A stretch of DNA of 64,000 bases from Cycas panzhihuaensis (taxonomy: Eukaryota; Plantae; Cycadophyta), in contig CM041465.1 in assembly GCA_023213395.1 (NCBI GenBank), forward strand, positions 96,789,741 through 96,853,740, in the 5' to 3' direction. Every line of letters begins with the position of its first letter. Position 1 is the stretch's first letter. The translations under genes were made by a program, and so were the position numbers. Shown piece after piece: positions 1-64,000 of this stretch. Below the pieces are notes generated by a model, which saw nothing but the letters and a program-made list of their open reading frames with translations, had not been told where the DNA came from and searched no databases.

Positions 1-3000
1 CTTGGGAAAGAGAGGGACTTCCGGAGGAAGGGTCTCTGGAAGAGGGTCGGAAGGAGCGGGAGGACAAAAAGCTCCTGCTGCTTCCTTAGCGGCTTGAGAT
101 CACGTAAGGGAAAAAGTGGGAGTTGCTTTAAGCAACTGGATCACCTTCTTCCCCTTGTTCCGGGGTCGCGAAGGCGATAGGGTGCGATCGCTAGGAGAAC
201 GAGAGGAGGAAGAAGAATTCCTAGCGCCCTTCCCTTTATCGCGGGAAGGACGGGATTAGCGATCTTCCCTGCCACGGTTGTTCTTGGTTTGGGTATTGTG
301 ATCACGTTCCCGTGCTTAGGGAATGATCCTTATGAATCGGTTGATCCAAATTAGGCCTTGAGGCCCATTTGGAGAAGAATCGTCGAGGGCATCCTTTGGA
401 TGCCGGGCCCTACAACGCGAATCGCCGTGGAAGCAATCCCCATGAATGGAGCACCACTTCTTCTCAAGCGGGATCGACCTCCTCGCCGAGAGGACTGGGG
501 TTTCCATTCCCGGAAGAGGAGCTTGGGTAGTTTGTTGGACTTGCTTGTTTGATGTAGGAGATGAAGGATCTTGAAGCTTGAGTTTCATCGACGCCGAATG
601 AGCGATAAATGGCGTGAGAGGGTCTAAAGTCCTCTGTGAGGATGAGAGGAAGACCACGTCGGCTGGGAAGGTTTGGTATCTTTGGTAGGGGGTGGTGCCT
701 CACGGCGTTGCGAGGGCTTAAGAGGTTTCTTGAGACCCGCTTGGATCTCAATAGCCTCCAACGCCAAGTACTTGGCGATCGCGGAATCGCATGTAGTCAC
801 CCCCATCTTGAGGACTTCCACGTGGACTTCGGGACGAAGCGCATTGACGAACAGGTCTCGCTCACTCCCGCAATGTTGCCTTAGTGGAGTGAAGCAAGTC
901 GTGGAATTGCCGTACAAAGTCACGATTCATCTCATCGTGACCTTGTTTGAGTGAAAGAAAGGACTTCATTCCGCTCTTGAACGGATGAGCTGCATCAAAA
1001 TAGTTGACGAACTCATCCACCAATTGCTGGAATGAATGGATTGAATGGGCAGGGAGACGGTAGAACCATTTGAGGGCGTCACCCTGCAAGGATCTCGGGA
1101 ATAGTTTCATCAAAATATGGTTGTAAGCCCAGTAATCGATGCATGCCATAGAAAAACTATGGACATGCTCCGCCGAGTCTTGCGACGAAGTTCCATCGAA
1201 CCTAGGAACTTCCGGGGGATGAGGTGGCAAGTTGATTCGCAACGCCTCAACCGAAAGAGGGGTTGACCTAAAGTCCATGAAGGGGCGCGCCCTTGCCTGA
1301 ACCGTAGGATCAACGAATGTCGAGTAGAAGCGCACAAGGAGCGGATGGGGGTGGGACACCCATCCCTCCTTGAGGAAACGCCCCTTGCTGAAAAGAGGCG
1401 TGGGGGTAGGTGCCTTGGAAGGGAGTCGGGTTCCCTTGCGAAAGCACAACGGATGGGATTGCATTGGAAGAAGGGTAAGACAGATGTGGAACCGAGTTTT
1501 GCCCATATGGGCCACCCCTAGGTGGAGCAACCCCATATGGGTGTAGCGGATCCACCCCATAAACGGGAAGACGGCTTCCTCTACCCTGCCCCCAAGGTTG
1601 AGAGGTATATCCTGGGGGAACGTAGAAGGAAGCACTAACATGCTGGGCTGGAGGATGCATGGGAGCGGATCCCACATGACTAGTGGTTGGAAAGCTAGTA
1701 GGGCCAATAGGCCTACTAGGGATGGTATGCGCCACATTAGGGGATGGCACATTGGTTTGATTAGGAGCGGGTATGCTAACCCTCAATTGAGGGAAAGACG
1801 CACCATGAGAAGATCCTAAGGCATTAGGACCTTGATGAGGGACGGGAGGTGCCATGCACGCCCCCACTGCAGGGAACGAGTGGGACGTACGTGTAGGCAC
1901 GAAGGGATTTGTGATCATAGGAAGGGTGGATGAGGATGAGGCATGAGGTGGGAGAGCAGAAGAGGAAGAGGCCCCTCCACGAAGGACATCCTCAAACCAC
2001 CTAGGACGCGGTTGCAAGCGTGTTGCGCGGCAACACTCGTTGAAAGCTTCAACTACGTCGACAGGAGGAGTCCCAACACACTCGTAAGAGGTGATCAGAA
2101 CCTCAAACAAGGTAGGACCCTCGGACCGTTCCTCATAAGAATTGCCAACTACGTGGCAACCCTCAAGAGGAACGGGTCCTTCTACGACGTGGATAGAAGG
2201 ATGAGCATCGAAGGAAAGGGGTTGGTCGTTTGGATAATAAAGGGGGTCGTCACCTTCCTGGGTGGACTCGGGAATAACAGGAGGAAAGGCATGGGTTTCC
2301 ATGGCTGAAGTATGGTAGGTCCAATCGGAAGAGTATCCCTCCATAGTCGGATCGGAATCTGACGAGGCAAGAAGGCGATACTCAGGGTCCTCTAACAAAG
2401 GAGGTAGACCGCGCAAACGACGAGAGAAACGCCGCATGCAAGGTCAACCGACAATGTTAGGAAAGGAGAAAAAACGACAAAACACACGTGTTGGGGGTTA
2501 CCCAACGTGGAGATCGAGATAAGTATGAAAAGGATCACACAAGAGTAGCGAAACCAACCGAAGAGAGCGAAACTAGCTCTCTTGGCGGGCCCCCAAGATG
2601 GTCCCAAGTGGACGCTACCGCTACGGATAACTACCTAACTGATAGGTGTAAGGGAGAGTGAGTGGTGGAATGATAGAAGGTGGGACCTAAAAGATGGGTA
2701 ACTACCACGCAGAGGCACCGTCTTGTGGGAGCGCTTGAGTTCGGGATCTGCAATGGAGTATGGCTACTACCGGGTGACCCTTCACCACTTCGAATAAGGG
2801 GTGAAGGTGCGTAGGGCAAACCTGGGTTGACCTGGAAATAGGACCCTCCCACCCTTGGGTGGCCTGAAGGGGGGAAGAGAAGACCTAATGGAGACAGGCC
2901 AAGAGCAAGCCTACACAACCTAATCCTGCACACGAGTGATGCGGGAAGCAAGGCACTCGTGTGGTCAAGGGGAGAGGAGGAAAGGTAGGGGAGAGGAGGA

Positions 3001-5172
3001 CTCCTACAATCTTTCCTACGAATGATAAAGATGCATGAAACAAGACAAAAGAATCGCAAACAAGTACCAAACCAATTTCTTCCTTTTATCCTTCAATGTA
3101 CTAATTACTACAAAAGAAATAAAAGGAAAAGAAAGGGTAGCGGAGGGGAACAAAACGTGCACCTAGAGCGAAGGTGTGCGAGACAAAGTAGCCTTCCCGA
3201 GGAGCACCCAACCACTCCGCGCGACGTACTGGATGCGAGATATTACGGCGGACGAAGAGGGGGCTTCCTTACCTTCCCTGAAAAAATCAAATGCAATACC
3301 AGGGAAGAAAGGAAGCACCAACTAAGAAATGAAATAGCATGAAAACATAACGCACATGAAGGTGCTTACCGGTAGCTAGGCCCACGGGCGATGCACTCCA
3401 CGCTTCCCAAGTACCTGCAAGCAATAGCGGTCTCTTTCCCTTCCCGAAGGAAGAGCACTAACATGCAATACAAAAACTCTAACAATATATGGCTAAATAA
3501 CATAAACGAGAATTTGATTATACATGCGTTAATGCTAGTCCAACAATAAAAGTATCAAAAGAAAGTAACCAAAGTGAAAGTAAATGGTTGGGTAAGCCTC
3601 GGAGTGGCCTACCTCCCGCAAATGATGCCCAAACCTCCCCCCAAGAGCCACGAGGCAGCGAGGGGAAAGTCAAGAGCAAGGGCTGGAAAATGGCAACAAA
3701 AAGGGGCAAAGAAAGGCCCAAGAGTACCCATGGCGAACCGGGATGCTATGAGGAGCAAACCGGGTGACCTGGGGAAGAAAGGTGGAGCAAGAAACCAGCG
3801 GTTGGGACTTATGAGTGACGCCCAAACCTGAACAAAAGGTTCCAAATCAGTGCTGCAACTTGCGACAAGTCCGGTTTGGGCAACCAAAGAGGGTTCAAAC
3901 CCTTGTTTGCAAGCCAAGGGCAAAGACGGCGAGAGGGAGGTTTTGGGGGCTAAGAGCCGCAGGGAGCGTGGAAGGTGGTACTAATCCACCCAGCCTCCTC
4001 TCCAAAACCTATGCAACCCCTCCACACCGCTTTGGACAAAGAACACAGTAAGGAGCAAAGGAGAGTGGTATACTTGACCCCAAAGGGAGGACAACCAACT
4101 CTCAAGCAACAGGTAAGAGCAAACAAGCTGAAGCATGAATATCATAAGAAAACAAGCATAAAAACAAGGAATACCTGAAAAGGAGAGGTAAGGGATTTGC
4201 CTCAGCCAAAGGGCGGCAGAGAGGGGCTGATAAATCAGCCCAGATCTGAAGTAGAACAGGTTTGAGGACCTGCTACAGAGGTGTGACGGAAAACACCTGC
4301 ACTTGGGGCGCTTATGGACTGCCTGGGCAAAGACCGGCTGGAAACCACTTCAAAGGAGCCCTCTCCAAAGCGTTTGAGGGGCCGAGAGAATGTCTCAGCC
4401 ACGCCAAAGGAGAGTCAAGGCTGTATGAAGGGTGCAGTCCATTGATGCAAAGCAAGCAGAGAGAAGCAGCAGAGAGTGTTTCCTTGAGAGCAATTCCAAA
4501 AGTGAGCAAAAGATCCTTGAAAATGAGCCAAAGGGCTTAAGTACTCAAGCAAAACCCTAAAGCGTGCGATTAGGGCGAGTGGAAGAGAAATAAAGTCTGA
4601 GCCATGTGGCGCTTTCACAATAAATGTGAAATTGCTACGGTGGATTTTAAAACAACTCGAGATCGTCACGGAATTTCGCATCATGGATATTCCCGGCAGA
4701 TCACAAAAATCCGCAGACGCGCCAGAGAGCCAAAACTGGGCCCACCAACCGCCTAGGTCGGGGCATTGACGTAAAAGGCTAATGTAACGCTAAAACACCT
4801 ACCCGGGAGCAAACAAGCCAACAAAACGGGTCCAAAGGAGTAAAAATAGGGCTCGAGTGGGGTGGTAAGTTGACCAAACGATGATGAGTCATCACACAGG
4901 CGGAGGTGGTGCAAACCTAGTGGATCTTGGAGCGAGGAGGGCAGATGCGGGAAATGTCGGTCACTGTGGTGCCACACTCGCTAGGAGTGTGCCCCTGCTA
5001 TAGTCGTCATAGGCTAAAATAAGTGTGGACGACTACAAGGCCGCCCACAAAGTCATACACATGCAGATACGCAAGCAAACATCCAGTAAAAGAAGGCGAT
5101 GATAATGCGAGAGACATACCTGCACTTACCTAAGTCGGTGATTCCGTATCCATTCCCGGAAGCCAGGAAACA
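1..5172 (-). mobile_element. Element A: young Ty3/gypsy Tat-type LTR retrotransposon, 5' part (5' LTR + leader + gag); runs off the left edge
   Basis: Gag ORF pieces on the - strand. The 5' end TGTTTCCTGG at 5172 is also where homology with copy D ends (TGTTTCTTGC at 38580) and interrupts the aRH of B. Much richer in GC and CpG than its flanks. LTR/PBS boundary not resolved. Confidence 0.85.
316..2437 (-). pseudogene. gag: Gag of element A (Pro-rich N-terminus, capsid, CX2HX4HX4C knuckle), frameshifted
   Basis: Overlapping ORFs 1310-2437, 862-1752, 624-923 and 316-657 join into MRRFSRRLRGLPP...PRFDGTSSQDSAEHV...LFPRSLQGDALKWF...LKQGHDEMNRDFVRQF...WCSIHGDCFHGDSRC. Confidence 0.85.
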
Positions 5173-5543
5173 GAAGCTAAAGTATTAGCTTTAGTATTAA
5201 GGGATCATGGAGTATACTAGATAGTAATAGAAGAAAACATGGATATCAATAATAAAACTTGATGGTAGAGAACAAGGGATCATGGAAAATGGATCTATTA
5301 GGTATCAACCAACTGGTAAACGACAACCTGAGGGTCAAAATAGATAGTGATAGGACCATAATGGAACTGATAAATCTTGAATAGGGCTCCTATAATAGTA
5401 AGATACTCAGCTTCATTGTTAGTTAGTCTAGGTAAAAATAAGCCAACAAATGAAAGAAGGTTTTTTGATTAAATATAAATCACCTATATAGTAATAGATG
5501 GTCTTAGGTTACCTCTACTACCTCTATTAGTAAAAATACTTAA
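5173..5543 (-). pseudogene. Archaeal-type RNase H (aRH) relic of element B
   Basis: Manual translation: LSIFTNRGSRGNLRPS...LTNNEAEYLTIIGAL...ITIYFDPQVVVYQL...LNTKANTLA, the DG-SRGNPG / TNNEAEY / DSQLVV / N-AD-LA pattern. Confidence 0.85.
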
Positions 5544-6484
5544 TCCCATAGAAAAATAAGAACTAAATTTTGAGATGATGTAATCAATGAAGGAGAGGTG
5601 TAGGAATCAATTAGTAAGGAGTTGGTATAGAATGATAAGAAAATGGTTTTGACTATAAGAGAAAAGAACAATATCATAACCAGGATAACAAACAATGATA
5701 AAAAGATGTCAAATAAATTTTGATCACAACTAAGGTCACGATGGACCCACACAACTAGAGCCGACTATCCTAGGTGACCCACCTCAATAAACCCAACCTA
5801 TAATGGATATAAGTGGGGATGAAGTCATCACATGACTTGCCCCAGATAACAAGAGGATGGCAACAATGATATTTTAAACTTTTTTTTTGATTTTTTGATA
5901 TATATATTTTTACCTTTTTATTTTTACTTTTTCATTTTTACTTTTTGATATTTACAATAATGAGAGTATCACAATCATCTAATTATGAAATACACCTTCT
6001 CAATGTAGAATAAAACTAAAATGGGATGAAGGCAATCTAATTCCTCAAAAGTTAAACTATAGGAAAAAAAGAAAATCTAAATCACAATGTCTCCAAATAT
6101 ATAAGGAAGGTGGTAGAATGAGAATTCACCTTAAGAGTGTAAATAAAGGGAATTAAGGGTTATAAAAAGAAAAGTAGGTGAAATATAATAAAAAAAAAAT
6201 CTCTAAAGTAAATAAAAAGGTATAAAATGTAAACTAGATAGTCAATAAGATAACTAAAACTAAAGTTGACACAATAGATTTTTTTGCATTAACAACTATC
6301 AAAGGTAAAGCTAGGGGTCAAAGTTCTCTTTTGAGTTTAGAGCTCAAAAGAGAAAATAATAATGAAATATAGATCCTAACAAATAATGCCTATGCCAAAA
6401 GAAGATGATAGTCTTACATAGTTGGAAAAATATTGATTCATAAGAATGAAAGAAAAATGAGAGAATCTAAAAGAAGGAAATTAC

Positions 6485-6615
6485 CCATAGTTTGTCATTA
6501 GACAATGTTATTTTTTAGAGCCATAGTTTATCCTCATTGCAGAGACATGGCTAGTCTACCATAGTTTATACTCTTTAGTAGATAAATTTCTTGGAGTCAT
6601 AGTTTATACTAATTA
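6485..6615. repeat. Cluster of short CATAGTTTATACTCATT-type motifs (Tat 3' region)
   Basis: 3-4 copies here; the same motif occurs at 40504-40660, ~42287 and 49254-49310. Confidence 0.75.
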
Positions 6616-9600
6616 TGAATTCATGCTTGGAGTGTCACCTAAATCTAAGTCAATATCAATAGTCCCTGTTATGAGTATGGTATTACCTTCTTTAAAATGA
6701 AGGGGAGTAAGTTACACAAGAGAAACTGATTCCTTAGATTGAGAATGAGTAGCTAGTGGTAAATTTGAATGTATTAGTTTTGGAAACCCTTGCTTATGAT
6801 GATGAGGAGGGAGGCTAGGCATAAATCCAACTATATGCTTAAGGATTCCCTCATCATTCTCAAAATGATCTAAGTGAAAGAGATTAACAAGAATAAAGTT
6901 TTTTAATAAATCATAGGAAGGAGATGATGGCCTATCAATTTTGGGACCATCAAGTGAAGGATGTTGATAAGTTGGTAAAATCTCAATAATTAAAGGAACT
7001 TGGGTGAATTAGATAAGTTTATCAACAAATTCTTAAGCTGAGGCAAAAAATTTTTAAGCTGATCATAGTCAAGAAAATGATAATGACCAGATAGAGTTAT
7101 CTAAACAAGAGGTGATAAAGAATCATCAATAAAGTCAAGAGAATGGAAAGAAATAATTAAAATTAAATTAATCTCTCAAACTCTGTTGGGTAAAATCTAA
7201 ATTATTTTAGATGAAATAGAAAATAAAACAACCTTATTATTAGATACTAAATCTGGATGTCTATGTAATAAGAGTTTCCTTTCATGTCTATTAATCCATG
7301 TAATGTAGAAAGAAGATAGAGAAAATGAGGTTATTGTATGTGTTGATACATTATACAAAGATATGGTTACACATAGAGGAGCTATTGGAACAGAAGAAAT
7401 GGAGACACCTCTAACTAAAGGTAAATGTAGAACTTGTGAAAATGACACTCATTTAAGAGTGGAGGATTAGAGTTAGTTATTTGAACTATGGAAAGTTCTT
7501 TGCAAGATTGATTAACATCAAATATCTCTTATTTATAAGAAGAACAAGAACAAGAAGAAGTTTGAGATAGTAGAGTGGTACTAATGAGATTGGAGGGCAA
7601 AAAGAAACCTAGTTTAAAATGGACAATCTCAACCATATCAACATCTTTCATCTCTCACTGAGAAGGGGGAGTTTCAATAGTGAAATATTATCTTAAGCCT
7701 AAAGATTAAAAAAGTATTTTGAAGAATTAGAGAATTCACTAGTTTCAATAATAATTTCAATGAGAGGCACTGATTACTTGATTGGTTTAGGTTTATACTT
7801 TATAGCCTTTAGTTCACCTTCATAGATGAACTAAAGTTCACTAATAAGAGAAGAACAAATAATAGCCATTTGAGTAATCCAAGGTCTAACCAAAGGAATA
7901 TCATACTTCAAATCAAGATTAATGGGGTGTCTTTTGATTTTTATTATAACCTTAGTAAATCCACTCACAAGGATCAAAGACTAAAATCTCTAGATCTTCA
8001 ATAAGATGAAGAGGGATAACATTAACAAATGAACCTTCATCAATGATGGTGCATTAGATATTGATATCATCTTTAATAATCTCAATATAAAATGACAAAT
8101 ATCATTAGGAGCATGGTTGACTTGACTAGGCAAATTAGCTAAGTAGAAGGCAAGAATAGAACTAGATAATCTCACCAAGGCATGGACTCCTAATGCATCA
8201 AATAGAAGTTGACATTGCTTAGGGTAAGAGTTTAACAAGTCCATAATTGATATCCCAACAGGAATAGTCTTCAACTAATCAACCAAAGAAAATGATCTAT
8301 CCTTTAAACTAGAAGGCATGGATTGAAACCTAATGGGGTGAGAGGGAACTAGAAACAAAAAGTCAGGGTTTTTGGGCATCAAACCATTAGATGATTTGGA
8401 AGGACCTACACTCTTTATGGTTAACCATATTGAGAGTTCTTTTAGTTTCACTACCTTTAGGAGGTAGGTGAATTTGACTATTAACATGCTTTAATGTGGG
8501 GTTAGAAGAGGTAATTCGTTTATTTAATGAATTGAGTTTTGAAGTCATTTACCATTCGATCTTTTTTGCTATCATTTATAAGGCCATCATCTTTAAGATA
8601 TTTATCACCTCTTACCATTTTGCTTCTATCTTACCATTTTGCTTCTACTTGAGTAAGATGCATATGTAGAGGCAAAACGTTTGGTGGAAAATCTTGAAGC
8701 CCCAATAACCTTCTTTGTTAGCATGATGATGTTATATCCATTATTTAAAAGTATAAAAGAAACAAAAGATAACTCTATAGTATGATCACCAAAATGTTGG
8801 TTGGTTGGAAATCAGTCTAGGTTAAGTACCTCTTAATAACTTTATGTTTTTTTTGTTTCAACTAAATATTGGGAGATATGTCAACCTATAGGAACCCTAG
8901 GACCACCTTTACCAACTCTTAAGAAGGAGTCTCCACTTGGTTATATGATTTATGGTATAGAGAATAAGAGGCTAGGGTATGTAGATATAACTCGATGAAG
9001 GAATACACTAGCTTACACAATTAAGTGGAGGAGATTTGAGTTTAGAGCTACACTAATAATGTTTCTTTTTTCATTATTTACTCCTTCCTTTATGTCATTC
9101 AATATTTTAGGTTTACTTGGTTAAAGGAAAGGGCATGAAGTTTTTGCAAAATCATATACTTATAAAATTAATTTGTATAAAAGAAACTAACTAAATAAAA
9201 GAAAATCACAGTATCAAACTAATTAAGAAAAGAAACCACGCTTTCCTTTTTTTTAAAGGGAAACTATATAAAATTAAATGAAACTTCTTTCAAATCTATT
9301 AAAGTAAAACTCTTATTCTAAATAAAAGGATTTAAGAAACAAACTTTATAAAGGAAACTCACCAATTGATAAAGGTTGAGGATGTATAGAGCTCCTTATA
9401 AGATTCTTTCACTTGCGTGCATAACCCTCAAATAGGATTTACAACTTTTCAAACATGAAAAAGATATAAGGCAATGTAGCAACTCATAAAATATAACATG
9501 CAAGTGTCATAGTTAACATGCAAGCAAAACTTTATTCATATGATTCTTTAAGAAGCAAAGTTAGGGGCATAGAAAGATCTCACAATTAATGAAGCCACAT

Positions 9601-11412
9601 GCAACTAAAGAATTCATGAATTCAATCTATCTCTTATGAAAAAAAGAGTAAAAATAGACATATAAAGTTTATTCTTCTCACTCTTTCCTATTTATTATCT
9701 TTTTATAACAAGAAGAAAGAAGTGAAGAATTAAAGAGAGCATTTTAAACAACCATAAGAATACTCAATAAAGGCTACCATATTTGTGCTTCAGGATAGCA
9801 ATCTTCCCCTTATTAACCAATCTTTCACCACTTTTTTCTTTTATGTAGTAAAAATGAGAAAACTAAGAAGAAATTAGAGGACTATCACTAAAATAAGAAG
9901 AATGAGATAAGCTTCTCTTAGAAGGAATCTTAATTGCTATGGAGAATGAGAGGGGAGAAGTTATAAATTATGGTGAAGAGGAAGAGCTTTCTTTTTTATA
10001 GCTAACCCCTATGAATCCCATAAAGGGATGGCCTTTTAGCCTAGATTTTTCCAAGTAAATAACCATCATAAAAAAAAAAAATAAAGAAAGAAAAAGAAAA
10101 CTAGAGCCAAGATGAAGAAGATATCATAAACTAGGTACAATATAACCAAGAAACCTTTAAAAAATCAAAAGATAATGGTAGAAAAGAATTACCAAACTTT
10201 TGAGAAGAGTATTGAGGCTTAAATTAAATGTTTTGTAGAAGATAAATATCCTAATAAGTTTTAGAACAATCAAGTTTTAGTAGCACAGTCAAATTCTCCA
10301 AATCTCCAAGTATCTTTTTCTTTGATTCTTCCTTTTTTCTTCTCTTTTTCTTACTTCCAAGATGCAATAATCATAATCATCATCAATCTAAAGAGTTTTT
10401 AGGAGTTTCTAGGTGAAGGAGGAGGAGTTACCACAAAATCTAGGGGGAAAGATATAAGACCAGGGAAAAAATTAACATGTTTGACTAAAAAGTTTATATG
10501 CAACATAGTAACAAATATGACTTTTTTCATAAAATATAATTGATTGTATTTTATAAAGAAAACAAAATGCAATTTTATTCATAAAACATAATCAATTACA
10601 TTTTGTTAATAAAAATGTATTTTTGGCAATACTAAAAATGCAAAGAAATAAGGAATGAAAATTTTGATAAACAGACTTAAAAAACTCAAAGTATTGCTAC
10701 AAAACTAAAATAAAATAACTTCATCAGAGATAAAAGTAACCTAGTAGAAGTGATGAATTAAGAACAAACCTAAAAAATTATTAAAATTTGATAGCCAAAA
10801 TATAAAATCAAGAGGAAAAGATGGAAATAAGGAGTGTTTTAAAAGAAAAAAATGTGTTGGAATGGATTAGGTAAATATTTTGTTACTATAGTTTCATTTA
10901 TTGGCATATGGAAGTCATAAAAATACATTCATCCTCATCTAAACATCAATCATTCTAAATGTCAAAATAAAATTTCACCAAAATCATATTAATCCCATTA
11001 AAAGTATAACATGATATTCCAAATAATGAGATATAACTTTATTTAACGAGTAAATACCTATGATCAAATAAATAAATCAATGAGACATACAACACTCGAT
11101 CAAATGCTAGATTTTAGTGAAATAGGATTTGGGGCCTTGAAAAAGACCCATGAGGAAAGGTTGAGACTCATATGGATTGCTATCTTTGGCATCAAAGATA
11201 GCTTTGTAAATGGGTGGAAATGTTTGAGAGGGAGGAGACTCTTGAGCAATAACTTATACTTGTCCTTCATAGATAAATTTGAGTTGCCCCTAAAGTAAAG
11301 AGTAGACTACTCCTATTTAGTCTAACCAAGGTCAACCTAAAAGGAGGTTATAATCAATGTTGATGTCTAGGATAATGATGTCAATGTAGATGGTTTTATC
11401 TTCCATGATGAG

Positions 11413-12327
11413 TGTGTATGGGCAAAATGACACACAATTTTGAAATGAAATTTGACTTTTGGATCATAAGCAGATTATGGTTTAGGTCATGATTATGAGT
11501 AGTTCATGGTTTGGGTTGTGATCGCAAGTAGTTTATGGTTCTGGTCGTGATCGCGAGTAGTTTGTGGTTCAGGTCATGATCACGAGTAGTTCATGGTTTG
11601 GGCCATGATCATAAGCAGATCATGGTATAAACTGTGATCATGAGTAGATCATAGTTTGGGTCATGATTATGAGTAGATCATGGTTTAGGTTATGACCATG
11701 AGAAAATCATGGTTTAGGGCAAGATCATGAGCAGATCATAGTTTGGGTTAAGATTATAAGTAGATTGCAGTTTGGGTTGAGATTGTAAATAGATCATAGT
11801 TTGGATCAAGATTGCAAGTAGATCATAGTTTAGTCGAGATTATGGGAAGATCATAGTTCAGGTTAAGATTATGAGCAGGTTATAGTTCAAGTCAAGATTA
11901 TGAACATATCACAATTTAGTCAAGATTGTAAGTAGATCGCAACTAGTTATGAACTGATTGTAGTAAAAATATAATTGTAAACAAATTATAATTGAACACT
12001 TGAATGTATTCTATAATACCAGTGAATCAACTATTATTTTAGTTGTAATCAATAATGATTGAAAACCATTGGGAGTTATGGATAACTGAGAGTGAAAGGG
12101 GGAGGGCAAACAATAATGATGATGATGAGTACTTGGTAGAATCTTATTATTGTAAGCTTGATTAGCCATTAGCTTTCTGTGTACTATTAGGTCTACATCT
12201 GGTTGTAAGAGGACCAAATGCAGTTCCTTATCTTAATGATATTATATTTTGTGTTAAATCGGTGTTCCTTGTACATGCCTTATTCATTGATGAATATTTT
12301 AGTAGATGAATAGATGCATGACACACA
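11413..12327 (+). repeat. 5' LTR of element C
   Basis: TGTGT...GACACACA; colinear with 32838-33748 but heavily diverged. Confidence 0.9.
11462..11950 (+). repeat. Tandem array, ~17 x 29 bp, in the 5' LTR of C
   Basis: Unit such as gatcatgagtagatcatggtttgggtcat; contiguous units, no spacers. Confidence 0.95.
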
Positions 12328-12899
12328 TTAGTTCTATTGCCTAATAGAATTTGGGTGATTTAAAGACATCAAGGTGGATAAAGTTGAATAAATAAATTAG
12401 ACTTATTCCATGCCACCTAGGGTGGAAAATGAATCATGAAGAGAATGCAGAGAGTGTTGGGATAACGATAGACTCCAAACTAGAGTAAGGAAGCTAAGAT
12501 TTATAATCACACCAAGGAAGCAAGTGAAGGAGTGACCACTTGCTAACTTGATTAGAGGAAGGAAAGAGTCTATTAAAGATAAGATAATTAAAGTTGAAGA
12601 TAGCCAAGGGTATGCATTGGAAGGGGATCCTATTAGAATAGAAGCTCATGAGAAGAAAATTGATAAAGAATTTTCTAAAGACTTACTATTCCAAGAAGGT
12701 AAGAATACTTTGATTGAATTAGAATTATATAGTATAATAAATAGAGAGTGAAATTATCATTGGCTAGAAGTTAGAACTCCTTTAAGTCACATTTTGAATC
12801 CCTTATTTAAGTCTACAATGGAAAGCCCATGAGGGAGTATAGGAGGTAGAAGCCCACTGCCATGGGGGAACTCAAGAGCTGGAGGTTCATCATCAAATC

Positions 12900-14892
12900 A
12901 GTCATTATTTACCAATATAGGAGGAAGTGGTATTCAACCACTAAGTAGAATGGGCTAAGGGAGTGGAGCAAGACTAGTCAAACCTTATATTATTGTAAAA
13001 GCAACTAGACCTTCTCAAGTATACAATTTGATGGATTAACATAGCTAGGAGATCATTTAGCATTATTAAAAAGTATGCTAAAAATAAAGAAAGTCATAGA
13101 TCCAAAGGATATAAAAGCCTAATTTTTTTTCTACTTTACAGGGAGTAGCAGTTACATGGTTCTAGTATGTTGCAACATAAACTCTATCATGGGATAGATT
13201 GCAAGACCAATTTTTTGATTGAATCCAAAACTTGAGAGACCCTATGGCCATTTTTGAAGCCCTAGAAGAAACAAAGCAATATCCCAGAGAATCTATAAAT
13301 GATTTTGATGGCCAAATAAGGATAACAATGAGTAAAGTATAACTAATAATAGGAATTAGTCTAATACTAATGATGAAATATTTTGTTCAAGGCCTAATTC
13401 CACAATTAAGAGATAAAGTCATGTTGCAGCTAATGAATAATTATGAATAAGTATGCGAGCTAGCTTTGAAATTTGAGAATCAAATGAAGAATGTATACTT
13501 TTAATAGGCAAATAAACAGACAAGACAAATAGGTATGTTTTTTTCTCAACCATCATCAGTAATATAGACATGGGGAACATATAATGAAACACTCTAAATA
13601 GGAATAAATCTAGAGATTGAAGTATTGAGAAAGGAGGCTAAAACATTAAAACAACAACCATCAGTGGTAATACTGGCTAATATGCACCAGAACTAAGAGA
13701 TGGAGAAAGTACAAGCATAATTAGCTAGGTTGCATTTAGAAAAATCATGAGATAATATATTATGTCCAACACTATACAATAAAAAAGGACATCTAAGGAA
13801 TAAACATAATAAAGTGCTAGCATGGAGTGAATATTATAAGAAAACAAACGATAATATGTGGGAATGTTGTTCTTGACCTAAGAATGATATCTACAATGTA
13901 TTCCTAAAAAATTTAGAAAAAATAAAAAGGCAATATAAAGGGAAGACAAAGCTAGTCCATTATTTTCTATGCCAAATATGGGGTTATTTTAGATCATACT
14001 ATCTGTTAGAGAAAAAGGGTGGAGAATTCATCTGTGAAGAATATGGACTAGAAGATCATAAGTGGATAAATTATCCAAAAAATAAAACACAGAATGCTAA
14101 TTTAGTTATGATCATTCTAGATAAGGAAGTACCCCTCCCGTTGCAAACATAAAGTGGGAAGGTAACTTCCACACCTATCCAAGATACTTTCTTGGATCTG
14201 GTACTTTAGAAAGCTAAATTCTACAAGATGTAATAGGTGAAGCTTAGCAAGAAGAAGCCTAACATGAGGGACAATTTAGAGGACAAACATATAAGCGATA
14301 AGCAAGCTATAAAAAAATTTAGTGAAAAGAAGGTATGAATCTATGGTTAAGGCTTCAAAGGGTTAATGATTTATTAATCAAACTAGGAGTCTTAATTCCT
14401 ATTGCAATTGTATTTAAATGGTATAAGGCAGGTTATTTTCAATAATTAGTTCTAGACTAGATAAAAAAGCTTGTAATGAGAGTTGTCAAAGAGAAAGGGT
14501 TGACTTAAGGGTGCTAATAATTATTTTTGGGATGATGCTATGTAAAATAATCATGGATGGAGGATTAAGAGTTAATATGCTCCTTGAGTCTTCTTGGATT
14601 GAATTGGGAAGGCTAGAAATGGTTGCATGAGATTATTCAATAAGATTGGCCAACTAATTGTAAGTGAGACCAATGGGAACATTAATGAATGTTTCAACCA
14701 TGATTACAAGAATCATTATCCTATTAGATTTTGTAGTGGTGTAGGTGCAGAATAGAAGGAGAATGTATACAACATTATTAGGTAGATCTTGGTTATTAGC
14801 TACAAAAGTTAATTAAGACTAGGGAGAATTTACATTTATGCTGAAAGAAAGAAATAAAGCTATGACACTACCATTATACTCAGATGGCCTTC
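12900..14892 (+). pseudogene. gag: Gag + protease relic of element C
   Basis: QFDGLT*LGDHL...STLQGVAVTWF...WDRLQDQF...KQYPRESINDF...FVQGL; four decayed CCHC knuckles at 13750-14080; protease IIMDGGLRVNML...LLGRSWL. Confidence 0.85.
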
Positions 14893-15077
14893 TGAGGTGA
14901 CCTGAAGTCACTCTCGTAAATAATATCTAGAAAATATTATTAATTGAATTGAATTACTTCCTTTGATACCTATCTATTCAGTATGTTATGTATTTATGAT
15001 TGTCTATTGAAGGGATGTGATTATTTATTAATAGTCACCCCCCTTCATTAACTAAGTTAATTAATAGGTTTGTTACA
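14893..15077 (-). repeat. 3' LTR of element E
   Basis: TG...CA termini; matches 20792-20976. Confidence 0.95.
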
Positions 15078-15109
15078 AGGCCTCCCTTTTGAAAAATACT
15101 TTGCCCTCA

Positions 15110-18100
15110 AAGCATAGACGTATTATCCCGTAGATGAGAATGTTTGTCCACAATCGATGCCCATTCCCAAGAAGCGTCTTCCACTGGAAGTTGTTTCCAT
15201 TTGATGAGATATTCTCGAATAGTTCTGGATCTTAATTGATGCTCTCATACTTGAAGGATGGTTTTGGGAATTAAGAGGACAAGACCTTCTTTATTTAGCA
15301 TTGGTAGTTCAACTTACGCTAGTATTCCTATACGCAATCATTGTTTTAAACAAGACACATGAAAAACATTATGAATATGAGAATTAGTAAGTAAGTTAAG
15401 GGCATAAGAAACTTCTCCTATTTTTTTGCATATGCGATATGACCCATAGAAATGCAGATTGAGTTTTTCTTTTTTTGACTTTTTAAGAGATGTTTGTTTA
15501 TATGGTTGTAGGCATAAATTAACCCAATCACCTTCTAAAAAATTTTGTTCAATATGATATAAATCAACTTGTTATTTACTTCTATTTTGGGCATTAGAAA
15601 GATGTTCTTTTAACATTATAATTATATTTTTTTGATTCTTACAACTACTCATCAACTGTTGGAATACGTGAATTTGAATAGACCCAATCTTTTAATGATG
15701 TAGGTTCATAACCATATAAAGCTTGAAAGGGGGTCATTTTAATAGATATGTGATAAGTTATATTATACCATCCTTTTGCCAAATGTAACCACTTAACCCA
15801 ACTACTTGGTTTATCACTAACAAAACTTCAAAGATAAGTTTCTAAATATTTATTAACAATTTCAGTTTGACCATCTGTTTGAGGATGGTAATTGGTGCTC
15901 ATATTTAGGGTGGTACCTAGTTGTTTAAATAATTCTTGCAAAAATTTACATTGGAATTTAAGATCTCTATCACTGATAACGACTTTTGGTATTCCATAGA
16001 GTTTGTAAACTTCCTTCATGAATATTGATGTAATCTAATGAGCTTTAAAATCACTTTGTATAGCCATGAAATGAGCATATTTAGTCAAACGATCTACCAC
16101 CACAAAGATACCATCTTTATTATCTGATTTTTGTAACCTTGTGATAAAATCCATACTTATACTTTCCCATTTTCTATGTGGAATGGGTAAAAGTTGTAAT
16201 AATCTTAGAGGAAGAATATTTTTATATTTTGCAGTTTGACATACTTCACACTCACTAACGAACTTCTGGTTTTCCTTTTTCATTCCCTTCCAGAAAAAAG
16301 AATTCCTTATTTGGCAATATATTTTATAAAATCCTATATGTCTTGTTGATAGTACGATATGTTCTTCCTTCAAAATCTGTTGTTTAAATTTTGATTTTTA
16401 TCCTAGATAAATTCGACCTTTATACCATAAGATATCATTTTTCCATTCAAAATTTTTTTGAGGTTCCCTTTTAATTTTATTAATTAGTTGGCTTATATCA
16501 AAATCCTTAGTGTATTCTACTCGTATATCATCTAACCATCCTAGACTAATCATAGTAATGGATTAAAGTTGGGCTTCTTTATCTCGACGTGATAGAGCAT
16601 CAACTAATACATTTGTTTTTCCTTTTTTGTACCATATTTCAAAATCATATGTTTGTAACTTTGTAACCTATTTTTATTATTCGGTTGACAATTCATGTTA
16701 TTTTAAGAAATATTGTAGGCTATTATGATCTGTTTTGACTAAAAAATTGCTTCTTAATAAATATTGTTACCATTTATGAAGAACATGCATAATGGCTAAT
16801 ATTTCTTTATCATAAGTAGTTTTAAGTTTTTCTCGCTTATTTAATTATTGACTTTCACAAGCAATGGGTATACCTTGTTTCTTTAGAACAACTCCAATGC
16901 CTATTCTAGAAGCATCACATTCTATGGTAAATATTTTTGGAAAATCTGGAGTTACTAATAATGGTGAGGTCATCATAACTATTTTGAGATTTCAAAACAT
17001 GAATATGCTGCCTCATTCCACCTAAAGGAGCCCTTTCTAAGTAGTTTAGTAAGATCATTAGTAATATGTGCATAATTCTTAACAAATCTTTGGTAATAAC
17101 CAGTAAGTCCCAAAAATCCTCTTAACATTTTGATTGTACATAGAGTTGGCCATTCCATTATTGCCTTAATTTTATCTAGATCAGCTTTAACTCCATCTTT
17201 AGAAATGATATGTCCTAAATAATTTATTTATTATTTGCTAAAGCTAATTTAGATTTTTTTGCGAAAAAACTTTGTTCTTGTAAGATATCCAGGATTTTAT
17301 CTACATGGTTGAGGTAATCTTCCTAATTTTTGTTGTAGATTAGTATGTCATCAAAGAATACTAATACAAATTTCCTTAGATAAGGTGAAACACTCTTATT
17401 CATGGTTGCTTGGAAGGTAGCAGGTGCATTACATAATCCAAATGGCATTACTTTGAATTCATAATATCCTTCCTGTGTAGGAAATACTATTTTATATGTA
17501 TCTTGATCTCTTATTTTAATATGATAATATCCAGATTTGAGGTCCAATTTTATAAAATACTGAGCACCATAAAGTTCATCGAGTAACTCATCAATTCTTG
17601 GAATAGGAAATCTATTTTTAATGATAATTTTATTGAGGGCCCGATAATCAACCTACATTTTGAATGAAACATCCTTTTTTCTTGCTAATACGACCAGTGT
17701 AGCAAAGGGACTTTTACTAGATGTAATTATCCCAAGATCTAATAATTCATGGACTATTCATTCAATTTCATTTTTATGCTTATAAGGATGTCGATATGGT
17801 TTGATTATAGTAGGATTTATATTTTTCTCTAGCTCAATTATATATTCCATACCTTAATCAAGTGGTAATATAGCTAGAAGTTCTCAAAATACAATACCAT
17901 ATTTATCTATCAGATCCTTCATTTGACTGTTCCTTATTTCATGTTGATTAGTTTCCATCTTAATTGAAAATAATTGAATCACACAACCTGGATACCCTTT
18001 GTGAAGTAATTTATTCATTTGGTATGAAGTCACTTACTAGGGTTCTGGCATTAACATTCCTTATAATGTGATGGTTCTATTATTCTCTTTAAATCTTATA

Positions 18101-19607
18101 AACATTTCTTGTAAGTTTGTTTTATAAGTTCCTAACGTCCTTAACCATTGACTTCCCAAAACTACATTGACTCCTCTAATTTTAATGACAAAAAAATCAG
18201 CCCTCAAAACATAATCTTCGAATGAAATTTTAAGGTTTTTTAAGATTCCTTCACCATGAATTTATTTGTGGCCACTAATTTAAACTTGAAATGTAGGAAT
18301 TTTTGTGATTTATAACCTTAGAGTATGAGCAATATGGCAGTCAATAAAATTATAGGTACTACCTAAATCAATTAGAGTAATTAATCCTCTTTTTTTTTAT
18401 GAACCCTTTGATCTTTAATGTTTCTGGCATTGCTATTCCTACTATAGCTGATAAGGATATTATGGGTGCTTCTTCAATTACTTCTTCATTATTAACATAA
18501 TCCTCTATTTCTATAGGATCCTCTATTTCTTCCATAGATTCTTTGTTAGAGATGACTAATGAATATAGTCTTCACTCTTAACACTTATGCCCTCTTTCTC
18601 TTTTCTTATTACACCAATAACAAGTTCCTTTTTGTCCATGTTCTTCTATTTCTTTTTCTGATAGTTGACAAAATCTTTAATGATTGTTTGATGGATTAAT
18701 TCCCTTTATAACATATGAATCATTTTTATTACTTGTTTCCCTTATGATATGCGGTTAGAAAGTCCCTTTATTTCTCAACATTGGTGGTTGATAATAAGAT
18801 TTCTATTTTGACTCAAAGGCTTTTTCCAAATGAATGGCCTCACTTAGTTCTTGTGGTTTTTGTGCCTTAACATCTACCTTAATATCATTTTATAATCTTG
18901 ATATAAATAGTTCAATCTTTCGTGATAATGAAAAGTTAGTCACCTTATAGACCAATCCCGTAAAATTTTGACAATACTCTTCTACTTATGTTTTCTGTTG
19001 ATGTTTACTTAGTTGGGAAAAATGATGATTATTCCATGTGTCTTCAAAATATTCTTCTAATGCTATCACAAACTATTTCCAAGATGCTTCGTTCTCATTT
19101 TCTTCCTATTCTTGCATCCACATCAACCACCAATCATATGCCTTACCTGACATGTACATGACAATATGTAATATTCTATCCTTATCATCTTCAATGGATT
19201 GTAGTAGGAAAAATATTTCTAGTTTTTGTAACCATTCATGAATGGTATCTTTTGAACCGTCGAACTAAGATATGTTTATTTTTCTTCCTCCTATTCTTTT
19301 TATATGTTTATTATGTTTTTAAAGTTGAGCGGTAATGTAATCGGCCTTTGTCTATTTTTTTTTTTAATGATGGATATAAATGGTTCCATTCCTTGTTGTA
19401 TTTGATGATTGCCTCTTCATTATCATTATTTGTTGAAGTGGTGTTTAATAGGAAAAATGTATTTCTTTCTTTTTTATTATTCAGAAGAATCTTGCTTTTA
19501 TTAGCTATTTCCCTTAATGTTGTTCTCATATCTTCTAATCCACCCTTGATTCCAGACATTTTCCTCTTAATTTCTGTCACTTCTTCTTGTAACTTTTTTG
19601 CATCCAT
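15110..19607 (-). pseudogene. gag-pol relic of E (Gag, PR, RT, RH, INT, chromodomain)
   Basis: RT DLKSGY...[14 protein letters not shown]...VFFDDILIY; INT WESISMDFI...[12 protein letters not shown]...[10 protein letters not shown]; chromodomain-like REYLIKWKQLPVEDASWE at ~15165-15220; many stops. Confidence 0.92.
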
Positions 19608-19880
19608 ATTTTTGATAATTATATATATAAAATTCCACAGATTATTTTTTATACTCGATATAAGTAATTGAAATTATTTATTTTTACCACTATAATTGGA
19701 TTATGGTTACGCGATGAATGATAGTAATAACAAGTTCCTCTATTAATAAATATCTTGACAATCTTTTGTTCTATCGTTAACGAATCCTTAAATGCTATCC
19801 AACATCAATTATTTTTAGACTGAAATTATTTATTGATGTTATTATTCCAGTCCTTTATTTGGTTATATCATAATCCCTTG

Positions 19881-19906
19881 ATATATATATATATATATAT
19901 ATATAT
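19881..19906. repeat. (AT)13 microsatellite in the leader of E
   Basis: Direct reading. Confidence 0.95.
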
Positions 19907-20791
19907 CAATTGCTTGCATCTTAACTCAAACTTGTTAATAAGTATAAGAATTGTATTATACTTATAACTCTTATGAGGTATTAATATTGGTTCTATTGAA
20001 CTAATAGTTGATGCTTGAGTTATGGAATCTCATATATATATACCAGAGTTGAATGGCCTGATTAATATTGATGCAACTGCTGGTAATATTGTCAGTCGTT
20101 GACTTATATATTATAATATATCACCACCAGACTATGTAAACATCAACGATATCGATAACAATATTTCTGTATGGTAATTAACTCGTCACAACCTAATTAA
20201 ATGGAGAATATAATAACACCTATTATTGTTCTTTATTAATTGGCTAGTAAGTGTGAGTTTAGAAGATTTGAGATGAGCAGCTTGGACAAGAAGGTGACAA
20301 CGATATAACATAGATCAACACAGTTTATGTAACAACTAGACTGTAATAAAGAGGGAATAATGCAGCTGATAAATGCATTAACATAATGATAATATGTGAT
20401 GATTAAGATGGCTATTGTGATGTCTTCATAATATTTACTATGACTATGTATTGGCTGCAATGTGTGAGGCTTGTATTTAATCCTATTGCATATTATTTAT
20501 GACTGAATATTAGAGCTGCGATCAATGATTGAGTAATAGAGCTGCCGAGGATTAGATGAAGACGTATAGTAGAATGACCAAATCACTGTAGGATTAATGT
20601 GATGTTTAATGTATCTTTAGTGATTACAGAATTGATGGTGTGTACACTTAAGAGATATGGCAGGGAATGTGTAAGCAACTACTTAAGCGAATTAGGCTAG
20701 CTGTAGAAATATTTAGAGGCACTTAGATACTGGAGACAAAATGTTAATCACAATTTGAAGATACCCCAAAAGGTCCTACTCTGATACCACT

Positions 20792-20976
20792 TGAGGTGAC
20801 CTGAAGTCACTCTCATAAATAATATATAGAAAATATTATTAATTGAATTGAATTACTTCCTTTGATACCTGTCTATTCAGTATGTTACATATTTATGATT
20901 GTCTATTGAAGGGATGTGACTATTTATTAATAGTCATCCCCTTTCATTAACTAAGTTAACTAATAAGTTTGTTACA
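20792..20976 (-). repeat. 5' LTR of element E
   Basis: Adjacent to the iMet PBS; matches 14893-15077. Confidence 0.95.
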
Positions 20977-21283
20977 CCCTCAAGTTAAAAAGATAGCTGA
21001 TAAAGAATAAGCATCATCTACAACCATGGGATCAGAATCCATTGTAAGCCTATATTCAAAAATTGTTTACTAGCTTCAACCAAATGCACCAAGTAGTGCA
21101 TTATCAACATACATGATGAATTAGTTGCAGAATGCTTAAGAAGAAACTAAATTTGCTCTATGCTACAAGCTAGAAGGATGTATAGACTCTCTAGTATTAG
21201 AAGACTCAACAAAAGATGAATTGGTAAATCTCCAAATAGAAGAGGTCATAAGGAGAATGGAAGAAAGTTTCACAAAAGGAGAT

Positions 21284-21482
21284 AAATTCTAGGGTCAAGC
21301 AAATTAGGAAAACAACCATATAGAATATTATACTCAATTGTTAATAAATAATAATCAACATGAAAATTTTTATTACTTGTTCTTATTATCTCTTGAAGGT
21401 TAAGCTACCATATGGTTTTCAGTTTATGGTAGTAAATTTAGATCATAGAATGAATTATGCAAATTTTTTTATTAAGATTTCA
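21284..21482 (+). pseudogene. Extra capsid-like module 1 within Pol of element C
   Basis: KF*GQAN*ENNHIEYY...YYLFLLSLEG*ATIWFSVYGSKFRS*NELCKFFY*DF matches the retrotransposon Gag pattern F-G...H...LF..SL.G.A..WF...W.EL...F...F. Confidence 0.7.
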
Positions 21483-22536
21483 TGATCCAGGAGGATCTAC
21501 CATATGTTTACAGGATGCAGAAAATGCTAGGCATTGGCATAACTAAAAGAGATATGGCCAAATGGTATCAAAATTCTATGAAATTTTGTTTAAAGGGATA
21601 AGACACATCTCACTAGATGTGTAAAAAAGGTGGGGTTCAGAAAATATCATTTGATTAGAGTTCAAGCCTTGTCTTTGCATAAAAATTAATCCCACAGTTA
21701 GCAGAAAAAAACAGAAAATATATATTTTGATTATATAAATAGAAACATGGCCAAATGACATCCAAATGAGCTAAAATTTTGAGAAAGAAGAGGAGACATA
21801 TGTTCCGATACGTGTACAAAATTTTAGCTGAATTGGAGTCCATTAAGGTCAGTTACAAGCCACAACTTTTATGAATTGTATGAAGGCCACTTGGATAGCA
21901 GAAAAATAGCAAATACATATTATTAATAAATGAATAAAAACGTAGTCAAATGACATCCAAATGAGCTGAAAATTTGAGGAAGATGAGGGGACATACGTTC
22001 CTATACGTGTACCAAATTTGAGCCAAATTGGAGTACGTTAAGATCTGTTACAAACTGTAACGTTTTAAGAATTGTATGAAGGCCACTTGGACAACATGCA
22101 TTCTGGTGGTTAGTGGTTATACTTGCATGATTGCCACTTGTTAAACATGCAATTCAGGTTTCTTTCTATAAATTGAGCCCTTCTACAGGTTGGAGAGGTG
22201 GTTCTTGGAGACTTGACTTGGGAAGCATCCTTGGAGAAGCATTTGGAGGGTTGGAATCCCCCTTATGGTATAATTGTAACATTTACTCCTTGTAATTTTA
22301 CCATTCTTTTGCTAGTTGATTTCTCCACCATTAAATGGAGATTTTCATGGTTTAATAAAAGTATTACTCATCATACTTTTGGATCAATGTCAAGAATAAT
22401 TGATTTGGTGTAGAATTTTCCTTTCATGGGCTCATTGTTGTTTTGATGTTATTGAGCTTTCTACACTAACTCCCAGGATCTCAAGGAGGAAAGGTTGATA
22501 ATTGATTTCTTCACCAACTAAGCTCTTTTGGGACCA
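21483..22536 (+). repeat. 5' LTR of element F (contains ~195-bp internal repeats)
   Basis: TGATCC...GGACCA; matches 27143-28195. Confidence 0.95.
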
Positions 22537-22667
22537 TATTTTGGTATCGAGCCTCGATCTTTGTTGTAGGGACTTGAATGGTACAAACAAGGAAAGGATA
22601 CAAAGAGAAAGGTGAAGACTTTCTTGTGTTGCAATCACCAAGAAGACAAAGAAAGAATCCAAGCACC

Positions 22668-25600
22668 ATGGTGAAAAGAAGATGGAGAAATTAGATTTGA
22701 AAGGCTTGAGAAGAACGTCAAGCCTTGATGCAAATGATGACCCACCTTCTACCTCTAGTTAAAGGAAAAGGCAAAGAGAAGGAATTTGAAGGAGGATCCA
22801 CATATGACCACGACCATGAAGAGGAAGAGGAGGAGACCTTAAAGCACTCTTTTGAAGAAAGCAAGGGTACTTCATCTCATCAACCCTTCAAGGTGGAGGC
22901 AAAGTTGGATATTCCAACTTATGATGGAGAGGTAAATGCTGAAAAGTTGGACCATTGGTTGGATCAACTTGAAACCTACTTCACAATCTATGCTTATAGT
23001 AATGCTCAAAAGCTTTCATTTGCTAGGCTCAAGTTGTGTAAACATGCATTGACATGGTGGAATGCATATTTAAAGACTCATGATGTATCTTCTTTTCATG
23101 GAGGGATTTTAAGAAAATAATAAAGAAGTAATTCTACCCCATAGGTCATGAGGAAGACCAATGGGTCACTTGGCAATATTTACGCCAAGGGAGAGGTGTA
23201 AGTGTCCAAGACTATACTTCTTTATTTTTTAGGCATGGCATGCTACTCAGTATTAATATGGATGAACATGTCACTCTTATGAAATTCATTGGAGGATTAC
23301 ATGAATACATAAGGAAGGAACTAAGGCTTTTTAAGGTTCAATCCATTGGAGAAGCAAGTAGGATGGCTATGACAATAGAAAGTAAAAGTAAGAAATCTAC
23401 ATTCATATCTAAAGATTCTACTTTTACTTCTAATAAGTATGAAAAGAATCCTAAATGGCACTCATCAAAAAGGCAAGAAGGAAAGAAGAAAAAAACTAAT
23501 TTTGTTAAAAGTTCTAACTATTGTGAGCATTGTGATATTAGTGGTCATATTACAGCAAAGTGTTGGAAGTTGCATCTAGAACTAAAGCTGAAGCATATCA
23601 AGGATATGGAATTAAGAAAGAAGGAAAAAGGGAAAGCACTACTTTCCGAGGTGGAGATTCAAAGTGAAGGAGAAGAAGAGAAGGTCACTCTAGTTACAAA
23701 TTATGAAGATGATGCTACAAGAGAGGAACTATTTCACTTGAAGCTTCAAGTGGGAAATAGTATGATTGGTGCCATTATAGATCCAGGAAGCCAAAAGAAT
23801 TTGATCTCAGAAAGTTTGGTAAAGAGCATTGGTTTGGTAACTACTCCTCACCCTCATCCATATCCTCTTGGTTGGATCCATAAAGATGTGGAAATGCAAA
23901 TATCAAAGCAATGTACACTTAAATTTTCCATCACTAATGATTTTGTTGATGAGGTAATATGTGATGTGGTGCCTCTGGTTGTTTGCCTTGTTGTGCTTGG
24001 TTGTCCCTTCTTGTGGGTTCGTGTTGCTCTCTTCTATTGAAGGAGAGAAAGTATCGATTGATGAAGGATAACAAGGGCTTCATCATAAAGGCCACAAAGA
24101 AGCACTTGGATAAGATAGCATTAATTTCAGCTACTCAAGCAAAAAGGATGATCAATGCATGTGGTAAATTTGTCATCTTAATGGTAAGGAGAAAAGAAGA
24201 GCCAAGAGATGAAGAAGGTCCTTCTACTCACACTCTTCTTATATCACCTAAACAAATGCAACAAATTGAGGAGTTAAAGACAAGGTATGATATTCTATTT
24301 CAACATGTTGATGGGCTTCCACCAAAGAGAAAGATAGAGCATGAAATCACTCTTGTAGGAGATGCACCATTACTTAATGTTGCTTTGTATAGGCACTCCA
24401 TTGTAGAAAATAATGAGATAAAGAGGCAAGTTGAGGAGTTGCTTGATCAAGGGGTCATAAGACCTTCATGTTTACCTTGTGGGTCACCAATTGTCTTGGT
24501 GCCTAAGAAGGATGGAGGATGGAGAATGTGTATAGATTTTTGTGCTTTGAATAAAATTACAATTAAAAATCGCTACCCTTTGCCTCGTATAGATGATTTG
24601 CTTGATCAAATTCAATGCTTGTTATTTCACTAAATTGGATTTAAAAGTGGTTATCACCAAGTTAGGGTCAAGGAGGAGGACACATGGAAGACGGCCTTCA
24701 AAACAAAGCAAGGACTCTTTGAATGGATGGTTATGCCTTTCGGATTGTGTAATGCTCCGCAACATTCATGAGGTTAATGAATGAAATATTAAGGCCTTAC
24801 TTGGATAATTTTGTTGTTGTCTATCTTGATGACATTTTGATTTTCAACAACACATGGGAGGAACATTTGCAGCACATAGAAGAAGTTTTAAAGACTATGG
24901 CTAAGCATCATTTGAAGCTTAATGTGAAGAAGTATGAATTTGGCAAGGAGAACTTGATCTTCTTAGGCTTTGTGGTTGGAGGAGGAAAGTTGAGCATTGA
25001 TCCACTCAAGACTCAAGCCATCCTCAAATGGCCTAGGCCAACAAACATCATAGAGGTGAGAAGTTTTTTAGGAGCTTGTCAATACTTGAGAAAGTTCATT
25101 CTTCATTTCTCACAGTTGACACCTCTACATGGATTGACAAAATCTAGTAGAAAGTTTACTTGGGGTTCCAAGGAGGAAGAAGCCTTTCTTCTTTTAAAGA
25201 AGAAAATTTGTGAAGCACTTAGGTTTTGGCAATGCCAAATTTGCAAAGGCCTTTTGAAGTCGGGCGATGCGAGTGGAAATGCGATGGAAGCTGTCCTTAT
25301 TCAAGATGGGAAGCCTATTGCGTACCATTCGGAAGTCTTCACCTCTCAAGTGAAGAACTACCCAACATATGATCGAGAAATGTTCGCACTTCATCAAGCA
25401 TGCAAGCATTGGAGGTCATACTTGCTCGGAAAAGAGGTTGTAGTTCATACCGATCATAAGCCTCTTCAATTTTTACAAACTCAAAGTAAATTACTGAAGC
25501 AAGACACATGAAGTGGCTGAGTTAGTCACAACACCTCAATATTATAATTAAGTATAAAAGGGATCTAATAACAAAATTGCGATATGTTATCTAGACCACC

Positions 25601-27101
25601 TTGTTCCACTTCTTCTTCTACTTTTGTTTGTAGTTCTCTTATGAGTTTGCGGTGGAACCAATGCCTCATGAAGAGTACAAAGACTTGTACCATGAAGATG
25701 AAGCTCTGAAGGAAGGATTAGAGAACCTAGCGAAAGGAAGACCTTCCCGACTTGCTTGGAAGGATGGTCTACTTTTCAAAGGGAGCGACTCTATGTTCCA
25801 TAAAAAGGAGACAAGATCAAGTGGCTTAGAAGCCCATACTTCTAAAGTATGGTCACTTTGGTATAGAAGACTTTAGCAAATTTGAGAAGATATGTTGTAA
25901 GGTCAAAATGCAAAATGATGTAAAAAAATATGTAAAAGGATGTGTAATGTGTAATACTTCTAAGCCTTCTTCTAGAAAATTAGGATTGTATACACCACTA
26001 CCTATTACCACTAGGCCTTGGGAAAGTATCTCCATTGATTTTTTAGGGGGACTTCCCATGACTAGGAAGGGACATGATTATCTTTTTGTTGTTGTAGATA
26101 GGTTTAGTAAAATGATATGTCTAATACCTTGTAAGAAGACGATCACAGTGCAGGGAGGAGGTGAGTTATTCTTGGAGCATGTATGGAAGAATTTTGGCTT
26201 GCCTTCTTCCATCATTTCAGATCGGGACACTCGATTCCTTTCATCATTTTGGAAGTCACTATGGGAGATGATGGATACCAAATTGAAGAGGAGTACAAGT
26301 TTCCATCCTCAAACAGATGGACAAAGTAGTGAACAGAACTTTGGTATATCTATTGAGGGGATACAATTCCAAGCATCCAAAGACTTGGGATGAATCATTG
26401 GCTTTTCTACAATTTGCTTTTAATAGAGCAATGTATGCATCACACTCTAAAGCACCTTTTGAAGTTTGTTTGGGATACTTACCTCAAAGTCCATTTGACT
26501 TGGAGTTTTCCATGCAAGCTAAGGAAGGATCCGTCAAGAGAAGGAGGAGCATGACAAGGCTTTAAGATACTTGGAGAAGATCCAGAGAGTCCACAAAGAA
26601 GTACATGATCAACTTCTAAGGACTCAACAAAAGTACAAGGAAAGACATGACAAGCATAGGCAAGAGTGTACTTTCCAAGAAGGAGATTTAGTATGGTTAT
26701 ACTTGAGCAAGGAGAGGTTAAAAGGAGAAGGTAAGAAACTCAAACCTATAAGGTATGGACCATTCAAGATTTTGAGAAAAGTAGGTGGCAATGCTTTCCA
26801 ACTTGATCTTCCACCTTATATGCAAATATATTCAGTAGTAAATGCTGAATACTTAAAACTCTTTGAACCCTCCATGCTAGATGAGGAACAGGACCAGTTC
26901 ACTTTACCTTCAGTTGATGATTTGTATTTGGAAAGTGAGGAGCCTCTCAAGGAAGATTGTATCTTGGAGAGAAAATCTACCAAAACAAGACATAAGACAC
27001 ATGAATCTTTTAGTATTGGAGTAGCAGGGCAATTGCCTAGTAAGGCCAAGTGGTTTAGTAGGCAACAAAGAGAACAACACTCCCCCCATCTCCAATTCTA
27101 A
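22668..27101 (+). pseudogene. gag-pol of element F, broken by many small deletions
   Basis: Gag KLDIPTYDGEVNAEKLDHW; knuckle CEHCDISGHITAKC; [14 protein letters not shown] and VYLDDIL; RH DASG, DHKPL; INT PWESISIDF, FHPQTDGQ, YGPF. Confidence 0.93.
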
Positions 27102-27142
27102 GCCAAACAGGAGTTGGCTATTTTCCAAGGAAGGGGGAGCCA

Positions 27143-28195
27143 TGATCCGTGAGGATCTACCATATGTTTACGGGATGCGGAAAATGCTAGGCATTGGCAT
27201 AACTAAAGAGATATGGCCAAATGGTATCAAAATTCTATGAAATTTTGTTTAAAGGGATAAGACACATCTCACTAGATGTGTACAAAAGGTGGGGTTCAGA
27301 AAATATCATTTGATTAGAGTTCAAGCCTTGTCTTTGCATAAAAATTAATCCCACAGTTAGCAGAAAAAAATAGAAAATATATATTTTTATTATATGAATA
27401 GAAACATAGCCAAATGACATCCAAATGAGCTAAAATTTTGAGGAAGCGGAGGAGACATACGTTGTGATATGTGTACAAAATTTGAGCTGAATTGGAGTCC
27501 ATTAAGGTCAGTTACAAGCCGCAACATTTATGAATTGTATGAAGGCCACTTGGACAGCAGAAAAACAACAAATACATATTATTACTAAATGAATAAAAAT
27601 GTAGTCAAATGACATCCAAATGAGATGAAAATTTGAGGAAGATGAGGGGACATATGTTCCTATATGTGTACCAAATTTGAGCCAAATTGGAGTACGTTAA
27701 GATCTGTTACAAACTATAACTTGTTAAGAATTGTATGAAGGCCACTTGGACAACATGCATTCTGGTGGTTAGTGGTTATACTTGCATGATTGCCACTTGT
27801 TAAACATGCAATTTAGGTTTCTTTCTATAAATTGAGCCCTTATACAGGTTGGAGAGGTGGTTCTTGGAGACTTGACTTGGGAAGCATCCTTGGAGAAGCA
27901 TTTGGAGGGTTGGAATCCCCCTTATGGTATAATTGTAACATTTACTCCTTGTAATTTTACCATTCTTTTGCTAGTTAATTTCTCCACCATTAAATGGAGA
28001 TTTTCATGGCTTAATAAAAGTATTACTCATCATACTTTTGGATCAATGTCAAGAATAATTGATTTGGTGTAGAATTTTCCTTTCATGGGCTCATTGTTGT
28101 TTTGATGTTATTGAGCTTTCTACACTAACTCCCAGGATCTCAAGGAGGAAAGGTTGATAATTGATTTCTTCACCAACTAAGCTCTTTTGGGACCA
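27143..28195 (+). repeat. 3' LTR of element F
   Basis: Follows the PPT; followed by TSD tttca. Confidence 0.95.
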
Positions 28196-28210
28196 TTTCA
28201 AAAATAAAAT

Positions 28211-28430
28211 AATGAATTGGCAATATTTCAAGACAATGATGACCCCATGAATCATATAAGGAAGTGTGAATAAAATTAGAAAAGGAAGTAAATTTCAAAA
28301 TATGAATGGGTACAAAGATGGGCCTAGACTCTCAAAGGAATTCCATGTTTGTGGTATAACCTGTGTGAAAAAAAGGAAGTTGATAGAATGGGATTCACTA
28401 AATAAGAAGTTTTACAAAACTTTCTTGTAT
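28211..28430 (+). pseudogene. Extra capsid-like module 2 within Pol of element C
   Basis: IFQDNDDPMNHIRKCE...EWVQRWA*TLKGIPCLWYNLCEK/KLIEWDSLNKKFYKTF (one frameshift). Confidence 0.7.
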
Positions 28431-28639
28431 CATAACCATGATTTAGGGATTTTAGAAATAATGAGCACCTTTGAGATTAGAATTGAGTAGAGTTATAATC
28501 AAATTGAAGTGACAGTTAAGGATTGTGAATTTCCTGGTCAATATTTTGTATAGAATATGGAAATAAAATAATTGATCAAACACCAACATACAAGTTGAAT
28601 AAAGATGGAAAAATAGTGTAGAATGAATAATTAAAAATA

Positions 28640-31215
28640 TAACAAATAAATTTAGATGCAGAAGAATATCCCCAGATGATCTCAATAGGAAACTATTGGG
28701 ACAAGGATACATTTCAACAAGCCATAAATTTATTTTTAAATACAAAGATGTTTTTGCCTGGTCCTATCAAGATTTAAAAGGCATACCACCAGAATTAGGA
28801 CAATATCGAATTGAATTGATGGAAGGAATAAAGCTTATACATCAATGTACTTATTAGATGAATCCAAAATATAAGGAAAAAGTAAAGGTGGAATTAGATA
28901 AATTATTTAAAGTCAACTATATATTTGAGGTTGAGACTAGTGAATGGGTAAGTTTAGTGGTGGTGGTACCCAAAAAGAACGAGAAGCTTCATGTCTATAT
29001 GGATAATAGGGCCCTAAACAAATCAATAAAAAAAGATCTATTCCTAATACCATTTACAAAATATGTTTTGGAAAAGGTAGTAGGCCATGAAGTATATTCA
29101 TTCACAGATGGTTTTGTGGGTATAATCAAGTGAAAATCATAGAATAGGACCAACTAAAGATGACTTCTATCATAGAATAGGGAACACATATATACAAGGT
29201 TATGCCCTTTAGATTAATGAATGCACTAGCCACTTTTCAGAGAATAATCCTAAATATTTTTTGGCAAGCAATTGGTAAGCCAATTGAAGTATTTTTAGAT
29301 GATTAGACATCATATGCATTACTAAAAAATCATTTAGTGAATTTGAGATCAATGTTGGAAATGTGTCAAAAAAGTAAGCTCTATTTAATCCATCTAAATA
29401 CACATTCTTGGTTTCCTTTGGATCCCTCTTGGGGTATATTATAAGCAAGGATGGTCTACGAATAGACCTAGGTAAGGTAATAATAAATTTAAACTTTCTG
29501 ACACCAAGAATGATAAGGCAAGTAAAAGTTTTTCTTGGCATGACAGGTTGTTATCAAAAATTAATAAAGGGATATTCATAGATTGTAAATCCCTTAGAAA
29601 GTTTACTCAAGAAACAGATAGCTTAGAAATAAGAATTATAACAGCAATTAGCATTTGGTTTGTTAAAAAAAAAAAATCACAAAATCTCCTATTCTAAAGT
29701 TTCTAGATAGGAATCGACCATTCCATGTACATGTCGATACTTTGTTGATGGTAATTGGATGTGTTCTAATCCAACCTAGTTATAGTAACATAGACCTGCC
29801 TATCCATTTTCTTAGTAAGAAATTGACTCCTGCCACATAGAATTATTTTATCACTGAGTGGGAAGGCTTAGGCATGGTCTAGACCTTGTAGAAATTTAGA
29901 TATTATCTATTAGCCAAGCCATTTATTTTTTATATGGATTATCAAGCCCTAAAATATTTGATAAATAAACCCATTTTGCAAGGTAGAATTAGTAGATGGT
30001 TGATGTTGTTTCAAGAGTTTAATTTCAAAATTATCATTAAGAAAGGGGATAAACATATAGTACCGAACATGCTATTAAGAGAAGTAGATAGGGAACCAAC
30101 TATAAGAGCATCATATGACTTTCCTAACATACAATTATTTTTTATAGAAGCCATACCTAAATGGTATAAAGGGATTACTGAGTACCTGGCTACTGGACAG
30201 TCAACTAAAGGATCAGAATGAGTGAAACAACACAATTTTATTTGTAAAACTTTTCCCTTCCAATTGATACAAGGAATGCTATACAAGATGGGTTTAGATG
30301 GTATGCTAAGATGTTGTGTATTAGAGCACAAGGCATAGGGTATCTTATAGGAAGCACATGAAGGAGTTATGGCTAAGCATCAAGGTGTGGAACCCACAGT
30401 CTGAAAGATTTTGTTAGCAGGTTTTTGGTGGCCATTGATATTTGAAGATGTGGTAAAATAGACAAAGAGTTGCAATATTTGCCAACAGGTGGATAAGCCT
30501 AGTAAATGTCACTTTATACCTCTACATTTGATTCTAGCACAAGCACCCTTTGAGAAATAGGGTATGGATTTTATCAGATTGATAAGTCCTTTGGCAAAGT
30601 GTATGAAGGCCAGATACATATTAGTGACCACTAATTTTTTTACAAAATGGATAAAAGCTCAACCTTTAAGACTTTGTAATACAAGAAGTACCACAAAAAT
30701 TTTGTATGAAGACATTATTATCCATTTTGGTTATCCATTAGTGCTAGTATCAAATTAGGGTAGTAGTTTTTCCAATAGTACTATAAAGCATTTAACTAAT
30801 AAATTTATGATTCAACATTTTTAATCTTCTCCCTACTACCCTAGAGCTAATGGCTAGGTCGAAAGCACTAATAAAATTTTAAAGATAGCATGATCCAAGA
30901 TCTGAAATGAAGGAAGAATGGATTGGGCAAAATGACTACATTTTGTACTTTGGGTGGATCAGACAATAATTAAGTGACCACATAAATAAACACATTTTCA
31001 GTTGGTGTATGGGTTAGAAGTAGTACTTCCATTAGAGTTCCAAGTGGAAAGCTTTCAAATGGTAGTTTAACTATGGATGAATGAACAAAACTCATGGAAT
31101 AAGAGAATTATGGAGTTATTGAAGTTAGATAGAAAAAGGGCACAAGCACTGTAGGAAATAGAAATTCAAAAACAATAATGGAAGACTTCATATGATCAAC
31201 ACTTAAGAGTTTTTG
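28640..31215 (+). pseudogene. pol: RT-RH-INT relic of element C
   Basis: IGNYWDK...YKDVFAWSYQDLKGIP; MNPKYKEKVKVELDKL...SEWVS; DYQALKYLINKP..QGRISRW; INT GMDFI...YYPRANG*VE. INT C-terminus appears deleted. Confidence 0.9.
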
Positions 31216-31229
31216 GTAGAGGCAATTGC

Positions 31230-32720
31230 TAAGGTAATAGGGCTACCCAATGAAGGTTTGGATATTCCCAAGGATAAACAAATATCTAGGGAATAAGATG
31301 CATATGAAATTGTAATTAAGGAAAATACCTCAGGAATTTAGATTTTGAGAATTTCATCTAGAGAAATACACTAGATAACCCACTTTATATTTATGAGGAT
31401 TATTTTGGGATAGAAGAACTCATTTATGCCTACTCATTTGTGTACCATGTTGATTAAAGTTATGGAAGGCTAAAAATTTACTCAGGCCAAATTTATTGCT
31501 ACTAAATTCTTGAAGAATCTGGAAGTCATTAAAGGTGCTACATAATCTATTTTATTCTTCTATCCTACTCTATTTCAAGGTTTATTGTTTTCATAATGTC
31601 TAGGTATTTAATTACTAGAGATTGAGGAAGAAAAACCTCTTATGGCAAAATTGACTAAACTATATTTGAGGGAATGAGGATGAGGTTCTTTTCTACTAAC
31701 TCAACTACACAAATAAGTTAGTAATTGGCTTTATATATAGTAGCAAGCAAGCACTCCCCAGTCATGTTCCGTAAAAGGAGAGGAAATAGAGGAAAAACCA
31801 TGAGTAGAGACAATGGCATATGATCTAGTAGGGGCTTGGAATCAAAGAAAAAGAGAAGAAAGGAGTAGGAAAGCAAACTTAAAAGAAGGAAAATGAAAGA
31901 TAAAAGAAGAATCTACCATAGGGAAAGGGGAAGCAGAATAAGAATAGGAAAAGGAAAGAACAATTGAACCATTAAAATGTGAAGAGGGGGAGAGACAGAA
32001 AAAGAGAAAATTGGCAATGGAAAAGAGACGATAAGAAAATTTTAAAGCATTAAATAATCAAGCACTAGAAGTAGAATTCAGCTAATTTGAGAATTATTTG
32101 GAAGAATGTCTTGATCTAATGTGTTGTAACCGATAAGATGTCTCTCAATATAAGAATTCCTTCCTTGTGAGGGTGACAAGATAGCTTGTAACAGAGTTGG
32201 AGCATAGGAATTAAGACCTTTGCTAGATATACAAAGGATCTAGAAGCTTGAATAAATACTAGCAGTAACAGAAGCCTAGTTGAAGTTTTTAAAGGAATTC
32301 ATTTTGACTTGGATGAGAGACACATGAAATCACACCTAAAATTCATGCATTTAAAAATTGTTTCTATTAGGAAATCCCCTAAAGATTACATGAAGTAATA
32401 TATAAATTAGACATATGGATACTTGAGATAAAAGAAGATGCGAGACATGTGACTAAGTTTTGGACAAAGATATATCATCTACATCAAAATCTTTCAAGGA
32501 TGGAGTAAATGTACAATGAAGCAAAGGAAGAAGTTTTGAAGTTACACAAAGGGGAAAAACTAACATTGGAATAGTAAGATGCATTATGAGATGTCATGAT
32601 TCTTGTGGACCATTATTGATCATAGGGAATTCAAATTCCATTAATTGTTGTATGACCAGATATGAATTATAGCCATCAAATAATAAATTAGTTGTGCAAA
32701 GAGTTGAATGAAATGTGAAT
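31230..32720 (+). pseudogene. Accessory (env-position) ORF relic of element C
   Basis: TMLIKVMEG*KFTQAKFIATKFLKNL...FYPTLFQGLLFS*CLGI is homologous to ORF 63527-63736; followed by a charged linker and a helical tail. Confidence 0.6.
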
Positions 32721-32837
32721 AATTAAAAAATTATTATTGTTTTGGGGGAGGGGGGGAGGTGGGGGGGAGGAATACATTGAAAAAGTAATTTTTATGCAAA
32801 TAAGTAAGGGTACTTATTGATTTTGTGATGAGGGAGA

Positions 32838-33748
32838 TGTGTTGTGCAAAATAGGACACATAATTTTGAAAGGAAATTTGACTTTTGGATCACGAGTAGT
32901 TTATGGTTCAGGTTGTGATCATGAGCAGTTTGTGGTTCAGGTCATGATCACAAGTAGTTCATAGTTTAGACTATGATCATGAGCAATTTGTAGTTTAGGC
33001 CATGATCATAAGTAGATCATGGTTTGGGTTAGGATCACGAGCAGATCATGGTTTGGGTCATGATTGCGAGTAGATCATAGTTCAAGCTATGACTAGAAGT
33101 AGATCATGGTTCAGTTCAAGATCACACGCAGATTGTTGTTCAGGTTGAGATTATGAGAAGATCATAGTTTAGGTCAAGATTACTAGCAGATCATAGTTTA
33201 GGTCAAGATTGCTGGTAGATCATAGTTCGAGTTAAGATTACGAGTAGATTATAATTTGGTTGAGATTACGAGTAGATTGCAGTTCATGTTAAGATTACAA
33301 GCAAGTCACAGTTTAGGTCAAGATTACAAGTAAATCATAATTTGGTTAAGATTACAAGTAAATCATAGTCAATCACGAATTGATTATAGTCAAGAATGTA
33401 ATTGTAAACAAATTGTAATTAAGGACTTGAATGTATTTTAGAATACTGGTGAATCAACTGTTATTTTGGTTGTAATTAATGATAGTTGATTGGCAGTTAT
33501 GGATAAATGAGAGTGAAATAGGGAGGGCAAGCAACAATAATTTTGATGAGTACTTGGTATAATCTTGTCATTATAAGCTTGATTAGTTGTTAGCTTTTTG
33601 TGTACTATCAAGTCTACATCTAGTTGTGAGAGGACCGGACATAGTTCCTTATCTTAATGATATTATGTTTTATGTCAGATTAATATTCCTTGTGCTTTCC
33701 TTATTCATTGATAAATGTTTTGGTAGATAAATAGGTGCATGACACATA
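32838..33748 (+). repeat. 3' LTR of element C, with ~17 x 29-bp array at 32888-33377
   Basis: Follows the PPT; ends gacacata (CA decayed to TA); followed by gtgag. Confidence 0.9.
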
Positions 33749-36700
33749 GTGAGAGGTAGGGTATTTATCCCTAAAGGTGCCTTCTTATACCCATTGTACC
33801 CTTGGCATTTCCAAGGGACTAGCTCAAGAGCCTTGATGCATAATTTCTTGAGCATCTAGATGGGTATTATATTTACTAAGGAGTTGTTGTTTGCAATGGT
33901 CCTCTTCAAGGCAAAGTTTAGTGTTTTAATTATAATGGTGAAAGGGTAATACTAATGGAGTTATCTCTCACAAGTGGTTGGTAGATCATATAGATCAAAG
34001 GAAATGAGGGGTGGGCTAGGTGATGTACTCACTACATAAATATGGGCCTCATTTTTACCAAGAGCCTCTAAGAGAAGGGCTCATTAATCAGGGTAACTCT
34101 ACAAGACATCCATCATAGACATTCCTATAGATATGGTGTGAAGCTCCTTGATGATAAAGAAGGTCTTTCCCTTACCTATGGGTTAAGGAAGAGCCCTCCT
34201 AAAGTCATACTATTCCAGTCAAATATATATGGCTTTTGGGATGATTAGGATCTTAGTGGGGGGAGTCTCTTAAGGAGGTTATTATTACAAAGTAGATGCC
34301 TTACTAGCCTCCTTCTTCACTTGTGAATAGGTCACTGGATATACTTAAGTGGTCTCAAGCATGTGGATGACCCTCATACCCTTATAATTAGGGCATGCTG
34401 ATTTAGTTTGAGTTATAGGGCTTAAGGGAGATGATAAATCCATCGAGGCCTTACCCTTAGGTTGATTTGATGAAGAGGGAGGAGGGATGCCCTTACATTG
34501 AGATTAAGGGTAGTCCCTACCTTGATGATTTAAGGGTTGTGGTACTTAATTAGAGATATTATGATTAGGGAAGGGGTCTTTATGAATTAGTTATTTAAGG
34601 TTTGGTTTTAACATGGTTTGGGATGGGGGATCCCTTAGTAGATTAAGTTAAAGGTGTTAATTCCAACACTAGGAATCATCATAGGTGTACTAACCATGGA
34701 CGAAGCACTATTTCTTTTTAGGAGGAGGCATTGACCTCTTCTCTTATGCAGGCTCAAGGCCCTATTTTATTAGTGGCATGGTTTGGGTGGTTTGATGGAT
34801 TGGCCTATAATTTTATGCTTGGAGTTGTTGGTTGCTTTGGTTTTATGACAGTTGAAGACTTTAAGCCTTTTAGAACCCATTTAAAGGAACAAATGATAGA
34901 AGTGAAAGGGTCCAAGGCCTTGTTAGATGTATTGGTAGAAGACTAAGACAAGGGTTGTTGCCCCCTTTAGTTGCATCATGGAGGTAGTACCTCATGATGT
35001 AACGTGTTCCTATTAATCTTCTTGAGAGCAGCTTGGATCTCAATAGACTCTAGGGCCAAGCATTTAGTAATAACCAAATCACTTGTAGTCACTCCCATTT
35101 TGAAGACCTTGGCATTGACCTTAGGAAACAAGATATTTACAAAGATATCTCTCTTCAAATCCTTGGGCAACATGGCCTTCATGGAATGAAGAAGGTAATG
35201 GAAGTGATGGATGAAGTCTTGGTTGAGCTCATCTTACCCTTGTTTAAGTGAGAGGAGGGCTTTAACTCCACTCTTAAATGGTTTTGCAATGTCAAAATAG
35301 TTGATAAATAAGTCAACTAATTATTAGAAGTAGTTAATTAAGTGGGTTGGAAGGGGATTAAACCACTTGAGAGAATCTCCCTAGAGTGACTTAAGGAAGA
35401 GCTTTATCAAATGTAGTCATAAACCTAATAATTAATACATGCCATGGGAAATTCCCTAGCATGATCAATAGAGTCTTGGGATGAAGCACCATCAAATTTA
35501 AGCATTTCTAGTACATGAGGGGATAAATTAGTCTTTAAGGCCTCCATGGAAAGGGGGCTTAACATATAGTCTACAAAAGGACATATCCCTAGTTGGGTTA
35601 GATTGTTAGGAGGAGGATATATAGGTGGAGGATAATATCATGTTATGGCATAGGATAAATAAGGTAGAGGTATAAGATAGGAGGTATGCCCTTATTGGTA
35701 AGGGGTATATGAGGGCATGGGATAAGGGGTCCCTTCAAATTGATGGGGAAGGATCAAACCTTGATAAGGGTAAATAAGATATGGAGGTGGCTAAGGGTTA
35801 CTTGACCCCCCTTATATTCAGATAGAATAAGAGGGGGTAGCATAGGTCGTCACCCATTGGGTAATGGAAGTATGATAAGGTAGCATATAGGGTGCCACAA
35901 GGTCCCCTTAATGGGGAAAAGAGGATGGAATTGATTACATCGCATGGGAAATGGGATGCAGAAAGGGGTTTTACTCAAAAGTCTCTCCTGTAGGAGGAGC
36001 AACCCTATAGGGGTAGAAAGGATCCACCCCACAGGTAGGGAGGGGGTGAGAACCACTATGCCCCCATTATTATCATGTATAGTTGGGTGGGACAAAAGGT
36101 TAGTGATCCACTTGATATAGACAGGGGTGAATTGGCATTCCTTCTCCTTATCCTAAGTATCAGGGATGTGGGGGAATAGTTGGAATGATGGGAGAGACTA
36201 AGACCGTGTTAAGTTAGGGAATGGATATTTGAAATGGAGGGATTCTCATCATAGCCTGGGAGTGGGATTAGGCTTATGTAACTCCTTTGCTTGATAGGAT
36301 ACTTATGGAAATAAATGCCATAACCACCTCTTGAAAAGGGGGTATGGTTGTTTGAGTTAGAGTAGAGAGAGGGATTAATACAAAAGCTGACATTGTACTT
36401 AAGAGAAGCTAGTGGGCCCATCTTAGGGTTGTTTCTCTAGTCACTACTTCAAAATCAGCCCTTAAGGCCTCTATCATATCCCATGGAGGGGCATGGGTTT
36501 GGTTAGAAAGGGGAATATGCCTCCCTTGCTGGCTTAAATGAGTGGGAAAAGGAAATGGGATTTGTTCAGGATCTTAAATAAAGTCATGATGTGGGGGTCC
36601 CTAAATGATATAAGCATGGAGGAGTATTAAGCCCTAATAGAACTTGGTTAGGTCTTATTAATAGTGTGATGAATCACCACCTATATTGATGAGATCTTCA

Positions 36701-38580
36701 TAAGGTTATGGTGCCTCCAATAGAGGTGAATCCTAGGCATATGGATTATATGCCTAATTAGTAGGGTGGCCTACCATTGGTGACTCTTGGTCACTCAATG
36801 AAATAGGGCTATAGGTTGGATTGGAATCCAATGGAGGAAGACCTCGTAAGCAATGAGAGAAATGCCACATTCAGAGGTTAATCAATGTACTTGGATGGGT
36901 ACTATGGGAAGTAGGGTCCTTGCATAATACATAATAGACACCCTAAATAAATTAAAGGTAAGAGAAGGAAAATAAACCCTAAATATACTAAACACTTTCC
37001 AACTAGCGATTCTCTAGTATGGTCACTAGTGAAACACTCTAAAAGGCCAATGTGGTGGATTGATACCTCTTTTACCTACATCATAGGCTAACATACATCA
37101 TTCCCTTATGTCCCCACAGACACTCAAGTTGGCATCATAGGATTCTCCCACCATGATTTGACCTTACTTCTTAAAGAGTTATTAATAGAAGGGCCTATAA
37201 TGATATGTCCCAAGCTATTGGCCAATAATGGAGGGGGTTCTTGACCTCCTCTTCTTCCAGCAATAATATTAGTATCATGTAAGCAAATTTATTCTACTGA
37301 AAGACAACTATATGAGTACAAAATCTCAACTATGCCAAGCAAGCTTGAAAGCAAGTAAAAAAATATCAAGGACAATAAGTAAATGAGGGAAATGGAAGCC
37401 TCATAATGAATTTTGTCCCCTAAATATTAGTGGGTCCCTTAAGAGTACTTAGATGCCACCTTCCTCTTCACAATAATTAGACCTATGGCCAAATGAGGAT
37501 CAAAAGGAACAAAGAAATAAAAAGAATGCTCTAAAGATGAAAACATCAAAAGGAAAAGCAACCTACCAATTCACAAAAAGCATATCATGTAAATAAGAAG
37601 GAAAAATATCTATGAAACAAAATACTAATGCAAGGGAGAAAGGATTACCTATCCTAAATGGATGGAAGTGGCTAATGGCTATAAATGTTCCTCTCTAAGG
37701 GTCTCCAAAGCTAAGTGGTGTAATGCCTCCAAGAGGCAATAAACAATATAGAAGACTGTGGATTAAGATTATCAAATTCTAATGAAATTTTAATAGCATA
37801 ATAACATAGTATATGGTTTCTCTTGATACCCTCATCATCTTTCTAATGTAAAAATGAGGGGATTTTGAAGATGAATATAAAGTGTAAGGTGAGTGGTTTT
37901 CAGTCCACCATGCATGGAAAAACTATCAAACTAAAATCGTGAGTCTTGGTCATGTATTCATTCAAATTTACATGGGGATATGAAAATTTAGGTGAGATTT
38001 GGCCTCTTGGGCTACCTAAACCTAATGGATGCCAACCTAGGGCTAATGTAGACTAGCTAGGGCTTATAATATTTCATTAATAAGTTAACCATCATTAATA
38101 AACATGAATTTGGATAAGTTACTATCCTACAATGAAGTACTTTGTGATACTAATATTGCAAGCAAAATTACTAGTAGTTTAGAAACAAATGAAGTTTTCC
38201 AATAAAAAACACATGTAATCAAGCTAAAAACTCATCAATGAAGGGGGGTTAGGTGTGTATGAAATTAAAACTAGGCAACAAATGATAAAAAAGTAGATCT
38301 AGTGGATCAAAATAAGGCAAAGGGAGTGTTGTAAATGGAAACATGGCATCCATTCTAGCTTGAAGGGCTCAATTGGTAAACTAATGGCTATCAACCAAAG
38401 TCATACTTGTCATTGATTGTAAATGCATGAGTAAACAATCCATACAAATGAATAAAGGCATACAACCATTATCGAAAATCATGACAAAATAAATTAATAA
38501 GGTGTGAAAAGAGTAGCGAAGCATACTTATACTTACTTATGTGTCAAATTACCCATTTCATTTCTAAAAGGCAAGAAACA

Positions 38581-40020
38581 CGCCCTCCTAAAGTTACTTG
38601 AGGAGGAGGAGCAGGCCACCATTAGCTAGTATAGGATAGTGGAGGATGGACAAATTAAGTACCATGGAGTTAATATATTAGCTTTTAGGCAAGCGTAGGA
38701 TATTCCTATGATCCAAAAGGTCATACGATTGATCCTTTTATTTTAGGTGGCATAAATCCAAAATTTTATAGGTTTATTGGGTTAGTGGATGAGTATAGTT
38801 AGATAGTGTAAGATGGAGGTAATATACAACTAGGCTTAGTATATATTAGATAATATACACCATCAATTATCATAGATTTGTCATAATGCTAAAGGTGGAT
38901 TCTCTTACATATCAATTTTATTATAATGGTTACATGAACATATTCCACTCCTTCAACTAGGAGGAACACCCAATGAGCTAACAACAATGGATTCAGTGAT
39001 GAACTAGTGGTGGATGAGATCATAAATACATGTAGAGGGGTGAGCACATACTCTGCATAGATCATTGTTAGATTAGATGACTCATAAACAATAGGTTGCA
39101 AACCCATATGAGGGGATACCCCCATGGTCAAATGATGAGGAGGATGCAGTTATGGCTGGGGAAGGAGGAGGATAAGGAGACAGAGGAGGAGTAGGTGATA
39201 AGGTAGTAAGAGAGGATAAAGGAGCACCACCTCCTCCACTAGAAGGAGGAGGAGGAGGAGGAGGAGGAGAGGTTGCCCATAGGGGTAGTGATGGCGACGT
39301 TAAGGGGGAGAGAGCTCCTATGGGAGGAGATGGAGTTGGTGAGCCAACTCAAGGAGGTGATGTGGGAGGAGACAAAGCTAGTAGAGAGAGTTTCATGGAT
39401 GGAGAGTATTTAGAGGAGGTGATTAGACCAAGGATAGTTATTAAGGTGGTGAAGGGTGGACACATAAACAATGATATGTGTAATTTTATGTATTATTTTA
39501 GGTGTTACATAATAATAGTCTATTGTTATGTAATTGATTTATGTTGATGGGATGACTAATTAGTTTGATGTTTCATTGTATGTATAGATGGAGATAAATT
39601 GGATGGGGGCTTTATAAGGCATATACTTGATGGCTGGCTATCATTTGGATATGGACTAGGGAAGACACTAGCATCGTTTGATGGGGATGCACAATTTTTG
39701 GGGTCATATACTTAGCATTTTGCCCCTACTATTAGAGCTCGAGATTTGTATAGGGCATTAGAGGCCTATATGCCAATATGAAAGGCCTAGATGATGGTAC
39801 GAGAGGCTAAGTTACAAGGATAATTAGCAGCTTGTGAGGAAGAGGTGAAGGGTTTAGAGGTGCTACTTAAAGCTATAGATGATGAGAGGCCACACCTTAA
39901 GAGGATGTCAATCTTATAGGCTAGTGGATGACTCACCCCTTCAACTAGCTAGAGTATATAATAAGGATGCACCTACACATAAAGAGGAGAGGACTTTCAT
40001 GGTCATGGATGCCTAAGAGA
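38581..40020 (+). pseudogene. Plant mobile domain (PMD)-like gene relic, antisense to H, with a probable intron at ~39478-39587; 5' end cut by D
   Basis: YN*A*YILDNIHHQL...FSYISILL*WLHEHIPLLQL...MN*W...RSLLD*MTHKQ*VANPYEG; Gly/Pro-rich linker; AT-rich GT...ctaat...TAG segment; coiled-coil-like tail. Confidence 0.65.
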
Positions 40021-40315
40021 GGGAGATTAGGGGAGCTTTAGGCAATTATGATATTTATTATGATTATTTCCCCTATTAACATAGGTGGTCATTGATGTAT
40101 AGTGTTGTATTACATGATTGATGTACACTATATATTATTCTTCTCATATATCTATCTATCTATCTAAATACATATACACACACATATACACAGACATAGA
40201 CACACATACACATATAATTTTATTATGATGTATACATGATGCATGTGGTTTGATGACTTTAAACCTTGATGATATTCCCTCCCATGATCCCTAAATGTGT
40301 TGGTTTCATATTGTG

Positions 40316-40317
<2 letters not shown>

Positions 40318-40352
<35 letters not shown>
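40318..40352. repeat. (CT)n microsatellite
   Basis: Direct reading; also (GGA)n at 39245-39270 and (TA)n at 41521-41552. Confidence 0.95.
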
Positions 40353-40355
<3 letters not shown>

Positions 40356-40769
40356 AACAACATTGATATTTTGTAAGTTAGTGCTTTTGAGCTATGTATA
40401 AGTATGACATGTGATGCATTTATAATTTTGTAAAAGCTTAGTAATGGATAGTTTAATATTAGTTTATATTCATCTAGGAGTATTGGATTAAATGTTGTAA
40501 CTGCCATAATTTATACTCATTAATAGTCATATTCTTTTTTGGAGTCATAATTTATCCTCACTACAAAAGGGAGAGTCTATTATAGGGAATGAAGATCACT
40601 ACCATAGTTTATACTCATTAGTAGGTGTGATTTCAAAATCATAGTTTCTTCTCATTGTGGAGAAATATAAAGTTTATTTGTACAAAGTGAAACAACCATT
40701 TTGACTTATAAATAAGAAGCAAAGTCCCCCTAAATTAGGCTTATGGATGATGGTGTTCAATTATATAGG

Positions 40770-41140
40770 AGACAAGAGTGGCGGCTTTAACATTTTAGGT
40801 TCTTAGAATATGTTAAATAGTATCACTAGAAAATTATGATAACAAGATGGTCACTTAGTTGAGTAGGGAGCATAAATAGGTAGAGTGAGTCTAATAAACT
40901 TGGGTGAGTTTATAAACTAGGATCTAAGAATCTAAGAAAAATTTTATTGGTTTATCATGAAAGCCAAGAACATCTAAGAGAGCTCTAATAATGACAAAGT
41001 ATTCAACTTCATTATTAGTTGCTCAAGAAATGAAGAAACCAACACTAGTGAGAAGGGTTCTCCTATGATCATGGATAATCCAGGATGAAGTGGTAATTCT
41101 AGGGTTCCTTCATTTCTTACCATCAATATAGATGTTCAAG
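40770..41140 (-). pseudogene. aRH relic of element H
   Basis: TLNIYIDG...NPRITTSSWII...ATNNEVEYFVIIRALLD...FFLDS*ILVYKL...HILRT*NVKAATL. Confidence 0.85.
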
Positions 41141-41517
41141 GTCCTAGTAGGGAATAATACAAGTATAGAGGCTAAATGACAAATATGGGGAAGGTGTGAG
41201 AATAAACTTGTCAAGGATGTGACTTATTCTTAATGTAAACAGGGGCTTTGTAGTTTGGATTTATCATAAGAATTACTTTTTCTTGAGTCAAAGTATAACC
41301 TTACATGTGTTGAATAGGTTTTGATCATAATATAGGTCATACGAAGACCAAACAATTGGATCCAAAGTTCTTATATGATGTAGATAACTAGATCCAGACT
41401 ATATATTATAGGTAGGAACAAAGTCAACATGTAACTTTCCCTAGATGCCAAGAGGGTGCTAACTGACCATATACAATTATGTATATGATTTTTTTTTTCT
41501 TTTTGTCTTTTTCATTT

Positions 41518-41555
<38 letters not shown>

Positions 41556-42508
41556 GAAGGGTATCACTCTATATGATAGTTCAAATGAGGGTCATGGTGA
41601 ACTTAGCATTATTGTATCTACTTTTTAAGTAACTCATCTCATCCACTCTTATGCTTGTTAAGGAACAAGTGACTACGACTATCATGTGATCTTCATCGAG
41701 ATATAGTGGATGGGGATGACTTGTAACTTAGGAGAGTATGGTTATAATCAACCAAACCATGGGGGAGTATAGTTCTAGGAGATATAAGGAAATGACTAAC
41801 ATCATACCTATGAGAGAAGAACCATGTATATATAAGATGTTCAATCAAAGTATCTTTGTGAAAAAGGGATTGATGTTGAACACCTTATTATCGAGGAGCA
41901 AGAGGTTATTACTAGTGAAATTTGTCTTAGTATTAAGTATTTGATAAATCATGGGAGAGATCAGATGAGTAGAGGTTACTTCTATAAGTGAGACTTTGAT
42001 AGCTTATGAGGTGTATTGCATCAACTATTTTGGAACTTAAAGACCATTTGGTTATTGAGAAAATAAAGAAAGCTTAAAGGTTGTCACACATATTGATACC
42101 TATCCTAGAGTAAAGTGGAATGACTTGAGTGTTGTAAAACACTAGATGAAGAATCCAATTAGTTTATGCCAATAATTAGAGGCCATCACAATAAGCCAAA
42201 GTTGAGGGAGGACAAGGGAATAATGCAAGCATGTGTATTTTTGGCTTTTGATGATTTTATGATCTTTTGTATAAGGTATATATACTTAGTTTAAACTCAT
42301 TTTCAGAGTATATAAAGCCCTTGGAGAGAGAAATCAAAGTAGTGCCAAGAAAAGGGTGACATGCCTCTGATTAGGAGAAAGAAACTAAGAAGGATTAATG
42401 ATTTCATTCCCATAGATATGAGGTTAGTTGATTTAATAAATGAATAAATCCATTAAATAAATCAACTGACATCAGGATTTAAATTATATTAGTTTCCCTT
42501 AAAATAGA

Positions 42509-42658
42509 TGTTAGGATACCACTCCTTAATGATAATTTCACACCAATATAATAAGCAAATAACTCCAAAAAGAGCACTTGTGTTGTAATACCCTTTGAGG
42601 GGGGAACCTCCCAATTACATGCAATAACAATAACATTTAAGATACCATACTCTAAGGA

Positions 42659-42721
<63 letters not shown>

Positions 42722-42929
42722 TCTATACTCACTACACAACCTCCTCCTTATGCATGTGGGATATTACATAAATATATATAGTGCTCAATGACCACTACAC
42801 AACCTTCTACTTATACATGTGGGATATTAAGAAAAGGTAAGTATAAGAAATAAAAGATATAAGAGAGAGAAGAAGTAGAAGATATAAGAGAATATAAGAG
42901 AAGGTAAGTTAGGGGTTAGATCCCTAACA
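42509..42929 (-). repeat. 3' LTR of element G, with (TC)14(AT)14
   Basis: TGTTAGG...CCTAACA. Confidence 0.95.
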
Positions 42930-42949
42930 AAATCCCCCCCTTAAAAAAG

Positions 42950-45900
42950 CTTTACCCTCAAATCTTGGTGATCTCAGGGTGCTCTAAGATAAATTGCTCA
43001 TTTTCCTAGGTTGTATCTTCTTATGGAAGTTGTTTCCATTTGATAAGAGACTCAATGATTTACCTAGATCATAGATGTCAAATTCTTCATTCAATGATAT
43101 ATTCTAGAATGAGTTGAAGTTGACCCTTCTTATTTAAGATAGGTAATTCTGTTTGAACTTGTACATGTTGCCCAATTACCCTCTTGAGACATGAAACATG
43201 AAAGATATTATGGATCCTTGATAGTGGTAGTAAGTCTAAGGTATATGTAACTTCACCAATCTTCTTGAGAATTTTGTAAGGCCCATAAAATTGAAGTTGT
43301 AATTTATGTTGCCCATCCTGTTCAAGAGATGCCTATTTATATGGTTACAACTGTAAGTATACCCAATCACTTGGTTGAAATGTTTGTTCACTTTGCCCTT
43401 TATCTACCTATTATTTCATCTGATTTTATGCAAGGCTTAAATTTTCCTTGAGTAGCTTAGGAATTTATGTTATTTGTTGGATGTGGTCCTTGACTTCTTG
43501 AATCTTAGAACTAATTATGGCATAGTTCTTAAGTGTGGGTGGTTTATAGTTATATAATGCTTGGAACAGAGTCATTTCTACTGATGCATGCTAGGTTATA
43601 TTATACCACCATTCTACTAAAGGAAGCCAATGATGCCACTGCCCCTACTTATCTGAAGCACAATAACGAAGGTATCCTTTAAGGCACTTATTAACCACCT
43701 CAATTTGACCATCTATTTGTGGATGGTAGGATGAGCTCATTGTTAGTTTAGTACCAAGTAGATGGAATAATTTTGTCTAAAAGTTACTAGTAAACTTGGG
43801 GTCCTGATCACTGACTATGCATTTAGGCATGCCATGCAGCTTGTGTGTATCCTTTAAAAATATCTTAGTAATTTACTTTACCTTATATGTGGCTTAAATT
43901 CCACAAAAATGAGCATATTTAGTTAGCCTATCAATACCCATCAGTATAGCATCTTTTCCTTCTGACTTGGACAGACCCACAATGAAGTCCATAGAAGTTT
44001 CTTCCCATCGTTGATTTGGTATGGGAAGGGGTTGCAACAATCTTAGAGACTTGACTGTTTCTATCTTCTATCATTGACAAATTTTACATAAGGAAATATA
44101 TCTCTTTACATCTCCTTTTTGCCCCTTCGAAAAGAAAGACTATTTTAAGCAGTGGTATGTTCATAGGAACCTTGAGTGACGTGATATTCGAGAGGCATGT
44201 GCATCATGTAAAATTTGCTCCTTAAGGCTAGAGTCAAGGTATATATATATTTGATTCTTATACCAAAGAATATTTGAAGACCATGTATAATGGGTTGAAT
44301 GCCCTACTCTATCTTGAAGGTCTTGAATAATCTAATTATAAAGAAGTCTTGATTCCATTCTTACTTGGCGACTGCTATCCAAGAAGGATTGACTATCATG
44401 ATAGAATATAGTGTAGAGCCTTCTTCGTTACGAGATAAAGCATCAACAATTATATTATCCTTGACTTTTTTATATATGATTTCAAAGTCAAAAGATTTCA
44501 TTTTGGTGACCCATTTTTGTTGTTCCTCAGATGTCGTCCTTTGAGATAGGAAATATTTTAAGTTATTATCATCTGTTTTAATTTGGAAATGTGTTCCCAA
44601 TAAATATTATCACTATTTCCTAACTATATGAAGAATTGCTAACTTCTCCTTGTCATAGGTGGATTTGACCTGTTCCTTGGGTGTAAGTTGACAACTTTCA
44701 AAGGCCAAAGGTTTTCCTTCTTGTATTAAGATTGCTCTAATACCTTGCCCTAATGTATCACATTCAATGGTGAAGGTATTTATAAAGTTTGGTGTTACAA
44801 GGACCAGTGTGGTAGTTAAAGCCAACTTTAGGTATTCAAATGCTTCAAAGGCCTTATCATTCCAATGAAAGGAATTATTTTCTAACAAGCTAATTAAAGG
44901 GGAAGCAATCTTTACATAGCCATGAACAAACTTTCAATAATATCCTATGATTCCTAAGAATCCACGAAGGCCCTTAATGTTTTTGGGTTTAGGCCAGTTT
45001 GTAATAACTGCAATTTTTTTAGGATTCACCTTGACTCCTTCTTGAGAGATAATATGGCTCAAATATTCTATTTCTGTTTGCCTAAATTAACATTTTAATT
45101 TTTTTGCATAAAGTTGGTTATCTGCAAGTGCCTGTAATGCCTTATCAACACAATGAAGATGGTCTTCCCATATATGACTGAAGATCAGAATGTCATAAAA
45201 AAAGACTAACATGAACTTCCTTAAGTAAGGTAGAAAGAGTTTATCCATGAGTCCTTGAAAGGTGGATGGGGCATTAGTTAAGCTAAATGACATGACTAAA
45301 AATTCATAATGACCTTCATGTGTACAAAATACCATTTTATAAACATCCTCTATCTTAATCCTAATTTGATGGTATCCTGACCACAAGTCTAATGATGTGA
45401 AGAACATTGCTCCATGGAGTTCATTCAAGAGTTCATCGATGACTAGTATAAGAAATTTATTCTTGATAGTTATCTTATTGAGCTTGCAGTAGTCTATACA
45501 TATGTGAAATGAGCCATCCTTTTTTCTTACTAAAATCATTGGGGCAGAAAAAGTGCTTTTACTTTCCCTAATAAGACTAGCATTAAGGAGTTCTTGAACT
45601 AGTCATTCGATTTCATTCTTTTGCTAGTAGGGATACCGGTATGGTTGAATACAAGGAGGATTACTTCTAGCTACTAGGTCAATGCTATGATCTTGGTCAC
45701 ATACTAGGGGAAGACCTTGAAGAATATCCTGAAAGACCTAGTTGTGGTGGTGAAGTACCAATTTTAAGTCATTTAGTATACCATCATCTTGGAGAATGTC
45801 CCCTTCTGCTGGAAGTTCTTGACCTTCCAAAGCATAACATTTGACAATGATTCCTGTAACACCCCTTTTAATGAGCCTCTCTATATGGCATGGGTTGATT

Positions 45901-47320
45901 ATTTGGGTTAGCAGAGGAATGATCCCATTCAATTAATAGTCAATTCCTTTAGAAGTAAATCAGATGAAGAGCTCTTGCATATTTAGTTGAATGGTCCCTA
46001 GTGGTTTGAGCCATTGTACCCCTAATACAGTATCAACTCCTCTAACGGGGATGGCATACATAGAAGTGGAGAGGTGATAGTCACCCATTTACAACTTGAT
46101 ATTGTGACATTTTCCTCCACAAGCGAGTGTCCCTCCATTAGCTACCATAACCTAAAATTTTTTGATAGGATATAGAAAACAATTGAATTCTTTAGCAAGT
46201 TTTCAATTAATAAAATTATGGATGCTCCCAGAATCTATGAGGAAAACCACCTTTCTTTTCTTAATGTACCTAATAAGTTTGAGTGTTTGAGGGGCTACAA
46301 TTCCAACTAGGGCATGCATAGATATAGTAGCAATATCTTCTTCTTCCTTCTTAAGTTGGTTACAATCATTATTTTCTAGCTCTAATGAGGCTTCTTCTAC
46401 TGGTTCATCATCTTAAACATCCTCAATTATAAATAAGCATTGTTCAGGACACTTGTGGTCTTTATTCCACATTTGGTTACAACAAAAATATAACCCTTTC
46501 AATTGTTTCTCATCCATCTCTTAAGAAGTCATTCATCATATACCAGGAACCTGAAATTGTGGTCGCTTTTCTGGGAATATTCGTTGGAGGGGTTGGGATG
46601 CCTTATTTTTTACTTCAATATGTAGAGTAAAATTAATAGCTATAGAGATGTTATATTTTAAGAGTTATAACTCATATATGATGTCATATTGTAACCCATT
46701 AATATGCAACTTAAGTAATTTATTTTGACAAAGACCATTAACCCTTGTAGAGAGACATTGATATTCTGTTGTATAAGCTGAAATAGTCCCCTCTTGTCTG
46801 ATGTTAGCTAACTGATTAAAGTGGTCATGATCCTAGGTACTATCATATTGAGCTATAAGATCCTTGACAAAACCCTCCCATTGATAACTAAGCCCGCCAG
46901 TTGTTTTCATAACCCATTGGTACCATTGGTAGGGTTCAATTTCCATTTGTAAAGAAGCGAGAGGGATCTTCTTATCTACTAGAACTTGATAAAGAGAAAA
47001 GTATTGTTTCATTTGGGTGATCGAGGTATGTACATCTATGCCATTGAACTTCTTGATTTCTACCTTGGAAAGGAAGTTTGGATGAAAGCGCCTACCATCA
47101 TTACCTTCATCTTCTTTAGTAAAGTGACCTCCACCCATATAAGTAGTATCATCAAAGTCAATCTTTTCTTCCTTAAAAGGTTTCATAGATGTGAGCTGTA
47201 GCATTACTGTTTCAAAATTTTCATTAAAATCATTTTGGATTTGTAATATATCTCCTCAAAGTTATGTGACAACATCATTGAGATCTTGAGTCCAACTTAG
47301 GTTCATCTTAGGGGCCATTA
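42950..47320 (-). pseudogene. gag-pol relic of G
   Basis: Gag KVEIKKFNG; RT LVRKKDGS...DLWSGYHQIR; RH FTIECDTLG; INT; chromodomain-like LIKWKQLP*EDTT*E at ~43010-43050. Confidence 0.92.
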
Positions 47321-48230
47321 GTTCATAAGACCTAAGTTGAATCCTAGTTGGTAAATGTGAATGAAAAGGACTTGACGGGGTGTCTATTGACTATTATCCC
47401 CAATATTTTATAATAAGGAAATATGGATTTTTTTGCTTTTTTACTTCTTTTTTCTTTTCTTTTTTTTTATTTTTGCTTTTTGCTTTTTAGTTACTAGTTG
47501 GCTGACTGACTACGTATGTATGAGCTAATGACAAACTGGCTATACATACTAGATTTAATAAATTAATGATTACTGACTCACTAACTGACTAAGTGTACAC
47601 AAACCACTAATACACTAACCAGGTATACTAGGTATGGGCTTATCTAGTTTGTACGCCCTCTAATATACTTATCCCAGTCATAAATAGTATCAACTTATAG
47701 AGGCAAACACTCTACTCTATAGTTGTACTACCTTATCTCTAGGGTACGTGGAGAGTAACTTTTAAGGGCTAACCGCTTACCAGTGCACTACAAATTATAG
47801 AAGGTTGATAGGTTTCCTATGGTTACCTATACTAAGAAGGCCTATCTAGGGGGTCCTCTTATATATCCATAGGTACGTGGAGGCATAATTCTATAGCTAA
47901 GTTTTGTCTAAGGCTTGATTTAGGAGTGTGATCTCTAGTCCTTCACATAAGGGATGGGAAAACCATAATGTGCTTAGCCTAAAATGACAGATCCTTGTGA
48001 TATTTATAGAACCCTAGCAAAGGGTCTCTATTTAAATGCAAAAGAAAACTACCTCATGGTAGTGTTGGGGTAGCTACCTGATTGTAATGTTATCTACCCT
48101 AAAAAAGTAAAGTAACTAAATGGAAATTAAATGAGAATAGGTATTGATGAGAAAAAACTGATGAAAAAAAATGATTATTTAGTATTTTTGACTCTCTCAC
48201 AAGGAATGGATTAACCGCTCTGACACCACT

Positions 48231-48732
<502 letters not shown>

Positions 48733-49319
48733 ATAGAAACTAGACCTAACTTAAATATATTCAAGGAAGATCATATGAATAACAATTGACATGGGAAAAC
48801 TCTAGATGACTAGTGTTTATATCGTACTTCTAAAAAGAAACTTGTTACTTATGAGGTGGATGGGTAGACTCACTTAACATGGGGTAGACTCACTTAACAT
48901 GTAACTAGTTTCTAGAATATATTGGATTCTTCCTTGGTTGTTCTTAGAGACAGGAGGCTTTAAGGGACTTACCCCCTGTGAAGGTTCTCCTTAGCCCATA
49001 ATTCTCACCTAGGTCTATCTTTCCTAGTGCTTCCTTCTATTATTAAGTTTATCAAACTTGTATTACCAAGACTTATGATTTTAGCCTCCAAGGTCTATAA
49101 AAGATTAAGCCTTATATAAGTGTAATAGCTTTCAAGCATTGAACCTAAGAGGGAAAAACTAGATCACAAGCTCATTACAAAGTATGAATAATCTATCCTT
49201 ATTTTGGAGCCATGACCTCTAGGTTTGAGAGTTAGAGCAATGGATTTGGCTTGCCATAGTTTAAACTCATTCGTAGGAAAAATTTTGGAGTCATAGTTTA
49301 TACTCTTTATAAAGTAGGA

Positions 49320-52300
49320 TTAAGCATGGTTATTCCTTAGGAATTGAGAGGTAACTAGTTTTTAAAATTCTAGTCCAAAGACAATAGGCCCTATTATTTA
49401 GATCTTTAATAATTAAATAGGGACGTACCTATTTGGAATCAAAATTTTATTTATTTTTATATAAATATTCAAGTTTAAGAGCTTTATCCTCCACATGAAA
49501 TTTCTTAGATATCAAATGTCTATCATAAGCCACCTGGATGCGATGTTTTGAGGTGAGATTCTTTTGATGGGCATCGAGGTAGGTTTCATCCATTTTCTCT
49601 AATTCTAAGAGTCTTGCTTGTCTCAACCATTCTTTATTAGTGAAGTGTTTAAAGGCAATTCTTAACAAGGGGATTTTTGTTTCTAAGGCAAGTATAAGTT
49701 TAGTTCCATAGACTAATGAAAAAGTAGCCATTCCTATTATTATTCTAATTAAAGTACAATAAGCCCATATAGTAGGGTAGAATTGGCTATGCTAATCTCA
49801 TTGTGAGTCATCAACTATCTTGGCTAAGGCTTTTGTTAAGGTCTTATTAAATACCTTAATTTGATCATTGGCCTATGGGTAATAATGGGATAATATCCTT
49901 CCTATGGGTGATATGGAATCTGTCATAGAGTTTGTCGACCTTATTATTACAAAATAAAGAGCCATTGTTTATAATAAAAACATCAAGAATCCTAAAATGG
50001 AAAATCATATATTGGAAGATAAAAGTAGTAATTTCTTTGCTAGTGGTATAAGTTAGGGGGTTTACTTCACTCTATTTTGTGAAGTACTTAGTAGCAGTTA
50101 GGATGAACTTGTGACCAACAAAGGATAGGGGATAAATTTGATCTATAAGATCAAGGCCCCATTATGAAAAATGCCAAGGAGCAAGGATCAACCTAAGTGA
50201 GGTAGATGGTTGATGAATCAAGGAGGAGTGTGCTTAGTATTTTCCACACCTCTATACATACATGTATGTATCTTTGGATAAAGATGGCCAATAATAGCCC
50301 ATTCAAAGGATTTAAAGGATTATCGATTGACCATTAAAATAACCACTATAGATGTCATCATGGCATTCCACTAGAGCAATTTGAGCCTCTAAAGCAGAGA
50401 TATATCTTAAAATGACTCCATTAAAAGAGCATTTATATAATACATTATCAAGGAGAAGATATTGATAGGTAGGGGTTCTTATCCTTTTTCATTTTTTAGA
50501 GCTAGCATGAGCTGGGTAGATTTGGTCAGTTAGATAATCCCAAATGTCTTCATATCACTTATGATTGATAAGGGCAGTTTCAACTTATAGAATATGTTCA
50601 TATAGAAGGAGATCATTAACACTTATGGAATTATGATTAGGTAATGGTATTGCATCAAGTTGTTTAGCAACTACTAATCCTTTATTGGATTTATAATTAA
50701 CCACCCTTAAATCAAACTCTTATAGAAGAAGGGGCCATTTATCAGCTTATCCCATTAAATCTACCTTAGTTAATAATAGATAATTTTGGTCAATTTTGCC
50801 TATAGTAAGAGTTGTGTTACTTACCAAGTAATGATAAAGTTTCTTCATAGCATAAACCAAGGCCAAACTTTCTTTCTCAGAAGATGACTAGTCAAGTTCA
50901 ATAGTTACTAAGGTGTAATTAATGAAGTAAATTATATATTCCTTGGTAAATTTGTCTTCTTAGACTAACATTATGCCCAAGGATTTCTTATTAGAAGAAG
51001 TATAAAGGATGAAGGGTTTGTCAAAGTGAGGTGGGGTAAGAATGGGAGTTGAAATAAGAGCTTGTTTCAACTTATCAAAAGATTCCTATGTGGCTAAAGT
51101 CTATTTAATAAGTACATCCTTCTTAAGAATATTAGTTAAGGGTTTGACATTTAAATCAAAGCTAATTATAAAACATCTTAAGGAATTAAGCCTACCTAAG
51201 AAGGATTTAGCTTGTTTTTAGGTACAAGAAAGTGCCATATCTATAATGGCTATAACTTTGCTAGGGTCAACTCTAATACCATCTCTAAAGTGGTGTTGCC
51301 TAGCATTTTTCTAGAGGCAATTGCAAATACATATTTATTAGGGTTTAAGTAAAATTAATACCTCTTCTATCATACAAAAGTTATTCTCAGGTCTTGGACA
51401 TGGTCTTTTCAATGGTATGATAGGGCTAATATATCATCAAGATATACAACAATGGTGTATCCTAATAGATCATAGAAAATAAAAACCATGGCTTATTGAT
51501 AGGTTGCTCCAACATTTTTAAGGCCAAAGGGCATAACTTTAAACATAAATGTGCCCCAAGGATTAGTGAAAGTAGTCTTACATTAGTCTTTAAGGGAGAT
51601 AAGAATCTAATTATATCCTAAAAAACCATCCATAAGGAACATTACTTCAAAACCAACTATTTAGTCCCAAATTTAATTAATAAAAGAGAGTGGAAAATTC
51701 TCTTTGGGATAGAAGTCATTTATGTTGTAAAAATCAACATATATATATATGGGACATTTCCTTTTAGCCACATGAATGATATCAATTGATTTAATGAACC
51801 CCACCTTGAGAAATATTTTGACTTCTCATTTAATGGCAGCAGATAATTGTGGATGGATGGGTCATTACTTTTGACATTTGGGTTTGGTACTAGGTAAGGT
51901 TGTAATATTGTTAGATACAACTTTAGGCTAAAGGCCTTTCATGTCAAAATAGTCCCACACAAAAACAAAGGAGAATTCAATGAAGAGATTACATAATTGC
52001 TCAATTTACAAGGGAGAATAGGTAGCACCAACCTTGATTATCTTAGGTTCTTCTTGAGTTCTTATGTTTATATTGATGGTGTCTTCTACTAGCAATGTAT
52101 TTCCTTCTTCAAAATGGAGAGGAATTGGATCAAGAGGTAATATAGAAGGGGAATATTGATGGTCATAAGTGGATGAGAAGGGATCCAAGTGAATACATTT
52201 TACAAACCCTAATTTATGATGGTTGAGTTCTAGATTGGGTGAGGATCCTGTTAAATACTCAAGAATTACTTTATCATTCCAAAAATGATCTAGTTGAAAG

Positions 52301-54180
52301 ATGCCTCTTGAAGAAAGAGAGACATAGGATAATTCATTTAAGACAATGAATTAGGGCATTGGATTGATCGATGTGGAGGGAATGATATCTGTAAGAGAAG
52401 CTGTTATTTATAAAGGGGAAGCGTAAATGGAAGAAGTCTAATCAAGTTGTTCTAGATGATCAAATTAAGAAGGTGTATTTGATTAGGGTATATCATAAAT
52501 TAGTTAAAGTTCTTCAAGTTTGAAAGACAAAGTGCTATACGAAGCAGTGGTAGTGATCATATGGATTGGTTTGACTTATTCCTAATTAGAGAAAAAAATG
52601 TGAAGTTTATATCAAAGTATTGCCTAAGCCTTGAGGAAGCAAAAGAAGAAAAAGAGTCCCCTTCTTCTTAGATGGTCTTGACTAATTGGAACTATTTTTG
52701 TATGGGTTTACTTTTATGTTTGATAATTTTAAGCTCTTCATCATGGATAATTTTAGTTCACTAAAGAGTGAAGAACAAACTATAGATATTTGACTAATCC
52801 ATGGTCAATCAAGAAGCATATTGGACTCAAAATAAAAATCAATGATAGTGACTTCAGCTAGAGTGATTTTACCTTCTAATGTAAGGGGGAGAGTTACTTG
52901 ACCTATCAAGGTTTTTTTGGTTTTTTTTATAGCCTTGACAAACCCAATCAACTAGTTCAAAGACAGAGATTTTTAGATCTTTTAAGAGTTGTAATGGGAT
53001 AGTGTTAATAGAAATCCTTCATCCACTATGCACCTTTCGATCTTGATACCATCTTTCATAATTTCAATATAGAAGGGGGTGGTTTCATTATAATTTCATT
53101 TTTCTTCATCTTACAAAAGGTTGGGATCAAAGGCAACAATAGGATTTCCAGGAAAAGTAGGTCTAAGAACCCCTTAGTTATCTAAAAGAAGATACCTTTG
53201 GTTGGGAAAATTTTTTAGGAGTTCCATAACTAAAATTCTAGTAGGGATAGTCTTTAGTTCTTCTACAAGTGAGAAAGATCCTTCTTTAGTTAGTTGTAAA
53301 ATAGACATAAAATGCATAAATCTAATAGGCAATTGAAGGGGAGCTTTAGTGGAAGTAGAGGCTTTATAGGCTTCCACCATGTTGATGGTCTTCTTTGGTC
53401 CTTCTCCTCTTGTGGGTAGTTTGTTTTAATGGTTAGTCTTCTTGAAGTTTCATTTATTAAGAGGAGAACCCTTATTTGTTGGCTTAGATTCTATATCTAA
53501 GGAATCATGATCAACTCCAACTTTTGTTTTACATTTATCTTGAGGTACTTTCTTAATGTGGTTAGGCAATGTATCCTTGTGAATTAATTAATCTTGGTTG
53601 GTCTTAGAAGTGGGTTTATGATTAGGCTGGCCATGTCTAAGAATTGATTTAAGTTTATTACATTATTCACGATCATGTGTATCCATTTGGTGATAGCTAT
53701 AGCAAGGCATCTTTCTAGGTAGAAGAGCATTAGGTAGTTGATCTTTCTTTTACTTAGTAAATTCTATGGTATTGTCTTCCTTTTTAATTTATGGATTGGA
53801 ATTTGAGTCTACTTAAATATTTATATTAATTGACCTTTCTAATGCTCAAATAATAGAAGTAAGATGATTGTATGTATGATCACCTTGAGAACATCTGGGT
53901 TCTATTGAGGAGACATGCTTATCTTTATGAGTGAACAATTTAGAAAGCTTCTTGATCCTTGCTTATATTTCAAAAGCTTTAAAGGCAAGGCAGTTTTTAT
54001 TACATCTTCATAAGATGTTGACATTAATTTCAAGACCTCAAGGTGGACTTAAGGTCTTAGAGTATTGGTAAATAGGTCATATAGCAAGTTGTCATCGAGG
54101 GGCTTGGAAAGCATGGGCTAGGTCTTAAAAGTGACAGACAAAGTCTCATGAAGATTCTTCAACCCCTTGCATAGTTTCAT
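49320..54180 (-). pseudogene. pol: gag(part)-pol relic of element H
   Basis: INT TFSLVYGTKLILALETKIPLLRIA; RT VMPFGLKNVGATYQ and VYLDDIL at ~51430-51540; pre-RT LHFEEGNTLL...EEPKIIKVGA. Confidence 0.88.
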
Positions 54181-57100
54181 TATCCCTTAAATTCCCTTTG
54201 TCCTCCATTTATTCTTAGTTTACTTTAAATCAAGAAAAGATTGCAAGAAGGAAAAGAATAAAATAGAGGGTAAAGAGAGTGAGGTTTGGCATTTTTGCAC
54301 TTTGCTTTCCACATTACTTAGTTTCTTCCTTTTCTTTTATAATAGGTATACCAACAACCCACATTAAGAAGAAACTTCAAGTAATATACACAACCACCTC
54401 CTAACCCAAAGCAAGGCAAGAGAATAATTTAAACTTATCTACTTTCTTTGTTTATCCTCTCTACTATACCCTCTCCCTATGAATAGATCTTCTTGACCAT
54501 CCACCATAAGAGGATAGGAGAAGCCTTGCATAGATAACCTAGTAACCTAGGGAAGCCATCCGCCTATATCTCAAAGGCCTATTTACTATAAAACTCAAAA
54601 TCTTATATATGAAGAAGAGAACACATGCTAATTGAGTCCTAAATTCTCACTTAAGTGTGGCAACTACTACTAAGTTTATGGGCAAATAAGAGCTTCACCA
54701 CACCTCTTTAGGTCCCTGCATCTTAGGCCATAGGTACACAGTTATCTCTTATCACCCTCAATAGGTGCATTTTACTATGGACTTGCTATTAGGGACACCT
54801 TAGAGTTCCTTTAGTTTCCTTGCATTATCTTGTTCCTTCTATATAATGTCCTATTAGGGTGTTGCATTACCTTAAAACTCTCCCTTTAATTTAATTCTTT
54901 TACTTTTTGGGTTCCTTGATCAAGTTGTAAATGCAATGCTTCTCTCACCACTTAGGTAGTCTCCCACCTTTAGAAATAGATCCTTCTTACTTCTCCATCA
55001 CTACATCCAACCTAGGTTTACTGATGGAGGGGTACTTATTCGATTAGGTATACCATCCTCATGCCCTTAGTTGATCTCATCTTGAGGCTTCCTATCACCA
55101 TCAAGATCCCACCCATGGTGGTGATGATCCATTATATTATCTAGATGAATAACCAAAAGTCCATCTGAACCTCTACCCCCTTTGTACACATGTCATAGGG
55201 GGATCTTATCCCATGGACCTCTCTCACTCTAGTGAGAGGTCTCCCATAGATCATCTTGTGGGCTCTGGTCAATATGGGGAGCCTCCCACCTCCTATGGTT
55301 AAGATTTCACTTCTCTTGGAGATGTGGCAAATGTATTGACGTAATGCTTTGAGGCCATAAGTACTCAATCACCTCCTAAGTGATTAGGGCATTTTCTTCA
55401 TAGTATGGCACCCTCCTCTTCTACTACTATCCACCCTACATCATCATAGCCAATATCTTCCTCACTTTCAGAGCCCACTCCTATGACTTTCATATCTATG
55501 AGTGCTCTCTTAATCCAAGGGACACCTTAAGGCATATAAATATCCTCCTGTTGGGGGACCTTATAAGAAAAACCTTACCCCTCATCTTACATCTCTCACA
55601 TCATATTCTACCTTATGTGTAGTTGCTCCGCAAGGGGGACCCATTCCCTTTATATTCTACCATCCCATTTGTTCACCTCTATAGGGGCATACTTATACCT
55701 TTTTGCTACCCATGTAGTATGCCCTTGGGGTGGGTCAAGACCTCCTCTCCCACCTCCTTACCTAATGCATTCCCATATAGGAGCAGTCCCTCCTCACCTA
55801 TAAGGAGGAGCCTCACATCCTCTCTATAGTTCTACCTCTTACCTTCCACATGTCAGAAGTGGGTACCTATACCTACCTCCTTCATATTTTTGGGTTGATC
55901 CACTAGCTCAATTGGGGGTTTGCCCCTTTGTTGACTATCACTCAACCCCATTATCTATTGAGGCCCTTAGGACCAACCTACTACCTCATTCCCCTCAAGT
56001 ACCTAAATTTGATGGTACATCCTCATGGGACCCAACTTAACACATCAGAGGCTTTGCCATGGTATGCATTAATTATTGGGCCTATGATCATATCCTTATG
56101 AAGCTATTCCTAAGATCCTTATAGGGAGATACCCTTAAATGGTTCTCCTGTCTCCTCACCCACTCCATTTTTATATTTTAACAACTAGTTGATGAATTTG
56201 TTAGCTACTTTGATGTGGCTAGGTCCTTTAAAAGTGGGGTTAAAGTCCTTTCGTCACTTAAACAAGGCCATAAGGAGATCAACTATGACTTTATGAGGTG
56301 ATTCCATGACCTCCTCCATTCTTCCAAGGCAACTTTGCCTAGAGAATTAAAGAGGGATATCTTTATTAATGCCTTGCACCCTAAGATACATATGGAAGTC
56401 CTCAAGATGGGAGTGACAATGTGTAATTCTACCATAGATAAATGCTTGGAACTAGAGGCTATTAAGATCCAAGTAGATTCAAGAAACTCCTTAGGCAATC
56501 ACAATGCTACAAGATAGACCCTCTATTGCATGACTAAAAGGGCCAATAATAGCCTCCAAGGCCTCCTAATAGTATGACCAATAGGACCTTGGACTCCCTT
56601 ACTTTTGTGATATGTTCCTTTGAATATATAGTTAGGGATTTGAAACTCCAACCAACTCAAACTTCTTTAAAATTATACTAATCCATATGCCAAACTTTCT
56701 AAACTTTTCCACCTAAAGGTTAGAGTACCTAAACTTCTCAAGGGAGGAAGGTAAGACCCCTTCCCAAAAATAAGTGGGGTTTTATTCATGAAGAGTGCTT
56801 GCACAAGGATTTATAGTACCAGTTGCAACAACTTGAGCTTGCACCATACCATGATTCCTCCCCTTGAAGTGCTTCTAGACCTAACCTAGAGTAGCCTATT
56901 CACCAAGACCCTTTTCCCAACCATGGTGAACAAGATCAACATATATAAAATAGGAGAGCAAGAAATAGAAGGCAATCCCCTACCTCTTCCTTTGACCAAG
57001 AAAAGGAGAAGGGCCTAAGGGATCTATCCCCTCCATTCAGTCTAAGGTACCAACACCCTTCATCCTCTCAACTTAAGAACAAAGGGAAGTGAGTGATTCA

Positions 57101-60100
57101 AATGCTTGAGATAACTAAAGTGTGCCCCATCACATATTCTCAAATGACAAAGGAGGCTGGTGAAGCCTCCACTTTATAATAAAACCATCCCATAGACAAC
57201 TGACCTATAAAGATTCCTATGGTCTCAAAGACCATCCCTATCTATCCTAAGTATTATGATTTTTGAAGAACACTTCCTCAACCCATCGAAAAAGGGAAGG
57301 CCTTCTCCATTATTAAAGAGCTTAACACCATGTCTATAGGTATATCCATGATGGATGTCTTGTGAAGTTGCCCTAAGCAACAAGCCCTTATCCTAGAGGC
57401 CCTTGTCCAAAAGGATGCCCCCATCTATTATATTGGCATAATCTCTCATGGGTCACCTATCATTATTTTAACCCAAGGGACCTTCCTTCCACTAGTGAGA
57501 GGGAGCACCATTGGAAGTACCCCTTCACCATCACTATCAACACTCCTAAGTTCATATTGAAGAGGACCATTATAGACAATGGATCTTTGGTGAATGTTAT
57601 ACCTATATATATGGGAGAGGAGCTAGCTATAGGGGCATTTGAACTGATCCTATACAGGTGACAAGGTTACGATGGTAGTGAGGAGACACCCCTAGGAATG
57701 GTAACACTCCCACTCACCTTAAAAGACAAAATGGTATAAACTAACATTATGGTTCTCAAGATTAATATAGACTACAACCTCTTGTTGGGTCACCCTTGGC
57801 TTGACCAAATAGGAGTCTTTTACTCTTTTAAGTGGGGACAACTCAAGTTTGCTCATTGAGGGTAAGTAAAGCTTTTCACCTGAAACCCCCTCCTACTCGA
57901 TTATCCCATCAATCATGCCAGATAATCTTTGGGGTAGACAATAATGATGAAGACCCATCTGTCCCATCAATTGTTGATTCCTTTAATATTGAAAACCCCT
58001 AAAAAGGGAAAGACACACCTCACCCACAACCAAATTTGGTTCATTTTGTCCCCATTGATGTAGGGAGCTATGGGTATTTAGATGCCTTAAGTGATCATGA
58101 GTCTGATGATAACTATAAATAATTACATCATCAAATCTCCCTCCTTAATACATAGAGGGGGCATGCCCCTTGTCCCCTAGTATATCCCATATTCTGATGT
58201 AGGACCCATGTGGGGTCAAATGACAGTTGCCTAATGGACATAGTTGGGCCTTGTTTTACTTCATCCCAATAACCATGTACTATCAACCTATTGAAGTATG
58301 TAGGCCCCTAACCCACCTATGAGCATTCTACTCTAGGAGCCCCTCAACCCTCATCGTCCTCTAAAGACAATGAGGATATTGAATCCCTTTTTTCTTATAA
58401 TGGGTCCATCATTTGAGATCTTGACCCTAGATAGTACTTCCCCCCTTAAGTAGGGATATAGTATCATAGGAGGGTACACTCTAACTCTTCAAAAGAGTCC
58501 TCCTACTCTTACAACTAACTAGTTGATTAATACGAGCTTGTTACTCCCCTACTTACTTCCCAACCTCCTCACAATAAGACTATCTATAGGATTGACTACT
58601 TTTAGAATAACGATGTCTTATTAGAATACCTATCGAGGGTTACACTTAATTTACCTTTAGAACACCATAAGCTTGATTTTTAAAAGTGTTTGGCGATTGG
58701 ATTGTCCCTAACTAAGAACAATTGACCAACAACTCCTCCTCATCCACCTGTTAACCAACCCCCCTTCCACTTTGAGGAAGGGAATTCCATGTGCATAGGG
58801 GCAACCAAGGACATTGTCCTCTCCCCTAAGAAGGTCATCAAAGTTAGAGTGGAATTCTCTCCTTAAGAAATAGATGTATATACCAAGTTATTTCAAGAGG
58901 TTTATGACATCTTCACATGGGACTATTCAGATATGAAGGGAATAGACCCTAATATCATTACTCATAACTTTACTATTATCCCAAGTACTCAGCTCGTGTG
59001 GTAAAAATAATATCCCTTACACCTAAAACTATTAGCTACAGTCAAAATAAAAGTTGAAAAGCTACTAAATGTAAGCCTCATCACTTCCATTATCTACTCT
59101 AGATGGGTCTCTAACATTATACTTATTGGTAAGAAGAATAGGACCATCAGAATTTGTGTTAACTTTAGACACATCAATATTGCATGTCCTAAAGACAACT
59201 TTATCCTTCCTTTTATTGATCAAATCATTGATTGTACTACTAATTTTGAGGTTATGTCCATAATGGATGGCTTCTCTAGCTATAACCAAATCTAGATATC
59301 TCCCAAGGACTGCCACAAAATGACCTTCACCACCCCTTAAGAAATATTTACTTATAAAGCTAGACCCTTTGGTTTGAAGAATGTTGGTGCTACCTACCAA
59401 AGGGCTATGTAGTTTATATTCCATGACCTCATTAATAAGATTCTTGAGATCTGTATAGATGATATAATGGGCCTTTCCTAAAAAATGACTAATCACCTTA
59501 TAGACCTTAGGGTTATTTTTATGAGGTGCTCCAAATACCATGTTAGCCTAAATTTGTTTAAGTGTGTCTTCATAGTGATGATTGGTAAACTCTTAAGGTT
59601 CCTTATTTCCAAGCAAGGAATTTAAGTTAACTACGACAAGGTCAAAGCAATAGTCAAAATGTCTCCCCTAAGAATGCAACAATGAATCAAGTCATTCTTG
59701 GGGAGATTAGGTTTCTTGAGGCATTTCTTAGTAGACTTTGCCATTAATGCCAAACCTTTAATCAATTTTCTCAAGAAAGAGATCCCTTTTGTTTGGTCTC
59801 CTAGGGCCCCAGAGGTCTTCCAAGAGCTCAAACAAGCCCTTGTGTTAGCTCCTGTCTTGGCCCCTCATCTTTTTTACCACATTTTTATTCTATACGCTTT
59901 AGTGACCGATGAATCTCTAGGGGCTATATTAGCCCAAGAAGGTGACTTTAAAATTGAGAAGATTGTCTATTTCATTAGTCGTACCTTAGTGGTAGTAGAG
60001 TTAAGCTACCCACCAACCGAGAAAGAATGCTTGGTGCTAGTTTACATTGCTAAAACATTTAGGCATTACCTCTTGGGTAATACCATTTATGTGATCATCT

Positions 60101-61680
60101 AATCTAATCCCTTGAGATACCTTATGATACAATTCAACTTGATGGGAAGGACTGGTAAGTGGGAAATCCTCTTTTAAGAGTACAATCTAAAAATTATTAA
60201 CTAAAAATCCAAGAAAGGCATGGTAGTCATAAAACAATTACTAGGCACCCCCATACTAAACTCTCTTACGGTTTTGATTAACGATTCTTTACCCTATGAA
60301 CCTATTTTAGCTCTTTAGAAAACCAATGCCCATGTATTAGCTAACAACAAATGGTATAGTGATATAATTAACTACCTAATCTAACAATAATATCTAGCTA
60401 ATGCTAATAACAAGGTTAAGTTATATCTAAGGGCCTCCACTTGGCAATACTTCCTCATAAAGGACATATTGTATAAATGATCATTCAATGACATACTCCT
60501 TTATTATGTTAACCCAAAGGAGACTGACCAAATTCTTCATGAATGTTATAATGGAATTTGTAGAGGCTAGTTTAGGGGTCAATCGATGGCCCAATGGATC
60601 CTACATATGGGTTATTATTAGCCAATACTATTTAAAGATGCCCATGCCTATGCTCAATGTTACCATTGATGCTAAAAGCACACCAATTCTATCCATCAAC
60701 CTTTCTAGGTGTTACACGTGGATGTCTCTCCGTGGCCTTTTTTCCAATGGGGATTGGAACTTATTGGAGTCATTGCTCCATCCTCTTCACCTCCTTAGTA
60801 TTAATTTTCTCACCTTTTTATGTGTAATATTGATGGTTTTTACCTTTCTCTAAGGAGGCCCTTTTACCCCCAAACTCACCTATTTAAAACCTTATTAGTG
60901 CCTATACTCCTTAGTTTTGTATTAACACATTGATCTCTCATTTTGTGGCCATATTAACCCTCTTCGTTACCCTAACAAAATCTCACTCTCTTTTCTAAGC
61001 CTTCTATTAGTTTCTAACAAACCTTGGCCTTGATCAATAAGTTCCTTATGCTATCACCTCTCCCTTCTATAGGGTAAACCCTTCATGAGCCTTGTTGCCT
61101 AGCCATAGGTCTCTCCTATCCTCTTGTGGAGTGGTTTTTATGTTGTTTTGACCTTTAGGACTTATCATTCTTTACTCAATTTTTTTTTCTCATTTTGTGT
61201 TTTCCCCCCATGAAGGGGCAATGTTTATCTCTCTTTTGAAGTTGTAGCCACTATATTTCTCTATGACCTTACTCATCTATATTGATGGAGGTAGCCATGA
61301 CAATCCATGGCCCTCTATTGTAGCTTGGATCATTTGTGATCCTTTTAGGTATGCCCTCATATATTCTAGGATTTATTTACCTGAAGCCACAAATAATAAA
61401 ATAGAGTATACGATTGTCGTTAAAGCCCTGATTGATGTGCTTCATCTCCATGGTGACCCTATCATCTTATATTATGACTCCCAGATCATAGTGTCTCAGT
61501 TGAACCAGGTCTACTAAGTGATTTGCCCTACATTAAGGTCTTTAGCTATAGTAGCTAGATCCCTATTGACTCATTTCTGCTTGGTCAACATTTAGTCTAT
61601 CCCTCATGACCAAAATGTTGAAACTAATAGCCTAGTTAACCTCATCCTAAAGCATCACTTACAACTTATAGATGACTCCC
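54181..61680 (+). mobile_element. Element I: old copy of family A (leader, gag, PR, RT, RH, truncated INT, aRH); no LTRs recognised
   Basis: Leader matches the reverse complement of A 2450-3140; gag start MQCFSHHLGSLPP at ~54930; ORF 56335-56517 is homologous to A and D; PR IIDNGSLVN; RT MDGFSSYNQI; RH ORF 59698-60102; INT breaks off at ~60795. Confidence 0.88.
61263..61650 (+). pseudogene. aRH relic of element I, downstream of integrase
   Basis: ORF MTLLIYIDGGSHDNPWPS...ATNNKIEY...YYDSQIIVSQL, continuing after a stop to IPHDQNVETNSL. Confidence 0.9.
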
Positions 61681-61689
61681 TTTTTATTA

Positions 61690-62992
61690 AGAAAACTTGG
61701 TCTAAATAACCAAAAACAGCCACCAAGATCTATCTATTTTGTAATAATAACAAGGATTCAAAACTATAATAAATTTAAATATAGAAAACCAGAGATCATT
61801 CAACATACATAAGAAAGCATACACATTACCTAGTACATAGAATTTAATATGGTAAAACCCTAATAGAGTGCTAGGAAAACATCCACATAGGAAAGGTATT
61901 AATCTTTATTAGTCAAGAATGAAAGATTGATACATGTAGTTTCCATAGAATTTTCACAGCAGTAACAACCAATAGCCACCCACTTGTAATGTGATGTAAT
62001 ATAATACAATGTAATACAATTACCCTAAAAATAAGTTATAAGAGAAGGTACATCAATTGTAGCTATTAAATTTAGGTCTTTTTTATGAACGGTCTAGATT
62101 CACTTTATAATTTGATAGGTTTTGAGCCCTAACTTTTTGCTCTAGGGGCTACTGTTGACTTGTGAGGTGTCTTATTATACTTATGAGATACCCCCACACT
62201 TGTCAAGGTTACACAGTGCTATAGTCTAGTTCAGGATATTGTCAACATGGTTATTCATATACATTCCATATATATTTCACAGAATTATACCACAATGGTA
62301 CACAACAGCATAGAAATCAACACATACTCAGTATTTCATCATCATCACACAAAGAATACATAACTTTCCATGTAACTCTTTCTTTTATTAAGTAATTGGT
62401 TTAATTACATAGAGGCTATAATGCATTCTTGTGCATTCCAGCAGCATACATTCCTTCTATTACATATGCATACCCCAGATGGTACTTATCATTCAATGCT
62501 ACTCCAATTAGCTGTCATACATGCTGGCTTTCGCACCTTTATGTACCTTTGATAGTTGGCTCTTACCCTAACCTGGTGGTTCATGCGTACCTCCTTAAGT
62601 ACTCTTATTGGTACCTTTTGGCTAAAGGGTTATCACTATCTGTTATAACCATACCCCTTCAATCATATGTACCCTTTTATTAATCACTTAGTTAGGTACT
62701 TTAACTAATCTCTTTGGATCCATACATCTATATGTACATCTGGCAACTTCACAGGCCTTCACTGGTCCCTTTGGGTCATGCATACCACTTCTGTTTGGTT
62801 TTGTTCCTTCGCTGGTATGTCTCTATTATACGTACTTGTTCTAGGTATGCACCTATCATACATACTCAGAATGCTGATTTCTTTGTCATTTTGCCCTGCG
62901 CGTACCACCGTATGGTCCATACCTGCACATCTCAGGTTACTTGACCTACCTTTGGTCTTCCCACAACTATAGGATCACTTTATATCCCAACA
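61690..62992 (-). repeat. Probable LTR sequence (3' LTR of J, possibly plus another solo LTR)
   Basis: Non-coding; TGTTGGG start at 62992 on the - strand after a decayed purine tract; no partner LTR in the window. Confidence 0.35.
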
Positions 62993-63084
62993 TCTATCTT
63001 GAGTCAACAATTATAGGTTTGAGCATCCTTGATCAACAAAACTCCAAAATTTTTTTAAAATTTTGGGGTATCCCTCCCCCGCTC

Positions 63085-64000
63085 TATCTCAAGGCAGCTC
63101 TTGCTGCCTTTGTCCTCCCAAAATTTCTTCATTGATCTATGTTAGAGAGGTAATGATAGCATCCTTTTCTTTAATTTTATCTTGAAGGGCAGCTATCTTA
63201 GCTTTATACCCTTCCTCCATTTCCTGAATCAACTGAATTATGGGTCCTACTTTGTCCTATGGTGTAGGAGGTACTGAGGGTTCCCTTGTCTCCATTGCCT
63301 GATGGAAGTCTTCCCATTCTTCCCAAGAGGCCTCTGCTTCTTCTTCCTCCTCCTCTGATTCTTCTTCTCCCTTCTTCCTCTTACCTCGTCTATGGATAAC
63401 CTGTTTTGTCTGATGAGGAATGGTTGTGCCTGGTGTCTTCTGTAACCAGGTAAGTACTTTCTGCATTTGTCTTTGTACTCTTCTCTTTGCTTATAGGTTA
63501 TTAACTGTGTCTAGAAATTCTGTTACCTACTGTTTGATGATTGGCTCACGAGAGGAGATGGTAGTCCTGGTCAGCTGCACATCTAGACACTGATAGAATA
63601 AAATAGCCAAAAGTAAGGAGGGATGTCGGAATGGGTGTGTCCTAATCTCCTTGAGTTGTTGCCTCATGTTCTTTGCCAAGAATTCAGACCAATTTATCTT
63701 CTCCCCATCCTGAATTTTCAATAACACTTGCATCATGCCTCCTTGAATGTAGGTGTACTTTCATTTAGATAAAAATCTGGAATTTATCACTTTTGCCACC
63801 CATTGAAATCTAACATCAATAATGTCTACTACATGGATTCCACCGGACATAATTTAAGTGTTGGGTTGACACAATTCCCTCAACCATATTTCTTAGTCAA
63901 CTTTTGACCTTTTTGTTCCCAATGGAACTTCTCCTTTATTTGGAAGTCTTGTGATGGTGTGAACTATGTTTGCATCCATTTTGGCCTTCCTACTATCCTC
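63085..64000 (-). pseudogene. Accessory ORF relic of element J, homologous to that of C
   Basis: KIQDGEKINWSEFLAKNMRQQL...FRHPSLLLAILFYQCL; acidic linker; coiled coil EMEEGYKAKIAALQDKIKEKD. Confidence 0.65.

Follow-up and report, generated by a model that had tools for sequence, protein, structure and literature searches.

Few extra domains have, to our knowledge, become fixed in the polyproteins of LTR retrotransposons, namely the chromodomain, an additional RNase H, a dUTPase and an ALKB-type demethylase. Each of them has taught something about replication or target choice. The junction between protease (PR) and RT of Ty3 is a stretch without an assigned role that forms part of the processed polyprotein; as far as we know it is short and has never been described as capsid-like. 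Truncated capsid pieces are known as gag-derived restriction factors, such as p22/p18 of yeast Ty1 and Fv1 of the mouse. The former arise from an internal start within gag and the latter is a domesticated host gene, both being separate products. Within Pol, Tat elements with their 'copia-like' structure carry an additional RNase H between PR and RT (PMC13468544), and the fungal PosPlaTy3-5 carries a dUTPase between the same two domains (PMC2864245). In plant LTR elements, extra domains are considered to become fixed only rarely (PMC9289625). A literature search for an additional gag in Pol or for a PR-RT domain returned only the RNase H and dUTPase cases, and the architecture described below is apparently undescribed.

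The window, that is the entire 64,000-nucleotide stretch of Cycas panzhihuaensis DNA analyzed here, contains an old and inactive plant-type Ty3/gypsy LTR retrotransposon, element C, which was split by two later insertions, E and F. Pairing by blastn placed the 5' LTR of C at ~11413..12325 and the 3' LTR at ~32838..33746, both on the + strand in direct orientation and with 77–84% identity. A 29-bp tandem array (~11366–11943) is held in the 5' LTR. Decay prevents a base-exact placement of the outer LTR ends of C, and the examination of TSDs covered E and F. Element E (14893..20976, +) is bounded by 185-bp LTRs of ~95% identity and the TSD CCTTC/CCCTC. Element F (21483..28195, +), itself of the Ty3/gypsy type, has 1057-bp LTRs that are 96.7% identical and is flanked by a perfect TSD of 5 bp, TTTCA, at 21478–21482 and 28196–28200; its capsid, PR, RT, RNase H, integrase and SH3 domains were all detected by Pfam. 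Both are foreign to C, and the LTR pairs and TSDs of E and F agree with the nesting proposed in the earlier note.

Membership of C in Ty3/gypsy (Metaviridae) is shown by its LTR pair, by a G-rich polypurine tract at ~32745–32770 just ahead of the 3' LTR and by the position of the integrase after RT. The order PR-RT-RNase H-integrase was obtained by tblastn of P0052, P0037 and P0099 together with Pfam RT_RNaseH. All parts lie on the + strand. C's own gag, a Retrotrans_gag-type capsid region at 13052..13315 (phase 2, with stops), reaches 19.3–19.5 bits on our own gag HMMs in 125-aa windows and a Smith-Waterman z of 7.3 against the gag ORF 862–1752(−) of the window, for which a search for homologous proteins gave 2 matches only. 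The protease is located at 14517..14819 (phase 0; tblastn of Riccia P0052, residues 19–118, E = 1e-8). The post-PR stretch of the polyprotein at 20982..21280 (phase 2) continues, by coordinate arithmetic, the reading frame of PR beyond the inserted E and includes an open piece of 50 codons (21140–21289) that runs into the first module described below. A conserved pre-RT linker at 28643..28760, read in phase 2 until near 28755 and in phase 1 beyond, was matched by tblastn to residues 215–266 of P0052 and to residues 228–247 of a metagenome element, L003. RT, RNase H and integrase occupy 28726..31208 with several frameshifts and stops: similarity to RT begins at ~28726, RNase H extends to ~30218 (Pfam RT_RNaseH matches at 29892–30218 and 29667–29837) and integrase covers 30528–31208. 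After removal of E and F, ~335 codons separate the end of PR (14819) from the pre-RT linker (28643), compared to ~97 in a liverwort relative.

The window copy of C is functionless now, being riddled with stops and frameshifts as well as split by the two later insertions. As the tblastn alignments show about 3 frameshifts per kb in its RT, arguments from reading frames were given little weight. RIP was considered as the cause of decay and rejected; with CpG observed/expected of 0.0–0.37 and (CA+TG)/(AC+GT) of 1.2–1.55, the values point to methylation-driven decay instead.

Two gag-like modules, CA' and CA'', lie between PR and RT of C on the sense strand. The earlier note had described them as colinear with Pol and without LTR or TSD of their own. 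This holds, as seen from the mapping of PR and RT and from blastn and tblastx searches of the window, which found neither LTR or TSD remnants belonging to the modules nor internal similarity of the modules to the rest of the window. Module 1, CA', extends over 21281..21482 (+, phase 2) and resembles gag over the part bounded by the F.G and W..L...F...F motifs; in de-nested C, module 2 begins ~8 codons past it. For the comparison, gag HMMs were built from PF03732-annotated proteins, one profile from 120 Tanacetum proteins matched by region 40–170 of P0148. Pieces of C were searched separately or read through with X at each stop, frameshift and element junction. Scanned as a whole frame, CA' scored 9.3 bits on profiles built without CA' or CA'' sequences, the highest of 60 dinucleotide shuffles reaching 3.5. 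In 125-residue windows it reached 17–20 bits on our own gag profiles, level with C's true gag and above all background. Smith-Waterman alignment gave z = 4.7 against the gag-domain comparator, the consensus of our own gag-domain HMM (a partial domain from Tanacetum database proteins, of which the HMM scores are independent), and z = 3.8 against C's own gag. The similarity between CA' and CA'' is not significant (p = 0.2).

Module 2, CA'', was detectable only with one frameshift allowed. Its first half at 28208..28372 (+, phase 2) corresponds to HMM profile positions 17–63 and gave a tblastn HSP to residues 81–120 of L003. The second half at 28374..28505 (+, phase 0) follows a 1-nt frameshift in the A-run 28368–28376, and the frameshift-aware scan peaks at the junction 28372. 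The corrected scores of 8.9 and 13.0 bits compare to background maxima of 7.6 and 10.1. In both scans CA' and CA'' rank right behind the known gags and ahead of every other locus. BLASTP of the unmodified phase-0 piece 28260–28487 yielded E = 6e-4 to a second metagenome element, L002, and E = 0.022 to L003; a protein search with the same piece gave no candidate homologous protein. In Smith-Waterman comparisons CA'' reached z = 12.6 with module 2 of L003 and 8.8 with that of L002, to which it is clearly homologous, 8.7 with the gag-domain comparator and 5.9 with C's own gag. Alignment of C's gag to CA'' at the DNA level was marginal (z = 2.1, p = 0.04).

The Gag-type pattern reported earlier for both sites was expressed as a regular expression, composed after both module sequences were known. 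It matches only CA' and CA'' in the six frames of the window and occurs ~0 times in 100 shuffles. The phase-2 reading given before for the second half of CA'' turned out to be the wrong frame; it is the phase-0 pieces that match L002 and L003. The related proposal that both modules stop before the MHR-like segment is valid for CA' only. Past the frameshift, CA'' runs to ~28505 and is aligned there with the part of gag holding the MHR-like segment, and its description as N-terminal lobe only is wrong.

The two metagenome elements, L002 (Ga0181464_1008073) and L003 (JACSEJ010003567.1), show the same arrangement. L002 has the order PR, module 1, module 2, RT, with a PR matching the protease of P0066 at E = 9e-7 and, as the counterpart of C's post-PR stretch, ~330 bp that separate this PR from module 1; in L003 module 1, module 2 and RT were found. 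From the start of PR to the RT piece we measured 1571 bp in de-nested C and 1558 bp in L002, compared to 868 bp in the module-less L001. A short junction without modules was likewise found in Riccia P0052 and in the angiosperm proteins P0066 and P0063. CA' has no significant pairwise likeness to module 1 of L002 or L003 (z about 0), and position and spacing are the sole basis of this orthology. Between L002 and L003 the modules show pN of 0.36–0.40 and pS of 0.67–0.93, RT having a pN of 0.18. Since the pN of the modules equals that of the neighboring linker, the constraint on them is mild. The homology to L002 and L003, the equal spacing and a non-synonymous change of about half the synonymous one nevertheless argue for a lineage trait under selection. 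The earlier note had held that the modules would be unrelated inserted fragments if other family members lacked them; a pair of modules is present in both L002 and L003, in the same place and with the same spacing. Its proposal of a genuine Gag-PR-X-X-RT architecture in place of inserted scraps is thereby supported, whereas the capsid identity of X is only moderately backed. From the compared sequences, the two modules look like conserved element architecture and no junk. The module-bearing copies known are three (C, L002 and L003), all with stops, and a scan of viral contigs found nothing.

We consider it probable, judging from these comparisons, that C is a dead copy of a Ty3/gypsy lineage with the polyprotein Gag-PR-module 1-module 2-RT-RH-INT. 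The modules would jointly make up ~165–215 codons of the PR-RT junction and most likely derive, as a strongly diverged tandem, from the N-terminal part of a Retrotrans_gag-type capsid domain. The comparison with L002 and L003 shows that they were translated within Pol and retained by purifying selection in the active ancestors. After processing by PR they may remain on the N-terminus of RT or be freed beside it, and as capsid-interacting pieces they might help to place or hold Pol within the Gag lattice. A bolder version can be put forward only tentatively: C might represent an unrecognized Ty3/gypsy lineage, probably from non-seed plants or algae, with three capsid-type modules, the normal Gag and two diverged, capsid-derived tandem ones beside RT in Pol, the latter having a part in particle assembly, be it as tethers of RT to the capsid lattice or by adjusting the assembly itself.

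The capsid ancestry of the modules appears moderately supported, and the main competing explanation concerns this point. The PR-RT insert could be a lineage-specific helical junction region without capsid ancestry, its gag-likeness being due to convergence in an AT-rich, decayed translation. Several results are in accordance with such an origin. Pfam gave no gag or capsid match on any piece, neither on the 20 stop-free pieces of C (20–76 residues) nor on the complete 62-residue module 1 of L003. For C this miss is powerless, because the pieces are too short and its undisputed gag pieces were missed as well. Of the profile comparisons proposed in the earlier note, similarity was seen with our own PF03732-derived HMMs (17–20 bits for CA', 9–13 bits for CA''), and the Pfam model itself did not match the short pieces. 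Module 1 of L002 and L003 has no score on our own gag HMMs, sequence searches of the PDB with the modules were empty, and the two modules of C do not resemble each other significantly. An AF2 model of L003 module 1 alone, all other module copies being broken by stops, contains only three helices with a mean pLDDT of 63 and a pTM of 0.35, which is too poor for a fold search. Comparison of the module 2 profile with the gag alignment by hhalign resulted in P = 3e-4 over 71 columns, with a probability of only 39%. On the other side, CA' attains the same HMM score as C's true gag and lies above 60 of 60 shuffles, and CA'' has the z of 8.7 given above against the gag comparator. Moreover, the hhalign match and two marginal best BLASTP matches of L003 module 1 to unrelated gags (E = 0.039 and 0.033, with alignments starting exactly at the capsid domains) are three independent weak matches, all in register with the start of the capsid domain. 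We therefore regard convergence as unlikely, though deserving of serious weight.

A further explanation accepts the gag origin and the conservation, and differs in the role. By analogy to Ty1 p22 and Fv1, the modules could be released as small proteins acting in trans as dominant-negative or decoy factors, either against the own element in the sense of copy-number control or against competitors. Truncated capsid pieces are established restriction factors, CA' is a truncated domain, and the constraint on the modules is mild. The sequence gives no sign of separate expression or release, however, and modules in frame inside Pol would be made in the amounts of RT and not in excess, which renders this role improbable compared to the favored one within Pol.

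That the modules are private to C, as remnants of further nested insertions or as a one-off template-switching chimera without a role in the family, is very improbable. E and F did both insert into the same 1.1-kb stretch, and no close family member of C was found in protein databases: a search of representative proteins with its RNase H piece gave a best identity of 57%, and 0 of 150 matches reach into the junction. This view is largely refuted by the homologous modules of L002 and L003 at the same position and spacing, and no LTR or TSD remnants accompany the modules. Chance, that is a pattern seen by eye in a low-complexity, AT-rich translation, is refuted by the shuffle and background controls and by the homology to L002 and L003, and can practically be disregarded, even though the DNA at 28395–28440 gives a W..L..F-like pattern in two frames and the second half of CA'' had first been read in the wrong frame.

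If the lineage with two capsid-derived modules in Pol is real, a capsid-derived tandem insert beside RT would be a new entry among the fixed extra domains, and capsid domains would be reusable building blocks inside Pol. It would bear on the packaging of Pol into Ty3/Arc-type capsids as well as on the origin of those partial capsids that were later used by hosts or elements as restriction factors. A concrete object for such questions is at hand in a conserved region of ~200 residues, the position and relatives of which are known. For annotation, it follows that gag-like matches inside Pol are not necessarily artefacts of nesting.

In comparison to the described systems, C resembles canonical plant Ty3/gypsy elements (Gag-PR-RT-RH-INT) in its LTRs, its polypurine tract, the single gag upstream of PR and the usual order of RT, RNase H and integrase. 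It differs from them by a PR-RT junction enlarged by ~240 codons, which hold two further gag-like modules. Similar to the Ty3 junction, the insert is a stretch of the polyprotein between PR and RT. With Tat and PosPlaTy3-5, C shares an extra lineage-specific segment in the same Pol junction. There, the segment is an additional RNase H or a dUTPase, whereas the insert of C appears non-enzymatic and gag-like; RNase H or dUTPase Pfam matches at E ≤ 1 were absent from the junction pieces of the window, L002 and L003, a weak negative in view of their shortness, and these pieces gave no match to another Pfam family either. As in the case of Ty1 p22/p18 and Fv1, partial capsid-like sequences exist beside a full Gag. 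In contrast to these restriction factors, the modules of C are embedded in Pol as a tandem, and their conservation extends across element families.

The 64-kb window consists of a stack of LTR retrotransposons nested in one another. Its base composition is the mark of C-to-T decay driven by methylation, of the kind that plant repeats undergo; fungal RIP as the source is ruled out by the CpG depletion across the whole window (observed/expected 0.0–0.37) together with a (CA+TG)/(AC+GT) ratio of 1.2–1.55. The old Ty3/gypsy element C, with LTRs at about 11413–12325 and 32838–33746 that are just 77–84% identical to each other, hosts two further elements. Element E (14893–20976) exhibits LTRs of 185 bp and the TSD CCTTC/CCCTC, and element F (21483–28195), of the Ty3/gypsy class, LTRs of 1057 bp with 96.7% identity and a perfect TSD, TTTCA, at 21478–21482 and 28196–28200. 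These LTR pairs and TSDs confirm the reconstruction of C by removal of E and F that was proposed in the earlier note. Both insertions (14892/20982 and 21482/28201) are independent and lie in the PR-RT junction of C, 500 bp apart after de-nesting.

Both LTRs of C also contain an array of a ~29-bp tandem repeat (11366–11943 and 32763–33369) with at least 8–9 units of 60–76% identity. An additional LTR element was found at 42509–48733 (LTRs ~420 bp, 87–97% identical), with an RT ORF at 45087–45539 (−) and a weak gag-like match at 46833–47066 (−). Another gag family, of the Athila/Tat-like capsid type, is present in at least three or four copies in the window: 862–2437 (−), 55891–56397 (+), 35117–35580 (−) and ~54082–54178 (−). 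At the left end of the window, which is rich in GC (0.52), the copy retains ORFs of 296 and 375 codons; only two relatives of this copy came from the databases, both of them Logan fragments with 81–83% identity.

The domains of C were placed by tblastn of 150 relatives collected with its RNase H piece; the liverwort Riccia sorocarpa and angiosperms supply the closest named protein relatives. PR was located at 14517–14819 (phase 0), the pre-RT linker at 28643–28760 (phase 2), RT from ~28726 (initially phase 1), RNase H up to ~30218 and integrase at 30528–31208; C's own gag lies at 13052–13315. This copy of C is dead. None of the 150 relatives matched 20982–21482 or 28201–28640 in tblastn. From the end of PR to the pre-RT position de-nested C comprises ~335 codons, compared to ~97 residues in the Riccia protein P0052. 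The two modules CA′ (21281–21482) and CA″ (28208–28505, with one frameshift), described in the earlier note as extra capsid-type modules, are situated here, within Pol between PR and RT.

C's first RT piece, used as query in a metagenome scan, matched four loci. Two of them, L002 (Ga0181464_1008073, 48% identity) and L003 (JACSEJ010003567.1, 43%), are the nearest module-bearing relatives and carry two modules in sense frames upstream of RT, so the modules are not private to C, against the refuting case named in the earlier note, in which other family members would lack them. Module 1 of both loci opens with an F/Y-D-G motif; module 2 shows Y-S/T-G...H at its start, followed by W-V, T, P, W-Y, E, W and F..TF. 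The protease at the start of L002 was recognized by BLASTP to the Asp_protease_2 region of the database protein P0066 (E = 9e-7). L002 and L003 share 72% identity in RT and only 37–40% in modules and linker. CA″ is similar to module 2 of L003 (z = 12.6) and L002 (z = 8.8), and the tblastn HSPs lie in line with the RT match, their frame switching at the proposed frameshift site. Unmodified stop-free pieces confirmed the phase-0 reading of CA″ (E = 6e-4 for L002, 0.022 for L003). CA′ showed no significant pairwise similarity to module 1 of either locus; its equivalence rests on position and spacing. PR start and RT piece are 1571 bp apart in de-nested C and 1558 bp apart in L002, compared to 868 bp in a third locus, L001 (Ga0068629_1007663; PR 108–422, RT piece at 1006), where the PR-RT junction is canonical and short. 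The homologous module 2 and the matching spacing indicate that the insert is a lineage trait. L001 lacks the modules, yet its RT-piece identity to the window (45%) is comparable to that of L002 and L003; the explanation is either a loss of the modules on the way to L001 or an RT piece whose shortness prevents the lineages from being ordered.

Gag ancestry of the modules is likely but not proven, as profile, BLASTP, hhalign and AF2 results are mixed. Pfam gave no match on stop-free pieces of CA′ and CA″, but had no power, since C's true gag remained blank as well. Two gag profiles were built without the modules. The seed profile combined a gag family that has three copies in the window with the database protein P0148, and the larger one included 128 additional domain instances from PF03732-annotated Tanacetum proteins. 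Translations were scored with X at each stop, pieces being searched separately or joined with X at breaks. Over its whole frame CA′ reached 9.3 bits with the seed (maximum of 60 shuffles, 3.5) and 6.1 bits with the larger profile; in 125-residue windows it scored 19.6–20.3 and 17.1 bits, compared to 19.5 and 19.3 bits for C's true gag. CA″ without a frameshift remained at about 2–3 bits (seed) and 1.5 bits (larger profile). When one shift was permitted at sampled junctions over the entire window, the maximum fell at 28372, within the A-run 28368–28376, with 8.9 and 13.0 bits; the top unrelated locus reached 7.6 and 10.1 bits, and frameshifted CA″ ranked next below the known gags. It aligns to profile positions 17–112 and is thus more than the N-terminal lobe to which it had been assigned.

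In Smith-Waterman comparisons with shuffling, CA″ matched the consensus of a partial gag-domain profile built here with z = 8.7 (0/3000 shuffles) and C's own gag with z = 5.9 (p = 0.0003); the values for CA′ were z = 4.7 (p = 0.001) and z = 3.8 (p = 0.005). CA′ and CA″ were not significantly similar to each other (z = 0.8, p = 0.2). A three-sequence module 2 profile aligned to the gag alignment in hhalign with P = 3e-4 and a probability of just 39%. Module 1 of L002 and L003 gave no score on our gag profiles or Pfam. L003 module 1 was aligned by BLASTP with the F gag ORF (E = 0.039) and the database protein P0067 (E = 0.033), and in either protein the top alignment begins at the first capsid-domain residues; AF2 of this module, the sole complete stop-free one, yielded a pLDDT of 63.

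In-frame stops in the window modules (21289–21291, 21401–21403, 21446–21448 and 28325–28327) occupy conserved tryptophan positions of gag or the relatives, as does a stop at a conserved W of L002 module 2 (967–969); for the modules, TGG to TAG or TGA changes by methylation-driven transitions fit this pattern. P0154 and some other annotated Tanacetum "reverse transcriptase domain-containing" proteins scored 400–500 bits on a 131-residue gag query, which implies several gag copies per protein; most likely these are gene models merging nested or tandem elements.

Between L002 and L003, where synonymous sites are saturated or nearly so, pS and pN were 0.67 and 0.36 for module 1, 0.93 and 0.40 for the module 2 core, 0.73 and 0.40 for the linker, and 0.93 and 0.18 for RT. 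The modules thus evolved under mild purifying selection, not stronger than that on the linker.

Position and length of the modules are conserved among diverged elements, as is the sequence of module 2. The modules, probably capsid-derived, would be translated together with Pol and, after PR cleavage, stay on RT or adjoining RT, where they might touch the Gag lattice and aid packaging or positioning of Pol. A possible alternative is that they are freed as a dominant-negative fragment.

Full-text searches over an incomplete body of literature brought up no account of gag-like modules within Pol, so that novelty is not proven. According to an orchid Ty3/gypsy paper, extra domains are rarely fixed (PMC9289625). 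Similar to C, "copia-like" Tat elements, with an additional RNase H (PMC13468544), and fungal elements, with a dUTPase (PMC2864245), accommodate an accessory domain in the same PR-RT junction.
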